Of a DNA stretch of 64,000 nt, positions 1-64,000 are shown piece by piece (within the stretch, counting starts at the first letter, position 1; every line of letters begins with the position of its first letter). The DNA comes from Candidatus Woesearchaeota archaeon (lineage in GTDB: Archaea > Nanobdellota > Nanobdellia > Woesearchaeales > BS150m-G63). Below the pieces are notes generated by a model. It saw only the letters and a list, made by a program, of their open reading frames with translations. It ran no database searches and had not been told where the DNA came from. Both the position numbers and the translations under genes were made by a program. The stretch spans positions 6,867 to 70,866 of the forward strand of contig JADHVD010000003.1 in assembly GCA_016784165.1 (NCBI GenBank). Reading direction: 5' to 3'.

Positions 1-154
1 TTTCCCTTATAAATTTAACATAATCTTTATTTTCAGCATAATCAGAAAGAATAAAAGAAATCGCTTTGTCTATACTCTTGATATCTTTGACTGCTTTAAT
101 TACATTAATTATCCTAATCTCTTCTTTGCTTAATTCTATAGTATGTTTTGGCAT
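1..154 (-). CDS. Partial small ORF. The start codon is at 152-154 and the ORF runs off the window edge. Possibly a small archaeal antitoxin-like (DUF2683-type) protein.
   Basis: My own translation of the minus strand gives MPKHTIELSKEEIRIINVIKAVKDIKSIDKAISFILSDYAENKDY.... The pattern resembles small archaeal RHH/antitoxin-like proteins from memory only. Confidence 0.3.
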   Translation of the reverse strand, partial: MPKHTIELSKEEIRIINVIKAVKDIKSIDKAISFILSDYAENKDYVKFIRE

Positions 155-237
155 TATAGTAAATTACTACTAATTAAAGTTTTATAACATTTTTAATAGT
201 ATTTTACTATTAATACTATATAAACCTTTCTAAAAAC

Positions 238-3200
238 TTAAGGATTACCATAACTCTGAGCCAAAGTTCCTTTCAGTTTAAGATTCCCGCTATTATCAAA
301 GAAAGCTATTAAAGAATCAGAAGCATTAACAAACTTCAAAGCAGTTCCAGAAACACTCATAACAGCATTCTCAGTTAACTCCCCAACCAAATACAAATTC
401 CCAGTATTTGAAACATAAGCAATATTTGTTCCAGCATTATCTTGTAAAATAAAAGAATTAGCCCCAGGATTCAAACTACCTTGATTATCTGACAACACTC
501 CGCGGATAAACATATTTCCAGTATCATCAATACTTCCAACAATATTATCAGAACTATTAGTGATAGCAAACTTATTACTTGTAGGGATCAACAAACTCAT
601 TGTAACATATAAAATACTATTACTAGTAATATTAACTCCCTGCGAATCAACATCATACCCGCTCTTAGTGGTATTCATAGTATAATTAGTAAGATAATTC
701 TTAACACCAACAACCCAATCACAACTAGAACAATTTTCATAATATTCACTAATGTTTTGTTTTACTATCCATCCATCTCCACCACTTAAAACAGAAAATC
801 CCAAATCACCATTAACATTCCAAGCACTCACGTTAGCCCCACCAACATCCCCATTGCTATCATTCACATAGACATCTAGGTACCAGTTTACATAAAGCAC
901 ACCACTACCAGAATAATAAAACAAAGTAGCACTTTCATTAAAAGAAACATTTACAAAAGTGTTTGCACCAGCTGAAGTCCCCTCAATCCAAACATCAGCA
1001 TAATCACCCCAAAATAAAGAATTATCATCAAAAGTAGAATCTATAAATCTATTTCCAGATGAATTTAAGAAATAAACCCCTGCGTCTTGATTATCAGTAA
1101 CCAAAACATCATAAAAACTGTTGTTGTAAGAATCATCAAAGCTTACTCCTGAATAATTGTTATACTTTATCTCAACATCTGTAACATTATTGTTATTAGA
1201 TCCATCACTAAATTCAATCCCATCTAAATAAGAATTGTGTATTGTAAGATTATAAAGAGTGTTATTCTCACAAGCACTTGCTAATATAACTCCTGCTCCA
1301 AGTTGAGTCAAATTAAACAATTGATTATCAATCCTATTCCCTATAGATGAAGAATGAAGATATACAAAATTATCAGTAGGATTTCTTATAATATTTTCAG
1401 TTATATTATTATTACTAGAAGCATCTAACATTATACCATAATTATTACAGTTATCACAACCACCAGTTCCAATAAGCTCATTAGAACTTATTACACTATC
1501 ATCACAATTATCTAACTGAATCGCAGCAAAAATATCTCCACTCTGAGTGTCATTAATATAATTATCCTCAACAATATGTCCAGATCCCTCAACATAGATT
1601 CCACTTCCAGAAATATCATAGATGATATTATTAGTCACATTATTTCCAATTCCTCCAGATACAGAAATACCAACACTCCCAACTTCCCCATCCCCAATAT
1701 CTCTCACAGTGTTAGAATCTATGAGAATATTGTCAGCAGTATCAGAACCAATTCCTGCAACAGTGTAATTACTATCAACTAAATGAATTGAATTATTGAA
1801 AACATAACCATCATCAGAACCATCATCATAATATATTCCATAAGTAAAGTCAGTAATCTCACAGTTCTTAACAGTGACATTAGTAACATTATCTATATTT
1901 ATTGCAGTAAAAGTATCAACATAATTTGTATTATATTCTCCATCTATATGGTATCCTGCACAATCAAACACAACATCAGAAGCATTGATATTAAAACAAA
2001 GTTCAGTATCATTGTAATAATTTATACTTGCATTCATCTCATGAGTTCCACTCACAGTAATATTACTACAACTATCATAAGTATGGCTTGGATCATAAGC
2101 AAAATCAGTTACAGTCATCTCTTGATTACTGAATTCAAAAATTAAAGTAGCATAACCAGCAATATTCATATGGTTTACAAATCTTCCAATCTCACTACAG
2201 CTGTAATCCTCAATCAAAAACCCAACAGGTTTTATTGAATCATCACTACCAATTGAGCTATAATCATAAACATACCCATCACCACTAATAATTTTCAACA
2301 CATCAAGTAAAGAATCATCCCCACATTTTAGATCTACAAACCTCATCTCATCAACACTTCCACCATTATCAATCATAATCTCTTCCCAATAAGAGTTGTT
2401 ACTACTAATACTCAAATTAGCAGTTCCAGTGGTGTTAAACATCACAGTCCAAGTATCTCCATCACGTAGATATTCGATAGGATTCAACACATTAATTTCA
2501 ATCTCATAAGTTTGGTTAGATAGATGAGGCACTATCCATTCAACATAATCTACCAATCCATCATCAGTAGTATCATAACCATCAAAGTTTACGCTCTCAC
2601 GTTTTCCATCAACAATCCAATACAGATTAACACTCTCAACAGCACTTTCAGGAATAAAAGTATAAGCCAAAATATCTTCATAATGTATTTCAGAGCTCAC
2701 AACTATCCTCTTTAGCCCATTACCTAATTCTTCTTCAACAGCAGTGGGGCCGGGTAATTCATATTCTATTTCAATCTCATCAACAACTTCTTCAACAATA
2801 AGCTCTGTTTCATTCCCAATATCCTCTGCAACAACATAACCAGTAAATCTAAATAAGGATTTTAGCCAATTAAATAACTCAAACAACAACCCATCACCAA
2901 CTTCAGTAACCGCTCCACCAGTTATCAAATTGTGCTCACTCAATTCTTCAACTTCTTCACCCTTTTTAACAACAACTTTGTCAGAGATATCTTTCTCAAT
3001 CCTTCCAGTTATTTTCTTAACCTCAATATTGCTCGCATTTTTAGGCAATTCAACAATAAGATTTTTCTTAGGCGCAGTAAGTTTAACTTTTTTAATAAAT
3101 TTAACAGGACGATTAATCATAACTCTACCAATCATTTTTTCTTCTACACTAACATTAACAGTCACATTTTCAGTAATATTAACAATAACATTCTCAGTAA

Positions 3201-3834
3201 TATTAACAATAACATTCTCAGTAATATTAACACTAACATTAACAGTCACATTCTCAAGACTTATGTTTTCTATAGTTACTCCTTCTATGACTTCCTCAAC
3301 CACAGAAGCATTTTCTTCAACAACACCCACATTCTCAATAACTTTCAGAGTTTCATTAATACTGATATTTTCAGTAATATTAGTACTCACATTAATAGTC
3401 ACATTCTCCACACTTACAGCCATACTCACATTTTCAGTAATATTTTCAATACTCAAATTATCTAAACTAATATTGATTTCACCCACATTAATAGAAACAT
3501 CTTCAATAGAAACATTCTCCAAACTTATATTTTCAACACTTTCACTTTCAGTAATAGTAGTTACTACTTCTTCAGCCAAAGAGACATTTTCTTCAACATC
3601 AATTACACTAACAGAAACATTATCAATAATCTCTCCAACACTAGCATTGCCCAAACTTAAATTATCTAAACTAACATTTTCTAAAATTAGATTATCTAAA
3701 CTATTATTTCCAGCAACTAATCCAGTTATCAAAGGTTGAGTGAATGTAAGAACTAATGCTAATAGGATAATAATTCCTGCCCCCATTAATTCACCATACC
3801 CTTTCTTGTTCCAAACTCTTTTTTCCAAACTCAT
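238..3834 (-). CDS. Giant (1198 aa) membrane-anchored or secreted surface protein with right-handed parallel beta-helix repeats
   Basis: There is an N-terminal hydrophobic anchor (GAGIIILLALVLTFTQPLITGLVAG). A long array of ENVS/NIS/NIT short repeats follows. Beta-helix-like repeats are present (NCEITDFTYGIYY, ILIDSNTVRDIG, NNIIYDISGSGIYVEG). C-terminal repeats include GNMFIRGVL, GNLYLVGEL and GNLKLKGTL. N-x-S/T sequon density is very high. Confidence 0.85.
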   Translation of the reverse strand: MSLEKRVWNKKGYGELMGAGIIILLALVLTFTQPLITGLVAGNNSLDNLILENVSLDNLSLGNASVGEIIDNVSVSVIDVEENVSLAEEVVTTITESESVENISLENVSIEDVSINVGEINISLDNLSIENITENVSMAVSVENVTINVSTNITENISINETLKVIENVGVVEENASVVEEVIEGVTIENISLENVTVNVSVNITENVIVNITENVIVNITENVTVNVSVEEKMIGRVMINRPVKFIKKVKLTAPKKNLIVELPKNASNIEVKKITGRIEKDISDKVVVKKGEEVEELSEHNLITGGAVTEVGDGLLFELFNWLKSLFRFTGYVVAEDIGNETELIVEEVVDEIEIEYELPGPTAVEEELGNGLKRIVVSSEIHYEDILAYTFIPESAVESVNLYWIVDGKRESVNFDGYDTTDDGLVDYVEWIVPHLSNQTYEIEINVLNPIEYLRDGDTWTVMFNTTGTANLSISSNNSYWEEIMIDNGGSVDEMRFVDLKCGDDSLLDVLKIISGDGYVYDYSSIGSDDSIKPVGFLIEDYSCSEIGRFVNHMNIAGYATLIFEFSNQEMTVTDFAYDPSHTYDSCSNITVSGTHEMNASINYYNDTELCFNINASDVVFDCAGYHIDGEYNTNYVDTFTAINIDNVTNVTVKNCEITDFTYGIYYDDGSDDGYVFNNSIHLVDSNYTVAGIGSDTADNILIDSNTVRDIGDGEVGSVGISVSGGIGNNVTNNIIYDISGSGIYVEGSGHIVEDNYINDTQSGDIFAAIQLDNCDDSVISSNELIGTGGCDNCNNYGIMLDASSNNNITENIIRNPTDNFVYLHSSSIGNRIDNQLFNLTQLGAGVILASACENNTLYNLTIHNSYLDGIEFSDGSNNNNVTDVEIKYNNYSGVSFDDSYNNSFYDVLVTDNQDAGVYFLNSSGNRFIDSTFDDNSLFWGDYADVWIEGTSAGANTFVNVSFNESATLFYYSGSGVLYVNWYLDVYVNDSNGDVGGANVSAWNVNGDLGFSVLSGGDGWIVKQNISEYYENCSSCDWVVGVKNYLTNYTMNTTKSGYDVDSQGVNITSNSILYVTMSLLIPTSNKFAITNSSDNIVGSIDDTGNMFIRGVLSDNQGSLNPGANSFILQDNAGTNIAYVSNTGNLYLVGELTENAVMSVSGTALKFVNASDSLIAFFDNSGNLKLKGTLAQSYGNP

Positions 3835-6800
3835 TTCTTAACATTCCTCAAAGTTTCATAAAGTAAAACAGCAATCATTTCTTTATCTTTTTCATTCCTC
3901 AAAGTTTCAGCAAGCTCGCTTTCCCTAAAGACATAATGAATCCATTCAGCAATATCATTTTTACTCCAGTTCACATACCCAGTGAATTCTTCTTTACACA
4001 TATTCATTAGTTCAAACACCATTGCTTCAATATTTCTAATTTCTCTGCCGTCTTTCAGTACAAAACCACTACCTTCTGGAGCATCTTTCAGCAGTAAACT
4101 CAACTCTCTTTCAATTTTCTTTTTTTCTGGAATAGCAACAACAACTCTTGATAACCCATGGGATAGCAGCATACTTACAACAATAATCATTAAAACAACA
4201 AAATAGCTGAACAGCGCAACACCTTTTTTCTCTCCACCAATTTGATTGAACATATACGCTTTACCTGTTAAATCTTCCTTCTTAGATTCATCCGAAGATG
4301 ATTCTTCTCCATCACCTTCTACATTAATTTTTTCTTCCTCACTCACTTCTTCTTCTTCTATAATTTCAACCAAACCAACAGCAGGAACTTTCTGCACCAT
4401 TTCTAAAATTACAACATCTTCCACGATACTTTCTAATTTTAAATTAAATTCATTAACCCTATCCCTATTCACATCAAATCCAACACTTTCACCTAATCTA
4501 ATTGTTGCAGTTTTATCATCCACCAAAACATTAACAGAATTTTCATTAACACCATTTAATTCAATTTCAATAACCTCAGCCGAAAAAGCATCAACCATAT
4601 CTTTAATAGCATCCAAAATCAAAACCCCTTCTCTTACATACAGCACACCATCTTCCATCACCCATTTATTTAATTCTATTAATCTCATAACCATTAAGTT
4701 CAATTCAATAGTATCTCCAACCTCAAGAGATTGCTCAACACGACCAATAGTATCACCCGATCCTCCATTAAGTAATCTATCCAGCGCTTCTTCCATTACA
4801 ATTTTAAACAATTCTCCCATATCAACTCCACTATACTCAAAACCAAGATAACCCATTTCGATTTCATAAATTACAGGTTCTCTGATACTAATCCCCTCAT
4901 CAGTTGTTGTTGTTGGGGTACTCTCAGTTTCTTCTTCGGTTTCAGCAACATAATCACCAACACTATAATTAGTAAACCCAGTAACACTAAAGAAATAATC
5001 ATCCTCAACATTACTAATATTTCCACAGAATCCGCCACAATCAGCACTATTCCTATAAGGTACAGCACTTCCACTAATCGAAACATTATAAAAGCTCAAA
5101 TTAGCAGATTTATTAAGCCCACTGAACATACTTGAATTTACAAAGATGTTGTTTTCTGTAATATCCAACCCACTTCCAAAGTAGAGAGTTCCATTTTCAG
5201 TAATATCTAAATCTGGACTTCCCCACATAATCTCCCCATAACTATTGTTGTATATCAAAAAATTATCATCACTAGGAAAATCATCTATAATTTTGTTATC
5301 TGAAGCAGTCAGATTATTATTAATAAATAAATTATTTTCTGATTCCCCTTGGATGTGAAGTGTAACCCTATTGGCTGTTGCAATATTATCTTTTACATTA
5401 TTATTTGTAGCAGATGCTAAATGAATTGCATACTTATTTGCTGTAAAAGTATTATTTATAACCGTGTTATTGTGTGAATCAGAATATAAAGAGAGAGCAT
5501 ATTCTCCAGATTCTGCCGTGTTATTTATAATAGTGTTATTTAATCCAGAATATATATGGATACCCAAAAGAAATTTAACATAAACAGCATTATTTTCAAT
5601 CAACCCATTAGATGAATTATAATAATAAACCCCATTAGCACTTCCAACCCCGCTTAAATTAATATCACAGTTCTTCACAGTAACATTATCTTGACCATTA
5701 ACATAAACCCCATAACTACCATTTCCTTGTATCGTTCTGCCACCACAATCAAACACAACATCATCCTCAGTTATATTTAGGATATAATTATTTTCACAGC
5801 CAATAATATCATAACTCAGATTTGTTGATTCATTTATTGTTTGACCACATCCCCCTTCTAAAGTAAATTCAAGTCCAGTATTATCTGTCAAATTAACACT
5901 GCTCACCCCAGTGATATAATTCTGTTTTGATGCATTTATCGTATAATTGGTCCAATAGCTCTTTCCAGCTGAGTTTTGGACATATTCAGTAATATTCTGT
6001 CTTGCTGTCCACCCAGAGCTGTTAGTCAGCACACTAAACACCTGACTGCCGTTAGTCTGCCACCCAGTTATATTCACCCCACTAAGATCACTCCCTTCGC
6101 TATTATTCACATAAACATCTAAGTACCATTGTATATGAAGATTTCCCCCCCCAAGTCCAAAGCTAACATCACTTTGGTTAAAACTCATATTCCTAAAATA
6201 AACATTATTAGTACTATATTCTGAACTTATAGAAATATCATCACCATTTGGAGCAATTATTTCAGAATCAATAAAATAATTCACATCGTTTCCTGTACTA
6301 TATACACTAATACCTGTATGATTTGTTGAGTTAATATACTCATTTCTAAAAGTATTATTCCCACTATTACTCATTTGAATCCCAAAACCCCCACTTGTTG
6401 TTATTGTGTTGTTCAGGAGAGTGTTTGAATCAGAATTAACTAGAAGTATCCCGTGCCCAGCTGTTTCACTTGTGTTTATTATATTGTTTGTTACATTTGA
6501 ATCAGAAGATGAAGAAAAGTATATTCCACGCCCATATGCTCCACTAATAGTTATATTATTATTTTCTATTGTTCCATCATCAGCACCCACAAAGTAAATC
6601 CCATGTTTACTATTAGTTGTTACATTCCCTTCTAAAATATTACAGTTTTTAATAGTTACATTATCATAACCGCCAGAATTATTTATTCCATAACCTAACA
6701 CTCCTGCAGTAGAATAATTAATAGTATACCCTGCACAGTCTAATATTATATCATCTGCTCCAATAGTTATTACAGTTCCATCACAAGTTAAATCTTCTTC

Positions 6801-7979
6801 TAATGTTGTTGATTCTGTTATTTCTTGATTACATGGATTTTGACCAACACTATAAGTGGTAAACCCAGTAACACTAAAGAAATAATCATCCCCAACATTA
6901 CTAATATTTCCACAGAATCCGCCACAATCAGCACTATTCCTATAAGGTACAGCACTTCCACTAATCGAAACATTATAAAAGCTCAAATTAGCAGATTTAT
7001 TTAACCCAGAATTACTAACAGAATCAACTTCAATTAAATTAGCACTAATCTGAACATCAGCACTTAGGTTTGTTCCGGTTCCATTGATTGGTTCTGTAAA
7101 TCTTATTTCTCCTTCATCTGTGTCTTTGAAATAAATTATTCCTCCACTTCCAGCAATAGAATAATTAGTAATAACTTGATCAATTAGATAAGTACCATTA
7201 ATACCTGCATCAACTATGTTTAAATCATAATCTGCTATATTACTGAATGTGTTATTAGTAAAACTATTATTTTCTGGATAATTTGACCCCGATGAATCTA
7301 ATCTTACCCCATCTCTACCTGATTGAGCAATATTATTATTTTGGAATAAGTTGTTATCTGAATCCTTATATATCCATACTGCATCTGCATCTATTTGTGT
7401 TGTATTTATTATGTTTTCTGAAATGTTTGAGTTTGAGCTTGAAGTAAGCTGGATCCCAAATCCATAAATTCCAGAAGTTGTGATTGTGTTTTCTGAAATA
7501 TTTGAACTTGATGAAGTTAAATATATCCCAGAACCTTTGACTCCATTGTTCGTGATTGTATTATTTTGTATTGTTCCATCATCAGCACCCTCAAAGTAAA
7601 TCCCATGTTTATAATTAGTTGTTGAATTCCCTTCTACAATATTACAATTCTTAATAGTTACATTATCATAACCACCAGAATTATTTATTCCATAACCTAA
7701 CACTCCTGCAGTGGAATAGTTGATTGTATATCCTGCACAGTCTAATACAACATTTGAAGCATTAATGATAATTCCAGTACCATTACAACTCATATCTCCA
7801 CTAAGTATAGAATCCTCATTAACATAACTACCACAATCAGAGCTGTCATTAAACACAACATAACCAGTGATATTATCTCCAAATCCGATTGAATAAAACA
7901 CACCAATAATTGAAACAGCAAGCAGAGTAAACACTAATAATTTCAAGTTCTCTTTCCAGCTCATCTGTTCATCTATCAT
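3831..7979 (-). CDS. Giant (1382 aa) surface protein with duplicated parallel beta-helix modules, a Thr-rich linker, a C-terminal TM helix and a roughly 105-aa cytoplasmic tail
   Basis: The N-terminal anchor is LKLLVFTLLAVSIIGVFYSIGF. The block CAGYTINYSTAGVLGYGINNSGGYDNVTIKNCNI occurs twice, as does LNKSANLSFYNVSISGSAVPYRNSADCGGFCGNISNV. The linker is ETEEETESTPTTTTDEG and the TM helix is ALFSYFVVLMIIVVSMLLSHGL. The ORF overlaps the downstream ORF by 4 nt. Confidence 0.85.
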   Translation of the reverse strand: MIDEQMSWKENLKLLVFTLLAVSIIGVFYSIGFGDNITGYVVFNDSSDCGSYVNEDSILSGDMSCNGTGIIINASNVVLDCAGYTINYSTAGVLGYGINNSGGYDNVTIKNCNIVEGNSTTNYKHGIYFEGADDGTIQNNTITNNGVKGSGIYLTSSSSNISENTITTSGIYGFGIQLTSSSNSNISENIINTTQIDADAVWIYKDSDNNLFQNNNIAQSGRDGVRLDSSGSNYPENNSFTNNTFSNIADYDLNIVDAGINGTYLIDQVITNYSIAGSGGIIYFKDTDEGEIRFTEPINGTGTNLSADVQISANLIEVDSVSNSGLNKSANLSFYNVSISGSAVPYRNSADCGGFCGNISNVGDDYFFSVTGFTTYSVGQNPCNQEITESTTLEEDLTCDGTVITIGADDIILDCAGYTINYSTAGVLGYGINNSGGYDNVTIKNCNILEGNVTTNSKHGIYFVGADDGTIENNNITISGAYGRGIYFSSSSDSNVTNNIINTSETAGHGILLVNSDSNTLLNNTITTSGGFGIQMSNSGNNTFRNEYINSTNHTGISVYSTGNDVNYFIDSEIIAPNGDDISISSEYSTNNVYFRNMSFNQSDVSFGLGGGNLHIQWYLDVYVNNSEGSDLSGVNITGWQTNGSQVFSVLTNSSGWTARQNITEYVQNSAGKSYWTNYTINASKQNYITGVSSVNLTDNTGLEFTLEGGCGQTINESTNLSYDIIGCENNYILNITEDDVVFDCGGRTIQGNGSYGVYVNGQDNVTVKNCDINLSGVGSANGVYYYNSSNGLIENNAVYVKFLLGIHIYSGLNNTIINNTAESGEYALSLYSDSHNNTVINNTFTANKYAIHLASATNNNVKDNIATANRVTLHIQGESENNLFINNNLTASDNKIIDDFPSDDNFLIYNNSYGEIMWGSPDLDITENGTLYFGSGLDITENNIFVNSSMFSGLNKSANLSFYNVSISGSAVPYRNSADCGGFCGNISNVEDDYFFSVTGFTNYSVGDYVAETEEETESTPTTTTDEGISIREPVIYEIEMGYLGFEYSGVDMGELFKIVMEEALDRLLNGGSGDTIGRVEQSLEVGDTIELNLMVMRLIELNKWVMEDGVLYVREGVLILDAIKDMVDAFSAEVIEIELNGVNENSVNVLVDDKTATIRLGESVGFDVNRDRVNEFNLKLESIVEDVVILEMVQKVPAVGLVEIIEEEEVSEEEKINVEGDGEESSSDESKKEDLTGKAYMFNQIGGEKKGVALFSYFVVLMIIVVSMLLSHGLSRVVVAIPEKKKIERELSLLLKDAPEGSGFVLKDGREIRNIEAMVFELMNMCKEEFTGYVNWSKNDIAEWIHYVFRESELAETLRNEKDKEMIAVLLYETLRNVKK

Positions 7980-8407
7980 CTCTTTTTACCACCTTTTTTA
8001 TCTACACCACGTTTCTTCTTAGCCCTATTATAACAAGTCCAAACAGTCCTATCATTCCTACCCAAAAGCACAGCCATTTCGTGATAACTAAATCCCTTTT
8101 CATCTTTTAGATACTCAGTAATCGCTTCTAACACACTAACTTCTCTATCCAAAAATACAGAACTCGGCACACACTCTCCGCCTTCAGCAGCTAAAACATG
8201 CTTTGGCCGTTTTTTCTTAGCCCTATTATAACAAGTCCAGATTGTTCTATCATCCCTGTTTAACAGCACAGCTATCTCATGATAACTCATTCCTTTCTCG
8301 TCCATAAAATATTCAGAAACAGCTTCTAAGACGCTAATACTTCTATCTAAAAATACCGATAAAGGTATAAGAACTACACTCTCCACTTTAATTTTAGCTA
8401 AAACCAA
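7976..8407 (-). CDS. Small DNA-binding protein made of two tandem HTH modules (sigma-70 region 4 / LuxR-like). It is the first gene of the surface-protein operon.
   Basis: An internal duplication is visible: SVFLDRSISVLEAVSEYFMDEKGMSYHEIAVLLNRDDRTIWTCYNRAKKKR versus SVFLDREVSVLEAITEYLKDEKGFSYHEMAVLLGRNDRTVWTCYNRAKKKR. The track start is a TTG codon and a GTG at 8384-8386 is an alternative, so the start is uncertain. Confidence 0.7.
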   Translation of the reverse strand: MVLAKIKVESVVLIPLSVFLDRSISVLEAVSEYFMDEKGMSYHEIAVLLNRDDRTIWTCYNRAKKKRPKHVLAAEGGECVPSSVFLDREVSVLEAITEYLKDEKGFSYHEMAVLLGRNDRTVWTCYNRAKKKRGVDKKGGKKR

Positions 8408-8425
8408 TACTTACAATGTAAGTAT
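8403..8425. promoter_or_regulatory. Candidate operator, copy 1 of a 23-bp repeat. It contains the perfect palindrome ATACTTACA-A-TGTAAGTAT (8407-8425).
   Basis: The site lies between a TATA-like TATTTAAAT (about 8431-8439) and the start of the HTH gene, and it overlaps the called start codon. Confidence 0.45.
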
Positions 8426-8473
8426 TATATTATTTAAATGTTTTGGTCAGAACTCACGAAAATACACAAAAAG

Positions 8474-8496
8474 ACCAATACTCACAATGTAGGTAT
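8474..8496. promoter_or_regulatory. Candidate operator, copy 2 of the 23-bp repeat (ACCAATACTCACAATGTAGGTAT), a degenerate palindrome
   Basis: It is 21/23 identical to copy 1 and lies 71 bp away, in the divergent intergenic region between the HTH gene and the DUF368 gene. Confidence 0.4.
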
Positions 8497-8573
8497 AACT
8501 AATTTATAAGGTTTTCGGTAAAAAACAATAAAAACAACAAACTTTTTAATAAACAACAACTCTCAACTAAATT

Positions 8574-9419
8574 ATGAAAAACCTAAAAGAGTATTTCTTA
8601 ACTTTTCTCAGAGGAATTTTCATGGGTACAGCTGATGCCATACCAGGAGTTTCAGGTGGTACAATAGCCTTAATCACAGGAATCTACGAAAGATTAATTT
8701 ACGCAATTAATAATATAAACACCCTAATCATAAAAGAATTATTCCAATTAAACATAAAAAAAGCATTCAAAAACACAAAAAAGCTCGACTTCAAATTATT
8801 TATTCCGCTTGCATTGGGAATCATAATAGCATTATTTACTTTCGCCCACATTATCAGTTATCTCTTAAAAAACCAAACAGCAATAACATATGCATTTTTC
8901 TTTGGCCTAATCCTTTCTTCAGCTTTCTTCGTGTACAAACATACACATAACAATCACCTAAAAAACATACCATCATTACTAATAGGAATTCTTTTAGCAA
9001 TTCTTATCACTGGATTAACAAAAACAGCAACAGCTCACACAAACATCATAATTTTTCTTTCAGGCGTAATTGCAATCTGTGCAATGATTTTGCCAGGAAT
9101 ATCAGGAGCATTCATACTTGTACTTTTAAATCAGTATGAATTCATCTTAAACCTAATAAAAACACTCCAGATAAACAAACTCTTGATTTTTGCATTGGGG
9201 GCAATAATTGGTATCCTCTCTTTTTCAAAATTAATCTCTTACCTCTTGAAAAAACACAAAAAACAAACAATGGCATTATTAACAGGGCTCATGCTCGGCT
9301 CATTAAGAATTCCTTTTTACAAGATAACTACAACATACACTAACATCTGGACAACAATAATCTCGGCAATAATAGGATTCACAATAGTATTCATTTTAGA
9401 AAAAAAATTCACTTCTTAA
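8574..9419 (+). CDS. DUF368-family polytopic membrane protein (candidate polyprenyl-phosphate recycling transporter)
   Basis: The N-terminal motif GTADAIPGVSGGTIALITGIYERL and a second PGISGAFILVLL repeat are typical of DUF368. The protein has multiple TM helices. Confidence 0.75.
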   Translation: MKNLKEYFLTFLRGIFMGTADAIPGVSGGTIALITGIYERLIYAINNINTLIIKELFQLNIKKAFKNTKKLDFKLFIPLALGIIIALFTFAHIISYLLKNQTAITYAFFFGLILSSAFFVYKHTHNNHLKNIPSLLIGILLAILITGLTKTATAHTNIIIFLSGVIAICAMILPGISGAFILVLLNQYEFILNLIKTLQINKLLIFALGAIIGILSFSKLISYLLKKHKKQTMALLTGLMLGSLRIPFYKITTTYTNIWTTIISAIIGFTIVFILEKKFTS

Positions 9420-10638
9420 TTTTTATTCCACCAACTTTTTCATTAATATATTCACATTCCACAATCTTCTTAACAAGCTCAGTAGGTCGCTTAAACTTTC
9501 TTTTCAATTTAGTATAAATTTTACCCTCACGAACATAGGTGTTAGCATATTTTTTTTTAAAATTTTCAACACGACTCTCCTCACTCAAAGGAGGGCCACT
9601 CCACTCATATTCATCACTCAAAACTTCTTTCTTCAAAATATACCAAAATAAAGCTTTCTTACTTTTATCCCATTCCCATCCATCACCAATCAGAGTAAAT
9701 TCATGTTTTCTAAAAGCCACACCAATATGTTCAAAAACTTTCAGTAATTTAGCACCAACAACATCTTCTTTTCCATCTAAAGCAGTAACATCAAACAGCA
9801 CCAACACATTTCCCGCACTCATTTTCCTAAGCTCATCAACATCAATTTTCTTAATCTTAAAAAAATCAGCACTAGGGTTATCCAAAAAAGATTTAGCATT
9901 ATCAATAAATAATTTAAATTTATCTTTCCCAAGTGCCGCAGCTGCATTTCTTTCCGGCATTATTGGATCCACTACAATAAGGGGTGAAATCAATTTAGAT
10001 TTATTCATTTCTTTTAACGCATTTCCACCATAAATATTGTGATGGTCCACAATAACTTTGCCACTCCATCCAACAGCACTCTTCAAAAAATTCAAAAATC
10101 CGCCGTAATGAATCACCAAAATATCTAACACATGACCAGAAAAACCTTTAATATAACTCTCAGCACCATACACTCCAATTCCTTTGCAAAACTGTTTCGC
10201 CAACCTAATATCATCTCTCAACCCAACATCACTATTTTTAATCACCCAATCAACATGCATTGGACTCATATCTGTAACATTTTTAGCATCACCAACATCC
10301 TTAATATCTAAAACAGGAACAATCTCAAAACAAAACTTATCAACAATCTTAAAATAATCTCTGCTTCCATGCACTAATTCAGGTTTCAATGGCTCTAAAA
10401 TATCCATCAACAACACACTAATATCTTCATCAACATATTTCATGTTAAATTTCATAAAAATATCAACATCATGGTCTCCACGAAGAAAAGTTCCTTTAGC
10501 AATAGAACCGCAGGCAAAAACCTTTACATCTAAACTAGACTTTTTCACAAGCTTCTCAAGTTTATCTAAAAACCTATTAATTTCTCTATCCACACCATTG
10601 GGTTTAATCTTACCCAACACATTTTTCAATAATTTCAT
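9409..10638 (-). CDS. cca: Archaeal class I CCA-adding tRNA nucleotidyltransferase
   Basis: The nucleotidyltransferase motif GSIAKGTFLRGDHDVDIF is present. The 409-aa length and overall pattern match the archaeal CCA enzyme. Confidence 0.8.
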   Translation of the reverse strand: MKLLKNVLGKIKPNGVDREINRFLDKLEKLVKKSSLDVKVFACGSIAKGTFLRGDHDVDIFMKFNMKYVDEDISVLLMDILEPLKPELVHGSRDYFKIVDKFCFEIVPVLDIKDVGDAKNVTDMSPMHVDWVIKNSDVGLRDDIRLAKQFCKGIGVYGAESYIKGFSGHVLDILVIHYGGFLNFLKSAVGWSGKVIVDHHNIYGGNALKEMNKSKLISPLIVVDPIMPERNAAAALGKDKFKLFIDNAKSFLDNPSADFFKIKKIDVDELRKMSAGNVLVLFDVTALDGKEDVVGAKLLKVFEHIGVAFRKHEFTLIGDGWEWDKSKKALFWYILKKEVLSDEYEWSGPPLSEESRVENFKKKYANTYVREGKIYTKLKRKFKRPTELVKKIVECEYINEKVGGIKIKK

Positions 10639-10758
10639 ACCCTTTATTCAACACACACTCTTATAAAAAACTTACCAAAACAAAAACAAATTAATGTCAC
10701 TACTTATCCATACTCAAAAATAGAAAACTTTAAATACCTTTGATTATAAATTTTTAAG

Positions 10759-11532
10759 ATGGAACCCAAAGAAACATATTATTCAAAAGTAAATATTCCT
10801 TTGAGATTAAGTTATGATAGTGTGGATAATTTTAGATTAGCAACAAAAGATCCAAATGAAATCCACGACCCAAAAAAATATAATCCTCCAATCACTTTAG
10901 GATTTCAATTAGAATCCCTTATTGCAGAACACGCAAATAATCACATTTCTTTAATGTATCCAAAACATCAACTAAACAAAATCACAACTAAATTTAAATC
11001 CCCTTTATTTGCAGACACACCTTTCAATCTAGAATTATTAATAGATCACAAAAACATCAAAGCAAAATTATACAATGAATCTCAGATATTTGCGATTTCA
11101 GATTTAAATTATACTTCCATGAACCCTATAAGATATAATGATAGTTCAGAAAAATCCATAAAGCTCAAAAAGAAAGATATATCAAAATTTTACAAAGGAA
11201 TGGGGGTAGAACCAAACTCCAAATTCCCAATAATGATGCTCCCAAGCATAAGTTCTTCATTAGTAGCAGAACACATAACCCAAAATAGAGAAAATTATTC
11301 AGGAATACCCATTTACCTAAAACATCAAATAGAATTTACGTGTCCAGTAGAAGAATTCAAAGCAAACAAAAAATTAAATCTAAATTTAGATTCACATAAG
11401 GCCAATAAAATGGTTCACATATTTAATATTTCTGGATCATACAAACAACACAATCTTTACAATGCAAAACTATTAGTCTCTTTCTTATCAGAAGAAAACT
11501 TCAATGAGATAATGGGAAAAACAAAACTTTAA
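10759..11532 (+). CDS. Hypothetical protein, possibly a MaoC-like/hotdog fold
   Basis: The only support is a weak motif, DPNEIHDPKKYNPPITLGFQ, resembling the MaoC D-x-NP-x-H-x-D signature. Confidence 0.3.
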   Translation: MEPKETYYSKVNIPLRLSYDSVDNFRLATKDPNEIHDPKKYNPPITLGFQLESLIAEHANNHISLMYPKHQLNKITTKFKSPLFADTPFNLELLIDHKNIKAKLYNESQIFAISDLNYTSMNPIRYNDSSEKSIKLKKKDISKFYKGMGVEPNSKFPIMMLPSISSSLVAEHITQNRENYSGIPIYLKHQIEFTCPVEEFKANKKLNLNLDSHKANKMVHIFNISGSYKQHNLYNAKLLVSFLSEENFNEIMGKTKL

Positions 11533-11582
11533 TAAATCTTCCACTTCTTAATAAATATTAATTTAATTAAAAAAGAGGTAAA

Positions 11583-12776
11583 ATGCAAACACTGTATCTT
11601 TTAACTTCATTAGCAGTCCTTCTCCTTATAGGTATTTTGTGCTCTATAGTTGCAAATAAACTAAAAATTCCAAATGTTTTACTCTTAATTATCACTGGAA
11701 TTTTACTAAGCTATATAAAATACAATAATAAACCACTTCTCCAGTTCGACCCTATATTCCTCACAAGTATAAGTATAATAGCATTAGTTATGATATTATT
11801 TGATTCAAGTTCCAGATTAAAACTCAAAACTTTTGATACTCTTTCATTTAAAGCAATAAAACTAACTTCTATTTTCTTATTATACAATGTCCTTTTACTA
11901 ACGCTTCCAGTTTTATTCATTTATGGTATTTATGCAGAATCTCTCATCCATCAATTCATCTTAGCACTTGTTTTCACCACCCTAGTTTCAGCAACAGATT
12001 CAGCATCAGTGATGGTGCTTCTTCAAGGAGTAAAAAGTAAAGTAGCAAAACTTTTAGAGATAGAATCAATATTAAATACCCCTTTAGCAATCATTCTACC
12101 ATTCATGTTGATTGAATTATTGGATAAAACAAAAGAAAAAGTAATAATGTCAACTTTTTTATTAGACCAAATTCTTCCATTCCTCGCACAAATAGTTGTA
12201 GGAATTGGTTCTGGAGTATTCATAGGGTTAATTATATTCAAATTAATGAGAAAGAAATATTCAGAAAAATTAAGTCCAGTTGCATTAATTACAGCAGCCC
12301 TTTTAACATACATAATAGCTGAAAACCTTCAAGGATCAGGAGTATTAGCAGTTGTAGCATTGGGACTTTTCTTTGGAAATGTTTATGTAAAACAAAAAGA
12401 AACACTAAAAGAATTTTCATCAATGTTTTCAAATTCATTAGAAATCTTAGTGTTCATCTTAGTAGGATTTATAGTAAATATCCCATTAACTTTAGAATTT
12501 TTCTTAAAATCGTTTGCATTATTCATAATTTACTTAATAATCAGATTTTTGGCAGTTAATTTAACTTTTAGAAAAGAAAATTACACCAAAAAAGAAATAA
12601 TTTTTATGAGTCTCAATGTTTCAAAAGGGATTGCAGTAGCAGTTGTAGCATTCACATTAGTTACAACAAATATTCCAGGAATAGAACATATTTTACACCT
12701 CATTCTTGCTTTTATGGTATATAGTATAGCTACATCAACACTAGCAGAAAAATACGCATTAAAACTTTTGAATTAA
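11583..12776 (+). CDS. Cation/proton antiporter (CPA1, NhaP-like)
   Basis: It has about 11-12 hydrophobic helices, a TDSASVMVLL motif, and the length and architecture typical of Na+/H+ exchangers. Confidence 0.6.
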   Translation: MQTLYLLTSLAVLLLIGILCSIVANKLKIPNVLLLIITGILLSYIKYNNKPLLQFDPIFLTSISIIALVMILFDSSSRLKLKTFDTLSFKAIKLTSIFLLYNVLLLTLPVLFIYGIYAESLIHQFILALVFTTLVSATDSASVMVLLQGVKSKVAKLLEIESILNTPLAIILPFMLIELLDKTKEKVIMSTFLLDQILPFLAQIVVGIGSGVFIGLIIFKLMRKKYSEKLSPVALITAALLTYIIAENLQGSGVLAVVALGLFFGNVYVKQKETLKEFSSMFSNSLEILVFILVGFIVNIPLTLEFFLKSFALFIIYLIIRFLAVNLTFRKENYTKKEIIFMSLNVSKGIAVAVVAFTLVTTNIPGIEHILHLILAFMVYSIATSTLAEKYALKLLN

Positions 12777-12787
12777 CTTAACCCAAT

Positions 12788-12841
12788 TAACCCCCCTAAC
12801 CCCCCTAACTAACGTAACCAACTTAACTAACGTAACCAACT
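12788..12841. repeat. Intergenic tandem repeats in which every unit begins with TAAC: TAACCCCCC x2, then TAACTAACGTAACCAACT x2
   Basis: Read directly: 9-bp units at 12788-12796 and 12797-12805, and 18-bp units at 12806-12823 and 12824-12841. Confidence 0.9.
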
Positions 12842-12903
12842 TAATTAATTAATGTTAATCAATATCAGAAAACTATTTAAACAAACCAAAGAACATTAAA
12901 ATA

Positions 12904-13320
12904 ATGCAATTAAAAGTACTAATTGACACTAATTTCCTATTAATTCCAGCCATATTTAATGTGGATATTTTCTCGGAATTTGAAAGGATTTTACCCACTT
13001 ATAAATTATATATATTGGATAAGTGCGTAGAAGAATTAGAAAATATAACTAAAACTCAAAGAGGAAAACACCTTTTAGCAGCAAAATTAGCCTTATCATT
13101 GTTACAAAAATACCCTATAAAGACCCTAAAAACAGAAAAGCATATAAATAGAACAAAACCATTATCTAAAATACCTTATGTAGACGACATAATACTTGAT
13201 TTTGCAGTGAAAAATGATTATATTGTGGCAACTCAAGATAAGGAATTAAAGGAAAAACTTAAAAGACAAAGAATAAAAACAATAAATCTAAGGCAAAAAA
13301 AATATTTAATAATAACCTAA
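12904..13320 (+). CDS. PIN-domain protein (Fcf1/Utp24-like) of the conserved archaeal Rpo7 gene cluster
   Basis: The N-terminal LIDTNFLLIP and the C-terminal VATQDKELKEKL pattern fit. It sits immediately upstream of rpo7, as in many archaea. Confidence 0.65.
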   Translation: MQLKVLIDTNFLLIPAIFNVDIFSEFERILPTYKLYILDKCVEELENITKTQRGKHLLAAKLALSLLQKYPIKTLKTEKHINRTKPLSKIPYVDDIILDFAVKNDYIVATQDKELKEKLKRQRIKTINLRQKKYLIIT

Positions 13321-13321
13321 A

Positions 13322-13918
13322 ATGTTTTACAAATTAAAATTAAAAGACCATATAAGGGTACCACCTTCATTATTTGAGTTCCCTGTAGAAGAAGCAATAA
13401 TATCTGCAATTAAAAAAACCTATACGAATATGATTTCCAAAAATTTAGGAATTATCATAGATGTTGTAAAAATAGCAAAAATTAATGAAGGGATAATTAT
13501 TCCAGGAGATGGAGCATCTTATTATGATACTGAATTTGAGCTTTTAACTTTTAGACCAGAACTTCAAGAAGTAATCTTAGGCGGGATAAGAGACATAGCT
13601 GATTTTGGGGTATTTATAACCATGGGCCCTACAGATGGAATGATTCACGTATCACAAACAATGGATGATTATGTTTCATTTTCAAAAGATAAATCATTAT
13701 TAGGTAAAGAAAGCAAAAAATCTCTTAAAGTTGGAGATAAATGCAGGGCAAGAATCATTGCAGTAAGTTTTAAAGAAGCAACAAACCCAAAAATAGGCCT
13801 AACAATGAGACAAATAGGTCTTGGAAAAATTGATTGGATTAGAGAAGAAGCAGAAGAAAAAAACAAAAAATCAAAAGATAAACCAACTAAAGGTAAGGGA
13901 GATAAAACTAAAAAATGA
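13322..13918 (+). CDS. rpo7: DNA-directed RNA polymerase subunit E-prime (Rpo7) with a short Lys-rich tail
   Basis: The N-terminus FYKLKLKDHIRVPPSLF is followed by an S1-like domain (GDKCRARIIAVSF). Synteny with spt4, rps24e and rps27ae supports the call. Confidence 0.8.
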   Translation: MFYKLKLKDHIRVPPSLFEFPVEEAIISAIKKTYTNMISKNLGIIIDVVKIAKINEGIIIPGDGASYYDTEFELLTFRPELQEVILGGIRDIADFGVFITMGPTDGMIHVSQTMDDYVSFSKDKSLLGKESKKSLKVGDKCRARIIAVSFKEATNPKIGLTMRQIGLGKIDWIREEAEEKNKKSKDKPTKGKGDKTKK

Positions 13919-14097
13919 AAAAAGTATGCAAATCATGTAAATTATTTGTAGAAGGAAATGAATGTCCTCTTTGTAAAAGTAACCAATTAAGTACAAATTG
14001 GCAAGGGAGATTAATCATTCTTGATGCAAATAAATCTATGATCGCTCAAAACATGAAAATAAACATGAAAGGCGAATACGCAATAAAAGTAAGGTAA
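13915..14097 (+). CDS. spt4: Transcription elongation factor Spt4 (RpoE-double-prime)
   Basis: It has a 60-aa zinc ribbon, CKSCKLFVEGNECPLCKS. It overlaps rpo7 by 4 nt. Confidence 0.8.
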   Translation: MKKVCKSCKLFVEGNECPLCKSNQLSTNWQGRLIILDANKSMIAQNMKINMKGEYAIKVR

Positions 14098-14114
14098 ATA
14101 TAAAGGTAATTAAA

Positions 14115-14561
14115 ATGAAGTTAGAGATAATTAAACAAGAAAAACAACCACTATTATCTAGAATAGAAATCATGGCTAAAATAACTTTTCAAGGTGCAAC
14201 TCCTTCAAACGAAAATATAAAAAAAGCAATAGCCACAAAATTAAAAGCAGACGAATCTTTTACAGTTATTAAACATATTTATACCGAATTTGGTTTACAA
14301 GAAGGAGATGTTGAAGCATTTGTTTATGACGATAAAAAAGTAATGGCAGTTCTTGAGAAAAAAGCAAAAAAACAAAAAGAAAAAGAAGCAAAAATAGCAG
14401 AAAAAGCAAAAACAGCACCTGCAGAACAACCTAAGGAAGAACAACCTAAGGAAGAACAACCTAAGGAAGAACAACCTAAGGAAGAACAACCTAAGGAAGA
14501 ACAACCTAAGGAAGAACAACCTAAGGAAGAACAACCTAAGGAAGAAAAAAAAGATAACTAA
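14115..14561 (+). CDS. rps24e: Ribosomal protein S24e with a C-terminal (EQPKE)x8 extension
   Basis: The N-terminal core MKLEIIKQEKQPLLSRIEI...FGLQEGDVEAFVYDD fits S24e, as does synteny. The tail is a low-complexity repeat. Confidence 0.8.
   Translation: MKLEIIKQEKQPLLSRIEIMAKITFQGATPSNENIKKAIATKLKADESFTVIKHIYTEFGLQEGDVEAFVYDDKKVMAVLEKKAKKQKEKEAKIAEKAKTAPAEQPKEEQPKEEQPKEEQPKEEQPKEEQPKEEQPKEEQPKEEKKDN
14424..14543. repeat. Eight perfect tandem copies of the 15-bp unit GAACAACCTAAGGAA inside rps24e
   Basis: Read directly; it encodes the EQPKE repeats. Confidence 0.95.
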
Positions 14562-14566
14562 TAAAA

Positions 14567-14881
14567 ATGGCAGAACAACAAGCAAAACCAAAATCAAGAA
14601 AACACAGTGAAAGATGGAATCATTATAGTAATTCATCTGGAACTTTAACTCGTAATAAAAGATTTTGTCCAAAATGTGGGCCTGGTTATTTTATGGCAGA
14701 CCATAAAAATAGAATTACTTGTGGAAAATGTAGTTATGTTGAATTTAAAGGTAAAGAACCAGAAAAACAAGAAGAAAAACCTTCTCAAGATTCTCCAAAA
14801 CAAGAAGAATCAGACCAAACCACAAAAGAAAAACAATCTGAAGAAACAAAATCAGAAGAACCAGAACCTAAAAAAGAATAA
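14567..14881 (+). CDS. rps27ae: Ribosomal protein S27ae with a Lys/Glu-rich C-terminal extension
   Basis: The zinc ribbon CPKCGPGYFMADHKNRITCGKC is present, and synteny after S24e fits. Confidence 0.8.
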   Translation: MAEQQAKPKSRKHSERWNHYSNSSGTLTRNKRFCPKCGPGYFMADHKNRITCGKCSYVEFKGKEPEKQEEKPSQDSPKQEESDQTTKEKQSEETKSEEPEPKKE

Positions 14882-14904
14882 TCATTTAATTTTATTATAA
14901 ATAT

Positions 14905-15813
14905 TTACTTTTTCTTATTATTATTTTCGTTATCTATTTGTTGCATAACTAAAATATCTTCAGTGGTTAATTTACCGCCTTTTTTCAGTTTTTCTTCAAC
15001 ATCTTTCTTTTTATTTTGAATAATCTCTTCATTCTTTCTCTCAAATTTAGATTTTCTGTCTTTTTTATCAGTATCAACTTTCCTACTGAATAAATTCATA
15101 TTCATAAGTACTTCTTTAAGAGATTTATTTAATTTAGTGAATTTCATTTTAAATTCAAAGAATTTTTGATATGCATTTTCTTTCTCTTTTTTTAATTCAT
15201 CAATTTGTTTAGAAAGAGTCACCATATCTAAATGGGCTTCTTGACTATTTTTAGCAAAATCTTGAATTTTTTGATGGCTTTGATCTGCTGTTTTTTTCAA
15301 TTCATCAATTTCTTTTGAAAGTTTTTTGGTTTTACTAAGCATATTCATTAATTCAGCAGATTCTCCAAGCTGTTTTTTCTTAGATTTTATTACACCAACT
15401 AATTTTCTTTCCTTATCAAATGCAACAGCTTCTGTTTCTAATTTTTCTTCTAATTTTTCAATTTCATATTTTATTTTAGAAGGATCTCCGTTTATTTTAT
15501 ATTTTTTACTAAGATTTTCTTTTTCTTTACTGAGTTCTTTAAATTCATTTATTCTATTTTTAATGAATTTATTGTATTTTTTCCTCTCTTTTTTAGATTG
15601 TTTTACTTTTTCAGTTAATTCATCCCTTTTCTTTTTTAATCCCTTAATTCTATTAATCATATTTGAGATTTTTTTACCAACTTCTTCTTTCTTAGAAAAC
15701 CATTCTTCTTTTTGAGAATCTGCAAAGTTCAACTCTTTTCTAACTTCAACTACTTTTTTTCGTTGTTCTTCAACTTGTTTGTATATTTTATCTCTTTCTT
15801 TACCAGATAACAT
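14905..15813 (-). CDS. Lys/Glu-rich coiled-coil protein of unknown function
   Basis: The 302 aa are dominated by heptad-like K/E/L repeats, and no catalytic motif is recognised. It resembles the uncharacterised archaeal coiled-coil proteins often found near ribosomal genes, from memory only. Confidence 0.5.
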   Translation of the reverse strand: MLSGKERDKIYKQVEEQRKKVVEVRKELNFADSQKEEWFSKKEEVGKKISNMINRIKGLKKKRDELTEKVKQSKKERKKYNKFIKNRINEFKELSKEKENLSKKYKINGDPSKIKYEIEKLEEKLETEAVAFDKERKLVGVIKSKKKQLGESAELMNMLSKTKKLSKEIDELKKTADQSHQKIQDFAKNSQEAHLDMVTLSKQIDELKKEKENAYQKFFEFKMKFTKLNKSLKEVLMNMNLFSRKVDTDKKDRKSKFERKNEEIIQNKKKDVEEKLKKGGKLTTEDILVMQQIDNENNNKKK

Positions 15814-15884
15814 TAACTCTCACCATTATTATTTAATAATAATTAAAGGTAATTTATACCTCACTATTTATAATGAGGTATTAT

Positions 15885-16196
15885 TTACCCAAATAAAGCT
15901 CCTAATCCTTCTGCTGCTTGTTCTTCATTCACTTCTTCTTTCTTTTCTTCAGCTTTAGGTGCTTCTTCACTTTTTGCTTCTCCGCTTGCTTCTGCTGCTG
16001 GAGCTGCTGCAACTGGAGCTACTACTGCTTCTTTCAATACCTTCTCGACATCTACGCCTTTCAGAGCATTGACAACAACAGTAACTTTTGCTTTGTCTGC
16101 TTTAACTCCTGCCGCATCCAACACTTTAGTAAGATTAGCTTCATTAATCTCACTTCCTGCTTTGTGCAAAAGCATTGCTGCATACATATATTCCAT
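15885..16196 (-). CDS. rpl12: Ribosomal stalk protein P1 (L12e)
   Basis: The N-terminus is MEYMYAAMLLHKAGSEINEANLTKVL. It has an Ala/Glu hinge and the conserved terminal EGLGALFG. A GGAGG-like Shine-Dalgarno lies upstream. Confidence 0.9.
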   Translation of the reverse strand: MEYMYAAMLLHKAGSEINEANLTKVLDAAGVKADKAKVTVVVNALKGVDVEKVLKEAVVAPVAAAPAAEASGEAKSEEAPKAEEKKEEVNEEQAAEGLGALFG

Positions 16197-16225
16197 GTTT
16201 CTTACCTCCGAACTTTAGTGAGGTT

Positions 16226-16272
16226 GTAAAAAACCTTGAAGACGAATTAAATGAGTCTCCTTGTTTTTTTAC
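16226..16272. repeat. Intergenic hairpin family, copy a (between P0 and P1)
   Basis: The sequence is GTAAAAAAC-CTTG-AAGAC-GAATTAAATGA-GTCTC-CTTG-TTTTTTTAC. It has an outer stem of 8-9 bp, an inner stem, and a CTTG/CTTG self-pairing box. Confidence 0.6.
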
Positions 16273-16309
16273 CCCTCATATATCTTTTTAATTAAATTAT
16301 GAACTTTAG

Positions 16310-17491
16310 TTATTCTTCTTTTTTGCTCTGTTCTACAGAGTCTTCTTCACTTGGCTTTTCTTCAGGTTTAGAATCATCAGCCGATTCCCCCTCAACTTTT
16401 TCAGGTTTGTTTTCAGTTTCAGGTTCTTCTTTAGGTGATTCTTCTTTCTTCTCTTCTTCTTCATTCACTTCTTCTTTCTTCTCTTCAGCTTTAGGTGTTT
16501 CTTCTTTACTTATTTCTTTATCTGCCTTAGACTCATCATTTTTTACATTATCTTCACTTTCAGCTACTTTCTCTTCTTGTTTCTCTTCAGCAGGTGTTTC
16601 TTCTTGTTTTGGAGAATCTTGGGGTGCTGGAGCATCTTCAGGAACTTTTCCTTTCAGTTTCATCGCACCATTTTCAGCTTTTTTCAGAATATCTTCACTA
16701 GTTTCATCAGTTAATATCTCTTGTTCTAAAGCCAAAGTACGTGCTTCACCATGAATCTTAGGTAACACAATAGCTATAACTTCTTCAATAGGATAACTTA
16801 ATTCAACAGCAAGCGTAAATGCTTCACTGTGAGCTGATTTCATATCATTGATATAAGCTTCTTCATCAATATCTAATATATCTTTAGTTAGGATGTCTCC
16901 ATTTTCATAAACAGCAACTAATTCAAGACCAATTTCAACAGGTTTTACTCCAAGTCGAGATAAGATTCCAGCAACATTTGCTTTTACTTCTTCACCTTCT
17001 TTAACAACAACTTTATTTTCAATTATGTTGATTTTATTATCTTCAACCTTTGTTTTTAACCCCATAGCACCCAATTCACCAATGATTGGTCCTGGTGCAA
17101 AAGGTGTTGGTCCAGCTTTAAGAGAAAGATCGCAAGGAGCTATTTGTCCAGCTTTTGCAGGAGCAAATGATTTATTTTTCTTTAAAGTTTTGAATAATTC
17201 AAAAGGATCTTGTTTAGTAAATAATAAAGCAGGCATACCTTTCAGGTGTTCTATTAATTTTATAACTCCCTTTTTATCTTCTTGTGTTTTTTCAAATGCT
17301 AACTTCATTAATCTTTTTTTAGTCATGGTTAGCACAACATTCTCTCTTAATTTTGCACTTATTTTTTGTAATTGGCTTGCAGGAAGATTCTCCATATTCA
17401 CAACACCAATTATAGGATTTTCCTTAATTAATTTAACAAGATTAGCTACAACTTTTTTCTTAGCTTCTGAAACATGGGCTTTTGGATTCAT
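16310..17491 (-). CDS. rplP0: Ribosomal stalk protein P0 (uL10) with a roughly 110-aa acidic low-complexity tail
   Basis: The N-terminus is MNPKAHVSEAKKKVVANLVKLIKENPIIGVVNMENLPASQLQ. It overlaps rpl1 by 4 nt in the L1-P0-P1 order. The tail ends in SVEQSKKEE and has no GLGALFG. Confidence 0.85.
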   Translation of the reverse strand: MNPKAHVSEAKKKVVANLVKLIKENPIIGVVNMENLPASQLQKISAKLRENVVLTMTKKRLMKLAFEKTQEDKKGVIKLIEHLKGMPALLFTKQDPFELFKTLKKNKSFAPAKAGQIAPCDLSLKAGPTPFAPGPIIGELGAMGLKTKVEDNKINIIENKVVVKEGEEVKANVAGILSRLGVKPVEIGLELVAVYENGDILTKDILDIDEEAYINDMKSAHSEAFTLAVELSYPIEEVIAIVLPKIHGEARTLALEQEILTDETSEDILKKAENGAMKLKGKVPEDAPAPQDSPKQEETPAEEKQEEKVAESEDNVKNDESKADKEISKEETPKAEEKKEEVNEEEEKKEESPKEEPETENKPEKVEGESADDSKPEEKPSEEDSVEQSKKEE

Positions 17492-18312
17492 TCCTCATCA
17501 ACCCCTTTCTCTTTTTTTGGTTTTTCAGCTTCTTCTTCAACAGGCTCTTGTTTAGTTTCTTGCACTTTATCTTTTCCACTAGAATCATCTTCACCGTCAC
17601 CAGATTTCTCTTTTGCTGATTTTGGTGTTTCTTTTACAGTTTTTCCACTTTTGCCTTCGCCAGCCCCTTCAATTTTTATAGCAGGACCCATAGTCATTTT
17701 AACAAGAACTTCAGAAATATTATGTTTACCTGTAGGTAAAATAGTTAAAAAATGATTATAAGCAGTTAAAATATTATCTGCAATTTCTTCATTAACCATA
17801 TCTTCATTACCAATTATGGTTTTAACACTACCACCGTTTTTAGTGCTTAATTTTACAGTTTTTTGTAATCTATTCTGCAATGGACCTAAATTTGCTTTTG
17901 GAGGTACAACACACCCAACTTTGGGATTGGGCATTTTTCCTCGAGGACCAAGCACTTGCCCAAAAGCACTAGCTACTTGTGGCATGATATTTGCTTGAGC
18001 AATAAAATAATCATATTCTTTTCCAATCTTCTTTAATTCTTTTTTACTTAATTTAGAAAATTCATCTTGCCTAATTGATTTGTTACATACTTTTTTAGCT
18101 TCATCTTCGAGTTCTGGACCAACCAAAGCACAAACTTTAGTTTCCTTCCCACGCTGATAATGAAGCTCAACAAAATCATCAAATTGATTCTCAGATTTCT
18201 TTAAATTTAAATGTTTTATATTTATAATTAGATCAAACTTTTGTTTAAAATTTCTCTTATTAGCTGTTTCTTTAGCTTCTTTAAGAGCTTTTAATATTTC
18301 TTCTTTTCTCAT
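17488..18312 (-). CDS. rpl1: Ribosomal protein L1 (uL1) with a roughly 55-aa Lys/Glu-rich tail
   Basis: The L1 core (FDLIINIKHLNLKK, VCALVGPELEDEAKK, FIAQANIMPQVA, LGPRGKMPNPK) is present. A GGAGGG Shine-Dalgarno lies 6 nt upstream. Confidence 0.85.
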   Translation of the reverse strand: MRKEEILKALKEAKETANKRNFKQKFDLIINIKHLNLKKSENQFDDFVELHYQRGKETKVCALVGPELEDEAKKVCNKSIRQDEFSKLSKKELKKIGKEYDYFIAQANIMPQVASAFGQVLGPRGKMPNPKVGCVVPPKANLGPLQNRLQKTVKLSTKNGGSVKTIIGNEDMVNEEIADNILTAYNHFLTILPTGKHNISEVLVKMTMGPAIKIEGAGEGKSGKTVKETPKSAKEKSGDGEDDSSGKDKVQETKQEPVEEEAEKPKKEKGVDEE

Positions 18313-18457
18313 TATCTACCCTCCTATCCGATAGGGATAGTCAAACGGGAACCACGTCATCTTATGTAGAATACATAAAAATCAATCCCAATTTAATCAA
18401 AAAACCTCTGTTCATTTATAAATATTACTATTAAATCCACTTATCAACATAATTGTC

Positions 18458-19162
18458 TTAAACATACACCTTCTTTTTATTTGAGCTACTTATGGAAATT
18501 TCACCAAACTCGCAATATTCACAAGTAGAATCCATAGATACCCATTCACTTTCTGATTTATATTTCCCAATAGCTTCAGTGAGATATGCTTCAACATAAA
18601 CATGGCCAGGCACAAACACAAACCGAGTGCTTATTCCAACTGCTTGCAATAAATTAGCCAGTAAAACAGAGAAATCGTCACAATCTCCACCGCCACTTTT
18701 CAAAGTTTCTTTAGCTGTCTTCACATATTCATCTGGAGGATCATTGATATAATTAAGATTATCCTTCTCCTTAACAAAGTAAAACAAAGCTTTAGCGTAA
18801 CAAACTTTATGCCCATTACATCCACTTTTACTCACAACCCCATCAGCAACCTGTTTTACAACTTCATCACCCGAATCTAAAAACTTCAAAAAATCCCTTT
18901 TATTATCAATTTCACGACTTTTATTCCCAACAATAATTTCATCAGGCAAAACCTCTCCAATTTTAGCAATATAATTAGGTTCAGGATCTAATTTTACCCC
19001 ATAATAAGGGATAATCATAGAAACAACTATTAGCGCAAGAAAAACAGCAAGAATATACCATAGAGCACTTCTTTCTTTTCGCAACTCTTCCTTTTCACTA
19101 TTCAACTGCTCTTCAACATCAATTGCTTCTTTAAGAAAATCTTCTTTCTTCATAACACCCAT
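18458..19162 (-). CDS. Membrane-anchored transglutaminase-like cysteine protease-fold protein
   Basis: Cys-His-Asp triad context is present: GGGDCDDFSVLLANLL, VPGHVYVEAY, WVSMDST. One TM helix is ILAVFLALIVVSMIIPYY. I chose the start at MGVMKKED (19160-19162); the track ORF extends to 19213. Confidence 0.65.
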   Translation of the reverse strand: MGVMKKEDFLKEAIDVEEQLNSEKEELRKERSALWYILAVFLALIVVSMIIPYYGVKLDPEPNYIAKIGEVLPDEIIVGNKSREIDNKRDFLKFLDSGDEVVKQVADGVVSKSGCNGHKVCYAKALFYFVKEKDNLNYINDPPDEYVKTAKETLKSGGGDCDDFSVLLANLLQAVGISTRFVFVPGHVYVEAYLTEAIGKYKSESEWVSMDSTCEYCEFGEISISSSNKKKVYV

Positions 19163-19228
19163 ATAGCTTAAAGGATATAAAAAATTAACTAAAAACAAGA
19201 TAAAAACAACCAACTGAAAACAATTTAA

Positions 19229-19972
19229 TTATTTCCCAAAACGCCTATTTCTTTTATTAAATTCCTCAAAAACAGCAATCAAATCAGATTTAGTAAATTC
19301 AGGCCACATTTCCTTAACAAAAAACCATTCAGAATAAGTGCTTTGCCAAGGCAGAAAATTAGAAGTCCTTTTTTCACCACTTGTTCTAATTATCAATTCA
19401 GGAGCATCATTCATATAAAGTGCTTCACCAAAACTTTCTTGATCAATATCATTAACATCCATTTCGCCAGACACAACTTTCCTCGCAATCTTTTTAGTAG
19501 CATCCACTATTTCTTCTCTTCCACCATAAGCCATTGCAAAATTAACAATATAATCGCCATAATCTTTAGTCATCTCCATAATTTTCTTCATTTTTTCATA
19601 TAATTCTGCAGGAAAGTTTTCAATTCTTCCAATAAATTTAATTTTTACTTTATCTTCATGAATTTTTTTCTCCTTCAATAATTTATCGAACTCATTATTA
19701 AAAATCTTCATCAAAAAATCAAACTCTTCTTTTGGCCTATTAAAATTTTGCATAGAAAAAGCATAAAGCGTCAACTCTTTAACCCCCAATTCCCTACACC
19801 AGTCAAGCAACCGTTCCAAATTTTCAGCACCAACTTTATGACCTTTCCATGGTTGTAGCGCAAGCCGTTTAGCATATCTCCTATTACCATCTAATATCAC
19901 AGCAATATGTTTTGGAACTTCAACTTTGCAAGCCACATCAACTTTATCAATTTCCTTACCCATAACCCTCAA
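19229..19972 (-). CDS. uppS: cis-Prenyltransferase (undecaprenyl/dolichyl-type diphosphate synthase)
   Basis: The motifs HIAVILDGNRRYAKR, LTLYAFSMQNFNRP and IRTSGEKRTSNFLPWQS are present. Confidence 0.85.
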   Translation of the reverse strand: MRVMGKEIDKVDVACKVEVPKHIAVILDGNRRYAKRLALQPWKGHKVGAENLERLLDWCRELGVKELTLYAFSMQNFNRPKEEFDFLMKIFNNEFDKLLKEKKIHEDKVKIKFIGRIENFPAELYEKMKKIMEMTKDYGDYIVNFAMAYGGREEIVDATKKIARKVVSGEMDVNDIDQESFGEALYMNDAPELIIRTSGEKRTSNFLPWQSTYSEWFFVKEMWPEFTKSDLIAVFEEFNKRNRRFGK

Positions 19973-20028
19973 CAGAATAAGATATTATATAAAAGTTTTG
20001 CTACATCAAAAATCAAACAATCAAAAAA

Positions 20029-20604
20029 TTACTCTAAGAACTTTTTTTCAAAAACAGCCACAAATACATCATCAGGAATCTTAATTCCTCCATCAACAAA
20101 CATCCGAGCCAGCTTCAGCCCTACAGCTCGTTTATCTAAATCACCTTCCCATTCACCATTCTCTTTCAATCTATAATTAATCAATGTAGTGACACTCAAA
20201 TTATTAAGATAGCCTTCATTAGATTCAATAGCAAATGAACGCCCATTGTAACAAAGCATCTTCCGCGTCTTATCCAAGTTCACAGCAACCTTTTCCTTTT
20301 TCCGCTTCATAATATTACCATCAGCTTCATCAAAACCAAATCCTTTTTTGTATAACTCCCATTTGACAAGGTCAGAAATAATCTGCCGTGACTCAGTTCC
20401 AGAAAGATAATCTCCCAACTCAACACTATAATGCATCTCTAAGAAATCTTCAAACTCAATTTTTTTACGCACAGTTTCTCTAAATTTATGCACTCTACCA
20501 AGGTATTTTTTTACCTTTTGTTTAACCCCTTTTCCTTTCTTCCATTTATTTTCTACAGCATACAAATAGTGCTTATCTTTCACCTTCTTTTTCCTCAGAA
20601 ACAT
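20029..20604 (-). CDS. Hypothetical protein
   Basis: This is a 191-aa ORF with a basic N-terminus (KHYLYAVENKWKKGKGVKQKVKKYLGRV) and no recognised catalytic motif. Confidence 0.4.
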   Translation of the reverse strand: MFLRKKKVKDKHYLYAVENKWKKGKGVKQKVKKYLGRVHKFRETVRKKIEFEDFLEMHYSVELGDYLSGTESRQIISDLVKWELYKKGFGFDEADGNIMKRKKEKVAVNLDKTRKMLCYNGRSFAIESNEGYLNNLSVTTLINYRLKENGEWEGDLDKRAVGLKLARMFVDGGIKIPDDVFVAVFEKKFLE

Positions 20605-20662
20605 AAGGGAAGTTAGGCACCAGCAAATATATAAACTTTTCTAAAAAATATTTTAGAAAAAT

Positions 20663-21307
20663 TTACTCCTTTATTATTTCTGCCTGGAACTTATACACCT
20701 TAGTGTCTTCATTTCTCCAAGCATCAGAATCAAGCCCTGCTTTGTGACATGTTTGTCTTAAGAATTCTTCACTACTCCATCCATATTCTTCAGCAACTTG
20801 TGGCAATAATAATCCTTTATACTCACCACTCTCAATAATTAACCCATCAGTCCCCACTTCAATTTTATCAAAATATTCCTCAACATTATCAACCCCACTA
20901 ACATTATCCACCCCACTAACATTATCAACTCCATCAACATTATCAACCCCACGAACATTATCATTCTCACCAACCTTAATCAATTTAGGTTTAGTCAAAA
21001 CAGAGATCTCAATCTTGATATCTTTCCACTCCCTTTTATCAAGTGGAACAAATCTAGGATCTTCAAAAGCTGCAGATTTAGCACACATAATAACCCCTTT
21101 CCATAAGGGAAAAATAGGTTCTATAAATCCAATACATCCACGCAAATTCTCCTCTTTCCCAGTTATTTCATTGAGCGTAACAAACACCCCTAATTTATCA
21201 GAAAACTTTTTCTTTAACTCATTACTAACATCCATCACCTTATCAGAAAAACGCGCCTCTATAACATCCTTCGTTAATTTTATCAGTTTTTTTGCAGAAT
21301 CAATCAT
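20663..21307 (-). CDS. AMMECR1-domain protein with an inserted GVDNV(S/D) hexapeptide repeat
   Basis: The signature LRGCIGFIEP is present, followed by GLLLPQV. The repeat insertion reads NVRGVDNVDGVDNVSGVDNVSGVDNVEE. Confidence 0.75.
   Translation of the reverse strand: MIDSAKKLIKLTKDVIEARFSDKVMDVSNELKKKFSDKLGVFVTLNEITGKEENLRGCIGFIEPIFPLWKGVIMCAKSAAFEDPRFVPLDKREWKDIKIEISVLTKPKLIKVGENDNVRGVDNVDGVDNVSGVDNVSGVDNVEEYFDKIEVGTDGLIIESGEYKGLLLPQVAEEYGWSSEEFLRQTCHKAGLDSDAWRNEDTKVYKFQAEIIKE
20883..20962. repeat. Roughly 4.5 tandem copies of an 18-bp unit (ACATTATCAACCCCACTA-like) inside the AMMECR1 gene
   Basis: Read directly; it encodes the GVDNVx repeats. Confidence 0.9.
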
Positions 21308-21361
21308 TTTTTAATCGTACTAAAAAAATCTTTAATTCTTTTTGTACGGATTGAAGAATTT

Positions 21362-21640
21362 TTAAATTCCTTTTATGGATTTAATAATTTCTTTTTTAAA
21401 AGAATCATTAACTTTTTGGAGTCTTTTGATAGCGCTCATTATAGTTTTCCTAGCATCACCTTTACTTTCAACAATTAGCTTAGGAACACCAATCAAAGGA
21501 TGATCAATGTGATATCCTGCAGATTTAGTATCTTTATCATTGTACAGTTCTTTAACTAATGCATTACAAAAACCATGACCAAGTCCTTTAAGTTCTAATG
21601 CAATTCTATTCTTTTTTTCTTCAATAATTTTGATTTCCAT
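21362..21640 (-). CDS. rpo11: DNA-directed RNA polymerase subunit L (Rpo11)
   Basis: The 92-aa protein contains IELKGLGHGFCNALVKELYNDKDTKSAGYHIDHPLIGVPKLIVES, the typical Rpo11/RpoL fold signature. Confidence 0.7.
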   Translation of the reverse strand: MEIKIIEEKKNRIALELKGLGHGFCNALVKELYNDKDTKSAGYHIDHPLIGVPKLIVESKGDARKTIMSAIKRLQKVNDSFKKEIIKSIKGI

Positions 21641-21798
21641 TGAAAATTTACAGGTACTGCCCGCTTCAGTTGCAGAGGAAATCCCTCAGCAAATTTTTAG
21701 TGAATCTTATGCGTATTAACCCTCTTTATTCACTTTAGCAAAAAAACAACTAGTCATTTATAAAACTTACTAAATATTTTCAAAATCTTTTTTTATAT

Positions 21799-22431
21799 TC
21801 ATTTAATTCTCACTATTCTCCAACATCCAACTTTAAATCTATATATTCTCCTAGTATGGAATTTATGCATAGCTTTTATTGGATAATCAAACTCCCAATA
21901 ACTCTGTACAACATAATTTTTCTTCTTTGCAAATCCTTTTATGAACTCATCACTCTCACTTTTGTGAAAACTATACACCACATCAGCAATTTCCATGGCC
22001 TTTTTTAAAAAAGACCTATCATTCCCTCTCACCTTGACCCCAAATGGGGGATTCTGTAATACTACATCAACTTCCTTATCAAATTCTTTTACATCATACA
22101 CTAAAAAAACTGCTTCCCCACCTATAGAACTCTCACTTTTGGCTTTTTCAAGGTTAGCTTTAGCCATATTAACAGCAGAACCATCTATATCGACGAGAAA
22201 AACCCTTTTAGCACCCAATAATAAAGCCCCAATACCCAATAAACCAGTACCGCAACCAAGATCAGCTATCACTTTCCCTTCTATATCACCCCTCATATAG
22301 GCTTCCCAGAGCACACATGCACCTATTTCGGCATCCATGCAATATTGTTCAAGTCTCACCTTAGGGTTCTCAAACCCCTTTAAACTAGCTAATAACACTG
22401 CTAATTCACCTTTAGATCGTATATTTTCCAT
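21799..22431 (-). CDS. SAM-dependent methyltransferase with an NPPF motif (METTL5-like / COG2263-type)
   Basis: The SAM-binding motif is [16 protein letters not shown] and the catalytic motif is VVLQNPPFG. Confidence 0.65.
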
Positions 22432-22555
22432 ATTTACCCTTACAAACCCTCACTTTAACCTTGAATTACTTTAAAAATAATCCATTATTACCTATTTTTA
22501 TCAATATTACCACTTATATATAACTTTTCTTTCTAAATACATCATACATTTTTAT

Positions 22556-22915
22556 ATTACAAACTCTCACAAACTATTACAAACCATTACAATCTTTAGT
22601 AATTATCAACCATTCCCACTAATCCCTCTTAATTCCCATCAATTCCCATCAATTCCCATCAATTCCCAATAATCCCTCTTAATTCCCATCAATTATCTAC
22701 ATTCCCATTCTATTTTCTCCTCTATACTGATCATAATTTCAGTCCAACCCCATTCCCACTCCATTCCCACTCCATTCCCAAACTATTCCCAGTACGTTCC
22801 CACTCCAGTCCCACCAAAAAAACTCACACCCACTCAAAACCTTATTTTTAACCATTTCAAAGCCTTAATAATTCCCACATCTTTCCCACTCTATTCCCAA
22901 AACATTCCCAAAAAT
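22556..22915. repeat. Helically phased same-strand repeat arrays in a 516-bp non-coding region
   Basis: ATTACAA-type boxes occur at 22556, 22566 (variant), 22576 and 22586. TTCCCA boxes occur every 10 bp at 22613, 22633, 22643, 22653, 22663 and 22683, and at 22702 (19 bp after 22683). They occur every 11 bp at 22753, 22764, 22775, 22786 and 22797, with a variant at 22808. They occur every 11 bp again at 22872, 22883, 22894 and 22905. Confidence 0.9.
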
Positions 22916-22947
22916 TTATATATGAGAATGCTTTTATTACAAAAAGA

Positions 22948-23598
22948 ATGTTTTGGTCTAAAAAAAAATATGCAACAAAAGAAGATATTACGTCACTCCA
23001 TTCTACTTTAGCAGATTCTTTTAATAATGTAAAAACACACACATCTAACATCTTTGAATGGATCAATTATTTTCATCTTAAACACCAAGAACAAGAAAAA
23101 ATAATGGCAAATCAACAAAGACTTCTTCAACACATTCACGAAAAATTATCAACATCACCTCTTTCAAAACATGAAATAAGAGAAATTCTCGATGATCATT
23201 ACGCATTCAAAGAACTCCTTAATAGAATACAACAATTTGACCAACAAATTAACACAATCATGGATTCACACCAACCTATGCACGACAAAATTCATGAATT
23301 ACACTCAAGAATAGATCAAATAGAAAATCCACCAAAACCATCTTTTAAAGAAAAGTTAATTCAAAAAATAACTAGAAACTCTAAAGGTTATGTAAAAAAT
23401 TTAGTATTTTCTTTAATTCAAAAATATGAAAATATTTCATCTTTAAAATTAAGGGAAATAGTTGTAGATGAACAAGGATTATGTTCCAAAAGTTCTTTTT
23501 ACCGTATTCTTACAGAGATAGAGGAGTCAGATCATATAGATATTGTCAGGCAAGGGAACGAAAAATTATACCTTAGTAAATTAATTAAACGAATTTAG
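22948..23598 (+). CDS. Coiled-coil protein with a C-terminal winged-helix DNA-binding domain (paralog 1)
   Basis: It has a heptad-rich N-terminal two-thirds. The C-terminal LKLREIVVDEQGLCSKSSFYRILTEIEESDHIDIVRQGNEKLYLSKL looks like a wHTH. A TATA-like AAATTTATATAT lies about 25 bp upstream. Confidence 0.55.
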   Translation: MFWSKKKYATKEDITSLHSTLADSFNNVKTHTSNIFEWINYFHLKHQEQEKIMANQQRLLQHIHEKLSTSPLSKHEIREILDDHYAFKELLNRIQQFDQQINTIMDSHQPMHDKIHELHSRIDQIENPPKPSFKEKLIQKITRNSKGYVKNLVFSLIQKYENISSLKLREIVVDEQGLCSKSSFYRILTEIEESDHIDIVRQGNEKLYLSKLIKRI

Positions 23599-23644
23599 TA
23601 GAAAACTATTTAAACATCACTCTTTTTTCTTTATCTGTTGGGAT

Positions 23645-24208
23645 ATGGTAAACAATAATTCAAAAAATCAAGTTTCTCGTCGAGAAAAAGAACAATTAAA
23701 TAAAAAACTGAAATCTACTTTTAATAAAATTAAGAATGAATTTGAAGAACATCTCGACGCTATAAATGAAAACACAAACGAAATTCATTCTAATTATGAA
23801 TATCTTTGTGAATTAGATTCCAAAATAGATAAACTAAATGAAAAATTAGATGAAGTAATGATGTTTATTCAACACTTAGGAAAAAAACCATTAAAATTCA
23901 AAAAACCAACATTCAAAATAACACCTTTAACGAGAAAAGAACAAGAAATATTCTTAACTTTCTATACCCTAGAACAAGAGCAAGAATCCGTCACTTATTC
24001 AAAAATTGCTAAATATTTATGCTTACCTAATTTATTAGTTCAAAATTATATCACAAACCTTATTGAAAAAGGAATCCCAATCTATAAAAAATATTTAGAT
24101 AAAGAAGTTTATTTGAGACTTAGTCCACAATTTAGGGAACTTCAAGCAAAAAAGAATATTGTAAAAATTAATGAATCTGTTTCTAAGAAAATAGTATCTC
24201 AAAAATAG
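23645..24208 (+). CDS. Coiled-coil protein with a C-terminal winged-helix DNA-binding domain (paralog 2)
   Basis: It has the same architecture as paralog 1. STFNKIKNEFEEHLDAINENTNEI here compares with DSFNNVKTHTSNIFEWINYF there. The C-terminal segment is LTRKEQEIFLTFYTLEQEQESVTYSKIAKYLCLPNLLVQNYITNLIEKGIPI. Confidence 0.55.
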   Translation: MVNNNSKNQVSRREKEQLNKKLKSTFNKIKNEFEEHLDAINENTNEIHSNYEYLCELDSKIDKLNEKLDEVMMFIQHLGKKPLKFKKPTFKITPLTRKEQEIFLTFYTLEQEQESVTYSKIAKYLCLPNLLVQNYITNLIEKGIPIYKKYLDKEVYLRLSPQFRELQAKKNIVKINESVSKKIVSQK

Positions 24209-24340
24209 ATATTCAAATATCCAATACAAAATAAATATATCAAAAAGATTATTTAATAATATATAGTTTAAAGAATATAATAACCATAAAAAACTATTAA
24301 TAATTACTCGCTTAAAACTTTTAAGCAAAACTTAAAGGTT

Positions 24341-25150
24341 TTAGAGTTCATCTAAAGGGCTTTTTACCTTCTTCAATTCTTCTTTAGATACTCTTGTATA
24401 GATCTGAGTTGTTTGTAGATTGGAGTGCCCTAGTAATTCCTGTATTTTCCTAATATCTACTCCAGCCTCAAGCAGATGCGTTGCAAAACAATGTCTTAAA
24501 GTATGAGGGCTAACATTTTTAGTGATTCCAGCTCGTTTACTAGCATTCTTTACTATATCTTGTACATTCCTTGCACTAATCGCCCCATTCGGCCCTGAAA
24601 ACACATATTCCGACTCAGAAACCCTGCTTCCAAGGTATTTTTTCAATTCTTTAATCAAATTTTCAGAAAGAATAACAATTCTATCTTTTTTACCTTTACC
24701 GCCACGAACCCAAGCAATTTTTTCATCAAATTCAAGATCCCCCTTTTTTAACCCAATACATTCACTTAATCGTAAACCAGAAGAATATAACATTTTGATA
24801 ATCAATTTACTTTTTTCAGTTCCTGCAGAATTTATCAATCTTCGCACTTCTTCTTTAGAAAGCACAATTGGTAGCTTTTTATCAATTTTAGGGGTTTTGA
24901 AATTAACAACCCCTTTTTTTAGCACTTCATCATAAAAAAACTTTAACGCAGCTTTTACTAAACTAACAGAAGAAGCAGAATAATTTTCATCAGTTAAAAG
25001 ATGGCCAATATATTTTTTTATATCATCTTCCAAAACATCATCCGGCGTTTTTTGGATATATTTAAGAAACAGCCTATTATAATACAAATAAGCCTTCAAA
25101 GTCTGCTTACTAAACCCCCTTAATTTCAATTCCGTAATTAATTTTTCCAT
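24341..25150 (-). CDS. xerA: Tyrosine recombinase of the XerA/XerC/XerD type
   Basis: The catalytic region HTLRHCFATHLLEAGVDIRKIQELLGHSNLQTTQIYTRV and SGLRLSECIGL (Arg box) are present. The N-terminal SAM-like core-binding domain is LRGFSKQTLKAY. Confidence 0.85.
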   Translation of the reverse strand: MEKLITELKLRGFSKQTLKAYLYYNRLFLKYIQKTPDDVLEDDIKKYIGHLLTDENYSASSVSLVKAALKFFYDEVLKKGVVNFKTPKIDKKLPIVLSKEEVRRLINSAGTEKSKLIIKMLYSSGLRLSECIGLKKGDLEFDEKIAWVRGGKGKKDRIVILSENLIKELKKYLGSRVSESEYVFSGPNGAISARNVQDIVKNASKRAGITKNVSPHTLRHCFATHLLEAGVDIRKIQELLGHSNLQTTQIYTRVSKEELKKVKSPLDEL

Positions 25151-25163
25151 TTTGTGCTTAAAA

Positions 25164-25193
25164 ATACGCGTATAATGTACCTTATACGCGTAT
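25164..25193. other. dif-like recombination site or operator: ATACGCGTATAA-TGTACC-TTATACGCGTAT
   Basis: It has perfect 12-bp inverted arms around a 6-bp spacer, 14 bp upstream of the xerA start codon. The inner ATAA-TGTA..-TTAT matches the E. coli dif core as I remember it. Confidence 0.55.
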
Positions 25194-25210
25194 CTATATA
25201 AATCTTCCCA

Positions 25211-25258
25211 AAGATTTATGCTTGAAGACGAATTTTTTAGTCTTTTTGTATAAATCTT
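25211..25258. repeat. Intergenic hairpin family, copy c (next to the dif-like site)
   Basis: The sequence is AAGATTTAT-G-CTTG-AAGAC-GAATTTTTTA-GTCTT-TTTG-T-ATAAATCTT, with a 9-bp perfect outer stem. Confidence 0.6.
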
Positions 25259-25686
25259 ACCCTTAAAACCTTATTTTTGTGCTGAAACCTTCTTACTTTA
25301 CCTTATTTACACAAAAACCCCAGCATTTTAGCAAAAAATAGCAGATTCAAAATATCTCAAAAACCAATAAAAATAGAAACACCAAAAAATCTTAATTTTC
25401 CAAAAAAATAAAAACTAATTTTCAGCAAAAAATAATTTCTACAAATCAAAAAAAACAAAAATCTTTTCACCTAATTATTTTCAATATTGTAATTAACTAA
25501 ACTAAAACATTTAAGAAAAGCTTAAAACATTTAAGCTCAATTTAATCAACTAAAACTTTTAAGCAAATCCTAAAAGTTATAATCACTACAAAAAACACAT
25601 CAAATTATATCTATTAGAAAACATATTTTAAAAAATAACCATTCTAACCTATAAATAATAAAATATATACTAAAGAATATATTAAT

Positions 25687-26400
25687 TTAACCAACATAAC
25701 TTAAAGACTTTCTATCTTGCTGTTTTTTAGCTGTTGCACCTTGTTCCATAAGTTTTCTTAACTTATCTTCAAATTTTTCAGCTTGTTTCAGCAAAGGCTT
25801 ATAGTCTACATTTAACCCAAGATATTTATCTAAAACCTCTATAACTTTTGCTGCAGCCTTACTATCAGGCAAACTAGTGTGCGTTTCAGCAAAAAAGCAA
25901 GTCATAGGGATCTTTTCTCTTATAATAACCATTAACGCAGAGGTAATTCCCATAATTATCCCTTCTTTTAATGGTTTAATTTCCATCTTTTCAATTTTAT
26001 TTCTTTTTTGTTCTTTATTGATATGATAAAACACATTAGTGTCTTCATTTAAAGTAGTAGAACCAACACCTTCTAAGCTAATTATTTCCTTAACATCAAG
26101 AGTTTTAGCTATATCAAATACAAAATCAGCAGCTTTCCATTCAACACCTGTGGCGCCGGCAATAGAATGAATAATAACAATATTGTTCTTTTTATTATAA
26201 AAAATACCAACTGGATTTACCATTTTCCCTTCATGAATTGCAATAGTTGCAGGAAGGTCTTCAAACCAATATCTCCCTATTAGTTCACAATCTAAATGCT
26301 CAATAAGATATTCTGTAGCAATGGTTCCAATTAAACCAAAACCTGGAAAACCCTCTATAAGAATTGGATTTTTTGGTTTTTTCTTTAGACTTAGTTTCAT
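25687..26400 (-). CDS. PAC2-family proteasome assembly chaperone-like protein
   Basis: The N-terminus is PILIEGFPGFGLIGTIATEYLIEHL. The 237-aa length and pattern are recalled from archaeal PAC2/PbaB-type proteins. Confidence 0.55.
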   Translation of the reverse strand: MKLSLKKKPKNPILIEGFPGFGLIGTIATEYLIEHLDCELIGRYWFEDLPATIAIHEGKMVNPVGIFYNKKNNIVIIHSIAGATGVEWKAADFVFDIAKTLDVKEIISLEGVGSTTLNEDTNVFYHINKEQKRNKIEKMEIKPLKEGIIMGITSALMVIIREKIPMTCFFAETHTSLPDSKAAAKVIEVLDKYLGLNVDYKPLLKQAEKFEDKLRKLMEQGATAKKQQDRKSLSYVG

Positions 26401-26460
26401 TTATTCACGCTCTTTTATAAACTTTTCACGAATAAAACTATATAAACTTTTCTAAAAACG

Positions 26461-26601
26461 TCAATTTGTTTCAATACTTATTTTGCCACATTGTTGACAT
26501 AGAAATTTATTAAAATCACTACCTTTTCGCTTAATTCTTTTAACTGTTTTACCGCAATTTTCACATACAAATTCTATTTCTTCATAATCAGGAACTTCCA
26601 T
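26461..26601 (-). CDS. Small (46 aa) zinc-ribbon protein, below the ORF-track size cut-off
   Basis: My own translation is MEVPDYEEIEFVCENCGKTVKRIKRKGSDFNKFLCQQCGKISIETN, with two CxxC pairs. Confidence 0.4.
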   Translation of the reverse strand: MEVPDYEEIEFVCENCGKTVKRIKRKGSDFNKFLCQQCGKISIETN

Positions 26602-26744
26602 TTTCAGTAAATTAAATCACTCAACCATATAAATTTTTAGTATTTGAATCAATCATAGAAACTTTTTTATAGTAAGGTAAACAGTAAAGGTAAGGGGGTG
26701 AACAACACATTTAACTAGAGATAAAATCAATAAATGAATTTAAA

Positions 26745-27455
26745 ATGATTGAAAAAATACCATCTAACAATAAAATTTTAAAAGAATATTTATCTAATAA
26801 AAATTGCCTTTTAGCTGTTGCAGGAAATATTGGTTCTGGAAAAACCTCTTTGGCAAAATTAATAGAAAACACAACATCAATCAATTCATTTTATGAAGAA
26901 ATAGCTGAAAACCCCATACTTTCTAAGTTTTATGAAGACAAGAAAAAATATTCTTTTGAATTACAAAGATATCTTTTAGGTAGAAGAATTCAAGATTATA
27001 TTTCCTTTAAAAAAGACAATAATTCCGCAATATTTGATCGTTCAATTTATGAAGATCCTTTAGTTTTTGCAAAATCACTCAATCATTTTGGGTATTTATC
27101 TAATGAAGAACATGATCAATATTTTGATTTGTTCAAGAAAACAACAAAAAACATAAAACAAATTGATCTCTTAATTTTGCTCCAGATATCTCCTCAACAT
27201 TCTTATGATAATATACACAGTAAAAGACAAAGAGATATGGAATTGCAAGATGATGCAGATGGAACCCCAGCAATAAGTTTAAGTTATATTAAACATTTAG
27301 ATGATTTTTATAAAGATTACCTAGTTTCTTTGAAAAAATACAATTGGAGTCCTAAAAAAACAATAATTATAGATAGGGATAATTTAGATTTTGTTAATAA
27401 TCAAAAAGATCAAAAATATGTAATTAAAAAAATTTCAAAAATATTGACTTCTTAA
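26745..27455 (+). CDS. Deoxynucleoside kinase family protein
   Basis: It has the P-loop AVAGNIGSGKTSLAKLI, the substrate motif FDRSIYED, and an arginine-rich lid KRQRDME. Confidence 0.7.
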   Translation: MIEKIPSNNKILKEYLSNKNCLLAVAGNIGSGKTSLAKLIENTTSINSFYEEIAENPILSKFYEDKKKYSFELQRYLLGRRIQDYISFKKDNNSAIFDRSIYEDPLVFAKSLNHFGYLSNEEHDQYFDLFKKTTKNIKQIDLLILLQISPQHSYDNIHSKRQRDMELQDDADGTPAISLSYIKHLDDFYKDYLVSLKKYNWSPKKTIIIDRDNLDFVNNQKDQKYVIKKISKILTS

Positions 27456-27632
27456 TTAATTCTTTTTCTTGATCCTTTTAGCAAATTTACCTTTTAATAA
27501 TCTAGGCAAACTTTTAGCCATTTTTATAAAAACAGCATCCTCTTTTTTTAACTCTTCTTTACTTATAATCTTCTTTTTCTCAAGAATTTTTGTCTTTTTT
27601 AGTGCAACTTTTTTTATTTTTTTATTGATCAT
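27456..27632 (-). CDS. Small (58 aa) Lys-rich ORF downstream of aIF2-gamma
   Basis: My own translation is MINKKIKKVALKKTKILEKKKIISKEELKKEDAVFIKMAKSLPRLLKGKFAKRIKKKN. The composition is very biased, so it may not be real. Confidence 0.3.
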   Translation of the reverse strand: MINKKIKKVALKKTKILEKKKIISKEELKKEDAVFIKMAKSLPRLLKGKFAKRIKKKN

Positions 27633-27637
27633 TTAAT

Positions 27638-28879
27638 TCACCCCTCAATAATTCCATAACCAATCAATCTAAACCTAGATCCAACCATCCTGGAAATAGT
27701 TACCCTATCACCAATATCAGCACATATAGGTAACTTTAATTTAGATTTGAATCCACCCTTACTTAATTCACTAACAACACCTGCAGTTACAGATGAATTT
27801 ACATTGAACATTATAATTTCATTAATTTTTATTGGTTCAACATCCAACTCTTCTTTAGTTCCAACAACTCTTTTTAATAAATTTGATTTAAGTTTTAATT
27901 CATTCCAAACAATAGGCAATTTTCCAAATAATCCTACAATATTTCCACTAAGATTATCTGATTTAACAAGCGAAGGATCTAATGAAGTTGCTATAGCTAT
28001 AGAACCACCAGGTCCAGCTTCATTTATTTGGTGAGTTCCACTCATTAATCCAGTTACTTTAGTTTTTATAGGTATCCAAATTTTTTGATTATGCTCTTCT
28101 TTGCTTCTACCAGGCAATATAGTGATATCATCTCCTTTTTTCAATATCCCTTCCCTCAAAGCACCTCCAAGAACTCCTCCAACTAACTTTTTTGGACCAG
28201 AACCTGGTTTATTAATATCAAAAGATCTTACAACAAACATAATGGGGGGCTTCTTTTTATCCCTCTTAGGGGTGGGGATTTTTTCCTCTATAGATTTTAT
28301 TAAGTACCCAATATTAATTGCAAATTGGGCAGAAATAGGAATTATTGGAGCATCTTTGTAAGGAGTATCTTTAATTAATTCTTTTATCTCTTTATAATTT
28401 TTTAATACATCTTCTTTGGACACTAAATCAATTTTATTTTGGACAATTATCACATTTTTAATCCCCATAATCTCTAAAGCCATCAGATGTTCTCTTGTTT
28501 GTGGTTGAGGGCATTTTTCATTTGCAGAAATTAGCAATAAAGCACCATCCATCACATTTGCCCCACTCAGCATAGTAGCCATTAAACTTTCGTGTCCAGG
28601 AGCATCAACAAAAGAAACACCCCTCAACTCTTTAGTTTTTGATTTGCAGTGCTCACAAGTTTCTTTTACTGTATAAGCTTTAGCACCTTTACATTTACCA
28701 CATTTTCTAAATATTGTATTTGCATACCCCAACCTTATGGTGATTCCTTTTTTCAGTTCTTCAGAATGGGTGTCTGTCCATTTACCACTAAGCCTCTCTG
28801 TCAAGGTAGTTTTACCATGATCTACATGTCCAACCAACCCAATATTTACTTCTGGTTGTTTATAGGTATCCTTTTTCAC
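27638..28879 (-). CDS. eif2g: Translation initiation factor aIF2 gamma subunit
   Basis: G1 is GLVGHVDHGKTTL and G3 is DAPGHE. NKID is present, as is the zinc knuckle CGKCKGAKAYTVKETCEHC. Synteny after S6e fits. Confidence 0.9.
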   Translation of the reverse strand: MKKDTYKQPEVNIGLVGHVDHGKTTLTERLSGKWTDTHSEELKKGITIRLGYANTIFRKCGKCKGAKAYTVKETCEHCKSKTKELRGVSFVDAPGHESLMATMLSGANVMDGALLLISANEKCPQPQTREHLMALEIMGIKNVIIVQNKIDLVSKEDVLKNYKEIKELIKDTPYKDAPIIPISAQFAINIGYLIKSIEEKIPTPKRDKKKPPIMFVVRSFDINKPGSGPKKLVGGVLGGALREGILKKGDDITILPGRSKEEHNQKIWIPIKTKVTGLMSGTHQINEAGPGGSIAIATSLDPSLVKSDNLSGNIVGLFGKLPIVWNELKLKSNLLKRVVGTKEELDVEPIKINEIIMFNVNSSVTAGVVSELSKGGFKSKLKLPICADIGDRVTISRMVGSRFRLIGYGIIEG

Positions 28880-29556
28880 GATTTGTCACCATCACCTTTT
28901 TTAGATTCTTCTTCGCTTTCTTTTTTTGAAAGTGTTGAAGAATCTTTTTTAGATTCTTCTTCGCTTTCTTTTTCTGAAGATACTGAAGAATCTTTTTTAG
29001 ATTCTTCTTCGCTTTCTTTTTCTGAAGATACTGAAGAATCTTTTTTAGATTCTTCTTCGGATTTTTCTTCAGGTTTATTTTCAGACTTTTCTTTTTCAAC
29101 TGGTTCGTCTTTTTCTTTCTTAGAATCCTTTCCTACTTTCTCTTCAGCTTTTTCTTTAGAGTCTTCTCCTTCTTTAGGTGTTTCAGCTGTTACACCTAAT
29201 TTAACTTTACCATATTTTATAATTTTAAGATTAATTTGACTTATATTTCTACCAATTGTATGGCCTCTTACATTCTTCCTTTGTCTTTGTCCTTTTCTTT
29301 TTATTTTAGCACCTACTCCAGAAATAACTAATATTCTTTTTCTTTCAGTACCATTAACATCTTTCCTCATTGGAAATCCACAGCTATCACTACCACCAGT
29401 AATTTCAAACTCATAACCATTCAATCCAAAAGAGTCACCCTTAATTTTTTCTCCTAACTTTTTACCTAAGAAGACTTCTGCTTCAGCATCTTTTGCTTCA
29501 CGCTGATAACATTTGCCGGTCTTAGGGTCAGCTAAAACTAATTTATAATCTGTCAT
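28876..29556 (-). CDS. rps6e: Ribosomal protein S6e with a roughly 95-aa Ser/Lys/Glu-rich repetitive tail
   Basis: The core is MTDYKLVLADPKTGKCYQ...GGSDSCGFPMRKDV...RKNVRGHTIG. I chose the start at 29554-29556 because a GGAGG lies 8 nt upstream; the track ORF starts 15 nt earlier. Confidence 0.85.
   Translation of the reverse strand: MTDYKLVLADPKTGKCYQREAKDAEAEVFLGKKLGEKIKGDSFGLNGYEFEITGGSDSCGFPMRKDVNGTERKRILVISGVGAKIKRKGQRQRKNVRGHTIGRNISQINLKIIKYGKVKLGVTAETPKEGEDSKEKAEEKVGKDSKKEKDEPVEKEKSENKPEEKSEEESKKDSSVSSEKESEEESKKDSSVSSEKESEEESKKDSSTLSKKESEEESKKGDGDKS
28897..29059. repeat. Roughly 3.4 tandem copies of a 48-bp unit inside rps6e (encoding KDSSVSSEKESEEESK)
   Basis: Read directly: units at 28897-28944, 28945-28992 and 28993-29040, and a partial unit at 29041-29059. 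Confidence 0.9.
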
Positions 29557-29586
29557 TTTTACGGCCTCCAACTCGTTGGGGGATGC

Positions 29587-29616
29587 AAAACTTGAAGAGA
29601 TTTACTCTTCTTGTTT
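29587..29616. repeat. Intergenic hairpin family, copy d (short form, in the rps6e upstream region)
   Basis: The sequence is AAAA-CTTG-AAGAG-ATTTA-CTCTT-CTTG-TTT. The closing pair of the inner stem is swapped relative to copies a and c (C-G to G-C). Confidence 0.5.
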
Positions 29617-29707
29617 ACCGACCACCCGAGGACATCTTATGTGCCCTCAGCACAAGCTTATATTATTAGAAAACCAGCACATCATTTAAAAACGTTTCGG
29701 TAATTAT

Positions 29708-30424
29708 TTAAAAATCATCTAATATCTTCATATCCACAAATTTTTCATCTTCTTGCCATCTATGAACATTCAAAAAATGAATTTGATTATCTTTTGTCAA
29801 AGAATTATTGATCATTAAGTCTAAATCAGGATATCTGGAATATTTATCAATTTTTTTTATCTCTATCCATTCATTTTTCCCTTCCCGATCTTCTTTTATT
29901 AACTCCCCTATCGGATCTTTACAAATATAAGTAAAAGCAATCAAATGATGCATAAGCTCACCATCATTATAAGTATTATAATTAGATACGACTTTCAATT
30001 TCATTTTTCCTTTCAACCCAGTTTCTTCTAAAAATTCTTTTTCAGCAGTTTTAATTGGCGAGTTCCCAAAGTCAATTTTCCCTCCAGGGATGCCAGCATA
30101 ACCATAAAATGGCTCTTTTTTTCTTATATTTATTAAAATCTTTTTTGTTTTAGAATTGTACCCAACAATAAAAGAACACACAACAGGTTTATGATTCTTA
30201 TTTCCTGTAGTACCATCTAAATGGGTGACTACTCTTTTTCCTTTTGTAGTTAATTTATACCCTTCATTTTTTTTAGCCACTAATTTTTCATCAATTAATC
30301 TTTGTAAATGGTAATTGAATTTATTGCTTTCACCTTCTTTAGCCCACAATTCATTATAATGCATTTTAGGATTATGCATTAATTTTACAAGTATTTTCTT
30401 TTGAACTTCTTGTTGAATCTCCAT
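29708..30424 (-). CDS. Winged-helix plus NUDIX hydrolase fusion protein
   Basis: The N-terminal wHTH is FNYHLQRLIDEKLVAKKNEGYKLTTKG. The Nudix box is GIPGGKIDFGNSPIKTAEKEFLEETGL. Confidence 0.7.
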   Translation of the reverse strand: MEIQQEVQKKILVKLMHNPKMHYNELWAKEGESNKFNYHLQRLIDEKLVAKKNEGYKLTTKGKRVVTHLDGTTGNKNHKPVVCSFIVGYNSKTKKILINIRKKEPFYGYAGIPGGKIDFGNSPIKTAEKEFLEETGLKGKMKLKVVSNYNTYNDGELMHHLIAFTYICKDPIGELIKEDREGKNEWIEIKKIDKYSRYPDLDLMINNSLTKDNQIHFLNVHRWQEDEKFVDMKILDDF

Positions 30425-30455
30425 AATAATAAAATAAATAAGGTTACTATTTAAA

Positions 30456-30608
30456 TTAGTATCTCAATTTTTTTTGACAAAAAACAAAAACCAATACTAA
30501 AAAAATAGCAAAGGAAAAATAAGAAAAGTATAACTTCCAAAATGAACTATTCTTCAAAATATTGCCATATTTCTTCAATTCATTAATTTCATTAGATAAA
30601 TTTATCAT
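30456..30608 (-). CDS. Possible small (50 aa) single-TM protein, below the ORF-track cut-off
   Basis: My own translation is MINLSNEINELKKYGNILKNSSFWKLYFSYFSFAIFLVLVFVFCQKKLRY. Confidence 0.25.
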   Translation of the reverse strand: MINLSNEINELKKYGNILKNSSFWKLYFSYFSFAIFLVLVFVFCQKKLRY

Positions 30609-30719
30609 TCTTAATTTATTGTAGAATAAACTTCCTTTTTAATTTTGTCTTATTTTGTGGAATTAACTACTTTGCGATCTACTGAAATATATAAAAATAA
30701 AAGAAAAAATAATAAAAAA

Positions 30720-31490
30720 TTATTTCTTTCTTGCCATCCCCTTAAACGCATCGAGTACTTCAATAGGTGTAGCAAATATTATTGTGTTACTCTGGTCAGA
30801 ACTCAAATCATTTAATGTCTGCAAAGTTCTCAAATGTAATGCACCTTTAGAGCCAGATAACATTTTTGCTGCTTTTGCCATATTGGTCGCAGCCAAAACT
30901 TCTCCTTGAGCTTTAATTATCACAGCCCTTTTTTCTCTTTCTGCCTCTGCTTCTTTAGCCATAGTTCTCTTCATATCCTGTGGCAGTTCAATATGTTTTA
31001 GCTCAACACTTTCAATTTTGATTCCCCAAGGATCTGTTGCTTTATCAACTATCTGTTTTATCCTTTTGCTAATAGCATCTCTCTCAGCCAATAATTTATC
31101 TAAAGTCGCTTCACCAACAACATCTCTCATTGTTGTTTGTGCTAGTTGAGATACTGCATATCCGTAGTGTTCAACTTTTAGTATTGCTTTTTCTGCACCA
31201 CTAACTTGATAATATAACACAGCATTAACATTAACACTTACATTATCCTTTGTCATACAATCTTGGTCTGGCACATCAACTGCCTTAACCCTTATGTCAA
31301 CCCTTCTCCAACTTTGTATTATTGGAAAAACAACCCTCAATCCAGGATCAATAATCCCCTTATATTTTCCAAGAGTAAATCTAACCCCTCTTTCATATTC
31401 ATTAACAACCTTAATACCTGCAAAAATATACAACACCAAGAATACAATTATTGTTCCAATCCATCCAAATCCAAACATAAATATCACCAA
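30720..31490 (-). CDS. SPFH/Band-7 (stomatin/prohibitin-like) membrane protein
   Basis: An N-terminal TM helix is followed by VNEYERGVRFTLGKY...QDCMTKDNVSVNVNAVLYY...AEAEREKRA, typical of the SPFH domain. Confidence 0.85.
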   Translation of the reverse strand: MVIFMFGFGWIGTIIVFLVLYIFAGIKVVNEYERGVRFTLGKYKGIIDPGLRVVFPIIQSWRRVDIRVKAVDVPDQDCMTKDNVSVNVNAVLYYQVSGAEKAILKVEHYGYAVSQLAQTTMRDVVGEATLDKLLAERDAISKRIKQIVDKATDPWGIKIESVELKHIELPQDMKRTMAKEAEAEREKRAVIIKAQGEVLAATNMAKAAKMLSGSKGALHLRTLQTLNDLSSDQSNTIIFATPIEVLDAFKGMARKK

Positions 31491-31590
31491 TAAATCTCAA
31501 ACCAATATAACTTAATAAATGTTTCTCTTGATTACTTTTGATACACCAATCAAAACAAACTTTTTTATATGAATATCCTATACCAATCAC

Positions 31591-32541
31591 ATGTCAAAAA
31601 AAATAACAGATACAAAAGACATCCAGATAAAAGAAAAATTCGAAGAGAGATACAAATTATTAGCTGGAAAAGATTACAAGAAATTTATGGATATTTCTAT
31701 GACTTACCTTAGAAGGAGCATAAGAATAAACACCCTTAAAATTTCAATCAATGAACTAAAAAAAAGACTCCCAAAATGGAAATTAACTCAAATTCCTTGG
31801 TGTAAAGAAGGATTTTGGATAGAGCATAAGAAAAAAGAAAGAAGAGATATAGGTAATCTGAAAGAACATCAACTAGGATATTTTCATGTACAAGAAGCAG
31901 CATCTATGCTTCCACCTCTAGCACTAAACCCTCAACCAGGTGAAACAATTTTAGATATGTGTGCTTCTCCAGGTTCTAAATCCACTCAAATAGCAATTAC
32001 CATGGAAAACAAAGGAATCCTCATAACAAATGATTACAAAGGAATGCGTCTAAAACCTTTGGGGATAAACCTACAAAGGGCAGGATTAACAAACACTTTA
32101 ACAACTCTAATGGAGGGAAGAAGATTTAAGGGATTTCAATTTGACAGAATTCTAGTAGATGCACCTTGTTCTGGCACAGGCACAATAAGAAAAAGTTTGA
32201 AAACACTAAGAATGTGGAATCCTAATATGATAAGGAGATTGTCAGGAACTCAAAAACAACTCTTAGAAACAGCCTTTAATAATCTAAAACCTGGGGGAAC
32301 AGTCGTTTATTCTACTTGTAGTTTAGAGCCAGAAGAAGACGAAGAAGTTGTTTCATTCCTTTTAGATAAATATCCAAACGCAAAACTACAGGAAATAGAA
32401 CTTCCAATAAAAAGAAGCCCATTAATTTTAGAATTTGAAGGGAAAAAATACAATAAAGAAGTAAAAAAATGTCTAAGAATTTGGCCCCAAGATAACGACA
32501 CAGAAGGATTTTTTGTGGCTAAGATAAAGAAAGATATCTAA
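31591..32541 (+). CDS. NOL1/NOP2/Sun-family RNA cytosine-C5 methyltransferase
   Basis: The motifs are DMCASPGSKS, DAPCSGTGT and VYSTCSL. Confidence 0.85.
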   Translation: MSKKITDTKDIQIKEKFEERYKLLAGKDYKKFMDISMTYLRRSIRINTLKISINELKKRLPKWKLTQIPWCKEGFWIEHKKKERRDIGNLKEHQLGYFHVQEAASMLPPLALNPQPGETILDMCASPGSKSTQIAITMENKGILITNDYKGMRLKPLGINLQRAGLTNTLTTLMEGRRFKGFQFDRILVDAPCSGTGTIRKSLKTLRMWNPNMIRRLSGTQKQLLETAFNNLKPGGTVVYSTCSLEPEEDEEVVSFLLDKYPNAKLQEIELPIKRSPLILEFEGKKYNKEVKKCLRIWPQDNDTEGFFVAKIKKDI

Positions 32542-34205
32542 AACCGACTTCTCTTAATATATGTAGTATGTAATAATTTCTCAGATTTTTTACCTAGTGG
32601 AGTCCCCAAATATTCTTTATAGAGTTTTTTAACAATGGGATTTTCATGAGATTTTCGCAAAGGCATATTTTTGTCAATCTGATATATTGCTTCCATTCTT
32701 TTTCTTAAAACGTCTGGATCTCGATAAATTGGCTGGCCACCACCACCAATACATCCACCAGGACAAGCCATCATTTCAATAAAATGGTAATCTTCTTTTT
32801 TTTCTAATAATTTAAGTATATTTGCCCCACCATGAGCGACAGCAAATTTCACTTCAACACCATTAATATCAATTTTACCTTCTTTTACACCTTTCATACC
32901 TCTAATTTGTTTAAACTCCACATTTGTCAAAGTTTTCCCAGTTCCGAATTCATACGCAGTTCGCAAAGCAGCTTCCATAACTCCTCCACTAGCTCCAAAA
33001 ACAGCACCAGCACCAGTAGATATCCCTAAAGCAGGATCAAAATCTTCATCCTCAAGATTATTAAAATCAATCCCTTTCATTTTTATTAATCTTCCAAGTT
33101 CTCTTGTTGTTAACACATAATCAACAGCACTCTTTAATTCTTTACGTGTGCTTTCAAATTTTTTGGCAGTACAAGGCATAATACTCACAACAACAATATT
33201 TTTAGAATCTAATTTATTTTTTTTAGCATAATAATTCTTAATTAAAGATCCTAGCATTTCATGAGGGCTTTTACACGTAGACATATTTGGAATTAAGTTG
33301 TGATGGAAATGCTCCATCATTAATATCCATCCAGGACAACAAGTAGTGATAAGTGGGAGTACTCCGCCTGTTTTCACCCTCTTCAAAAGTTCAGCAGATT
33401 CTTCCATTATAGTTATATCTGCCCCTAAATTAACATCAAAAACTTTATCAAAACCACATTTACGTAAAGCTGTGACCATTTTTCCAGTAACAGGAGTTCC
33501 AGGTTCAATCCTAAATAATTCTCCCAACGCAGCCCTAATAGCAGGAGCAGTTTGAACAACAACATGTTTTTTAGGATTCTTCAAGGCAGAAACAACTTCA
33601 TTGATGTGAGGTCTTTCAGCAATGGCGCCAACAGGACAATTAACAATACATTGCCCACATCTAATACACGCAACATCAGCTAAATGATTTTCATTGTAAG
33701 GTGCAACATGCTCTTCAAAACCCCTACTAACAAAATCAATAGCATACACTTTTTGAATTTTAGCACACACTTGCACACACCTTCCACAATTAATACATTT
33801 ATTATTATCCCTAACAACTGATGCCCCTAAATCTGCTTTATAATGTTTTAAAGACTCAAATCTCTCTTCATTCAATCCAACTTCTTTGAATATATCACAG
33901 ATTTCAAAATCATCATGAATATCACAGCTTATATTTTTAGGCATCATTAATTCAATATTTCTCTTTCTAGCTTTAATCACTCTTTCAGATTTAGTTAAAA
34001 TTTCGGCACCTTCAAAAGGAAAAGTTGAACAAGCAGTAACTAATTTTCCATTCATCTCCACTAAACATACCCTACATCTAGCTTCAGGAAATAAACTTTT
34101 ATGATAACATAGGGTGGGAATTTTAATCCCTTTACTATTACAGATATCTAAAATAGTCTCTCCTTCTTTTACTCTTATATATTTATTATTTAATTTAATC
34201 TTCAT
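32538..34205 (-). CDS. hydA: [FeFe]-hydrogenase catalytic subunit (HydA, multi-cluster M3-type architecture)
   Basis: The H-cluster motifs are TTCCPGW (L1), MPCTAKKFE (L2) and EMMACPGGCIGGGGQP (L3). It has an N-terminal 2Fe-2S-type Cys pattern (CYHKSL...CRVC). Two 4Fe-4S motifs are CINCGRCVQVC and CIRCGQCIVNCP. Confidence 0.85.
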   Translation of the reverse strand: MKIKLNNKYIRVKEGETILDICNSKGIKIPTLCYHKSLFPEARCRVCLVEMNGKLVTACSTFPFEGAEILTKSERVIKARKRNIELMMPKNISCDIHDDFEICDIFKEVGLNEERFESLKHYKADLGASVVRDNNKCINCGRCVQVCAKIQKVYAIDFVSRGFEEHVAPYNENHLADVACIRCGQCIVNCPVGAIAERPHINEVVSALKNPKKHVVVQTAPAIRAALGELFRIEPGTPVTGKMVTALRKCGFDKVFDVNLGADITIMEESAELLKRVKTGGVLPLITTCCPGWILMMEHFHHNLIPNMSTCKSPHEMLGSLIKNYYAKKNKLDSKNIVVVSIMPCTAKKFESTRKELKSAVDYVLTTRELGRLIKMKGIDFNNLEDEDFDPALGISTGAGAVFGASGGVMEAALRTAYEFGTGKTLTNVEFKQIRGMKGVKEGKIDINGVEVKFAVAHGGANILKLLEKKEDYHFIEMMACPGGCIGGGGQPIYRDPDVLRKRMEAIYQIDKNMPLRKSHENPIVKKLYKEYLGTPLGKKSEKLLHTTYIKRSRF

Positions 34206-35317
34206 TTAAGATACTCCAAATAATCAGATTTAAAATGCTTTAATCCAGTGAGGATATAATTTCCAGCACTTTGTCCTAACCCACATAAACTTGTTTCTTG
34301 AACATGTTCTGCAAATTCTTTCAAGAGTTCCAAATCTTTTTTTGTTGCTTTTCCTTCTTTAACTTGTTTTATTCTTTCTAATAATCTTATAGTACCTTCC
34401 CTACAAGGAGTGCATTTTCCACAAGATTCGTAAGTGTAAAATTTAGCAATAGTGTAAGATACATCTACAATGTTATGGGTTTCATCTATGAAAATCATGC
34501 TAAAAGCACCATGTTGACAACCTTCTTTACAAATATTTTCATGAGTTATTTCCATATTTTTTTTAATCTTCATAAATCCACCAAAACAACCAAAAGATAC
34601 TGCCTTAATTTTATTTTTAGACCTAACTACATCCAAAATTTTAGACATCTTTACGCCAAGTGGAAATTCATAAACTCCAGGATTTTCAACATTCCCTGAT
34701 AAAGAAAATAATCTAAGAGAAGAATCCCAATCATCAAATAATATTGATTGCGAAACGCCAGTTAAAGTTTCAACATTGTTAACTATTGTAGGTTTACCCC
34801 ACAACCCTTCAACAGGGGGATAAGGGGGTTTATACATCGCATGACCTCTATTACCCATTATTGATTGAATTATTGAAGTTTCTTCACCGCAAATATAAGC
34901 ACCAGCACCCCTAATTATTTCAATAGTAACAGCTAATCCAGATTTTTTAATTATTTCCTTTATTTTAGTTTCTAACTCAATCCTTAAATGATCATATTCT
35001 CCTCGCAGATAAATAAAACACCTTTTAGCACCAATAGTATAAGCAGCTATCAGAATTCCTTCAATCATCGTTTCAGCATTCTTTTTAATAATTAGTTTGT
35101 CTTTGAAAGTTCCAGGTTCACCTTCATCTGCATTACAAATCACAAATTTTTCATCACTAGAAGTTTCAAGAGCAATTTTCCATTTTCTTCCAGTTGGAAA
35201 AGAAGCACCACCTCTACCTACAACACCCATTTTATCTAATCTTTTTAGCACTCCTTTAGGCCCGAGTTTTTTTGCTTTTTCCAAAGCTTTAAGACTTGTT
35301 TTTAATTCTATTTGCAT
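34202..35317 (-). CDS. hydB: NuoF-like flavoprotein subunit (HydB) of an electron-bifurcating-type hydrogenase
   Basis: The motifs are GRGGASFPTGRKWK, ICNADEGEPGTFKD, ESCGKCTPCREG and SLCGLGQSA. It overlaps hydA by 4 nt. Confidence 0.85.
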   Translation of the reverse strand: MQIELKTSLKALEKAKKLGPKGVLKRLDKMGVVGRGGASFPTGRKWKIALETSSDEKFVICNADEGEPGTFKDKLIIKKNAETMIEGILIAAYTIGAKRCFIYLRGEYDHLRIELETKIKEIIKKSGLAVTIEIIRGAGAYICGEETSIIQSIMGNRGHAMYKPPYPPVEGLWGKPTIVNNVETLTGVSQSILFDDWDSSLRLFSLSGNVENPGVYEFPLGVKMSKILDVVRSKNKIKAVSFGCFGGFMKIKKNMEITHENICKEGCQHGAFSMIFIDETHNIVDVSYTIAKFYTYESCGKCTPCREGTIRLLERIKQVKEGKATKKDLELLKEFAEHVQETSLCGLGQSAGNYILTGLKHFKSDYLEYLK

Positions 35318-35321
35318 TGTT

Positions 35322-35726
35322 TCAATATTTTTTTAAAATCTTTTTTATTTTTTCAATAGTGAGATTAGTATAGGGTTTCCCATCCATTAACATTGCTGGA
35401 GCTTCATCACAACAGCCAATACAAGAAGTTTTATACAAAGAAAATTTTTTATTTTTAGTAGTTTTTCCTACTTCAATTTTTAATTCTTTTTCCAGAAAAT
35501 CTTCTATTTTTTGGCCATTATTAAGCATACAACTTGGGCTTCCACAAATTTCAATAATATGCTCTCCCTGTTTTTCTATTTTAAACATAGCATAAAAAGT
35601 GGCAACACCATATAATTTAGCTAAAGGAACATTATATTTTACACTAATATTCTTCATAGCTTTTTCAGAAATATAACCATCATTATCTTGGACCTCTTTT
35701 AAAACATTAATTAATATTTTATCCAT
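35322..35726 (-). CDS. hydC: NuoE-like thioredoxin-fold [2Fe-2S] subunit (HydC)
   Basis: The Cys pattern is ICGSPSCMLNNG ... TSCIGCCDEAPAM. Confidence 0.8.
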   Translation of the reverse strand: MDKILINVLKEVQDNDGYISEKAMKNISVKYNVPLAKLYGVATFYAMFKIEKQGEHIIEICGSPSCMLNNGQKIEDFLEKELKIEVGKTTKNKKFSLYKTSCIGCCDEAPAMLMDGKPYTNLTIEKIKKILKKY

Positions 35727-35848
35727 AAATCACCTTTTATTTAATAATAATAATTTAGAGTATATTAATTTATATAAATGTTACTAAACCACTCAAACAC
35801 CTTTAACATTACGAAACTTTTTTATATGCCTTCAACCTAACATAAGAT

Positions 35849-36382
35849 ATGAAATACTTATTTATTCAAGAATATCCCTTAACATATATTCAAGAGAATA
35901 TTGAATTAGTTATTTATTCCTTAATTTGTTTTTTTGTTCCATTTCTAATGGGTAAACCACAATTATTAGTTGGAACAATAGTTAATGCATCTTTAATTTT
36001 AGCAACATTAAATTTAAAATTCTATAAACTCTTACCTATCATAATTCTTCCAAGTTTAGCTGTTTTAACAAAGGGATTAATATTTGGGCCATTTACAATT
36101 TTTCTAGCATATATGATTCCTTTTATTTGGATTGGAAACGCCATATTAGTTTTTACATTCAAAAAATTTAATCTACAAAAAAAATTAAATAAATGGATTA
36201 CACTATTATTCGCATCAGCATTTAAAACAGCATTTTTATTTTCAATAGCTTATTTGTTTATCAAAATAGGGATATTACCTGCAGTATTTTTAACAGCAAT
36301 GGGTTTATTTCAATTTTATACAGCAATAATGGGTGGAATATTAGCATTTAGCATTCATTCAGTAAAGAAAAAATATATTTAA
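35849..36382 (+). CDS. Polytopic membrane protein of unknown function
   Basis: The 177 aa contain about 5 hydrophobic helices and no diagnostic motif is recognised. Confidence 0.5.
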   Translation: MKYLFIQEYPLTYIQENIELVIYSLICFFVPFLMGKPQLLVGTIVNASLILATLNLKFYKLLPIIILPSLAVLTKGLIFGPFTIFLAYMIPFIWIGNAILVFTFKKFNLQKKLNKWITLLFASAFKTAFLFSIAYLFIKIGILPAVFLTAMGLFQFYTAIMGGILAFSIHSVKKKYI

Positions 36383-36428
36383 AGCAGAACATATTCAAAA
36401 AAGAAGTTCAGTAAAAAAAGAGGTAAAT

Positions 36429-39855
<3,427 letters not shown>

Positions 39856-39878
39856 TCTTACCAACAATATGAAATAAC

Positions 39879-41054
39879 ATGATTAGATTCTTAACAAAAG
39901 CCAAACTAAAAGATAAGAGGGTTCTTCTTAGGTTAGACCTTAATGTACCCTTGGATAAAAAAGGAAATATAACTGACGACACCAGAATAAAAAAATCTAT
40001 CCCAACAATAAAATATATTCTTTCAAAAAAACCAACACAACTCATAATTATGTCCCACTTAGGTAGGCCAAAAGCAAAAATAATTCCAAAATTAAAACTC
40101 ATAAATGTCGCAAGAAGATTACAAAAATTATTAAAACAGAATATCATTAAAACAAGAGATTGCATAAACATAAAAATCCCAAATTCAAAAATAGTGTTAC
40201 TTGAAAATTTAAGATTTCATAAACAAGAAAAAGAAAACAATAGGGCATTCGCAAAAAAATTAACAGATTACGCAGACATCTACATAAACGACGCATTTGG
40301 AACTGCACACAGAAAACATGCGTCAAATAACGCAATAACTAAATTCCTTCCAAGTTACGCAGGATTCTTAATCAAACAAGAATTAGAAAAATTAAACTTA
40401 AAAAAACCAAAAAAACCATTTATTGCAATTCTCGGTTGTGCAAAAATATCGGATAAAATAGATTTAATTAAAGCGTTACTCAATAAAGTTGATAAACTAT
40501 TAATTGGTGGACTCATATCTTTCACATTTTTAAAAGCAGAAGGATACGAAGTTGGACTTACAAGAGTAGAAACATCAAAAATAAGAACAGCAAAAGCACT
40601 ATTAAAAAAATACAAAAAAAAGATAATTCTCCCCCTTGATGTAAAAGTAGCATTAAATCCAAATGCAAAACCTCAAACAACTCACATAGATAAAATTCAA
40701 AAAAATAAAATTGGTTATGATATAGGGCCAGATTCAGTAAAACTATTTCTCGAAGAACTAAAAAAATCAAAAACAGTTTTTTGGAATGGGCCATTAGGAT
40801 TTTACGAAAATAAAAAATACAAAAACTCAACAAATCAAATAGCAAAATTATTATCAAAAAACACTAAGAAAATAAAAACAATAATTGGTGGGGGAGATAC
40901 AGCAAACGCAGTAAGGCTACTTGAAAAAGAATTTTATCATGTTAGTACAGGCGGAGGCGCATCATTAGAATTTATTTCAGGAAAAGAACTTCCAGCAATA
41001 AAAGCTTTAGAAATTAATGCAAAAAAATTTAAATTTAAAATAATAACAGATTAA
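39879..41054 (+). CDS. pgk: Phosphoglycerate kinase
   Basis: The motifs are LLRLDLNVPL, SHLGRPK, AFGTAHR and IIGGGDTANAV. Confidence 0.9.
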   Translation: MIRFLTKAKLKDKRVLLRLDLNVPLDKKGNITDDTRIKKSIPTIKYILSKKPTQLIIMSHLGRPKAKIIPKLKLINVARRLQKLLKQNIIKTRDCINIKIPNSKIVLLENLRFHKQEKENNRAFAKKLTDYADIYINDAFGTAHRKHASNNAITKFLPSYAGFLIKQELEKLNLKKPKKPFIAILGCAKISDKIDLIKALLNKVDKLLIGGLISFTFLKAEGYEVGLTRVETSKIRTAKALLKKYKKKIILPLDVKVALNPNAKPQTTHIDKIQKNKIGYDIGPDSVKLFLEELKKSKTVFWNGPLGFYENKKYKNSTNQIAKLLSKNTKKIKTIIGGGDTANAVRLLEKEFYHVSTGGGASLEFISGKELPAIKALEINAKKFKFKIITD

Positions 41055-41079
41055 CTGAGGATAATGGTTTTTCTTTCTT

Positions 41080-43824
41080 TCACTCTGCAAGATTACTCAA
41101 CACTTCACCTAATTTATCAAAATTATTTCCTATTCCAGACCAATCTTGTTGATTCATAGAATCAAGAATCAATCCATAATAATTATTTGCGTCTTCAATC
41201 AATTCTTCTTGAGATTTATCCTCTAAAATACTTGCCTCTTCTCCTTCAACAACTTCTTGTGCACCCCTCAAATTTGTACTTGTCGAAGTTCCAAATAATG
41301 CAATCAAAGCAGAACCAATATCTTTTTCCATAACAACTCTTTCACCATCAGACATTAACACTCTCTTCAATTCAGGAAGTTGTCCAGTCTCTGCTTGAAT
41401 GTACAATGGTTCAACATAAAGGATACTATCTTCAATAGGAATCACAAGAAGATTCCCCCTTGTAATTCTTGAACCTTGTTGAGACCACAAAGTCAATTGT
41501 TGTGAAATTTCAGAATCTTGGTCAAATTTCGCCTCTATTTGAGAAGGACCATAAATTAATTTATCTTTTGGAAATTTATATAAAATTAATTTTCCATAAT
41601 CATCAAAATCAGAACGCGCAGCCATCCAAGCAACCATATTATCTTTTCTTATAGGTGTAAAAGGAGTCATCAATACAAATTCTTCTTTTTCCTCTCCTGG
41701 AAGTTTCATAATCATATAATAAGGCTCCATCATTATCTGTTGTCCTACACCATAAATTTCTTTGGGAATCTGCCAAGCATCTTCTTTATTATAAAATACA
41801 GGAACATCATCCATGTGATAAGTGCTGTATATCTTAGATTGGACACTAAAGAGGTCTGTAGGATATCTGATATGTTTTTTAAGTCCTTCAGGCATACTAT
41901 CTATTGATTTAAATTGTTTAGGAAATATCTTAGTATAAGTAATAATCAAAGGATCATTTACATCAGAAACATAATAATTAACATCCCCATCATATGCACT
42001 AACAACAATCTTTACAGAATTTCTAATATAATTAATAGGCCCGCTCTTTTCAGAATAAGGAAAATTGTTAGATACAGTGTATGCATCTTGAATCCAAAAT
42101 AATTTTTCATCATTCACAACTAAATAAGGGTCTCTATCTAGTTTTAAAAAAGGAGTAATTTTAGATATCCTTTGTTGTATATTTCTTGTAAACATTATTT
42201 TACTTTCATCATTAATATCAGAAGATAATAGAATCTTAATATCTCCAAACCTTAGGGCCATTAAAACTTTTTTAAAGAAAGAATCAAGCTTAACGCCACC
42301 GACACCATCATAATTAATATACTTATTTTTATTTCCTTTTGGATAATCAAATTCATCTGTTTTTGTATTTACTAATACAAAATCATTATCTTTTTCCCCA
42401 TAATAAATTCTTGGTTGAGAAATTTTTAAGCTACTATCATTCACAGAATAAACAGGGGGGATATCCTTTATGAAAAAATTAGGCAAACCCTCTGAAGTTA
42501 CTGAATTTACAGGGCTCATAACAACGCCAAAACCATGAGAATAAACCATGTGTAGATTTACCCAAGTTTTTGCATCTTGTGTAATTTGAGCTTGTTCTAA
42601 TTCTCTTGGAGCTATCATAACTTGAGTATATTTTCCATCAATAGTATATCTATCAATATCAATTCCAGAAAGATCATAGTATAATCTTATTTCTTGCGTT
42701 TGTTTATATGTTTGAATCAAAGGTCGCCAATCTAATATTCTTATATTGTCAATAGTTCCAGTAGCTTCAGAAATAACTTGGGAATCTAAATTCATCTCGA
42801 CAGAAAAATCTTTTTCTTCAACATCAGATAAACCATATGCAATTCTTGTGAATTTTATATTATTTTCAATATATGGTTTTTCTAAATTAATTTCATTTGG
42901 TTCAACCTTTAATGATTGAACAAGCCCAGGAATAAAAACAGAACCAACAAATGCGAATAAGAAATATATAATTAACCCATACATTAAGATGTGCCTTTTT
43001 TTGAGTTTGGGATTTTTTGAAAAATAAAACACCCAAACAATAAATAATGCAGCAATAACAATCGCAAGAATCATTAATAGTTTAACAATAGGAAGATAAG
43101 CAACTACATCTGTGTATCCAGCCCCAACAACAATTCCAGCTTCAGAATACATAATTGAAAACCTTGAAAGATAATGTCTAACTGCAAGCAGTATAAACAA
43201 TAATGAGCCAAGAACACTTAAATGAATCATTGAGTTTTTTTTAAACCCATCAAAAATTTTCTTAACACTCATAGAATTTCCACTCACTTGACCTGTATGA
43301 ATATCTGTAATACCAAAATCAAATTTAATAGATTGTAGATAATGTAATATAACTAAAAATATAGTGATTACAACACTAATAATAATAAATTTCCACACAA
43401 TTAAAAATAAAGGCAAGGAGAAAACATAAAACCCAACATCCCTCAAAAAGATAGGGTCTTTTAAATTAAAAGGAAATTGGTTAATATATTGTAACACCAC
43501 AAGCCAATTTGAAGAAACACTAACACCCATTATAAAAGAGATAATTAATAGAATCATTGATTTAACTTTAAAAGACATAAACCCTTTTATCTTGTTTAAT
43601 TTTGAAGCAACCCACAAATTCAAACTCGAAAAAGAAATGAAAGTTAAAGCACCAATAAGAAACAAGATAATTTTTGATTTAAATATTGTTAAAAAAATCT
43701 GAGAAAAACCCAACGCATCAAACCAGAGATAATCAGTAAAAAATTTCGCTAACCCAGATACTGAAAAAAGAAATATAACTATCAAAAAAAGAAGAGTAGA
43801 TTGTAAAATATTTTTATTAGCCAA
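41080..43824 (-). CDS. UPF0182-family large membrane protein
   Basis: The 914-aa protein has an N-terminal block of about 7 TM helices starting FFTDYLWFDALGFSQIF and a large soluble C-terminal region. The family assignment is from memory. Confidence 0.65.
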   Translation of the reverse strand: MANKNILQSTLLFLIVIFLFSVSGLAKFFTDYLWFDALGFSQIFLTIFKSKIILFLIGALTFISFSSLNLWVASKLNKIKGFMSFKVKSMILLIISFIMGVSVSSNWLVVLQYINQFPFNLKDPIFLRDVGFYVFSLPLFLIVWKFIIISVVITIFLVILHYLQSIKFDFGITDIHTGQVSGNSMSVKKIFDGFKKNSMIHLSVLGSLLFILLAVRHYLSRFSIMYSEAGIVVGAGYTDVVAYLPIVKLLMILAIVIAALFIVWVFYFSKNPKLKKRHILMYGLIIYFLFAFVGSVFIPGLVQSLKVEPNEINLEKPYIENNIKFTRIAYGLSDVEEKDFSVEMNLDSQVISEATGTIDNIRILDWRPLIQTYKQTQEIRLYYDLSGIDIDRYTIDGKYTQVMIAPRELEQAQITQDAKTWVNLHMVYSHGFGVVMSPVNSVTSEGLPNFFIKDIPPVYSVNDSSLKISQPRIYYGEKDNDFVLVNTKTDEFDYPKGNKNKYINYDGVGGVKLDSFFKKVLMALRFGDIKILLSSDINDESKIMFTRNIQQRISKITPFLKLDRDPYLVVNDEKLFWIQDAYTVSNNFPYSEKSGPINYIRNSVKIVVSAYDGDVNYYVSDVNDPLIITYTKIFPKQFKSIDSMPEGLKKHIRYPTDLFSVQSKIYSTYHMDDVPVFYNKEDAWQIPKEIYGVGQQIMMEPYYMIMKLPGEEKEEFVLMTPFTPIRKDNMVAWMAARSDFDDYGKLILYKFPKDKLIYGPSQIEAKFDQDSEISQQLTLWSQQGSRITRGNLLVIPIEDSILYVEPLYIQAETGQLPELKRVLMSDGERVVMEKDIGSALIALFGTSTSTNLRGAQEVVEGEEASILEDKSQEELIEDANNYYGLILDSMNQQDWSGIGNNFDKLGEVLSNLAE

Positions 43825-43899
43825 TTTATTTATCCCCTAATCGTAATTATTTCTTGTTCTTTTTAAACTTTGCTGAAAAAAAGGAATTTAAATAGAATA

Positions 43900-45150
43900 T
43901 TAAGAAATAACTATAGTTTTCCCAATCTTATCTTTCACTTCTTTCTCAAGTTTTTTCTTTAACACACCAACATTAAGTTCTTCTAATTCTTTTGACCATT
44001 CATTAATTTCACATTTCTTAGAATTAATTTTATTTTCTATAATATCAATTTCTTCTTTTAACTTTTCAATATCTACCATAATAGTTGATTCCTCAAACTT
44101 AACTTTTAGTTGATCTAGTTCCCATTCAATCTTGTTGTACTTCTCTAAAAATTCTTTAAAATAATCAACATTCAACTTACCTAATTCATGTAATATTTTC
44201 TCTTTTTTCTTGTCTTTTAATTCAACATCACCATTAGAAATAGAATTTTCCATCTTATTTAAAACATCAACAATTTTTAATTCAGTATCTTTCAATAAAG
44301 CCATCAACGAATTAGCCAGATATTTTTTAACAACACCTTTTTCTAAAGTCACCCTCTCATATTTTTTTAAGCCAGCTTCAATAACTGAAAAAGAATGCCA
44401 TAACATCATTTCCAATTCTTTCTTTTCATTCTCCAAACTTTCTTTTTTACTTACTAAATCATTAAACAACCCATATTCATCACTCTTTTTCACTTGTTCC
44501 AACTTTTCTTTTTTATCAACAAATTTTTTGTTCACTTCTTTCAAATCTTTTTTAGTTGAACTTATGTTCTCCTCTAGATCTTTTTTAGAATTTATTTTTT
44601 CTAAAATACCCATCACTTTTTGTTTTAATCTCTCGAGTTCATCAATTTCAGCATTTTTCAAAATAGACTTAGCTTCTTTAACAAATTTATCTGTATCTCT
44701 TATATTTTCAGCAACACCAAATGATTTATCTCCAAAAAATTCCTGCAATACTTGATACGCTTTCAAAGTAGATTTGCTAAAATTATTAATAACATCCTCA
44801 AAACCATCACAAAATTTAATAATATCTTTAAATTCTTTAGGAATTCTAACTTCATCCATCAACAACCCAACTTTTTGAATATATGTATCTCTATTACCAT
44901 TAATTATTTGGATAATTCTTTCAGGAACATTTTTATTTCTAAGTTTAGCATTTTTTAATTCTTCAAGATTTCCTTTTACCTTCTTTTTTTCAACCTTAAT
45001 TTTTTCCCTTACATTATTCAACTTAATCTCAATTTTTTCAATATTTTTTTCAAATTGAGAATTTATCCAACCACTAATTTCATCTAGCTCAAGCTCAATA
45101 ATCTCTTCTTCTTTCTTAGAAAACTTTTTTAAAAAGTCAAAAATCCCCAT
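43900..45150 (-). CDS. Large coiled-coil protein of unknown function
   Basis: The 416 aa are Lys/Glu/Leu-rich with heptad patterns throughout. Confidence 0.5.
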   Translation of the reverse strand: MGIFDFLKKFSKKEEEIIELELDEISGWINSQFEKNIEKIEIKLNNVREKIKVEKKKVKGNLEELKNAKLRNKNVPERIIQIINGNRDTYIQKVGLLMDEVRIPKEFKDIIKFCDGFEDVINNFSKSTLKAYQVLQEFFGDKSFGVAENIRDTDKFVKEAKSILKNAEIDELERLKQKVMGILEKINSKKDLEENISSTKKDLKEVNKKFVDKKEKLEQVKKSDEYGLFNDLVSKKESLENEKKELEMMLWHSFSVIEAGLKKYERVTLEKGVVKKYLANSLMALLKDTELKIVDVLNKMENSISNGDVELKDKKKEKILHELGKLNVDYFKEFLEKYNKIEWELDQLKVKFEESTIMVDIEKLKEEIDIIENKINSKKCEINEWSKELEELNVGVLKKKLEKEVKDKIGKTIVIS

Positions 45151-45222
45151 ATTCCAATAAAATAACTCTTAGTTTATATTTTTTTGCAAAATATTATAAA
45201 TCATTTTTCTATATCTTAAATT

Positions 45223-45561
45223 ATGGTAAGAAAACACAAGAAAAAACCAGCATCACATAGAAAAATAGTGTTAGAAAGAATCCAAATCCTATTTGAGCAA
45301 GCTCAAGAGAATTTCTCGTTAGATCCTAAACTTTCAGATCGTTATGTTCAGCTTGCAAGAAAATTAACAATGAAATATAAAGTGAAGATGCCTTCAGAAT
45401 ATAAAAGACAATACTGCAAATATTGTTACAGCTACTTAATGCCAAACAAAACATGCAGGATAAGAACTCATAAGGGTCATTTAGTGTACTATTGTCTTAA
45501 ATGTAAAAAGTTCAATAGATTTACTTATAAAACCGGAAAGTCTACGACTAAAAAAGAATAA
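45223..45561 (+). CDS. rnp4: RNase P protein component 4 (Rpp21/Rpr2 family)
   Basis: A helical N-terminus (RIQILFEQAQENF, RYVQLARKLTMKY) is followed by the zinc ribbon CKYCYSYL...YYCLKCKKF. Confidence 0.8.
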   Translation: MVRKHKKKPASHRKIVLERIQILFEQAQENFSLDPKLSDRYVQLARKLTMKYKVKMPSEYKRQYCKYCYSYLMPNKTCRIRTHKGHLVYYCLKCKKFNRFTYKTGKSTTKKE

Positions 45562-45712
45562 ATTTAAATATCACTAATAACTTCTAAATTTTTGTGAATT
45601 ACTATGAGAGTTACAACAATTAACAATTGCCAACCATATTAGGCGATACTCTCTTGATTTTTAATTTTTTATTTCTTTCTAAATCTTCAGAGAACCTAAA
45701 TGAAAACCTAAA

Positions 45713-46915
45713 ATGTCCACTAAAAAAATAACAAAGGAACGAGAAAAAAAACTTAAACAGAACATCTGGAAGTTTTACATATATAGATTCTTCTCTAGTA
45801 TGATCTTTGTAATTCCCATATTTGTATTATTCTTACAAGATAATGGACTTAGCATGACTCAAGTAATGATTTTACAAGCAGTTTATACTGCAGTAATCAT
45901 GCTAGCAGTAATACCCTCAGGGATATTTGCAGATTATATGGGGAGAAAGACAGCATTAGTGATAAATTCTATATTTTTCACTTTGGGTTGGACTCTTTAT
46001 GCATTGAGTTACTCCTTTTTTGCATTCTTGATAACTGAGATAGTTATGGCTATATCTGCTGCTTTGTGGAACTCTTCAGGAACAGCATTCTTTTACGACA
46101 CATTAAAAGAATTAAAACAAGAAAGCAAGTTTAAACGCCTTTATGGGAATACAATGACTATCAGCCACATAGTGTGGGGATTATCTGCATTAATAGGAGG
46201 GTACTTAGCAACATATAGTTTAAGACTTCCTTATTTTGCAGTAATACCTCCAGTGTTTTTATCAATTTTAGTAACATTAAGTTTTACAGAAACCAAGAAA
46301 TATAAACACGGAGATAAGCATTACATCACCCACCTAAAAGATGCAGCAAAATTTAGCATAACCCACCCAAAAGTGAAATTTTTCATAATCTATGCAGCGC
46401 TATTTGGGGCAGTATTTTTCAACGCATTCATGGTTTATCAGCCATATCTAAAACAGATACAGGTACCATTAATTTATTTTGGAGTGATATTCATGTTCAT
46501 GGATTTCACAGCTGCATTTGCATCAAAAATAGCTCATAAGGTAGAAGAATTTTTTGGAGAAAAAAAAATACTCCTAATAATGTTAGCTTTAGCCATATTT
46601 GCTTATGCAGGTATGAGTTTTAGCATACTTTATTTTGGAGCAGCATTCCTATTGATAACCTCTTTCGTTGGAGGGTTAAAATACCCAATTATAATGGATT
46701 ATATTAACAAGCATGTAAGTTCTCATCACAGAGCAACAGTTATGGCTTTTTCAGACTTATCTGGGAGCATGCTCTGTACATTGTCAGCCCCCTTTATAGG
46801 CTGGCTAATTGATTTTTGGGGATTGAGAGAAGCATTTTTGTTTTTTGTAGTGTTATTAGTACTAAACTTAGTCATACTATTATGGGTGTTCCACTTAAAT
46901 AATAATAGAAAATAG
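45713..46915 (+). CDS. MFS-type transporter
   Basis: It has about 12 TM helices and the loop motif ADYMGRKTAL between TM2 and TM3. Confidence 0.7.
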   Translation: MSTKKITKEREKKLKQNIWKFYIYRFFSSMIFVIPIFVLFLQDNGLSMTQVMILQAVYTAVIMLAVIPSGIFADYMGRKTALVINSIFFTLGWTLYALSYSFFAFLITEIVMAISAALWNSSGTAFFYDTLKELKQESKFKRLYGNTMTISHIVWGLSALIGGYLATYSLRLPYFAVIPPVFLSILVTLSFTETKKYKHGDKHYITHLKDAAKFSITHPKVKFFIIYAALFGAVFFNAFMVYQPYLKQIQVPLIYFGVIFMFMDFTAAFASKIAHKVEEFFGEKKILLIMLALAIFAYAGMSFSILYFGAAFLLITSFVGGLKYPIIMDYINKHVSSHHRATVMAFSDLSGSMLCTLSAPFIGWLIDFWGLREAFLFFVVLLVLNLVILLWVFHLNNNRK

Positions 46916-46938
46916 ATTAAGAAATAAATCAGAAAACT

Positions 46939-47082
46939 CTATTCACCAAGAACACCTTTACAATTGATACAGACTTCTTTATCTGTTTTTTTATCATATT
47001 TAGTGGTGATTCCCCACTGTAGAATATTATTACAGCTAGGGCATTTATCTTCATTCAAAATCTCAAACAAATTGAAAACCAT
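46939..47082 (-). CDS. Small (47 aa) zinc-ribbon ORF, below the track cut-off
   Basis: My own translation is MVFNLFEILNEDKCPSCNNILQWGITTKYDKKTDKEVCINCKGVLGE. Confidence 0.35.
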   Translation of the reverse strand: MVFNLFEILNEDKCPSCNNILQWGITTKYDKKTDKEVCINCKGVLGE

Positions 47083-47154
47083 TTTTTAATTAGTTTTTAT
47101 TAGAATATATCATCTAAAGGCAATTAACTATATAAAATTTACCTTAATAATGCT

Positions 47155-47204
47155 GATTAAATTGATATTTTGGATAAAATAGTTTTTAGTTATCCTACAC
47201 AGCA
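47155..47204. repeat. Left copy of the 50-bp direct repeat flanking the GGDEF cassette
   Basis: The sequence is GATTAAATTGATATTTTGGATAAAATAGTTTTTAGTTATCCTACACAGCA, 49/50 identical to 48863-48912. It contains the internal inverted repeat GGATAA...TTATCC. Confidence 0.95.
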
Positions 47205-47255
47205 ATTTTTAGTATATGGTAGAATAAACTTTTTTTTAATAAAATTTTATAAAAA

Positions 47256-48524
47256 TTATGAATTATAAATTCTTAATTGATTTCTTCCATTTGTTTTTGC
47301 TTTATATAGTGCTTCATCTGCTCTTTTTATGAAAATATCTGTTAGAAGATTCATTTTTAAGTCTTCATCATTTAATATATCTGTTAAATTTTTATTTATT
47401 TCTTTAGAATAAATTTCTGCTTGGTCTTTTATTGATTCTAATCCATATAAAATTTGCCCATTTTTTAATCCTGTAAATTTGGAATAAATTTCTAATAAAG
47501 GAATTATTTTTAATTTATTTTTAACATATTTATTTATTAATACTTGTCCTGATTTTCCTTTTAAAATTCTTATTTCTGGAACTTCAAAACTTGAAACAAC
47601 ACCTATGCTAGTGTTTATATTAACTTTTTCTTCTTTACCCGTATGTATATTTTTAAAATAAAAATTTGTTTTTGATAAGTTTATCCTATATTGATCTAAT
47701 TTATTAATTATTCCTTTATAAAATTTTGATGAATTGTCAAAGTTTGCAAAAGAAATAAGAAATTCTTCCCCTCCAAATCTACCATGCAAGTCCCGACTTC
47801 TAAAACTATTTTTACTTAATTCTGTTGTTTTTCTTAATACTTCATCTCCATTCAAGTGTCCATAATTGTCATTTATTCTTTTGAAGTGATCCAAATCATA
47901 CATTGTAAGAACTATTTCAGGAGTATTAGTTGCACGAAAATTTAATAAAGTTTCTAATTCATTTTTCAGTTTTTCTTTGAATGTTTTCTTCCTAAATAAT
48001 CCTGTTAATTCATCTATTCCTAAAAAATTATCATGATATTGGATTAATTTTCCAAAAGCAGGAATTATTTCTTCAATTTTTATTTTATCCACTTCAGTAA
48101 ATCCATTTTTTTTATTTAATAATTGTATCGCCCCAATTATATCTCCATTTGCTTTTATCGGGATTGTTAACATATTTTTTGTTTTATAACCAGTTTGGCT
48201 ATCAAATAATCCTAAATGATAGGGGTTTTTTTTAACTTCATTGCACAAATCAGTTTTTCCTTCTGTTATTACTTTTCCAACTATTCCTTGATTAATAGAT
48301 AATCTTTTTCCAACTAAACCCTCTTCCCCACCAATAACATCCTTAAAAATTAATTCATTACCTTCTTTTATAAATAAAGAAGCAGCATCTGCACCAGTCA
48401 TATCTTTACATTTTAAATTCATATATTTAATCAAATTCCTAATATCTGTATCAAGATAATCAAATAATTCCATTAATGTGGTTTTGGTATGATTTTCTAA
48501 ATTTAATTTATCCTCTATATTCAT
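47256..48524 (-). CDS. GAF-domain plus GGDEF-domain protein (predicted diguanylate cyclase) with a large insertion in the GGDEF domain
   Basis: The motifs are DELTGLFRKKTF, MYDLDHFKRINDNYGHLNGDEVL, the I-site RSRD, the active site RFGGEEF (47760-47774), TSIGVV and RADEALYKAKTNGRNQ. A TATA-like CTTTAAATAG lies about 26 nt upstream of the ATG. Confidence 0.85.
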   Translation of the reverse strand: MNIEDKLNLENHTKTTLMELFDYLDTDIRNLIKYMNLKCKDMTGADAASLFIKEGNELIFKDVIGGEEGLVGKRLSINQGIVGKVITEGKTDLCNEVKKNPYHLGLFDSQTGYKTKNMLTIPIKANGDIIGAIQLLNKKNGFTEVDKIKIEEIIPAFGKLIQYHDNFLGIDELTGLFRKKTFKEKLKNELETLLNFRATNTPEIVLTMYDLDHFKRINDNYGHLNGDEVLRKTTELSKNSFRSRDLHGRFGGEEFLISFANFDNSSKFYKGIINKLDQYRINLSKTNFYFKNIHTGKEEKVNINTSIGVVSSFEVPEIRILKGKSGQVLINKYVKNKLKIIPLLEIYSKFTGLKNGQILYGLESIKDQAEIYSKEINKNLTDILNDEDLKMNLLTDIFIKRADEALYKAKTNGRNQLRIYNS

Positions 48525-48862
48525 GTCGTTTCAGGATAAAATCACCCTATTTAAAGATTGTTGTTTTTTAAGTATTAAACATGCCGTATCTGGATTTGGC
48601 CCAATGCGTTCTCAAGTTAGAATTATGACAGGACTTGGCGGTTATGAACCTTGGAGAGACGAGTATGATTGTGGGCCTAGATGGAATATCAAAGGGTATA
48701 ATTCTTCAACAAAACGTTGATTTGGTGAGAAGTGTAAAATGCATAATAATAAAAATTGTCTTAAAGGGGCAAAACACAAGTTCATTAACAATAAAAGAAT
48801 AGTGAAATACGCAAGAAATTATATGATTGCTTGGACAAAGCTATTAAAGATATTGAATATTA

Positions 48863-48912
48863 GATTAAATTAATATTTTGGATAAAATAGTTTTTAGTTA
48901 TCCTACACAGCA
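48863..48912. repeat. Right copy of the 50-bp direct repeat flanking the GGDEF cassette
   Basis: The sequence is GATTAAATTAATATTTTGGATAAAATAGTTTTTAGTTATCCTACACAGCA. Confidence 0.95.
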
Positions 48913-49097
48913 CTTAATAAGGATATTTAATAGAAAAATACCCTTATTTAATTTAAATGATTAAAAAAATAAAAAATAAAAGTGAAAGGATCTGGCGGAC
49001 ATAAATCAAATCCTTCTTTTAGTTCATAAGCCAAATACTACATTAGAGAATATTTGCACCCGATAGTTTTTTATACCTCTTTTATTTTTCTTATCTT

Positions 49098-49346
49098 ATG
49101 AATTATGACCTCGAACTAGAAAAAGTGATAACTAAAATAAAAAAAGAAAAAGCTAAATTGGTGTGTATTCAACTTCCAGATGGATTAAAACCAAACGCAA
49201 AAGAGATAACAGACCTAATTCATAAAAAAACAAATGCACAAGCAGTGCTTTGGGCAGGATCATGTTTTGGAGCATGTGATACTCCAAATATAAAACATCT
49301 TGACTTTGACATGTTAATTCAGTTTGGTCACAGCGAATGGAGATAA
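49098..49346 (+). pseudogene. dph2: Truncated N-terminal fragment (82 aa) of the diphthamide synthesis radical-SAM enzyme Dph2
   Basis: The fragment AKLVCIQLPDGLKPNAKEI...CFGACDTPNIKHLDFDMLIQFGHS follows the N-terminal pattern of archaeal Dph2. It then stops, whereas the full-length enzyme is more than 300 aa from memory. Confidence 0.65.
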
Positions 49347-49364
49347 TCCAAAAACAAAAACCAT

Positions 49365-50030
49365 ATGAAAAACTCAATAAAAAAAGAGATATCAAAAAGA
49401 TTCAACTCATCTAAAAAAAGAATCAAATACGAATTTCATAAATGGAAAAATCAATTAATTATTGCAGATAAAGCGCTTTATATCATCATAGTTCTTTTAC
49501 TCGGATTACTTCGTCCAGATATTGTAATGATTGTTGTGTATTTTTCATTATATCCTTATCTTTTTTTAACCAAACGAAAAAAAGCAATCAACCACCTTTT
49601 AATCGCTTCCCTAGTGTCATTAGTATGGATGCTAATTGCAAATTCGCAATATGGATATAATCAAGAGATGTTATTAATTTTTGGTTTAAACTCTTATCCC
49701 CTTTTTACTTGGGCAGTAGGATTATTTGCAGCATACTTAATTTATTCTCACTGGGAATACCTCATAAAAAAACACAGTTTAATCAAAAAAATGATTCTTT
49801 TTGTGATTTTTTATTGGTTTTTATTAATTACAGTTGAAACAACAGCATACTACGGATTTGACATAAAAAATTTAGTAACAGCAAATTATGCCGGATTACC
49901 TTTTTGTAATTGTATTCATGCACCGATATGGATGCAGATTTCTTATCTTATGTTGGGTCCAATTTACTTTGGTATTTGTGAACTATTAGGTTTAGAAAAT
50001 CCACATTACACAAAAAAGAATCAAAAATAA
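49365..50030 (+). CDS. Membrane protein of unknown function
   Basis: The 221 aa contain about 6 hydrophobic helices. Confidence 0.5.
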   Translation: MKNSIKKEISKRFNSSKKRIKYEFHKWKNQLIIADKALYIIIVLLLGLLRPDIVMIVVYFSLYPYLFLTKRKKAINHLLIASLVSLVWMLIANSQYGYNQEMLLIFGLNSYPLFTWAVGLFAAYLIYSHWEYLIKKHSLIKKMILFVIFYWFLLITVETTAYYGFDIKNLVTANYAGLPFCNCIHAPIWMQISYLMLGPIYFGICELLGLENPHYTKKNQK

Positions 50031-50085
50031 ATAAAACACCACATTCCCAAAACTTTTATATATTTCAACTAATTAATTCTAAAAC

Positions 50086-50571
50086 ATGTGGAATTATATT
50101 TTAGCACCAATAATAGCTTTTCTTGGATTTCCTATAGGGATTTTTTTCTCTTTCACAAATCCAGAAGAGATGAAACCAGGAAAAAAATACTTCCATCTAC
50201 TCCAAAATATACTCCTAACATTAATCATTTTCTTAGTGCTTGAATTTTATCAACTACCTTTAGTTTTCTCTATAATTATTACAGCAGTAATTTTTATTTT
50301 ATTATTCTACTGGAAAAACAAACACAAGAGCATAATAACTTATTTTACACTTGCAATCTTATTAGCACTATCATCTAAAAACCCTCACCTATTTGCAATA
50401 CAAACATCCTTAATAGCTTTATATGGACTTCCAACAGGTTCTTTAGAATCACCTAAAAAAGGAAAACAACAACAAAGAAAAAAAGAAGCCCTTAAAATAA
50501 TAGCAAAACATTTAGGATTTATAGCTCTTTCAATAATACTTCTGTTATTTTTTACTATTTTAAAATTTTAA
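50086..50571 (+). CDS. Membrane protein of unknown function
   Basis: The 161 aa contain about 5 hydrophobic helices. Confidence 0.5.
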   Translation: MWNYILAPIIAFLGFPIGIFFSFTNPEEMKPGKKYFHLLQNILLTLIIFLVLEFYQLPLVFSIIITAVIFILLFYWKNKHKSIITYFTLAILLALSSKNPHLFAIQTSLIALYGLPTGSLESPKKGKQQQRKKEALKIIAKHLGFIALSIILLLFFTILKF

Positions 50572-50993
50572 ATAGAAAAAACTAATATAGCAATAATCAC
50601 ACCAAGAATTGCTCCAACAATTACTTCTATGAGTTTATGACCTGTAACTTCTTTCAATTTATTTTTAACAAACTTATTTTTAGCAAATTTATTAATTACT
50701 TTAGAATTCTCACCTATCTGCCACCTAGCACCAAAAGCATCTCTCATAATCACAAGTGAAAACACAGCACTCACAACAAATAAAGCAGAAACTCCCTGTT
50801 CTAAAAACACTCCAGCACTTAAAGCACTAACAAAACTAGAATGAGAACTGGGCATATGGCCCATTAAGAAAAAAGACTTAACATCAAATTTTCTCTTTTT
50901 TACACAAACCAAAATTCCTTTGAGCAATTGGACAAAAAACCAACCAAAAACACAACTCAACACGATTTTGTTTTGTATTAGTTCTAAAAACAT
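50568..50993 (-). CDS. Divergent PAP2-like membrane phosphatase family protein (DUF212 type)
   Basis: The motifs are HMPSSHSSFVSALSAGV, MRDAFGARWQIGE and GHKLIEVIVGAILG. Confidence 0.7.
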   Translation of the reverse strand: MFLELIQNKIVLSCVFGWFFVQLLKGILVCVKKRKFDVKSFFLMGHMPSSHSSFVSALSAGVFLEQGVSALFVVSAVFSLVIMRDAFGARWQIGENSKVINKFAKNKFVKNKLKEVTGHKLIEVIVGAILGVIIAILVFSI

Positions 50994-51084
50994 GAACTCT
51001 AAAAAATATTAGCAATATATAAATCTTTTCTAAACACCAATTTAAACCCAAACTTTTTTATTAACTAAACATAATCACATTAGT

Positions 51085-52572
51085 ATGAACTACACAATTA
51101 TTGATTGTTACACTGATGAACCTTCAGGATTGGGGGTCCCACCATATTTGGGAACATTTCCAAGATATATTTATGGTGCATTGACAGATGTGGGCAATAA
51201 CCCTATTTACTTGACAATAGATGATATTAGATTATGGAAAAAATATAATTCAATACCTTCAGATAAATCAAAAGAGATAAAAACAAATAAAAAAATATAT
51301 AACCTTACAAAAAACTATGAAAATGTTGAAGAAATTCTAAAAAAAACAACACACCTCATAATTATAGCAGGAATTAATGTTCCTGGAAAATACTTGAGCG
51401 CAGTTCCAGGTAGGTTATCGGAGGTTACAGATTACATAAAAGATCTTAGATGTTATAAAATTCTTACAGGACCAGCAGCGCTTTTAGGTTCAATTCAAGA
51501 AGGTGGGAAAAAACCAGAAAAATACAACACAAAATCATTCGATCTAATCGATTTTAATTACCTTAATACCAATTACTATGATGAAATAAAAGCACAACAA
51601 GGCGCACAACTCATCCAACAAATTCCTTGGCCAGTTATAGCAGAAATAGAGACTGGAAAGGGGTGCGATATTGGAAAATGTTCTTTTTGTACAGAACCAC
51701 TAAAGAGCAAGGTTCAGTTTAGACTTCCAAGAGATATCATTGAGGAATTAAAAGCACTCAAAAAACAAGGAGTAGAACATTTTAGGTTTGGCAAACAGAC
51801 TTGCTTTTTCTCATATCAAAATGGAAACTTAGAGGAGATTGAAAAAATCTTAAAGGCCGCACATGAACTTGGGCCAAAAACCCTTCATATAGATAATGTA
51901 AATCCAAATAAAATAGTCGGAAAAGATGGGGAAAAAATAGTAAAACTCATAGTAAAATACTGCACACCAGGAAACACCACAGCCTTAGGAATAGAATCTT
52001 TTGATAAAGAAGTTATAAAAAAGAACAGTCTTAACACTACTCCCCAGATAGCTTACAAAGCAATAAAACTCATAAATAAACTGGGCGTAAAAAGGGGTAA
52101 AAATGGAATGCCTAAACTACTTCCAGGAATAAATATTCTTTTTGGATTAATTGGGGAAAATAAAAATACTCATCAAGAGAACATGAAATGGCTAAATAAA
52201 ATTTTAGATGAAAATTTACTATTAAGAAGAATAAATATTCGCCAAGTAACTCCCTTTGAGGGCACAAAATTAGATGATTTAGCCGGAACAAAATTTATCA
52301 AAAAGAATAAAAAACATTATTGGAGTTGGAGAAAACAGATAAGAAGGGAGATTGATTATCCTATGCTGAAAAAATTAGTGCCCGAAGGAACAATACTCAA
52401 AGATGTGAGGATGGAGATATATGATGGAAAAACAACATTCGGAAGGCAATTTGGTACTTACCCCCTTGTTATAGGTATAAAAGGAAAAAGACTTAAACTA
52501 AACGAATTTTATGAGGTAAAAGTGGTGGATTATATGCTTAGAAGCATAATTGGGGAGGTAATCCAAAAATGA
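51085..52572 (+). CDS. Radical-SAM-like Fe-S enzyme with a C-terminal TRAM-like domain
   Basis: The Cys cluster is GKGCDIGKCSFCTEP and the C-terminal segment is FYEVKVVDYMLRSIIGEV. The family recall (COG1031-like) is uncertain. Confidence 0.55.
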   Translation: MNYTIIDCYTDEPSGLGVPPYLGTFPRYIYGALTDVGNNPIYLTIDDIRLWKKYNSIPSDKSKEIKTNKKIYNLTKNYENVEEILKKTTHLIIIAGINVPGKYLSAVPGRLSEVTDYIKDLRCYKILTGPAALLGSIQEGGKKPEKYNTKSFDLIDFNYLNTNYYDEIKAQQGAQLIQQIPWPVIAEIETGKGCDIGKCSFCTEPLKSKVQFRLPRDIIEELKALKKQGVEHFRFGKQTCFFSYQNGNLEEIEKILKAAHELGPKTLHIDNVNPNKIVGKDGEKIVKLIVKYCTPGNTTALGIESFDKEVIKKNSLNTTPQIAYKAIKLINKLGVKRGKNGMPKLLPGINILFGLIGENKNTHQENMKWLNKILDENLLLRRINIRQVTPFEGTKLDDLAGTKFIKKNKKHYWSWRKQIRREIDYPMLKKLVPEGTILKDVRMEIYDGKTTFGRQFGTYPLVIGIKGKRLKLNEFYEVKVVDYMLRSIIGEVIQK

Positions 52573-52910
52573 TAGAAAAAACACTAAATCAAAAGATAGA
52601 ATTAAAAGAAAAGAATCTAAAATTAGAAACAGAATTAGGAAATGCTGCATATTTTATAAAAAAAGGTTCAGCAAACACCGTAATGGAAGATATAACTTTA
52701 AAAAACAAAAATTCCAACACTTTAAATTATGTATTGCAACAGCTAGAGAAAGAATGTTATAAACAAGGAGCACACGAACTTGTTTTAGATATGGATTTAA
52801 ATAATGAGTTTTTTGGGTTATTTCAAGATGTCATTAAATGGAGGAATTATAGCCATATACCTGGAATACCTTTGACAACCACAATAACATATTATAAAAA
52901 TATTGGATAA
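52569..52910 (+). CDS. Hypothetical protein, translationally coupled to the radical-SAM gene
   Basis: It overlaps the upstream gene by 4 nt (ATGA). No motif is recognised. Confidence 0.45.
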   Translation: MIEKTLNQKIELKEKNLKLETELGNAAYFIKKGSANTVMEDITLKNKNSNTLNYVLQQLEKECYKQGAHELVLDMDLNNEFFGLFQDVIKWRNYSHIPGIPLTTTITYYKNIG

Positions 52911-53016
52911 CAACGAAAGTTATTTAAATAAAACTTTAGTTTTTTATCCACATTATACTAAAAATTTCTTTTTAGTATATATTAAAGATTTTTTTGTTTT
53001 ATTTGAATCTTTTTAT

Positions 53017-53088
<72 letters not shown>

Positions 53089-53096
53089 CTTTTTTT

Positions 53097-53170
53097 GGGC
53101 CCGTAGCTTAGCCTGGTAGAGTGCTCGACTGATAATCGAGTGGTCCCGAGTTCAAATCTCGGCGGGCCCA
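53097..53170 (+). tRNA. tRNA-Ile (anticodon GAU); no encoded CCA
   Basis: The acceptor stem is GGGCCCG/CGGGCCC, the anticodon stem CTCGA/TCGAG with loop CTGATAA, and the T arm CCGAG-TTCAAAT-CTCGG. Confidence 0.9.
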
Positions 53171-53310
53171 CTTTCATAATTAACTCACATAAATATTAAT
53201 TAAAGAGATAAATCAAAGGAATTACAAAGTGATTAAATCAACAGAGTTGATTTACCTCGCTTCTGGGGGGCTACGACCCAAAACGTAGGTTCCAAATCTC
53301 GGCGGGCCCA
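53171..53310 (+). mobile_element. tRNA-Ile-linked mini-unit 1 (140 bp): a 48-bp conserved left end, a hairpin, a small stem-loop, then a 31-bp right end copying the tRNA-Ile 3-prime end
   Basis: The left end at 53171-53218 is identical to 53311-53358. The hairpin TAAATCAAC-AGA-GTTGATTTA is at 53234-53254. The right end AAAACGTAGGTTCCAAATCTCGGCGGGCCCA is at 53280-53310. Confidence 0.5.
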
Positions 53311-53461
53311 CTTTCATAATTAACTCACATAAATATTAATTAAAGAGATAAATCAAAGAGATAATTATGGGATGAGATATAACAAACGAAGTGAGTTATT
53401 ATCTCATACTAATTTCCGGAGCTACTACGGAAAACGTAGGTTCCAAATCTCGGCGGGCCCA
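53311..53461 (+). mobile_element. tRNA-Ile-linked mini-unit 2 (151 bp) with the same architecture and a different central hairpin
   Basis: The left end is at 53311-53358. The central hairpin is ATGAGATATAAC...GTTATTATCTCAT. The right end at 53431-53461 is identical to 53280-53310. Confidence 0.5.
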
Positions 53462-53496
53462 TATTTCCACTCAACCACCAAATTAATTTTTATAAA

Positions 53497-53826
53497 ATGA
53501 ATTACGAAATAGATAAACAAAATTATAGAATCCTAATTTCAGGTTCTACAAAAGAAATTAAAAAATGCATAATTTCTTTAGATCAGATAATCACTAAAGG
53601 TAATTGTTTACCTCAACTAGAAGAAGATTTAAAGAATTTACACAAAATTTACGAACCAACACAATTTAATTTTAACCGAATCGAAAGAATATATTACACA
53701 AAAAATTCATTACTTTTTGTGCCAAATGTTTCTGCAAAAGAATTTTATTTTCCAATTCTTGAAAAACATTTCGAACAAGCAAAAAAATACCTCACAAAAC
53801 AATCTTCACTGGACATTTTCACATAA
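53497..53826 (+). CDS. Hypothetical protein
   Basis: This is a 109-aa ORF with no recognised motif and no Walker A. Confidence 0.4.
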   Translation: MNYEIDKQNYRILISGSTKEIKKCIISLDQIITKGNCLPQLEEDLKNLHKIYEPTQFNFNRIERIYYTKNSLLFVPNVSAKEFYFPILEKHFEQAKKYLTKQSSLDIFT

Positions 53827-53858
53827 AACTTATAAACTTTTCAACCAATTAATTCTAT

Positions 53859-55418
53859 ATGGCTTCAGCTAGTGAAAATAATACAGAAGCAGCTATTACT
53901 CTAGCGCTCGAAACAATAAATATACAAAAACAGGCAATAGTTTTTGCAAATACCAGACTTTCTGCAGAAAAAACAGCAGAAGAGATGGCTAAAAAAATAA
54001 AACAATCAGACCAAGAAAATTTAGCAGAATTAGAATATGAAGTTCTTCACGCCCTAAGCACCTCGACAAAACAATGCAAAAGACTAGCTTTCTGTATAAA
54101 AAAAGGAATCGCGTTCCATCACGCAGGGTTAGCACCAGCCCAAAGAAGTTTAATAGAAGATTCATTCAGAAAAGGAGATATTAAAGTGATTTGTTGTACG
54201 CCGACTTTGGCATATGGTCTTGACCTTCCAGCATTTAGAGTAGTCATAAGAGACCTTAAAAGGTTCACTTACAGAGGTATGCAATATATCCCAGTTCTAG
54301 AATATCTCCAAATGAGTGGAAGGGCAGGCCGTCCAAAATATGATAATTATGGAGAATCCATAGCAATTGCAAACACAGAAAAAATAAGAGATGAAATTAG
54401 GAAAACATACATCAAAGGAAAACCAGAAACAATTTATTCTAAATTAGCTGCAGAACCAGTACTTAGAACTTATATTCTTTCATTAATAGCATCAGAATTT
54501 GTTGGAACAAAAGACCAATTATTTAATTTTTTCAGCAAAACTTTTTGGGCCCATCACTACCAAGATATGTGGCAACTTCAGAAGATAATAGATAAAATGA
54601 TGGACCTCTTAGAAGAATGGGAATTCATAAAAACAGATAAGAAAGATTTTATGTCTGCCGACGAAGATTATAAAATAAACACAACAAAACTCGGAAAAAG
54701 AGTGGCCGAACTCTATATAGACCCTTTAACAGCAAACTTTTTCATAACTTGTTTGAGAAACGCAAGCTCAAAAAAACCAGAAGATTTTTCTTATTTCCAA
54801 ATGATAAGTAATACATTAGAACTTAGACCTTTGTTAAGAGTAAAACGAAAAGATGTTGATTTTGTAGAATCAGTTTTACTAAGACACGAAGATGCCCTTT
54901 TAGAAGACACAGATGTTTATGAATCAGAATATAATGATGAATATAGCACTTTCATGGCCTCAATAAAAACCGCCCTATTTTTTAAAGATTGGGTAAATGA
55001 AAAAGATGAAGAGTTTCTCTTAGAAAAATTTGATATTAAGCCAGGAGAAATAGCTTCAAAATTAGAAAGAGGAAACTGGCTATTATACACAGCAACAGAG
55101 TTATCAAAACTTCTTGGTTTTAAAGGGCTAATCACAGATTTAATCAATCTGAGATTAAGATTGAAATATGGTGCAAAAGGAGAACTTCTTCCACTATTAA
55201 AATTCAAAAACATAGGAAGGGTTAGAGCAAGAAAACTATTCAATAATACTATCAAGGATGTTTCAGGAGTAAAAAAAGCAGATTTCATGAAACTATCTCA
55301 ACTTTTAGGCAATAACACAGCAGTAAATATAAAAAAACAAGTAGGACAAGATTTTACAAAATTAAAAGTCAAAAAAGGAAGAAGAAAAGGCCAAATGAGC
55401 TTAAAAAAGTACAGTTAA
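53859..55418 (+). CDS. Ski2/Hel308-type helicase C-terminal portion (RecA2, winged-helix, ratchet and HhH domains), lacking the RecA1 half
   Basis: It begins at motif IV (QAIVFANTRLSAEKTAEEMA). Motif V is TPTLAYGLDLPAF and motif VI is QMSGRAGRPKYD. No Walker A or DEAH motif occurs anywhere in the ORF. Confidence 0.7.
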   Translation: MASASENNTEAAITLALETINIQKQAIVFANTRLSAEKTAEEMAKKIKQSDQENLAELEYEVLHALSTSTKQCKRLAFCIKKGIAFHHAGLAPAQRSLIEDSFRKGDIKVICCTPTLAYGLDLPAFRVVIRDLKRFTYRGMQYIPVLEYLQMSGRAGRPKYDNYGESIAIANTEKIRDEIRKTYIKGKPETIYSKLAAEPVLRTYILSLIASEFVGTKDQLFNFFSKTFWAHHYQDMWQLQKIIDKMMDLLEEWEFIKTDKKDFMSADEDYKINTTKLGKRVAELYIDPLTANFFITCLRNASSKKPEDFSYFQMISNTLELRPLLRVKRKDVDFVESVLLRHEDALLEDTDVYESEYNDEYSTFMASIKTALFFKDWVNEKDEEFLLEKFDIKPGEIASKLERGNWLLYTATELSKLLGFKGLITDLINLRLRLKYGAKGELLPLLKFKNIGRVRARKLFNNTIKDVSGVKKADFMKLSQLLGNNTAVNIKKQVGQDFTKLKVKKGRRKGQMSLKKYS

Positions 55419-55441
55419 CATAAACATAATTAACCCGTCAA

Positions 55442-56650
55442 TCATTTTTTCTTCATAAAATGTCTAGAACTTCTTTTAGTTTCATAAAGGAGTTTCATGG
55501 TTTTCATCATCTCACTTTTTGTCTTGAAATCATAGATCCCTTCCAAGTCTTCTCCTTTAAAATGTTTCAAAATAATATCTCCAAAAAGATTAGGAACTCT
55601 CAATATAGTGGAATTTTTCTTAAATCTAAAGGTTCTTTGATCTGTAATATAAGGCCTAGTATTAGTGGTTATGAATTCCTGGGCATTTAATTTTGATAAT
55701 TTATTTTGTATCTCATTATATGCTTTATCGCTCATAACTGCATGAGTGAAATAAAAGAAGTATTTTGAAGGGATTCCCAATCCATGATCCCAATGAGTGT
55801 TGTTCAACCAATCCACTGTTTTCATTAAAGTTCCGCCAGTATCGATTATATCATCTGGAAATATAATCGTTTTTCCTTCAAGAGAATCAGCACCAATCAA
55901 TCTAGGATTATCAATAGTGACTGCATCTGGTTTGTTTGCCATCAATCTGGCTTTGTTAAGATAAAGCATTCCAGCATTTTTGAGGTATAATGCATCTCTC
56001 AATTTTTCTGAAAATTTACTTGCACCCTTATCCGGAGAAACAACCACGATATTTTCTCCTCTATTTTTTATCTTTAAAGAAGATTTAGTAACTAGATAAT
56101 GTGCAAGCAGACTATAAGGCCAAACATCAAAGAATATTTTCTCTCCATTCACACCCATTTCTTTTTCATAAAATTTACGTATTTTTTTATTATGACAGTG
56201 CATTGTTATTAGTCCATCAACACCTGAATTTGCCAATAATTCAGCATATAGTTTTGCAACATTACATTCACCAATCATTTTTTCATCTTCTTTAGGACCT
56301 CTGTCCTGTCTGGAATAACTTAAATCAGTAGCTACAAGATAGACTCCCCCAGCACCATTTTCCTTCGCAGTACGCGCAGCAATAAAAGCACGCATGGCCA
56401 TATCTTGTGGATTTTGAAAGGGTCCTTGGGTAGAAATTAGATAAACTGCTTTTCCGTTTAAATCTGGATTTTTCCCCTCTTCATACCTAAATTTAGAATT
56501 ATATTCACCACCAGAAAAAACCCTAGGATCCATAACATTTTCAATATCATCATGCTGCCCAACATACTCTGCAACACTCTGTGAAAATTCTTCATGAGTC
56601 TTAGAAATAGTCGCAACAACTAGTCCCTCTAAATTTTTTATGTTTGCCAT
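55442..56650 (-). CDS. Ribose-phosphate pyrophosphokinase (PRPP synthetase)-like protein, unusually long
   Basis: The motifs are FSGGEYNSKF, DLSYSRQDRGP, VVVSPDKGASKF and the PRPP loop IIFPDDIIDTGGTL. I chose the start at MANIKNL (56648-56650). Confidence 0.65.
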   Translation of the reverse strand: MANIKNLEGLVVATISKTHEEFSQSVAEYVGQHDDIENVMDPRVFSGGEYNSKFRYEEGKNPDLNGKAVYLISTQGPFQNPQDMAMRAFIAARTAKENGAGGVYLVATDLSYSRQDRGPKEDEKMIGECNVAKLYAELLANSGVDGLITMHCHNKKIRKFYEKEMGVNGEKIFFDVWPYSLLAHYLVTKSSLKIKNRGENIVVVSPDKGASKFSEKLRDALYLKNAGMLYLNKARLMANKPDAVTIDNPRLIGADSLEGKTIIFPDDIIDTGGTLMKTVDWLNNTHWDHGLGIPSKYFFYFTHAVMSDKAYNEIQNKLSKLNAQEFITTNTRPYITDQRTFRFKKNSTILRVPNLFGDIILKHFKGEDLEGIYDFKTKSEMMKTMKLLYETKRSSRHFMKKK

Positions 56651-56769
56651 ACCCCAACAAACTACATAAAAAAGCAAAGCTTTTTATTATTTATTGTCCG
56701 CTAAAATACATATAATAGATTATAATATACTGCCCATATTTATTAAAATATGGATAATAAAACAAAATC

Positions 56770-57366
56770 ATGAAAAGAGTAATAACTGGTGATGGTTCAA
56801 TAACACTAAGAAATCCGGAATATGATGAATGCTATCATTCTAAAAGCGGTGCATTAGAAGAATCAGAATTAAAGTATATCCAACCCTGCAAGGTAACTAA
56901 AGACAAGAAGGTTTTAGATATTGGTTTTGGATTAGGATATAACGCAGCAGCTGCTTTAGAAGTTGGCGCAACAGTGGTTTCTCTTGAAAAAGACACCCAA
57001 GCACTAAAAGCAACACAACAATTAAGTATACCTTTAAAATCATATAGTATAATTAAATCAGTTGCTTCTGGAAAACAACATTCTCGTCTAAAAATAATTC
57101 TTGGAGACGCAGTAAATACAATCAAAACAATTAAAGAAAAATTTGATGCGGTGTTTTTAGATCCTTTTTCACCACCAAAAAATCCAGAACTCTGGACAGA
57201 ATCATTCTTCAGAGATATTAAAAAATTAATGAAACCAAAAGCAATACTTGCAACTTACAGTTGTGCGAGAGTAACAAGAGACAATTTAAAAAAAGCAGGA
57301 TTTATAGTAAAAGATGGCCCAATTATTGGAAGAAGAAGCCCATCTACTTTAGCATATCTAGAATAA
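56770..57366 (+). CDS. MnmC-like SAM-dependent methyltransferase (DUF752 / COG4121 type)
   Basis: The motifs are ITGDGSITLRNPEYDECYHSKSGALEES, VLDIGFGLGYN and FDAVFLDPFSPPKNPELWT. Confidence 0.65.
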   Translation: MKRVITGDGSITLRNPEYDECYHSKSGALEESELKYIQPCKVTKDKKVLDIGFGLGYNAAAALEVGATVVSLEKDTQALKATQQLSIPLKSYSIIKSVASGKQHSRLKIILGDAVNTIKTIKEKFDAVFLDPFSPPKNPELWTESFFRDIKKLMKPKAILATYSCARVTRDNLKKAGFIVKDGPIIGRRSPSTLAYLE

Positions 57367-57408
57367 CAATCAGTAAGTTTTATAAATTAATAAAAATCCA
57401 AAAGCACT

Positions 57409-58302
57409 ATGCTCAAAAACGTTTCATTTGAAAAACCAAATTATGCAAAGCTAAATGAACAAGGATTTTCTATGTTTGATATGCATGTACATACTAAATA
57501 TTCTGATGGGGCAAATGGGGTGCCATCTATTCTAAAAAAAGCCAAAAAATTAGGAATAGGTTTAGCAATAACAGATCATAATGAAATAATTGGAGCATTA
57601 AAAGCATACACAAATACTTTGGGAGTGAAAATAATCCCTGGAATAGAATTAACAACTTTTGAAGGATCTCACCTTTTATTTTATTTTACCCATCCAAGAG
57701 ATTTAGAAGATTTTTACATCAAATACATAAAAGATAAAAAATTAGAACACCCAAATTTTACAACAAATGTCAAAACAAAAGAAATAATCAAACATTCTAA
57801 GAAATACAAGTGTATTCTTTCAGTAGCACATCCTTTTGCACCTTCTAGGCTTGGTTTATTTAATAACATAAAAAAAGGGCATACAGATGAATCTGTTTTA
57901 AGGGATTTACCAACATTTGAAGTGCTATGTGGTTCAAATTTAAAGGGGATGAATAAAAAATCTATTGAATGGGCATGGCAACTCAATAAATCTATAACTG
58001 GAGGTTCAGATGCACACGCATTATTTGAAATTGGGAAAATAGTAACATATTCTAAAGCTAAAGATCTAGAATCTTTTTTTGAAGATATAAAAAATAAAAA
58101 GAATTTTGTTGTAGGTAAAGAACCAATAAATGCATCTAGGTTGGTATCTTATTCTCCAGGAATATATCATAATTATATTCGCCGATTAAAACCAGCACTT
58201 AAAGTTAAATATCAACATGTAATAAAAGGGAACATCAAACGTAACATCTCAAAACTAAAAGAAACCATTAAGAATGGTTTTAAGGGACCTAAAAAGAAAT
58301 AA
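57409..58302 (+). CDS. PHP-domain metal-dependent phosphoesterase
   Basis: The motifs are DMHVHTKYSDG, AITDHNEI and GGSDAHA. Confidence 0.75.
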   Translation: MLKNVSFEKPNYAKLNEQGFSMFDMHVHTKYSDGANGVPSILKKAKKLGIGLAITDHNEIIGALKAYTNTLGVKIIPGIELTTFEGSHLLFYFTHPRDLEDFYIKYIKDKKLEHPNFTTNVKTKEIIKHSKKYKCILSVAHPFAPSRLGLFNNIKKGHTDESVLRDLPTFEVLCGSNLKGMNKKSIEWAWQLNKSITGGSDAHALFEIGKIVTYSKAKDLESFFEDIKNKKNFVVGKEPINASRLVSYSPGIYHNYIRRLKPALKVKYQHVIKGNIKRNISKLKETIKNGFKGPKKK

Positions 58303-58363
58303 TAAAATAATAATTCAAATAATAATTTAAAAATAAATAAAATAAATAAAATAATTAAACTAT

Positions 58364-58798
58364 TTATCTGGCATTGAATCCTTCTACTTTAATTTCATCA
58401 ATTAAATGATATTCTTGTTTATCAGAGATCTTGAATTTATCTAAACTTTCAGAAAATTCAGTTAATTCTTTCATATTTTCAAATACACATTCAGCTAAGA
58501 AATCAAAATCACCACTCAATCTAGAGATGGAATTTACTTTTTTGTGCATCATTAAAAATCTTTTAAATTCACTAATATCTTGATCCAATTTAAACATGAA
58601 ATTAACCTTGATACCATAACCCAATTTTTGAAAATCCAATAGGGAAACATACCTCATAATAACTCCTTTTTCTAATTTAATCAGTTTATCAAATATAGTA
58701 CTTATTGGAATTCCAGTATCTCTACTTATTTCAGCTAAAGATTTCCTAGAATCACCCCTCAAATGACTTAATATTAATAATTCTTTATTTGTTAACAT
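58364..58798 (-). CDS. Lrp/AsnC-family transcriptional regulator
   Basis: The N-terminal HTH is LLILSHLRGDSRKSLAEISRDTGIPISTIFDKLIKLEKGVI, followed by a C-terminal RAM-like domain. Confidence 0.75.
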   Translation of the reverse strand: MLTNKELLILSHLRGDSRKSLAEISRDTGIPISTIFDKLIKLEKGVIMRYVSLLDFQKLGYGIKVNFMFKLDQDISEFKRFLMMHKKVNSISRLSGDFDFLAECVFENMKELTEFSESLDKFKISDKQEYHLIDEIKVEGFNAR

Positions 58799-58909
58799 TT
58801 TACCTCCACAATAATATCTATTATATTTTTTCTGAGATTTATAAGTCTTTTTGAGAAAAAACCGATAATATTTTGTATAATCTGAAAATTATTCAATTCA
58901 CAAAATAAA

Positions 58910-59356
58910 TTAGATTTTATTATCTATATCTTTTGCTATCTCTTTTAAGGTATTGTAAGTTCTTTTCATATCATTTTCTAATTCATCAATAAGTGGAGCC
59001 AATTTATTTTCTCTAAGAATGTACTTTCTGTCATTAGTAACTACTAATCCTGCATCAATCAGTTTGTTTATATGGTGAATCACTGTCCCCCTACTTAAAC
59101 CAGCTTTAAAAGCAAGCTCATCACTTGAAATGCTCACACCTTTTTTAGAAATCTTTAATAATTCTACAAAAATTCTAAAACAACTCTTATCTTTATCACG
59201 TAAATTAAACAAACCAAGAGATGCCCCCAACCACTGAAGTTCATCATTAATGTCTTTTTTTAAAGGTTTTCTTATTTTAATTATGGTGATTCTTTGATAA
59301 CTAGATGCCATAATCTCTTTTATTTCTTTAAGATATTTAAATCTTCCCCGAAACAT
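58910..59356 (-). CDS. Winged-helix transcriptional regulator, divergent from grpE
   Basis: The wHTH segment is ISSDELAFKAGLSRGTVIHHINKLIDAGLVVTNDRKYIL. The true start may be the internal MASSYQ (59309-59311), which lies about 25 nt below a TTTAAATA box. Confidence 0.6.
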   Translation of the reverse strand: MFRGRFKYLKEIKEIMASSYQRITIIKIRKPLKKDINDELQWLGASLGLFNLRDKDKSCFRIFVELLKISKKGVSISSDELAFKAGLSRGTVIHHINKLIDAGLVVTNDRKYILRENKLAPLIDELENDMKRTYNTLKEIAKDIDNKI

Positions 59357-59389
59357 TTAAATAGGAGTTGTTGTTTTTAATTAAACTAG

Positions 59390-59406
59390 GTTGATTTAAA
59401 ATCAAC
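59390..59406. promoter_or_regulatory. Perfect 17-bp palindrome GTTGATTT-A-AAATCAAC between the regulator gene and grpE
   Basis: It lies 13 nt upstream of the grpE ATG and just downstream of an AT-rich TATA-like TTTTTAATTAAA. Confidence 0.5.
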
Positions 59407-59418
59407 AAAAACATTAAA

Positions 59419-59916
59419 ATGACAGCAAAAAAAACAAAATCAGCAAAAAAGGAATCAAATAATCAAAAAGAAAAAAATTACAAAGAATTTAGTGAACAAA
59501 ATATTAAAGAATTAACACAAACATTGCAACACCTTCAAGCAGATTTTGAAAATTACCAAAAAAGAACAGAAATAGAAAAATTAGAATTTATGAAATATGC
59601 AAATAAAAATATGGTTTTAGAAATTCTTCCAGTGTTAGATAATTTTGAATTAGCATTAAAACACACCTCCAATAAGGAAGAATTCATTAAAGGCATAGAT
59701 TTAGTTTATGCCAATTTAAGAGATACATTAGGGAAAGCAGGATTAAAACAAATCCAAGCATTGAAAACGCAATTTGATCCAGAAAAACACGAAGCATTGA
59801 TGCAAGAAACATCAAAAGAAAAATCAGGAACAATCATAGAAGAGTTCCAAAAAGGATATACGCTTAATGACAAAGTTATCAGGCCAACAAAAGTAAAAGT
59901 GGCCAAGAAAGGGTGA
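59419..59916 (+). CDS. grpE: Nucleotide exchange factor GrpE
   Basis: The motif LQADFENYQKRTE is present, and the C-terminal beta domain contains GYTLNDKVIRPTKVKV. Confidence 0.85.
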   Translation: MTAKKTKSAKKESNNQKEKNYKEFSEQNIKELTQTLQHLQADFENYQKRTEIEKLEFMKYANKNMVLEILPVLDNFELALKHTSNKEEFIKGIDLVYANLRDTLGKAGLKQIQALKTQFDPEKHEALMQETSKEKSGTIIEEFQKGYTLNDKVIRPTKVKVAKKG

Positions 59917-60458
59917 TAAAAATGTATTTTGATTCTTTATTTATTTCACGATCAACACCAGAAAACATCGCAATAAATTTAGCAGGAGAATGTACTTGCG
60001 ATAAATGTAATCACGGATGTAAATATGGTGCTGGAGCATTGAAAAAAGGAGAAGAAAAAAAGCTTGCTAAATTTCTTAAGCTTAAAGAAGAAGAACTGAA
60101 AGAGAAATATTTAGAAGAGATAGAGTTATTCAACACTAAACTTTTTAGGCCAAAATTAATCAGGGAGCAAGGAAAACCTTATGGTCGATGTGTTTTCTTT
60201 GATGGTGAAAAAGGTCTTTGTAAAGTTCATCAAGCTAAACCTCTTCAATGTAAGATTGCAAGCGGACACGAACACGGGAAACAAATGCATGTTTGGTTTG
60301 TGTTGAATCATTTTGTAAATCCAGATGATCCAGAATCAATCAGACAGTATGCAGAATATCTTAAACATAATAAGACAATTCCTGGTGGAGCATTACTTGA
60401 ACTAATCCCAAATAAAATCAAACTCAGAAAAATAATCAATTATGAAATATTAAGATAA
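59913..60458 (+). CDS. YkgJ-like cysteine-cluster (zinc/iron-chelating) protein inserted between grpE and dnaK
   Basis: The Cys patterns are CTCDKCNHGCKYG and CVFFDGEKGLCKVHQAKPLQCK. The track start is GTG; an ATG at 59922 is the likely start. Confidence 0.5.
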   Translation: MIKMYFDSLFISRSTPENIAINLAGECTCDKCNHGCKYGAGALKKGEEKKLAKFLKLKEEELKEKYLEEIELFNTKLFRPKLIREQGKPYGRCVFFDGEKGLCKVHQAKPLQCKIASGHEHGKQMHVWFVLNHFVNPDDPESIRQYAEYLKHNKTIPGGALLELIPNKIKLRKIINYEILR

Positions 60459-60474
60459 AAAATCAATAAAGGGC

Positions 60475-60517
60475 AATAAATCTTGAAGACGAATGAAATG
60501 AGTAACTTGTTTTATTT
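60475..60517. repeat. Intergenic hairpin family, copy b (dnaK leader)
   Basis: The sequence is AATAAA-T-CTTG-AAGAC-GAATGAAATGA-GTAA-CTTG-TTTTATTT, followed by GGAGG and the dnaK ATG. Confidence 0.55.
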
Positions 60518-60535
60518 CCCGGAGGAAAAAATAAA

Positions 60536-62473
60536 ATGACAAAAGAAAAAACACAAGAAAAAAAACAAACTACCAAAAAAGAGAGCGGAGTTAGCAAAGC
60601 TATAGGTATAGACCTTGGTACTACTTTTTCAGCAGCAGCAGTAATGGAGGCTGGAAAACCAATAATTATACCTAATGCAGAAGGAGATAGAACAACACCT
60701 AGCGTAGTTTTAATTAAAGATAATGAAAGAATTGTAGGTAGGTTAGCAAGAAATCAGGCTGTTTTGAATCCAGAACATACAGTTAGAAGTATAAAGAGAA
60801 AGATGGGTTCATCAGAAAATATAACTATTGAAGGAAAAGATTACTCACCTCAAGAAGTAAGTGCAATGGTTTTACAAAAATTAAAAACAGATGCAGAAGC
60901 TTATTTGGGAAGAAAAGTAACAGACGCAGTTATAACAGTACCAGCATACTTCAATGATTCTCAAAGACAAGCAACAAAAGATGCTGGAGAGATCGCAGGA
61001 TTAAAAGTATTAAGAATTGTAAACGAACCAACAGCAGCATCATTATCTTATGGTTTAGATAAAAGCCAAGAACACACAATTATGGTATTTGATTTTGGTG
61101 GAGGAACTTTCGACGTTTCAGTTTTAGAATTAGGCGACGGAGTTTTTGAAGTTAAATCCACCTCTGGAAATAATCATTTAGGTGGGGATGATATTGATGA
61201 TTTATTAATAGATTGGATGGCAGAAGAGTTTAAGAAAGAAAATAATGTCGATCTAAGGGAAGATAAAACCTCGCTCCAAAGATTAAGAGAAGCAGCAGAA
61301 AAAGCAAAAATTGAATTGAGCACATCACAAAAAGCAACAATCAATTTACCTTTTATAACTGCAACAGATGCAGGTCCAAAGCATCTTAATACAGAATTAA
61401 AAAGATCTAAATTTGAAGAGTTAATATCAGATATAATAGATAAATTAGAAGCACCAACAAAACAAGCAATGAAAGATGCTAAAGTTACATCTAAAGATAT
61501 TGATAAAGTAATTTTAGTGGGCGGTTCAACAAGAATTCCATCTGTACAAAAAATGGTTAAAGATATTACAAATAAAGAAGGGGATAAATCTGTTAATCCC
61601 GATGAAGTGGTTGCTCTTGGAGCAGCAATTCAAGCAGGAATTCTTGGCGGAGATATTAAAGATGTCTTATTGTTGGATGTAACCCCTTTAACTCTAGGTA
61701 TTGAAACTTTGGGAGGTGTAAGAACACCTTTAATCGAAAGGAATACTACAATACCAACAAAGAAATCCCAAGTGTTTTCTACAGCAGCAGACAATCAACC
61801 AGCAGTAACAATTAATGTATTGCAAGGTGAAAGGGCGATGGCTGCAGATAATAAAGCACTAGGAAGATTTGATTTAGTTGGAATACCTCCAGCACCAAGA
61901 GGGATACCTCAGATAGAGGTCACTTTTGATATCGATGCTAATGGGATAGTAAATGTTAGTGCAAAAGACCTTGGTACGGGAAAACAACAACAAATAACAG
62001 TTACAGGAAGCTCAAACTTAAGTGATGGCGACATAGAAAAAATGAAAAAATCTGCAGAAGAGCATTCAGAAGAAGACAAAAAGAAGAAAGAAGAAATAGA
62101 GACAATTAATCAAGCAGATACTTTAGTTTACAGCACTGAAAAACTTTTCAAAGAAATGAAAGGTAAAGCAGATGACAAAAAACTCGATGAAGTCAAAAAG
62201 ATGATTGACGAGCTGAAAAAATTACTTGAGCCAGAGAAAAAAGATATTGAAAAAATTAAGAAAAAACTTGAAGAAGTTAATGAAAAAGTACAAGCAATAT
62301 CTACAGAGATGTATCAGAAAGTTGCAGCAGAACAAGCAGCTAAAGAAGCAAAAGAAAAACAAAAAGACGAAAAAAAAGGAAACACTGATAAAGCAGAAAC
62401 AAAAAGCAAAGACGAAAAAGTAGTTGACGCAGAGTTCAAGGAAGAGAAAGATAAGAAGAAAAAGGACAAATAA
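60536..62473 (+). CDS. dnaK: Hsp70 chaperone DnaK
   Basis: The motifs are [26 protein letters not shown] and [14 protein letters not shown]. It has a Lys/Glu-rich tail. Confidence 0.95.
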
Positions 62474-62503
62474 TCCTTTTTTTATTTTTTTTAGGTAACA
62501 CAT

Positions 62504-63625
62504 ATGGGCAAAGACTATTATGAAACACTTGGAGTAGACAAAAACGCAACCAAGCAGGAGATTAAGAAAGCTTACAAAAAACTGGCTTTAAAGTTTCACC
62601 CAGACAGAGCTCCAGATGATAAGAAAAAAGAATATGAAGAGCATTTTAAGGAGATCAATGAAGCAGCATCTGTTTTAGCAGACGAAGAGAAAAAAGCTAA
62701 TTATGATAAATTTGGTTCTGGGGGAGTTGGTGGTGCAGGATTTAAATCAGGATTTGAAGGATTTGATTTCTCTGAATTTATGCACGACAGTTTTGATTTT
62801 GATGATGTTTTTGACACTTTCTTTGGGGGCGGAGGATTTTTCCGTAATGGCCATAGGGCACCACGTAAAGGTTCAGATCTTCTTTATAATTTAGAAATCG
62901 AGTTAGAAGACGCAGCTTTTGGCGCAAAAAAAAACATTAAGATAAATAAATTTGAAACATGTGATCAATGTAAGGGTACTGGCGCAAAATCAGTTTCAGA
63001 TATCAAAACATGTGATAACTGTCAAGGTGCTGGTTATCAAAGAAGAACACAGAGAACACCTTTTGGAGTTTTCAGCACAACTGCACCTTGTAATATTTGT
63101 AAGGGTGAAGGAAAGGTAATTACAGCTAATTGTACAAAATGTCATGGTAAAAAAAGAATAGAAGTTGAGAAAAAAATCGAAGTTGATGTTCCAAAAGGAA
63201 TCTCTAATGGATTTAAATTAAGATTGAGTGGCGAAGGTGAAGCAAGTGAAGATGGCGTACCAGGAGACCTTTACATAAGCATCCATGTAAAGCCACATAG
63301 CACGTTTGAGAGGAAAGATGATGATATATTTCTTGAAGCACCAATCTCTTTCTCAGAAGCAGCTCTGGGCACAGAGATAGAGGTTCCCATATTAGATGGT
63401 AAAGCAACACTCAAAGTGCCAGCAGGAACTCAAACAGATACTCAATTTAAGATGAAAGGAAAAGGAATCCCTCATTTACAAGGGTATGGTGTTGGCTCTC
63501 AAATAGTTAAAGTAATAGTAGAAACACCTGAAAAACTAACAAAAAAACAAAAAGAGTTATTCAAAGAGTTAGCAAAAGAGAACAAACACAAAGGTTTCTT
63601 TAAAAGAATTAAAAGTGTTTTCTGA
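62504..63625 (+). CDS. dnaJ: Hsp40 co-chaperone DnaJ (type I)
   Basis: The J domain is KKAYKKLALKFHPDR. A Gly/Phe region follows. Four CxxCxG zinc motifs are present (CDQCKGTG, CDNCQGAG, CNICKGEG, CTKCHGKK). Confidence 0.95.
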   Translation: MGKDYYETLGVDKNATKQEIKKAYKKLALKFHPDRAPDDKKKEYEEHFKEINEAASVLADEEKKANYDKFGSGGVGGAGFKSGFEGFDFSEFMHDSFDFDDVFDTFFGGGGFFRNGHRAPRKGSDLLYNLEIELEDAAFGAKKNIKINKFETCDQCKGTGAKSVSDIKTCDNCQGAGYQRRTQRTPFGVFSTTAPCNICKGEGKVITANCTKCHGKKRIEVEKKIEVDVPKGISNGFKLRLSGEGEASEDGVPGDLYISIHVKPHSTFERKDDDIFLEAPISFSEAALGTEIEVPILDGKATLKVPAGTQTDTQFKMKGKGIPHLQGYGVGSQIVKVIVETPEKLTKKQKELFKELAKENKHKGFFKRIKSVF

Positions 63626-63720
63626 TTAAAAATTAAAAAAGAAAAAAATGAACTAAATAACTTAGTTCAATTCAACCCAAAAACAAAAATTTATTAAACA
63701 AAACACCAACTTGCAGTTTT

Positions 63721-64000
63721 ATGAATAAATTACCCTTTGAACTAATAAAAAGAAAAACTCTAACAAAAAAACAAGCTAAAACTAGCTCAGAGTATGGCAA
63801 CATACCAGAAGAACGTTCAGTAAAAACCCTGCTCAAAACAGGAATAATCAATATAGACAAACCACAAGGCCCAACATCTCACCAAACAGCAGATTACATT
63901 AAAAGAATTCTAAAAGCAAAAAAAGCAGGACATTCAGGAACTTTAGATCCAAATGTAACAGGTGTACTTCCAACAGCTTTAGAAGACTCAACTAAAATAG
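63721..64000 (+). CDS. cbf5: H/ACA RNP pseudouridine synthase Cbf5 (5-prime part, runs off the window)
   Basis: My own translation is MNKLPFELIKRK...GIINIDKPQGPTSHQTADYIKRILKAKKAGHSGTLDPNVTGVLPTALEDSTKI. Confidence 0.8.
   Translation, partial: MNKLPFELIKRKTLTKKQAKTSSEYGNIPEERSVKTLLKTGIINIDKPQGPTSHQTADYIKRILKAKKAGHSGTLDPNVTGVLPTALEDSTKI

Follow-up and report, generated by a model that had tools for sequence, protein, structure and literature searches.

Between a 47-aa zinc-ribbon protein gene and an 82-aa Dph2-like gene of a Candidatus Woesearchaeota archaeon lies a GAF-GGDEF gene that is enclosed by two copies of a 50-nt direct repeat (positions are counted from the first nucleotide of the window, which is the whole stretch of 64,000 nucleotides that was analysed, GCA_016784165.1 JADHVD010000003.1:6867-70866). 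The two copies, at 47155-47204 and 48863-48912, are on the same strand, 1708 nt apart and identical at 49 of 50 positions, and this agrees in coordinates and spacing with a preliminary description of the locus that was made from the sequence alone. The repeat reads GATTAAATT[G/A]ATATTTTGGATAAAATAGTTTTTAGTTATCCTACACAGCA, in which the sole mismatch is the G/A at position 10, and its exact 40-mer core occupies 47165-47204 and 48873-48912. The features of the locus, with IS assignments made by homology as described below, are as follows:

46939-47082, minus strand: zinc-ribbon protein gene, 47 aa, native flank; its upstream block is conserved in sister lineages
47143-47150, no strand: left TSD copy, 8 bp, CTTAATAA; the identical 8-mer lies directly after the right repeat
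47151-47204, plus strand: IS remnant 1, 54 bp, TGCT joined to the terminal 50 nt of the IS (the left repeat)
47172-47195, with a second copy at 48880-48903: subterminal inverted repeat GGATAA-N12-TTATCC inside the IS end, a weak hairpin
47205-47255, minus strand: cargo DNA 3' of the GGDEF gene, rich in T on the minus strand, with no similarity to the IS or the sister loci
47256-48524, minus strand: GAF-GGDEF gene, 422 aa (Pfam GGDEF 1.5e-26, GAF_2 2.3e-07; TIGR00254 2e-32)
48525-48588, minus strand: upstream region of the GGDEF gene, with a TATA-like box (plus-strand CTATTTAAAG) at 48547-48556, 23-32 nt before the ATG
48589-48912, plus strand: IS remnant 2 (~322 bp), with the 3' third of a transposase pseudogene, followed by untranslated 3' sequence and the right inverted repeat; the right repeat forms its final 50 nt
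48913-48920, no strand: right TSD copy, 8 bp, CTTAATAA
49098-49346, plus strand: Dph2 N-terminal-domain protein gene, 82 aa, native flank, outside the element (Pfam Diphthamide_syn 1e-11; TIGR00322 2.2e-21)

As a separate observation, a candidate site-specific integrated element lies 4 kb away, at tRNA-Ile.

Exactly two copies of the 50-mer are present in the 64-kb window at ≤3 mismatches (shuffled sequences lead one to expect 0.00), no further copies were found in a window-wide repeat scan, and a 17-nt terminal probe that was allowed 3 mismatches detected no inverted copy there. Exact searches with the repeat's 24-nt core gave 0 matches in GTDB genomes, 0 in IMG/VR and, in JGI metagenomes, the organism's own contig only. 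Each copy does contain the letters of the inverted repeat GGATAA-N12-TTATCC, as the preliminary description had pointed out, but the hairpin that it suggested (6-bp stem, 12-nt loop) is no more stable than those of shuffled sequences; the 50-mer folded as DNA gives -2.5 kcal/mol (z = -0.68), a stability that 42 of 200 shuffles equal or exceed. A structured RNA in the spacer or the repeat was also considered and rejected, with folding z-scores of +0.73 and +0.65 and with an empty Rfam search, in which the repeat plus the 338-nt spacer gave nothing at the gathering thresholds and nothing at E ≤ 10.

What does the remaining DNA between the repeats contain? In addition to the GGDEF gene they enclose 338 nt (48525-48862), and this part of the preliminary description holds, but the DNA that it called unassigned is, by homology, a DDE transposase pseudogene of the IS5 family, of which the 3' third is present. 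The plus strand of the spacer showed the marks of a decayed coding sequence in its codon-position GC and in a nearly open frame. Pfam and PHROGs searches with the spacer ORFs were empty and the transposase fragment by itself matches no model, so the transposase was revealed by an exhaustive phmmer search alone, in which the 65-aa ORF of the spacer was compared with 1.84 billion representatives; this found the ORF itself, the IS5-type transposases P0193 (5.6e-09), P0194 and P0195, and two further weak matches. By tblastn, C-terminal stretches of 75-76 residues align with window positions 48589-48816, namely residues 226-300 of the 305-aa P0195 (E = 5e-19) and residues 144-219 of P0193 (E = 3e-22). 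P0195 scores 206.5 bits against the NCBIfam model NF033579 "IS5 family transposase" (cut-off 140), and Pfam finds DDE_Tnp_1 in P0193 and P0195 and DDE_Tnp_1_5 in P0195. Among plasmid annotations, the nearest relatives are labelled as IS5-family transposases, for example on a Sulfolobus islandicus plasmid and in ISAba10-family elements of Acinetobacter. The pseudogene is truncated at its 5' end and carries one in-frame TGA (48718-48720); tblastn found no other transposase fragment in the 64-kb window. An IRL-like sequence, TGCCGTATCTGGAT (48583-48596), at the left edge of remnant 2 was rejected as an IS end, its resemblance being weak and there being no matching TSD.

The closest full-length relative of this DNA is a frameshifted IS of 1228 bp (L034), on a 61-kb contig that also encodes a replication-factor-C-like protein. 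It has perfect 15-bp TIRs (TGCTCTGTCGGACAA/TTGTCCGACAGAGCA) and an 8-bp TSD (GCTTCTCG), and its DNA is ~62% identical to the window. In a blastn comparison window positions 48591-48912 are colinear with positions 895-1228 of the L034 IS (E = 4e-20), and the alignment stops on the final base of that IS, where the right 50-mer also ends, so that the repeat has an IS terminus as its right boundary. The final 17 nt of the right end match the L034 IRR at 14 of 17 positions by hand count (AGTTATCCTACACAGCA versus AGTTGTCCGACAGAGCA), and of the left inverted repeat TGCT(G) alone survives (47151-47155). A second derivative, L033, has 14-bp TIRs (TACTCTGTCGGACT/AGTCCGACAGAGTA) and a TSD that, on reading the sequence, matches at 7 of 8 positions and lies within a T-run; its last 50 nt align with the 50-mer without gaps, and both have ...CNACANAG.A at the terminus and GATTAAA at the inner boundary. 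Unitig L031 has a 3' end (...GCAACAAAGCA) that agrees with this terminal pattern; the unitig was rejected as a source of both IS ends, as it is terminal at its 3' end only. Two independent IS derivatives have had their interior replaced by foreign DNA up to nearly the same point, ~887-895 of 1228. From these comparisons the 50-mers are identified as the right ends, in the same orientation, of two copies of an IS5-family IS, each consisting of the terminal inverted repeat plus subterminal sequence. Neither an intact copy of this exact IS nor an active one was found; if present, an intact copy would be expected to have the left end TGCTGTGTAGGATAAC, the right end GTTATCCTACACAGCA, a length of ~1.2 kb and an 8-bp TSD.

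The outer boundaries of the unit have the same IS character. The 1762 bp at 47151-48912 start with TGCT(G), end with (C)AGCA and have the 8-bp duplication on each side, in the order TSD, remnant 1, 51 nt, GGDEF gene (minus strand), 64 nt with the TATA-like box, remnant 2 (~895-1228 of the IS) and TSD. In remnant 1 the TGCT that comes right after the TSD and the terminal ...CAGCA mirror the TGCT...AGCA termini of the L034 IS, and TGCT with the G that follows it gives the 5 nt with which the left inverted repeat is expected to start (TGCTG...). The flanking 8-mer is AT-rich; empirically, a flank match like this one within 4 nt has a probability of 3e-4 over the whole window and ~1e-3 in low-GC DNA, and the TGCT start strengthens the case further. 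We take these 8 bp (CTTAATAA) just outside the repeats, and not the repeats themselves, to be the true target duplication, which has a length typical of this IS group. The locus thus has the parts of a compound transposon: two IS right ends in the same orientation, both of them remnants, flank the cargo, a TSD surrounds the whole unit, and the unit is cleanly absent from the corresponding site of relatives (below). The unit is immobile today because the 64-kb window has no intact transposase and the left outer end, 4-5 nt of which remain, is unusable.

Three sister lineages were recovered by way of the neighbouring MFS and zinc-ribbon proteins. L025 has 93% (left flank) and 89% (right flank) nucleotide identity to the window and an intergenic region of 112 nt; L004 and L017-L021 have ~84% nucleotide identity and an intergenic region of 194 nt; and L022/L023, whose MFS protein is 60% identical, have one of ~95 nt. 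In these lineages the 82-aa Dph2-like gene is the direct neighbour of the zinc-ribbon gene (or of a remnant of it), in facing orientation and without a GGDEF gene between the two. At this site L004 and L017-L025 contain no 50-mer match beyond chance, not even one copy, and neither the GGDEF gene nor the transposase fragment nor any part of the spacer was found at the L025, L004 and L022 loci. The BLAST homology of the sister lineages to the window ends at ~47147-47149 and picks up again at 49062, and when 47151-48920 is deleted in silico the intergenic region aligns end to end with those of L025, L004 and L022. The insertion proposed in the preliminary description is therefore borne out by cassette-less alleles, the site being uninterrupted in all three sister lineages. 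The right-hand 150 nt of the window's intergenic DNA were considered as a homologue of a hairpin block in L004 and rejected, as the correspondence is positional only, with no sequence similarity. The Dph2-like ORF had been thought to be truncated and a sign of local rearrangement. It is exactly 82 aa long in four lineages, the insertion-free ones included, and so is a conserved small gene that bears no mark of recent rearrangement; on this evidence it is unrelated to the insertion.

The cargo protein has a GGEEF motif with an RxxD I-site (RSRD) five residues upstream, and its GGDEF domain scores 93.6 bits in Pfam (threshold 23.8) and 112 bits with TIGR00254 (threshold 37.4); by this motif and these scores it is a predicted member of the diguanylate-cyclase family, and its NCBI record is titled 'sensor domain-containing diguanylate cyclase [Candidatus Woesearchaeota archaeon]'. 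Its cyclase domain carries an insertion of ~85 aa between PDB-aligned residues 170-265 and 396-417. Among 5.8 billion clustered proteins there is no homologue with >36% identity, and an attempt to trace the donor failed. P0003, which is among the nearest GGDEF homologues, is encoded in archaeal surroundings that include Hjc, OapB/OapC and an elongation factor of the EF-G/EF-2 type. The GC content of the gene is 24%, slightly below the 31% of the window, and the TATA-like box upstream of it may serve as its own promoter.

We consider it likely that 47151-48912 is what is left of a compound-type (IS-flanked) transposon, now decayed, that carried the GGDEF gene and was inserted in one piece. This transposon would have consisted of IS copy 1, a 1.38-kb passenger (the GAF-GGDEF gene with its own promoter) and IS copy 2, with the two copies directly oriented, and it would have been inserted as a whole between the divergent promoters of the zinc-ribbon and mini-Dph2 genes with duplication of 8 bp (CTTAATAA). 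Transposition presumably used copy 1 at its outer left end and copy 2 at its right end. Since it needs only the right end of copy 2, that copy may already have been truncated at its 5' end at the time. A later internal deletion would have reduced copy 1 to its first 4-5 nt and its last 50 nt. That only 4-5 nt of a left inverted repeat survive speaks against this reading, which requires an originally intact copy 1, as do the lack of an intact copy of this exact IS, the identity of only ~62% to the closest full-length relative and the AT-rich 8-mer. A single end state does not suffice to put these events in order. Loop-out through the 40-nt identical stretches may still occur and is the one activity to be expected of the repeats today: homologous recombination of these 40 bases would occasionally delete the GGDEF gene and leave one repeat, in which case the junction of the deletion allele would read ...AATAATGCTGATTAAATTG...CACAGCA followed by CTTAATAAGG, and that of the excised circle ...GAATATTAGATTAAATTA...CACAGCA followed by ATTTTTAGTA.

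Because a repeat of about this length is close to common assembler k-mer sizes, the preliminary description had warned of a mis-join. Both repeats, distinguished by the same G/A mismatch, recur in identical arrangement in ENA ERZ24794647 NODE_2039 (78 kb, coverage 86), in a second sample, ENA ERZ24794644 NODE_30777 (11.4 kb), and in NCBI GCA_014383515.1 JACNHR010000035.1 (a 4.4-kb contig that differs from the window by 30 SNPs), as well as in JACKQG010026140.1 and on the matching record at JGI; the GGDEF protein is also on a further NCBI record, MBL7050773.1 (81 kb contig). With the same arrangement on independent assemblies, which carry both junctions on one contig, a mis-join of the contig at the repeat is very unlikely. 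In at least 5 read sets the Logan k=31 unitigs break exactly 30 nt into the 40-mer (unitig L003 corresponds to 47175-48902, the left-flank unitigs stop at 47194 and the right-flank unitigs start at 48883), as expected of a genuine 40-nt repeat in a k=31 graph, and none of these unitigs joins the left flank straight to the right one; an empty-site allele is thus not represented among them. It is true that such breaks leave the k=31 graph by itself ambiguous, and on that ground one might suppose that the true state is an empty site plus a separate circle. This is hardly conceivable, given that both junctions lie together on single contigs in two samples (with SPAdes-style contig names) and in an unrelated NCBI MAG, that the exact repeat is only 40 nt, which is below ordinary read size, and that the TSD and the logic of IS insertion demand the integrated form.

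Long and nearly perfect direct repeats that bound a single gene absent from relatives are also what one would see if the 50-mers were attL and attR of a cassette integrated by a tyrosine or serine recombinase, or an integron-like boundary, and an att-like duplication had indeed been suggested earlier. This does not hold up and is highly improbable: the sister lineages lack even one 50-mer at the empty site, no called gene within +/-10 kb has an integrase or recombinase family match, the cassette contains nothing besides the GGDEF gene and the transposase fragment, and the repeat is the end of an IS with its own 8-bp TSD. No tRNA was found at the repeats, which lie outside any tRNA gene, so a tRNA-derived att site is rejected. 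The attC cores (RYYYAAC/GTTRRRY) are absent from the 50-mer when both strands are read by eye, and as regards an integron cassette there are no R''/L''/L'/R' cores on reading the 50-mer and no IntI within +/-10 kb. The uninterrupted sister sites, which have no copy of the repeat, argue for a decayed IS-flanked transposon and not for an att duplication. Even less probable is a duplicated host regulatory or terminator hairpin that has nothing to do with mobile DNA, which could account for a small inverted repeat in the intergenic DNA on both sides of the gene; its stability does not exceed that of shuffled sequence, it has no Rfam match, the 50-mer is missing from all relatives, and it is homologous to IS termini.

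A different IS-based history deserves more weight, although we still think it unlikely. A resident IS could have been inserted first at CTTAATAA, a circle with the GGDEF gene and a partial IS, comparable to a translocatable unit released at another locus by two direct IS copies, could have been taken up by homologous recombination in the 3' end common to both, and a deletion could then have taken away the bulk of the first copy. Direct IS repeats around the cargo, the 8-bp TSD and the TGCT start are equally expected from such a history, and it fits with the sharp edge of the left repeat and with the right copy, which runs on into transposase homology. Its cost is at least 3 events, and neither the circular form nor a resident solo IS has been seen in any sample or relative. 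The resident-IS and compound-transposon histories cannot be told apart from the present sequence; both are IS-mediated, and neither involves an att-type recombinase.

GGDEF domains are reported to be almost absent from archaea. A census of 2018 raised the question whether the bacterial-type signalling genes of archaeal MAGs are genuine or come from contamination (PMC5847659), and a paper of 2021 pointed to numerous BLAST matches in Asgard and DPANN genomes that had not been verified (PMC8646023). The GGDEF gene described here is physically integrated in a woesearchaeotal (DPANN) chromosome, with native syntenic flanks, three empty-site lineages and an identified vehicle, which settles, for this case, the authenticity of the archaeal gene. 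The locus is also a documented case of a reduced DPANN genome that gained a gene by means of an IS. The mechanism is ordinary, the repeat being an ordinary IS end and no new recombination system, and the interest, which is modest, lies in the host and in the slightly unusual cargo. A broader idea, to which we give little credence, is that a working cyclase is shuttled among DPANN by IS5-family elements, that it provides some Woesearchaeota with a c-di-GMP signal, and that the breakpoints at ~887-895 reflect a cargo-capturing property of these elements and not chance.

Several known systems resemble the unit in part. Site-specific att elements and integron cassettes are like it in that direct repeats bound a foreign segment, and unlike it in that a recombinase, an att copy at the empty site, a tRNA overlap and attC cores are all absent here. 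IS26, a member of the IS6 family, forms units that integrate beside an existing IS without a new TSD. As in such units, direct IS copies flank one cargo, and a circle of IS plus cargo is a conceivable intermediate; the present IS is of the IS5 family, however, and an 8-bp TSD brackets the whole unit. In compound transposons an IS-type target duplication brackets the unit and recombination between the IS copies can delete the cargo; Tn9 is such a transposon (IS1-cat-IS1), with directly repeated IS copies. The present unit resembles it in that two IS copies in the same orientation flank a passenger gene and a TSD surrounds the whole, and differs in that both IS copies are wrecks (54 bp and ~322 bp) without a transposase, the left end is 4-5 nt long, the IS belongs to the IS5 family and its host to the DPANN archaea. 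With IS5-family elements of the NF033579 type, such as the one in L034, it has in common a homologous transposase fragment, the terminal ...GTYCNACANAGCA-3' and an 8-bp TSD like that of L034; compared with that element, copy 2 here retains the last ~27% and copy 1 the last 4%.

Two independent 5'-truncated derivatives of this IS group have starting points that nearly coincide: the remnant in the window begins at 48591 and that in L033, a second derivative of the IS, at position 423, and these starts, which lie within ~8 nt of each other, correspond to positions 887-895 of IS_L034, the full-length 1228-bp relative. Foreign DNA replaces the IS interior in both. The near-coincidence of the truncation points, of which there are only two, could reflect a hot spot, selection or chance.

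The 4.4-kb NCBI MAG contig that bears the same GGDEF arrangement (L002) differs from the window at a single position across 45262-49486, but its final 214 nt, up to the contig end (window 49487-49700), contain 29 SNPs. This SNP-dense end is either a between-strain recombination boundary or a chimeric contig end.

Between the divergent promoters there is a block of two hairpins both in the window lineage (48921-49062) and in the sister lineage represented by L004 (L004 11424-11525), the latter forming strong hairpins (z = -4.9 and -2.7); the two blocks share their position but are dissimilar in sequence, and the sister lineages of L025 and L022 have no such block. The 82-aa protein encoded at 49098-49346 is the equivalent of Dph2's ~80 N-terminal residues (TIGR00322, 76.6 bits), and its length of exactly 82 aa is kept across four Woesearchaeota lineages (those of the window, L004/L017-L021, L022/L023 and L025). 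It appears to be a stand-alone mini-Dph2 rather than a fresh truncation.

Elsewhere in the window (53097-53461), the 3' end of the tRNA-Ile gene (CAAATCTCGGCGGGCCCA) recurs in two further downstream copies, at 53293 and 53444, with spacings of 140 and 151 nt and with a T-arm-like stretch just before each downstream copy. The repeated 3' end is present in two copies in L025 and in one in L004/L017, and the copies look like stacked att-type scars from integrations at a tRNA. The window also includes long coding regions with internal repeats (1-9000, 14393-14572, 15900-16520 and 28896-29118), in which there are periodic repeats of 12 to 48 nt, and duplicated segments of 166 and 288 nt (at 4956/6843 and 6508/7510).

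Comparison of the GGDEF domain (gene at 47256-48524) with the aligned solved cyclases, none of which has a comparable insertion, reveals an extra ~85 residues between its GGEEF strand and its C-terminal helix, in the region of protein residues ~265-396.

Follow-up and report, generated by a model that had tools for sequence, protein, structure and literature searches.

A gene for a sensor diguanylate cyclase, in which a GAF domain is followed by a GGDEF domain, was probably (roughly 0.6) acquired horizontally and now forms part of the chromosome of a member of the Woesearchaeota (DPANN), tiny archaea of a symbiotic type. The status of this gene as an orphan horizontal acquisition, and as a rare but genuine archaeal GGDEF gene, is well supported. 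All positions given below are those of the window, that is, the whole stretch of 64,000 nucleotides that was analyzed (Table 1).

The setting of the finding is unusual. Reviews describe the c-di-GMP machinery as essentially confined to bacteria, and treat the GGDEF and HD-GYP genes of archaeal metagenome-assembled genomes (MAGs) as possible contamination, in need of confirmation on archaeal contigs (PMC5847659; bioRxiv 10.1101/2021.11.05.467447; PMC10086821), while c-di-GMP itself has never been detected in any archaeon (PMC10249747). The near-absence of GGDEF domains from the Archaea, on which the preliminary description of this DNA had laid weight, is thus also the position of the literature.

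The protein and its predicted catalytic site

The open reading frame was found exactly where it had been described, on the minus strand, and its product is listed in GenBank as MBC8444104.1 and MBL7050773.1, under the name 'sensor domain-containing diguanylate cyclase [Candidatus Woesearchaeota archaeon]', which means that the annotation is already public. Both of the domains that had been proposed from the letters alone are supported by profile search and by structure prediction. The Pfam GGDEF family (PF00990) matches with E=1.5e-26 and 93.6 bits (cutoff 23.8), residues 170-312 corresponding to positions 3-132 of the 161 of the profile, and both GAF_2 (31.5 bits, cutoff 28.6) and GAF (28.7 bits, cutoff 22.4) match residues 41-146.

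The AlphaFold model of all 422 residues, the extra segment of the GGDEF domain included, was built with a 67-sequence alignment as input and has a mean pLDDT of 85.4, with values of more than 90 in the cores of the GAF and GGDEF domains. When this model is compared with the PDB by Foldseek, the top match is the GAF-GGDEF diguanylate cyclase Dcsbis (4zmu; E=1e-17), and the other top matches are GAF-GGDEF and further solved diguanylate cyclases, the comparison with isolated GGDEF domains giving TM scores of 0.8-0.87 (normalized to target length). In the phmmer search of the PDB, the diguanylate cyclase 3ign comes first (3.8e-21), with the DxD...N...D...RxxD...GGEEF block aligned without gaps, and the chains matched at E values of up to 1e-5 are mostly diguanylate cyclases, the remainder being GAF-domain proteins. 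Residues 398-422, which are modeled at a pLDDT of 90-98, align by HMMER with the C termini of solved diguanylate cyclases.

Table 1. Features of the GAF-GGDEF locus, in window coordinates
Feature	Position	Strand	Remarks
GAF-GGDEF open reading frame	47256..48524	(-)	422 aa + stop codon; from the ORF list
GAF sensor domain, residues 41-146	48087..48404	(-)	Pfam; NKFDE-like motif
GGDEF domain, N-terminal and central part, residues 170-312	47589..48017	(-)	Pfam, PDB matches, alignments
Lineage-specific segment of the protein, residues 313-397	47334..47588	(-)	Between SIGVV strand and last helix
C-terminal GGDEF helix and strand, residues 398-422	47259..47333	(-)	Second HMMER domain; carries K410 and R414
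TATA box TTTAAATA	48548..48555	(-)	Starts 31 nt upstream of ATG; within inserted segment
Lineage-only segment, 1912 nt	47150..49061	(.)	Both repeats, gene, promoter, and 338-nt spacer; blastn against sister locus L102
Direct repeat copy A, 53 nt	47155..47207	(.)	49-101 nt downstream of stop codon
Direct repeat copy B, 53 nt	48863..48915	(.)	339-391 nt upstream of ATG
Spacer, 338 nt	48525..48862	(.)	Between copy B and ATG

All of the catalytic and allosteric hallmarks quoted in the preliminary description were located in the protein. These are DELTGLFRKKTF (residues 171-182), DLDHFKRINDNYGHLNGDEVL (residues 210-230), TSIGVV (residues 305-310), and RADEALYKAKTNGRNQ (residues 401-416), together with the A-site GGEEF at residues 251-255 (window 47760-47774), the alignment columns of which are invariant, and the I-site RSRD at residues 242-245 (window 47790-47801), five residues upstream of the GGEEF. 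In the 67-sequence alignment, the columns of the metal-binding D210, of N218, of the guanine-selectivity residue D227, and of the I-site residues R242-D245 show no variation or almost none; the same alignment has K410 as an invariant position and A402, D403, Y407, G413, and R414 as nearly invariant ones; the archaeal protein retains 16 of the 16 invariant and 18 of the 18 nearly invariant columns. We take D210, N218, D227, K410, and R414 to be the equivalents of D327, N335, D344, K442, and R446 of PleD. The wide-turn motif is atypical, with RKK after DxLTGL where NRR is usual.

An intact GG[D/E]EF is considered to be the signature of the active site, and the I-site is defined as an RxxD lying five residues upstream of GG[DE]EF, a definition with which the archaeal protein agrees (PMC2952852). 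PleD (1w25) and WspR (3bre) share with the archaeal protein the GGEEF, the RxxD I-site, the Asp that binds the metal, the Asn and Asp that bind the substrate, and the Lys and Arg near the C terminus, and they differ from it in their sensor, a receiver domain rather than a GAF, and in having no insertion (PMC2952852; PMC9140294). Judged by its sequence, then, this is a GAF-GGDEF protein with a complete predicted catalytic site and a complete predicted product-inhibition site.

In the mechanism proposed here, the GAF domains and the 24-residue helix that leads from GAF to GGDEF would bring about the dimerization of the protein, and a small ligand, once bound in the GAF pocket, would reposition both GGDEF domains. 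Two GTP molecules, held by Mg2+ at D210 and E253 and by N218, D227, K410, and R414, would then be condensed to c-di-GMP, with the RSRD I-site as the presumed route of feedback by the product. An Asp at the position of PleD D344 characterizes the strict c-di-GMP producers, and the archaeal D227 agrees with this (PMC9140294). Promiscuity is known in some GGDEF enzymes (PMC9140294), and a changed chemistry could be accommodated by so unusual an insertion in an archaeal setting, but a different product, whether 3',3'-cGAMP, c-di-AMP, or a linear dinucleotide, as in the Hypr GGDEF enzymes, is quite improbable, given that the Hypr enzymes have Ser or Thr at the selectivity position (PMC9140294).

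The additional segment and the GAF sensor

The GGDEF domain of the archaeal protein contains a segment of approximately 75-85 residues, some 75 more than its relatives have at this place, which is absent from all of the aligned relatives; in a 10-sequence alignment, for example, the approximately 75 extra residues between SIGVV and RADEALY are missing from each of the nine best relatives. The insertion of about 75 residues that had been described at 47355-47591 is therefore real and unique; it is placed here at 47334-47588. The segment is helical in the AlphaFold model, where its pLDDT is only 41-53. It has no family match in the Pfam scan, and no internal duplication was found from which it might have originated. 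When the segment alone was searched by phmmer against 1.84 billion representative proteins, only the protein itself and a repeat protein (P0126) were recovered, the 38-aa repeats of the latter having the motif GQxIxxxLYGLxxxxDxAE in common with residues 37-61 of the segment; this short-motif match was judged too weak to provide a clue to its origin.

In the proposed mechanism, the segment would jut from the surface loop that precedes the last helix, where it probably adds a surface for interaction or oligomerization, leaving the chemistry unchanged; abutting the helix of the phosphate-binding K410 and R414, and modeled at low confidence, it could also impair catalysis. It is conceivable that the 85-residue insertion disrupts the active half-site, leaving a dead or repurposed GGDEF domain in a protein that would act as a nucleotide receptor or scaffold, a role known from degenerate GGDEF proteins. 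The sole GGDEF protein reported from the DPANN in the literature, that of Ca. Micrarchaeum, was inactivated (PMC5847659), the poorly modeled segment does immediately precede the helix that carries two of the substrate residues, and the RKK of the wide turn departs from the usual NRR. This outcome is unlikely, however, as the GG[DE]EF signature and the metal and substrate residues are all present, the core fold is predicted at a pLDDT of 90-98 up to and including the last helix, and the affected loop, to judge from the Foldseek superpositions, would lie at the surface in the solved structures. Degenerate GGDEF receptors have normally lost either the GG[DE]EF signature or the metal and substrate residues.

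By sequence, the closest solved relatives of the GAF fold are cNMP binders. The phmmer search of the PDB places the GAF-B domain of PDE2A (1.1e-14) and CyaB2 (2.5e-14) first, followed by PDE10A, PDE5, PDE6, and Lcd1. The domain contains an NKFDE-like motif, formed by N137 K138 ... F142 ... D146 K147, in which the final E is replaced by K. In the alignment with PDE2A, residues S49, D108, T111, and T115, which presumably belong to the ribose and phosphate side of the pocket, look conserved, and the base-side positions, which are assumed to contact the base, differ. As cAMP or cGMP is the ligand of the nearest structurally solved GAF domains, a cyclic mononucleotide is the most likely ligand by analogy, an assignment of the pocket that has overall similarity as its basis.

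A close parallel is offered by Lcd1 of Leptospira interrogans, a cAMP-activated GAF-GGDEF cyclase with the same two-domain architecture, in which the nucleotide bound by the GAF switches on the GGDEF (PMC8846402), and an identical logic is proposed for the archaeal protein. The cAMP-bound GAF domain of Lcd1 (5w10) superposes on the archaeal GAF with a TM score of 0.78 and an rmsd of 3.0, and the sequence match has an E value of 9e-7. In contrast with the archaeal protein, to which it is approximately 20% identical, Lcd1 is bacterial, operates within an extensive c-di-GMP network, and carries a GGDEF domain that is free of any insertion.

Insertion into an archaeal chromosome

The gene is embedded among archaeal genes, as had been claimed, and its contig carries genes of RNA polymerase, the ribosome, and other systems, including Rpb7, Spt4, an RpoL-like gene, eS24, eS27, eS6, P0, P1, L1, aIF2-gamma, Rpr2 (RNase P), an archaeal CCA-adding enzyme, PAC2, and Cbf5. 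Giant beta-helix surface proteins are also encoded on this contig. The AT-rich composition noted in the preliminary description was likewise found, the gene having 24.1% GC in a window of 30.6% GC, and in synonymous codon usage it ranks with the genes that agree best with the other 57 of the window. The archaeal-style TATA box is also present, and its position is shared with eight other genes of the window, in which octamers of the same class occur at -28 to -33; counted over both strands, this class occurs only 34 times in the 64 kb. On this sequence evidence, the promoter is of the host type and probably leaderless.

In the blastn comparison with the locus of a sister lineage (L102), positions 1-9423 of that locus correspond to 37692-47149 of the window, and positions 9526-13658 to 49062-53174, at approximately 83% identity, the two loci being fully colinear, with 102 unrelated nucleotides in the place of the 1912-nt segment. 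The segment is also absent from a more distant relative (L107/L108). As both the colinear sister and the more distant relative are without it, the segment is a lineage-specific insertion, and it was acquired recently, by one lineage.

Within the segment, the two direct repeats are identical at 51 of 53 positions and have an exact 39-mer in common, where none would be expected in shuffled sequence, and a weaker similarity (~80%) runs on from copy B to approximately 48970, matching 47208-47256. In folding, the repeat does not surpass shuffled sequence (z -0.65 to -1.0), its only palindrome being the 6-bp GGATAA/TTATCC, and a search for its core in metagenome and viral collections returned only one 4443-nt contig, and nothing viral. 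The spacer contains a patch of 44% GC at 48600-48700; it has no Rfam match, no signal of structure or folding, and no tblastn match, and the 65-aa open reading frame upstream of the gene was also without a match in tblastn. An integron cassette was considered and rejected, given that no IntI is adjacent and that the repeat is not attC-like, attC sites being known by stable imperfect hairpins that end in RYYYAAC / GTTRRRY; the sole tyrosine recombinase of the window is a 269-aa Xer-like protein located 22 kb from the gene. The origin of the 1.9-kb segment in a plasmid or phage was not supported either, since the blastn matches were confined to the conserved catalytic block that bacterial GGDEF genes share, and the search of viral contigs for relatives returned generic GGDEF matches only.

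The same arrangement is found in a 78-kb contig with a coverage of 87, in an 11.4-kb contig that was assembled from a different sample and shows 2 mismatches over 11,403 nt, and in an NCBI MAG contig and Logan unitigs, and all of the known copies of the gene are identical in sequence. Given the archaeal contig, the independent assemblies, the host-like codon usage, and the host layout of the promoter, contamination or chimerism is very unlikely, and hardly any weight can be given to the idea that a bacterial or small-replicon cassette was threaded into the assembly by way of the 39-53-nt repeat. Experts do suspect contamination where c-di-GMP genes are reported from archaeal MAGs (bioRxiv 10.1101/2021.11.05.467447), and the joins between the cassette and its flanks do run through the repeat, inside which the k=31 unitigs of Logan terminate, the cassette forming its own unitig of 1728 nt. 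The 39-mer is nevertheless the longest exact stretch common to the repeats, both ends of which differ between the copies, and in at least three assemblies and samples there are contigs that run across both junctions identically. In the same sample, the contig with the cassette has the same coverage as other contigs of the genome (6.9 against 7.8), and a 1.7-kb circle without a replication gene would be implausible as a replicon, while the promoter architecture and one of the most host-like codon usages of the window also argue against a foreign cassette.

Relatives, partner genes, and role in the host

No relative of more than 36% identity was found among 5.8 billion proteins, and the search of contigs across genomes returned bacterial matches only, at 26-49% identity, with no close relative among them; the relatives at 31-36% identity are too distant for the resolution of the donor lineage. 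The best structural match, Dcsbis (PA2771) of Pseudomonas aeruginosa, agrees in the order of its domains and matches over the whole length (405 aligned columns) at 20% identity, but is without the 85-residue segment and belongs to a bacterial host with many phosphodiesterases and receptors.

BLASTP gives one and the same best match for the GAF domain alone (41% over 78 aa, E=9e-16) and for the protein at full length (36% over 203 aa), a 585-aa GAF-GGDEF protein (P0003) from an archaeal contig, JAIYRI010000066.1 (GCA_053531195.1), which also carries Hjc, OapB/OapC, and EF-2. This protein has no insertion, and its I-site, RGGYD, does not lie in the expected register. The proteins most similar to P0003 come from bacteria (30-42% identity), and the Woesearchaeota protein does not figure in its top 120 matches, so an archaeal clade of GAF-GGDEF proteins is not supported, even though P0003 is the best match of the query. 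Archaeal GGDEF genes noted earlier in the literature, namely Methanocella arvoryzae CAJ37382 (REC-PAS-PocR-GGDEF-HD-GYP) and the REC-GGDEF gene of Ca. Micrarchaeum, are read as bacterial imports (PMC5847659; bioRxiv 10.1101/2021.11.05.467447). Both differ in architecture from the Woesearchaeota gene, the GGDEF domain of which is intact, whereas that of Ca. Micrarchaeum is not, and in the Woesearchaeota the insertion event itself is visible through the comparison with the empty site.

As had been noted before, no EAL, HD-GYP, or PilZ gene is present in the window, either in the open reading frames scanned with Pfam or in the small intergenic ones, which were inspected by eye. No phosphodiesterase, receptor, or nucleotide cyclase gene was found within approximately 80 kb (the window and the genes called up to 10 kb beyond its ends), nor, over the same distance, a complete c-di-GMP signaling module of phosphodiesterase and receptor. 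Rfam detected no c-di-GMP riboswitch at the gathering thresholds, and no RNA near the gene at E-value thresholds either. The proposal of a novel second-messenger module, which the preliminary description had advanced, is not supported by these results, the gene being a singleton within a 1.9-kb insertion, with a sister lineage that lacks it, no relative above 36% identity, and no partners within approximately 80 kb; nor did the results lend support to the suggestion, made in that description, of a module aimed at a bacterial or archaeal host. A role in anti-phage defense was also considered and rejected, as PADLOC matched neither the protein nor any of seven other nearby products in 43900-53826, a scan that excluded the 82-aa open reading frame and the DUF212 gene. 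Farther away, a helicase at 53859-55418 matches the HamB-type helicase models of PADLOC.

The gene may be a recent passenger, not yet wired into any pathway. A possible, although less probable, account goes further and sees in it a neutral passenger, that is, a recent insertion, perhaps catalytically competent, which has no partners in a reduced genome, brings no gain in fitness, and is decaying. The absence of orthologues, both from the sister lineage and more widely, and the lack of partner genes within approximately 80 kb are consistent with this account, as is the case of P0003, a second archaeal GAF-GGDEF protein that is also an isolated singleton with bacterial relatives. Against this account stand a 1269-nt reading frame that is still open in DNA of 24% GC, where stop codons arise easily, the integrity of every catalytic residue, a fully host-like codon usage and a host-type promoter at the correct distance, and the retention of the gene in several samples and at least two strain backgrounds.

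The opposite extreme, in which c-di-GMP serves this archaeon as a second messenger and the cyclase, with its lineage-specific helical insertion, is coupled to unrecognized receptors and hydrolases of an archaeal type, is doubtful; attachment by way of the giant beta-helix surface proteins of the same contig is one example of what such a pathway might control. If this were true, the Archaea would have a functional c-di-GMP pathway on record for the first time, and the archaeal promoter within the insert, together with the archaeal best match, would point to a pool of GAF-GGDEF genes circulating among archaea.

For the preferred reading, that of a horizontally acquired sensor diguanylate cyclase, what the locus provides is a genuine archaeal GGDEF gene, rather than a demonstration of the use of c-di-GMP by an archaeon or of a signaling module. 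It gives contig-level confirmation through unusually direct evidence, in the form of archaeal informational genes, independent assemblies, the codon usage and promoter type of the host, and an empty site that shows the acquisition itself, and it offers a concrete and easily testable protein for the study of c-di-GMP synthesis, of the ligand of the GAF domain, and of the role of the 85-residue segment.

Archaeal setting of the GAF-GGDEF gene

The gene encoding the 422-aa GAF-GGDEF protein lies among archaeal informational genes (see table), of which P0 carries the archaeal/eukaryotic insert, while Cbf5 is located just outside the window. The exact protein is deposited in GenBank (MBC8444104.1 and MBL7050773.1) under a label that predates this analysis, [quoted passage not shown], and is present on seven contigs from several samples. 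The gene order of the window recurs on a 78-kb contig with a coverage of 87 and on an 11.4-kb contig from another sample (2 mismatches in 11,403 nt), and an NCBI MAG contig and Logan unitigs agree with it. The gene has a GC content of 24.1% (GC3 12.3%), and in synonymous codon usage it is one of the closest matches to the window's other 57 genes. Contamination or chimerism of the locus is thus very unlikely, and the archaeal setting proposed in the preliminary description is borne out by the informational genes and the concordant independent assemblies.

A 4443-nt contig (JACNHR010000035.1 / JACKQG010026140.1) is identical to the window over the whole GGDEF segment, and has 29 mismatches in its last 218 nt (window 49487-49704), inside a 221-aa membrane-protein gene, which reflects either mosaicism between strains or a mixture of strains in the assembly.

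The window also contains an [FeFe]-hydrogenase cluster of bacterial type, made up of a large subunit that includes a small-subunit domain, a flavoprotein resembling Nuo51, and a thioredoxin-like 2Fe-2S protein. Elsewhere in the window are GAPDH, PGK, a PEP-utilising enzyme, DnaK, GrpE, and DnaJ, all of bacterial type, and many other bacterial imports are likely in this genome. A 143-aa protein with a helix-turn-helix and a match resembling sigma-70 region 4 precedes three consecutive giant proteins, which are possibly surface or attachment proteins; the first two of these have beta-helix/NosD repeats. An archaeal helicase-like protein, kept in the same 519-aa form in the sister lineage, lacks the N-terminal ATPase domain normally present, as its Helicase_C domain already begins at residue 68; the protein matches the C-terminal halves of the HamB (Hachimoji) helicase models of PADLOC.

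Features of the window and of related loci (window positions unless stated; residues and motifs are those of the 422-aa protein)
Feature	Location	Strand	Remarks
GAF-GGDEF ORF	47256..48524	minus	422 aa; ORF list
Motif DELTGLFRKKTF	residues 171-182
Motif DLDHFKRINDNYGHLNGDEVL	residues 210-230
Motif RSRD	residues 242-245		I-site
Motif GGEEF	residues 251-255		active site
Motif TSIGVV	residues 305-310
Motif RADEALYKAKTNGRNQ	residues 401-416
Inserted segment	residues 313-397; 47334-47588		85 residues; excess of ~75 over nine best relatives (alignment)
53-nt direct repeat	47155-47207 and 48863-48915		51/53 identical; exact 39-mer
RNA polymerase-related genes			Rpb7/RpoE, Spt4, RpoL-like subunit
Ribosomal protein genes			eS24, eS27, eS6, P0, P1, L1
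Further informational genes			aIF2-gamma; RNase P subunit Rpr2
More archaeal genes			archaeal CCA-adding enzyme, PAC2, archaeal-type helicase
82-aa ORF	49098-49346; L102 (sister lineage) 9562-9810; L107 (more distant relative) 1670-1918	plus (window)	Dph2-like
Zinc-ribbon ORF	46939-47082	minus	47 aa; CxxC...CxxC
[FeFe]-hydrogenase cluster	32538-35726	minus
Three giant proteins	238-8407, and past the left end (L099 18511-20432)	minus	1382, 1198, 1373 aa
Helicase-like protein	53859-55418	plus	519 aa
Shared promoter layout	e.g., 8438, 10729, 20635, 22915, 30455, 48555, 50055, 51023
Empty site	L102 9424-9525		102 nt
Hairpin	~49010-49040

The insertion, the empty site, and the promoter

Over 17 kb, the sister lineage runs colinear with the window (approximately 83% nucleotide identity). 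This lineage has been sampled in several metagenomes, and its orthologue of the neighbouring MFS transporter is 93% identical. Window positions 47150-49061 (1912 nt) are represented in this lineage by 102 unrelated nucleotides, and in a more distant relative, with an MFS transporter 60% identical, this gene directly adjoins the 82-aa Dph2-like ORF. Given these empty sites, parsimony favours a single insertion in the window's lineage. The insert comprises both copies of a 53-nt direct repeat, the GGDEF gene together with the promoter, and 338 nt of spacer, part of which forms a patch of 44% GC; no integrase is present in it. The repeat has no other copies in the window, where none would be expected by chance, and its core was not found outside this locus in the metagenome and viral collections. 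As the repeat is longer than k, the unitigs (k = 31) terminate exactly within it, leaving the GGDEF gene on its own 1728-nt unitig. An integron cassette was rejected, given that the repeat is not attC-like and the insert lacks an integrase.

The empty site of the sister lineage holds two hairpin-forming palindromes, TAGTAGGAG...CCTCTACTA and GAAGAAGAC...GTCTTCTTC, and a comparable hairpin lies just within the right edge of the segment unique to the window. The match of the 82-aa ORF to the diphthamide-synthase (Dph2) profile is confined to the first 56 of 302 positions, and the ORF resembles a gene fragment, but its length is exactly conserved in all three lineages, so it is probably a real small gene. 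The zinc-ribbon ORF just outside the insertion is 47 aa long in the sister lineage too.

The sequence TTTAAATA starts 31 nt upstream of the ATG of the GGDEF gene, and TTTAWATA is found at -28 to -33 in eight other window genes; the two strands of the 64 kb together hold only 34 copies of this octamer. This position and rarity indicate the host's own promoter layout, probably leaderless, in agreement with the archaeal-style TATA box noted previously. This promoter is located within the inserted DNA and is already archaeal in architecture, which suggests that the immediate source of the insert may have been archaeal DNA itself; alternatively, the promoter may have evolved in place.

At least nine window genes share a layout in which a purine-rich stretch is followed by TTTAWATA 28-33 nt before the start codon, which implies that most transcripts of this organism are leaderless.

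Domain architecture and predicted activity

The Pfam profiles recover, above their curated cutoffs, GAF_2 and GAF at residues 41-146 and GGDEF (PF00990) at residues 170-312 (E = 1.5e-26; 93.6 bits versus a cutoff of 23.8; profile positions 3-132 of 161), and all of the motifs quoted in the preliminary description are located where it placed them. Among solved structures, the top sequence match is 3ign, a diguanylate cyclase from Marinobacter (E = 3.8e-21); it aligns ungapped over the DLDHFK-to-GGEEF block, and the C-terminal helix (residues 398-417) is matched separately, as a second stretch. Across 67 aligned sequences, 16/16 invariant and 18/18 nearly invariant columns are retained in the protein, including D210, D212, N218, D227, R242, D245, R249, GGEEF, K410, and R414. 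Residue D227 is taken here to occupy the position of PleD D344. Strict c-di-GMP synthases have Asp at this position, and the cGAMP-making Hypr enzymes have Ser/Thr (PMC9140294). An intact I-site is defined by RxxD five residues upstream of GG[DE]EF (PMC2952852), which is the spacing observed here. At the level of sequence, the protein thus has every expected characteristic of a GGDEF diguanylate cyclase.

The SxGV strand and the start of the LIxxAD helix are separated by approximately 11 residues in the nine best relatives and by 85 in the window's protein, so the insertion of some 75 aa described previously is upheld and is both real and unique. The segment matched no Pfam family, had no significant internal repeats, and had no similarity to the remainder of the protein, while phmmer, run without filters against 1.84 billion representative proteins, returned only the protein itself and a 1662-aa repeat protein with a short motif in common. 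The AlphaFold model, based on a deep alignment, resolves both domain cores (pLDDT >90) and the last helix (90-98), but renders the segment as helices at a pLDDT of only 41-53. The probability of catalytic competence is put at roughly 0.6, a figure limited by the position of this segment, which precedes the helix bearing K410 and R414.

The closest solved relatives of the GAF domain by sequence, PDE2A GAF-B (1.1e-14) and CyaB2 (2.5e-14), are cyclic-nucleotide-binding domains, which hints at a nucleotide as the probable ligand; the domain has an incomplete NKFDE motif, and residues on the base side of its pocket appear to differ from those of PDE2A. By structure, the domain matches the cAMP-bound GAF of Lcd1, a GAF-GGDEF cyclase turned on by cAMP (PMC8846402), and the best whole-length match is another GAF-GGDEF cyclase, Dcsbis/PA2771. 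A 24-residue helix (144-167) joins the GAF domain to the DxLT start of the GGDEF domain in the model. Together, these features suggest a dimeric, ligand-gated cyclase that would synthesize c-di-GMP, with RSRD mediating product inhibition.

Relatives, partner genes, and significance

The best matches among 5.8 billion proteins are GAF-GGDEF proteins, with nothing between 100% and 36% identity. One of these matches, P0002, is encoded on a bacterial-looking, AT-rich contig with chemotaxis genes. The best BLASTP match, both for the GAF domain and at full length, is P0003, a 585-aa GAF-GGDEF protein (JAIYRI010000066.1, GCA_053531195.1; 9246-11003) with an intact GGEEF and an I-site out of register (RGGYD). 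Its contig is archaeal, given the presence of Hjc, OapB/OapC, and EF-2, and also encodes TRM5/TYW2. The relatives of P0003 are themselves bacterial (30-42% identity), which gives it the look of one more isolated import, and the window's protein is not found among its top 120 matches. An archaeal GAF-GGDEF clade is thus not demonstrable, and the donor cannot be named.

The Aliarcobacter plasmids NC_025123-NC_025126 (~5 kb, non-mobilizable) carry GGDEF-domain genes, which shows that replicons of very small size can transport genes of this kind; they match the window's protein only in the conserved catalytic block.

No EAL, HD-GYP, PilZ, or nucleotide cyclase genes were found in the window or in the recovered flanks beyond both ends, extending the earlier observation on the window, and no c-di-GMP riboswitch or defence-system signature was found. 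The second-messenger module envisaged in the preliminary description is not supported: the gene is an orphan, restricted to one species-level lineage, and is no evidence for an archaeal c-di-GMP pathway. No archaeon has been found to contain c-di-GMP (PMC10249747), and Methanocella arvoryzae has the only finished archaeal genome with a GGDEF domain (PMC5847659; PMC2952852), while the archaeal c-di-GMP genes from MAGs may represent contamination and await confirmation (bioRxiv 10.1101/2021.11.05.467447; PMC10086821). Phrases such as "archaeal diguanylate cyclase" were not encountered in the literature search. Given its sequence-level characteristics, the protein belongs to a known kind, the GGDEF diguanylate cyclases, and is unusual in its unique insertion and its host. 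The locus represents a well-documented, genuine archaeal case, in which the acquisition event is visible.

Follow-up and report, generated by a model that had tools for sequence, protein, structure and literature searches.

Where the 3' end of a tRNA gene is repeated in tandem, the copies are usually read as the scars of large viruses or plasmids that integrated into the gene. We were curious to know what two extra copies of a tRNA-Ile 3' end represent in a Candidatus Woesearchaeota archaeon (GenBank assembly GCA_016784165.1, contig JADHVD010000003.1), where the 'elements' that carry them are merely about 130 bp long and have an architecture older than the locus in which they stand. Coordinates refer throughout to the window, i.e., the whole stretch of 64,000 nucleotides that was analysed, and all parts of the array lie on its plus strand.

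The target gene is an intact tRNA-Ile(GAT) at 53097-53170, called by ARAGORN and by the Rfam tRNA model (70.3 bits), and tRNA-Asn(GTT) at 53017-53089, called by both programs with the same Rfam score, is the upstream member of the same tRNA cluster. The tRNA-Ile gene is identical in the window strain and in the relatives L131 and L137. Its last 18 nt, CAAATCTCGGCGGGCCCA, extend from T-loop C56 to the discriminator A73 and constitute core copy 1 (53153-53170), which together with the gene forms the attL side; exact copies of this 18-mer recur as core copy 2 at the junction between the two units (53293-53310) and as core copy 3 on the attR side (53444-53461). The number of such recurrences expected by chance is 0, and no fourth copy with up to 3 mismatches is present in the 64-kb window. 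The triplication of the tRNA-Ile 3' end described in the first-pass annotation is hence borne out by three exact copies, although the exact block measures 18 nt and not 17. The identity block starts in the T-loop, which is the classical sublocation of tyrosine integrases; the stretch from the T-loop to the 3' end is a standard att sublocation according to Williams (2002), as cited in PMC9897764.

Unit 1 (53171-53310, 140 bp) starts at the base after the tRNA-Ile discriminator and is followed by unit 2 (53311-53461, 151 bp), both in the same orientation as the tRNA and both ending in the core, without which they are 122-133 bp long. Each unit consists of a conserved left end of 48 bp (53171-53218 and 53311-53358), a variable interior (61 bp at 53219-53279 and 72 bp at 53359-53430) and a conserved right end of 13 bp, AAAACGTAGGTTC (53280-53292 and 53431-53443). 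The two left and the two right ends are 100% identical between the units, whereas the interiors are only about 55% alike. Right end and core together make up the identical 31-mer that had been noticed at 53280-53310 and 53431-53461, and the identical 48-mer corresponds to the left ends, so that the proposed layout tRNA[core]-unit1-[core]-unit2-[core] agrees with the repeat coordinates. The right end contains a GTTC ahead of the core that mimics the sequence preceding the core in tRNA-Ile, with a 1-nt indel. After core copy 3 stands the native tRNA-Ile trailer (53462-53496), in which the first oligo-T run after the tRNA, a T5, is located at 53487-53491.

Many short-read contigs break inside the array, which would favour an assembly artefact, and this possibility was weighed together with local tandem duplication, in which unequal crossing-over between the cores would have been followed by divergence in place. 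We regard both as very improbable. The same two-unit array occurs in the ENA assemblies ERZ24794647, ERZ24794644, ERZ24794648, and ERZ24794656, the last of which carries a few SNPs, and its right end is also contained in GCA_014383515.1 and in one Logan unitig. The source samples comprise ERZ24794644/47/48/56/66, ERR13319469, ERR13319672, ERR13325268, and SRR29139953. With the array reproduced in at least five independent assemblies and a one-unit allele in existence, the artefact against which the first-pass annotation had cautioned can be dismissed. As to local duplication, direct repeats of 66-79 bp would indeed allow unequal exchange, but the interiors differ at about 45% while strains with a flank difference of only 5-13% already share unit 2, and a relative that is 80% identical in a neighbouring protein has zero units. 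Divergence in place would therefore be far too slow to account for the two interiors.

Relatives differ in the number of units at the syntenic site, with two in the window strain, one in L131, and none in L137, L023, and L136. The flanking genes of L131 are 87-95% identical at the nucleotide level; next to the empty sites, the protein p109 of L137 is 80% identical and the helicases of L023 and L136 are 70% and 64% identical at the amino acid level. Comparison of the flank with L137 and L131 revealed that the native flank and trailer resume after the last core. The single unit of L131 combines the left end of L009 unit 1 with the interior of unit 2, which is the composition expected from a deletion between the repeats. 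Judged from this sequence, a fresh integration explains L131 less well than a deletion between the 66-79-bp repeats does. The sole polymorphism observed, two units versus one, requires no integrase. In addition, L007 contains a gap of 100 Ns, and the unitigs L132 and L133 imply an extra variant.

Two further candidates for inserted DNA were discarded. In L037, 3.5 kb of inserted DNA separate tRNA-Ile from the helicase gene; this insert, considered as a full-size relative of the units, codes for repeat-domain surface proteins and is devoid of a second core. The other candidate, p109 (53497-53826), considered as part of the insertion, is found beside the empty site in L137.

The interiors bear on the age of the small form. 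Their global alignment reached a score of 19.5, compared with -2.5 +/- 6.7 for shuffled sequences, 0.2% of which attained that value. The two interiors are thus collinear homologues, in which the hairpins are preserved as had been proposed, so that the small form already existed before unit 1 and unit 2 diverged from each other. Their divergence of about 45% lies far above that of the strain flanks, so the mini-form predates the locus and diverged outside it. Within the locus, unit 2 evolves slowly: outside the core, 5 of 133 positions differ between strains, compared with 64 of 346 four-fold degenerate sites (18.5%; P = 4e-7), an approximately fivefold lower divergence, while the adjacent trailer cannot be aligned between the strains at all. 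The three SNPs in the unit 2 interior avoid the stems, two being placed in the hairpin loop and one on the bulged base, and two SNPs at positions 5 and 15 were recorded in the unit 1 left end in L009 and L131. The array is accordingly not a neutrally decaying scar, and a rate some five times below that of synonymous sites implies that the units are either under selection or recently exchanged.

These observations bear directly on the possibility that the units are inert scars, i.e., that two full-size viruses or plasmids integrated successively and decayed to their att-proximal sequence, with no present function or mobility. Both archaea and bacteria frequently have partial tRNA copies and tandem or degenerate remnants beside their tRNA genes (PMC9897764, PMC5704250), Woesearchaeota differ in what they carry between tRNA-Ile and the helicase gene, and the collections searched yielded no parent element, integrase, or second locus, all of which would suit such scars. 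Two independent decays, however, would not yield collinear homologous interiors of 61 and 72 bp with the same two hairpins, nor ends that are fully identical around strongly diverged interiors, and neither the slow evolution of unit 2 beside a trailer beyond alignment nor stems free of SNPs would be expected of them. Thus, we consider inert scars unlikely, and the option of a decaying remnant only, which had been left open at first, does not fit the rate of unit 2.

The explanation that we favour, albeit tentatively and with somewhat less than even confidence, is that two miniature, integrase-less modules bounded by att sites and comparable to CIMEs were inserted at the tRNA-Ile 3' end by a tyrosine integrase. 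Each module would have been spliced in by site-specific recombination, with the crossover inside the 18-bp core between T-loop and discriminator, and would have brought its own copy of the core, preceded by the imperfect tRNA-like GTTC. Two such events would leave the order tRNA[core]-unit1-[core]-unit2-[core]-native trailer. Since the modules encode nothing, a tyrosine integrase must come from elsewhere; it may act in trans, or the modules may ride in cis with an adjacent full-size element that excises via an outer core. The 48-bp left and 13-bp right ends flanking the core could be the recombinase-binding part of the attachment site, while the diverged interior with its two preserved hairpins may represent an accessory or cargo part, and units would be lost through ordinary homologous recombination between the 66-79-bp direct repeats. 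An attP junction would be identical to the internal junction between unit 1 and unit 2, so that short reads are unable to tell them apart. A circle of 140 bp is by itself an improbable recombination substrate, which counts against such modules. Tycheposons provide a documented case of tandem accretion with partial tRNA copies. Accretion of the same kind has been documented elsewhere as well (PMC5704250).

By the features that usually identify tRNA-integrated elements, the locus displays repeats of the tRNA 3' end with an intact tRNA and empty sites with a native flank, and the units contain no integrase. The only tyrosine recombinase in the window is encoded 28 kb away and resembles the host XerA; the neighbours of the array are a radical SAM protein, a helicase-related protein, and small proteins without a family match. 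On the other hand, an 8.3-kb element that is located at a tRNA-Pro gene in a Thermoplasmatales MAG (contig CAYGAC010000028.1) and carries genes for a tyrosine integrase and Rep is bounded by this very 18-mer. The footprint of two tandem integrations proposed in the first-pass annotation is therefore upheld with regard to the repeats, the empty sites, the native trailer, and a core shared with that element, but no matching integrase or parent was found in the collections searched.

In search of further units, four patterns were matched exactly against IMG/VR, where neither a further unit nor a parent was found, and no further unit was detected in the GTDB species representatives, among phages or plasmids, or in JGI metagenomes, from which only the same contig was returned; since these collection scans accept exact matches only, diverged relatives would escape them. 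An nhmmer profile likewise identified no further unit in 871 kb of related loci, nor did the rest of the 64-kb window contain one, and relatives of the L061 integrase in IMG/VR led to no further unit or parent. Among 118 archaeal tRNA genes in the related loci, none is followed within 1.5 kb by a copy of its own last 14 nt, in a scan that recovered the E. coli array as a positive control. The only two unit types known come from one locus in one species-level lineage. A 'family' of elements, as initially suggested, is therefore a putative one, the collections searched having yielded no other unit, full-length parent, or matching integrase.

Casposons insert into the 3' ends of archaeal tRNA genes and duplicate the target as they do so. 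On the model of casposons and of CRISPR spacer integration, an enzyme might insert transposon-like elements at the tRNA 3' end and duplicate about 18 bp of the target, in which case the element would have no core of its own. The tRNA-linked repeats (TLRs) of E. coli lend some weight to such a mechanism: the repeats linked to 5S rRNA and to tRNA-Tyr have homologous bodies (score 41, shuffles 21 +/- 3.9), yet each ends in the 3' sequence of its own gene, and a homologous body with locus-specific terminal copies points to a mechanism that differs from module integration and duplicates the target. For the Woesearchaeota units, however, target duplication is quite improbable. The units have no terminal inverted repeats, and the GTTC that precedes their core with a 1-nt indel fits an attachment site carried by the element better than a clean duplication. 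In addition, they are known from a single locus, and neither casposase nor Cas1 or other cas domains occur among the 30 window proteins scanned near the locus and beyond its neighbourhood, the latter being 20 ORFs of 231-413 aa.

The units were also compared with known types of genes, repeats, and RNAs. Counted from 20 aa upwards, the ORFs that overlap the array measure 20-42 aa and mostly run through the core, with no support as genes; at 42 aa for the longest, the units are indeed too small to encode an integrase, as had been stated. A promoter in the 48-bp left end, with a transcription start initially placed at the edge of the variable part, was rejected for want of a match to host promoters on either strand: with a BRE/TATA weight matrix built from 18 upstream regions of the window (consensus approximately GAAAACTTTTATATA), no site in the array scored more than 5 bits in either orientation. 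The idea that the units represent an inverted degenerate tRNA-Ile 5' end (TTTTGGG-TCGTAGC versus TTTTGGGCCCGTAGC) was dropped at P = 0.10 and 0.49 against shuffles. A tRNA 3' half or split tRNA is incompatible with the units as well, because no T-arm can form; on direct reading, the sequence ahead of the core, GUAGGUUC, is unable to pair with CUCGG as a T-stem, and ARAGORN and Rfam call no tRNA in the units. As C/D-box sRNAs, they matched only sR44 at 13.9 bits (gathering threshold 45), on the minus strand and across the core, and proper C/D boxes are absent. No Rfam family, including RtT, matched the units at E <= 10, while the RtT model found 4 copies in E. coli. A MITE was excluded because no inverted repeat joins the unit ends (left end CTTTCATAATT, reverse-complemented right end GAACCTACGTT), and a CRISPR array because the repeat block measures 79 bp compared with 23-50 bp for CRISPR repeats, the 'spacers' share homology where unrelated ones would be expected, and no cas domains were seen among the 30 window proteins. 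A selected absence of terminators in the array was not significant either, given that 34-45% of shuffles are likewise devoid of T4 runs.

Both interiors contain two hairpins. The larger one in unit 1 (53234-53254) has a perfect stem of 9 bp and a 3-nt loop, equalled in 0.13% of shuffles, and its counterpart in unit 2 (53372-53407) comprises 12 bp with one bulged base. The smaller stem-loops (53264-53280 and 53415-53431) have 4 bp each, and 2 of the 4 pairs are changed on both sides, from G-C to C-G. The covariation noted at first sight is seen as two compensatory pairs between just two independent sequences. The GCUAC loop is complementary to the following CGUAG, also as noted, and the minimum-free-energy folds make use of this alternative pairing.

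Another reading sees the units as TLR-type RNA modules: they would belong to the trailer of a tRNA-Asn/tRNA-Ile transcript, and the terminal tRNA copies would be processing signals that release structured RNAs of about 140 nt. It is a reading about function, with which an integrative origin can be combined. The architecture matches that of the E. coli TLRs; a separate promoter, of which none was found, would not be needed; and no oligo-T run of at least 4 interrupts the sequence between tRNA-Ile and the T5, which lies 26 nt past the last core, but the absence of T4 runs is, as stated, not significant, and a T7 run separates the tRNA-Asn and tRNA-Ile genes. The plus-strand fold of unit 2 is better than those of shuffles (z = -3.16), whereas that of unit 1 is ordinary (z = -1.64). 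Stems maintained by compensatory changes and by the placement of SNPs, as well as units that evolve more slowly than four-fold sites, would speak for this reading; the lack of an Rfam match and of any sequence similarity to E. coli TLRs speaks against it. Archaeal tRNase Z and RNase P recognise the acceptor/T-arm structure, which the 18-nt copy alone is unable to form, and to our knowledge archaea have no RNase E, which also counts against RNA release of this type. We thus hold it to be doubtful that the units serve as TLR-type RNAs.

If the favoured reading is correct, the concept of MITEs would be extended from transposases to site-specific integrases by genuine miniature integrative modules, which would also offer a handle on the barely known mobilome of DPANN archaea. 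If, instead, the units are RNAs processed from a trailer, the E. coli tRNA-linked repeats, the function of which has been unsettled since 1978, would have a counterpart in archaea. We also entertain the broader speculation, which we judge rather unlikely, that the units are the first archaeal members of a cross-domain class to which the E. coli repeats belong. The members of that class, structured modules about 100-180 bp in length, would attach to the 3' ends of stable RNA genes by copying or carrying their last ~18 nt; maintained by selection, they would spread as miniature elements that possess no gene. Such a class, if true, would amount either to a general new way of DNA mobilisation via tRNA 3'-end sites or to a conserved class of tRNA-trailer small RNAs. 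In practice, annotation pipelines should not label such fragments as tRNA genes, and assemblies are prone to breaking at them.

Among known systems, MITEs are likewise small, non-coding, structured, and polymorphic in presence and absence, and they depend on an enzyme supplied in trans, as is proposed for the units. In contrast to MITEs, the units have no terminal inverted repeats, their 18-bp repeat stems from a specific tRNA instead of being a short generic target duplication, and a single locus is known where MITEs are dispersed in many copies. Archaeal elements integrated at tRNA genes share with the units direct repeats that correspond to the 3' part of the tRNA and empty sites in relatives, and the 18-mer bounding the Thermoplasmatales tRNA-Pro element is even identical to the Woesearchaeota core. 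Full-size archaeal examples at tRNA genes include PYG1 of Pyrococcus yayanosii and elements with SSV-, pTN3-, and pNOB8-type integrases. Such full-size elements are 8-23 kb long and carry their own integrase (PMC9897764), whereas the units encode nothing.

We know of no description of CIMEs in archaea, nor did the literature searched contain one. In bacteria, CIMEs are integrase-less, att-flanked elements of the Streptococcus ICE/IME systems, which move in cis with an adjacent integrated element by using an outer core (PMC5704250). Like CIMEs as defined there, the modules are flanked by attL/attR-type copies of the target 3' end and have no integration or transfer genes (PMC5704250); they also stand in tandem at one tRNA site and would depend on the recombinase of another element for mobilisation. 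Unlike the modules, with their 122-133 bp outside the core and no parent found in the collections searched, CIMEs are kilobases long and recognisable as ICE/IME derivatives. The initial impression that nothing similar is known was thus too strong, as CIMEs are established in bacteria (PMC5704250) and E. coli TLRs have the same architecture (PMC8144298).

The E. coli TLRs, also known as RtT RNA and rrA/rrB/rrF, consist of 1-5 tandem non-coding units behind a stable-RNA gene and in the same orientation, each about 100-180 bp long, the last 18-19 bp of which are identical to the 3' end of that gene (PMC8144298). E. coli has ten TLR loci. Structured RNAs released via the terminal gene copy as a processing signal were proposed for RtT and RrA/B/F (PMC8144298). 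In MG1655, we found a 19-mer six times at tyrT-tyrV with a spacing of 178 bp and an 18-mer twice at rrnB. The layout, of which RtT is the Rfam entry RF00391, has reportedly been on record since Egan and Landy in 1978 and was reportedly taken up again by Rudd in 1999. Several differences separate the two systems. They belong to different domains of life, bacteria and archaea; Rfam detects no similarity, and alignments of the units to TLR bodies are no better than shuffles. The E. coli units of one locus are nearly identical, whereas the Woesearchaeota interiors are diverged between identical ends, and the E. coli core includes the encoded CCA where the Woesearchaeota core stops at the discriminator. 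Transcription and processing were demonstrated for some TLRs, while the Woesearchaeota units are known as DNA sequence; RNase E, the proposed recogniser of the E. coli repeat, is as far as we know absent from archaea. In both systems, however, the units stand directly behind the gene, head to tail, each with a terminal copy of 18-19 bp that for tRNA-Tyr also starts in the T-loop, and the copy numbers observed here, two in the array and one in L131, fall within the range of 1-5. Judged by their sequences, the Woesearchaeota units thus resemble the E. coli TLRs in layout and not in sequence, which makes these repeats their closest architectural precedent.

Two tRNA genes were called by both ARAGORN and Rfam, tRNA-Asn (53017-53089) and a complete tRNA-Ile(GAT) (53097-53170), and the 3' end of the latter is present three times. 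The first-pass annotation had described this triplication with a repeat of 17 nt; the three copies were recovered, while the exact block, CAAATCTCGGCGGGCCCA, measures 18 nt and spans T-loop position 56 to the discriminator (53153-53170, 53293-53310, and 53444-53461). No fourth copy of this core occurs in the 64-kb window at up to three mismatches, with a chance expectation of 0. Directly after the first and second core copies the same 48-mer begins (53171 and 53311), and a 31-mer, composed of a 13-bp right end and the core, terminates both resulting units, which are 140 and 151 bp long. The 48-mer and the 31-mer had already been reported from the sequence and were found as described, and the positions given for a hairpin and a small stem-loop agree with our analysis.

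Comparison of related loci revealed that unit number varies exactly at the tRNA-Ile 3' site. Two units are present in the window and in the fetched loci L001/L002, L005-L007, and L009, which represent the same strain or population, one in locus L131, whose flanking genes are 87-95% identical to those of the window strain at the nucleotide level, and none in L137 (neighbouring 109-aa protein 80% identical), L023 (helicase 70% identical in amino acids), and L136 (helicase 64% identical). Over the 69 nt compared, the tRNA-Ile of L137 shows no difference, and directly behind it follow the trailer and then the gene for the 109-aa protein; this ORF beside an empty site is thereby ruled out as part of the insertion. 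In L131, the single unit lies between two cores, the last of which is followed by CCATTC, resembling the relatives' trailer CCATTTTC. The empty sites and the L131 trailer together indicate that the sequence past the last core is native flank, and that the units are inserted DNA. Besides, relatives encode CCA directly behind tRNA-Ile (GGGCCCACCA; L023:5201 and L120:1204), whereas in L131 (2412, 2563) CCA stands behind the last core and not behind the functional tRNA, and in unit-bearing strains tRNA-Ile is followed by CTTT (window 53170/53171), implying that the insertion took the encoded CCA from the gene. The L131 unit joins the unit 1 left-end variant of L009 to the unit 2 interior, which is what a two-unit array would be expected to yield after homologous deletion across its 66-79-bp repeats, so that the only polymorphism observed requires no integrase.

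The tRNA genes of these relatives also differ in their introns. The tRNA-Asn of the window has none, and its orthologues in L131 (2225-2337) and L136 (2735-2843) are interrupted behind the anticodon loop by some 33-36 nt, a recent loss or gain. Among DPANN tRNA-Ile genes that share this 3' end, introns lie at several different positions, the D-loop and the surroundings of the anticodon among them (L120:1087-1203; L062, reverse, 2126-2261; L024, reverse, 3676-3783; L013, L037, and L096).

The array is not an assembly artefact, a possibility that the first-pass annotation had raised against itself, as the same array of two units was recovered in contigs of the ENA assemblies ERZ24794647, ERZ24794644, ERZ24794648, and ERZ24794656, the last of these (L009) with a few SNPs in the array. 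Its right end was additionally present in one contig of MAG GCA_014383515.1 and in one Logan unitig. Many short-read contigs break in the array interior, a behaviour to be expected from its repeats of 31-79 bp. A 100-N scaffold gap lies within unit 2 of L007 (197-296), whose count of two is thus provisional. Two Logan unitigs (L132 and L133; samples ERR13319672 and ERR13325268) both begin, at position 1, with GCTACTACGG, pointing to a graph branch one base upstream and hence to a further variant of the unit 2 stem-loop.

The ends of the two units are identical (48 bp on the left, 13 bp plus core on the right), and their interiors of 61 and 72 bp share only ~55% similarity. These interiors are collinear and homologous (global alignment score 19.5 versus -2.5 ± 6.7 for shuffles, 0.2% of which reach it), and in both of them the long hairpin and the small stem-loop occupy corresponding positions. 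A stem equal to the perfect 9-bp one of unit 1 arises in 0.13% of shuffles. As previously noted, the 4-bp stem of the small stem-loop covaries, two pairs being changed on both sides from G-C to C-G with every cell paired, in a comparison of two independent sequences only; minimum-free-energy folds favour an alternative CUACG/CGUAG pairing. Strains with one and with two units are only 5-13% different in their flanks and a slightly remoter relative is unit-free, from which it follows that the ~45% interior divergence cannot have arisen in place. The mini-form predates this insertion, the two units having diverged elsewhere, which argues against a local duplication and against large elements having decayed twice independently; that duplication on the spot, or an artefact, explains the array is hardly credible. 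Between the window strain and L131, 64 of 346 four-fold degenerate sites in three flanking genes differ (18.5%), compared with 5 of 133 positions in unit 2 without its tRNA-derived core (P = 4e-7 versus four-fold sites), and the adjacent trailer is unalignable. Two of the three interior SNPs fall in the hairpin loop and one on a bulged base. Such slow change means that unit 2 is either under purifying selection or recently exchanged, instead of being drifting junk, and in both cases the feature is more than a scar. Inert scars of two large elements are therefore an unlikely explanation, disfavoured by this slow evolution as well as by the collinear interiors.

The core alone is widespread, being common to Thermoplasmata tRNA-Pro and DPANN tRNA-Ile. 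On the Thermoplasmatales contig CAYGAC010000028.1, tRNA-Pro harbours an insert of 8.3 kb delimited by the identical 18-mer (L061:125-8000 plus L034:1-482), which codes for Rep (PF23343), NosD/beta-helix proteins, and a tyrosine integrase whose last codons traverse the core, the ORF terminating inside it (...NGPAEI*). This integrase-bearing insert thus shows that the 18-bp block functions as an attachment core of archaeal integrases. A small-hairpin trailer, TCTC..ACAGGAGAAAA, stands behind many Thermoplasmata tRNA-Pro cores (L014, L025, L067, L082, L091, L105, L110, L115, L117, L125, and L126) and is also what the L061 element has as its left end; either this trailer is native and conserved, or it represents an integrated family of wide occurrence. 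About 770 bp downstream of another Thermoplasmatales tRNA-Pro (L098, reverse, 2693-3470), 11 nt of that gene's 3' end recur (CGGCGGGCCCA), and this second, partial copy could mark either a small remnant or a short element.

We surmise that the units are integrase-less, att-flanked mini-modules that would enter by site-specific recombination at the T-loop/3'-end core, either with a helper integrase acting in trans or carried in cis with a full-size element, and that can be lost via homologous recombination between the repeats. This explanation as a whole is plausible but tentative, both the helper enzyme and the parts played by the ends and the hairpins being putative. GTTC precedes each internal core as an imperfect extension of the tRNA similarity with a 1-nt indel, which fits an element-carried core better than a clean target duplication; a transposon-like element duplicating its target is accordingly quite improbable. 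The interpretation of the first-pass annotation is thus supported in part, its observations having held.

Two unit types are known so far, both from one lineage, and neither a helper nor a second locus has been found. The further units and full-length relatives that the first-pass annotation had proposed to search for did not appear: scans with exact patterns (right end plus core; left end; stem-loop plus right end) gave no match in IMG/VR or GTDB species representatives and nothing beyond the same contig in JGI metagenomes, BLAST against phages and plasmids returned AT-rich noise only, and neither BLAST against the rest of the window nor an nhmmer profile over 871 kb of fetched loci detected another unit. 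Tandem mini-units were seen at 0 of 119 core-bearing loci, and within 1.5 kb of 118 archaeal tRNA genes no further copy of the respective gene's 3' end occurs. The units contain no ORF longer than 42 aa, no tRNA or other Rfam match beyond noise (E <= 10), no terminal inverted repeats, and no match to the host's BRE/TATA consensus derived from 18 promoters of the window. Split-tRNA halves were rejected because the units are unable to form a T-arm, and an apparent similarity of the unit minus strand to the tRNA-Ile 5' end was not significant. The array lacks oligo-T runs, which is statistically not unusual and compatible with read-through from the tRNA. That the units are processed trailer RNAs, of the type of the E. 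coli tRNA-linked repeats (TLRs), is rather doubtful; this alternative is one about function, and the units could have the origin proposed for the mini-modules under it as well.

Homologues of the helicase, together with a syntenic GTDB genome, place the window on a Woesearchaeota (DPANN) chromosome. The conserved gene order around the site is radical-SAM protein, (113-aa ORF), tRNA-Asn, tRNA-Ile, (109-aa ORF), and helicase-related protein. The 7-nt spacer between the two tRNAs (53090-53096) consists entirely of a T7 run; transcription termination would be expected at such runs in archaea, a point that bears on the transcription of tRNA-Ile and anything behind it. The helicase-related protein (519 aa; 53859-55418, plus strand; Helicase_C, HTH_61, and archaeal helicase domain 4) is without an N-terminal DEAD/RecA1 domain, its length is kept across thousands of Woesearchaeota/Nanoarchaeota homologues, and its gene adjoins tRNA-Ile in the examined relatives L023, L037, L062, L120, and L024. 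The sole recombinase among 30 window proteins scanned is a 269-aa tyrosine recombinase (24341-25150, minus strand; Phage_integrase with an N-terminal SAM-like domain) 28 kb from the array, and its size and architecture fit the host XerA. The remaining genes are ordinary chromosome, including ribosomal proteins, eIF2-gamma, GAPDH, PGK, and the CCA-adding enzyme (9409-10638, minus strand). A GAF and GGDEF (diguanylate cyclase) protein is also encoded by this DPANN archaeon (47256-48524, minus strand); to our knowledge, c-di-GMP signalling proteins are uncommon in archaea.

In archaea, integrated elements measuring 9-23 kb routinely leave partial tRNA copies behind (PMC9897764), and tandem accretion in which such copies separate the elements has been documented. 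Bacterial integrase-less elements that retain attL and attR are known as cis-mobilizable elements (CIMEs; PMC5704250). The archaeal units fit this CIME/accretion logic, yet their size is lower by one to two orders of magnitude, and no parent is known for them. Their closest architectural precedent is the E. coli TLRs, overlooked when such elements were framed as new to archaea: 22 units at ten loci, where a tRNA or 5S gene is directly followed by 1-5 tandem copies, each ending in 18-19 bp of its own gene's 3' end, the tRNA-linked members having no known function (PMC8144298). In MG1655, the last 19 nt of tRNA-Tyr are present six times at tyrT-tyrV with a spacing of 178 bp (1286300-1288100, L140), and rrnB is followed by a second copy of an 18-mer that overlaps the 5S end (4171500-4172300, L141). 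Homology was detected between the TLR bodies of the two loci (local alignment score 41 versus 21 ± 3.9 for shuffles), and their terminal copies match their own genes, which suggests that the E. coli family may have spread by a process copying the local target. The Rfam RtT model matches the E. coli units and not the archaeal ones, whose direct alignment to TLR bodies was no better than chance; the two are analogues, not homologues. In the searchable library, literature mentioning TLRs includes no archaeal example. The array combines CIME/accretion logic with TLR architecture, in a domain and lineage for which neither is known to have been described.
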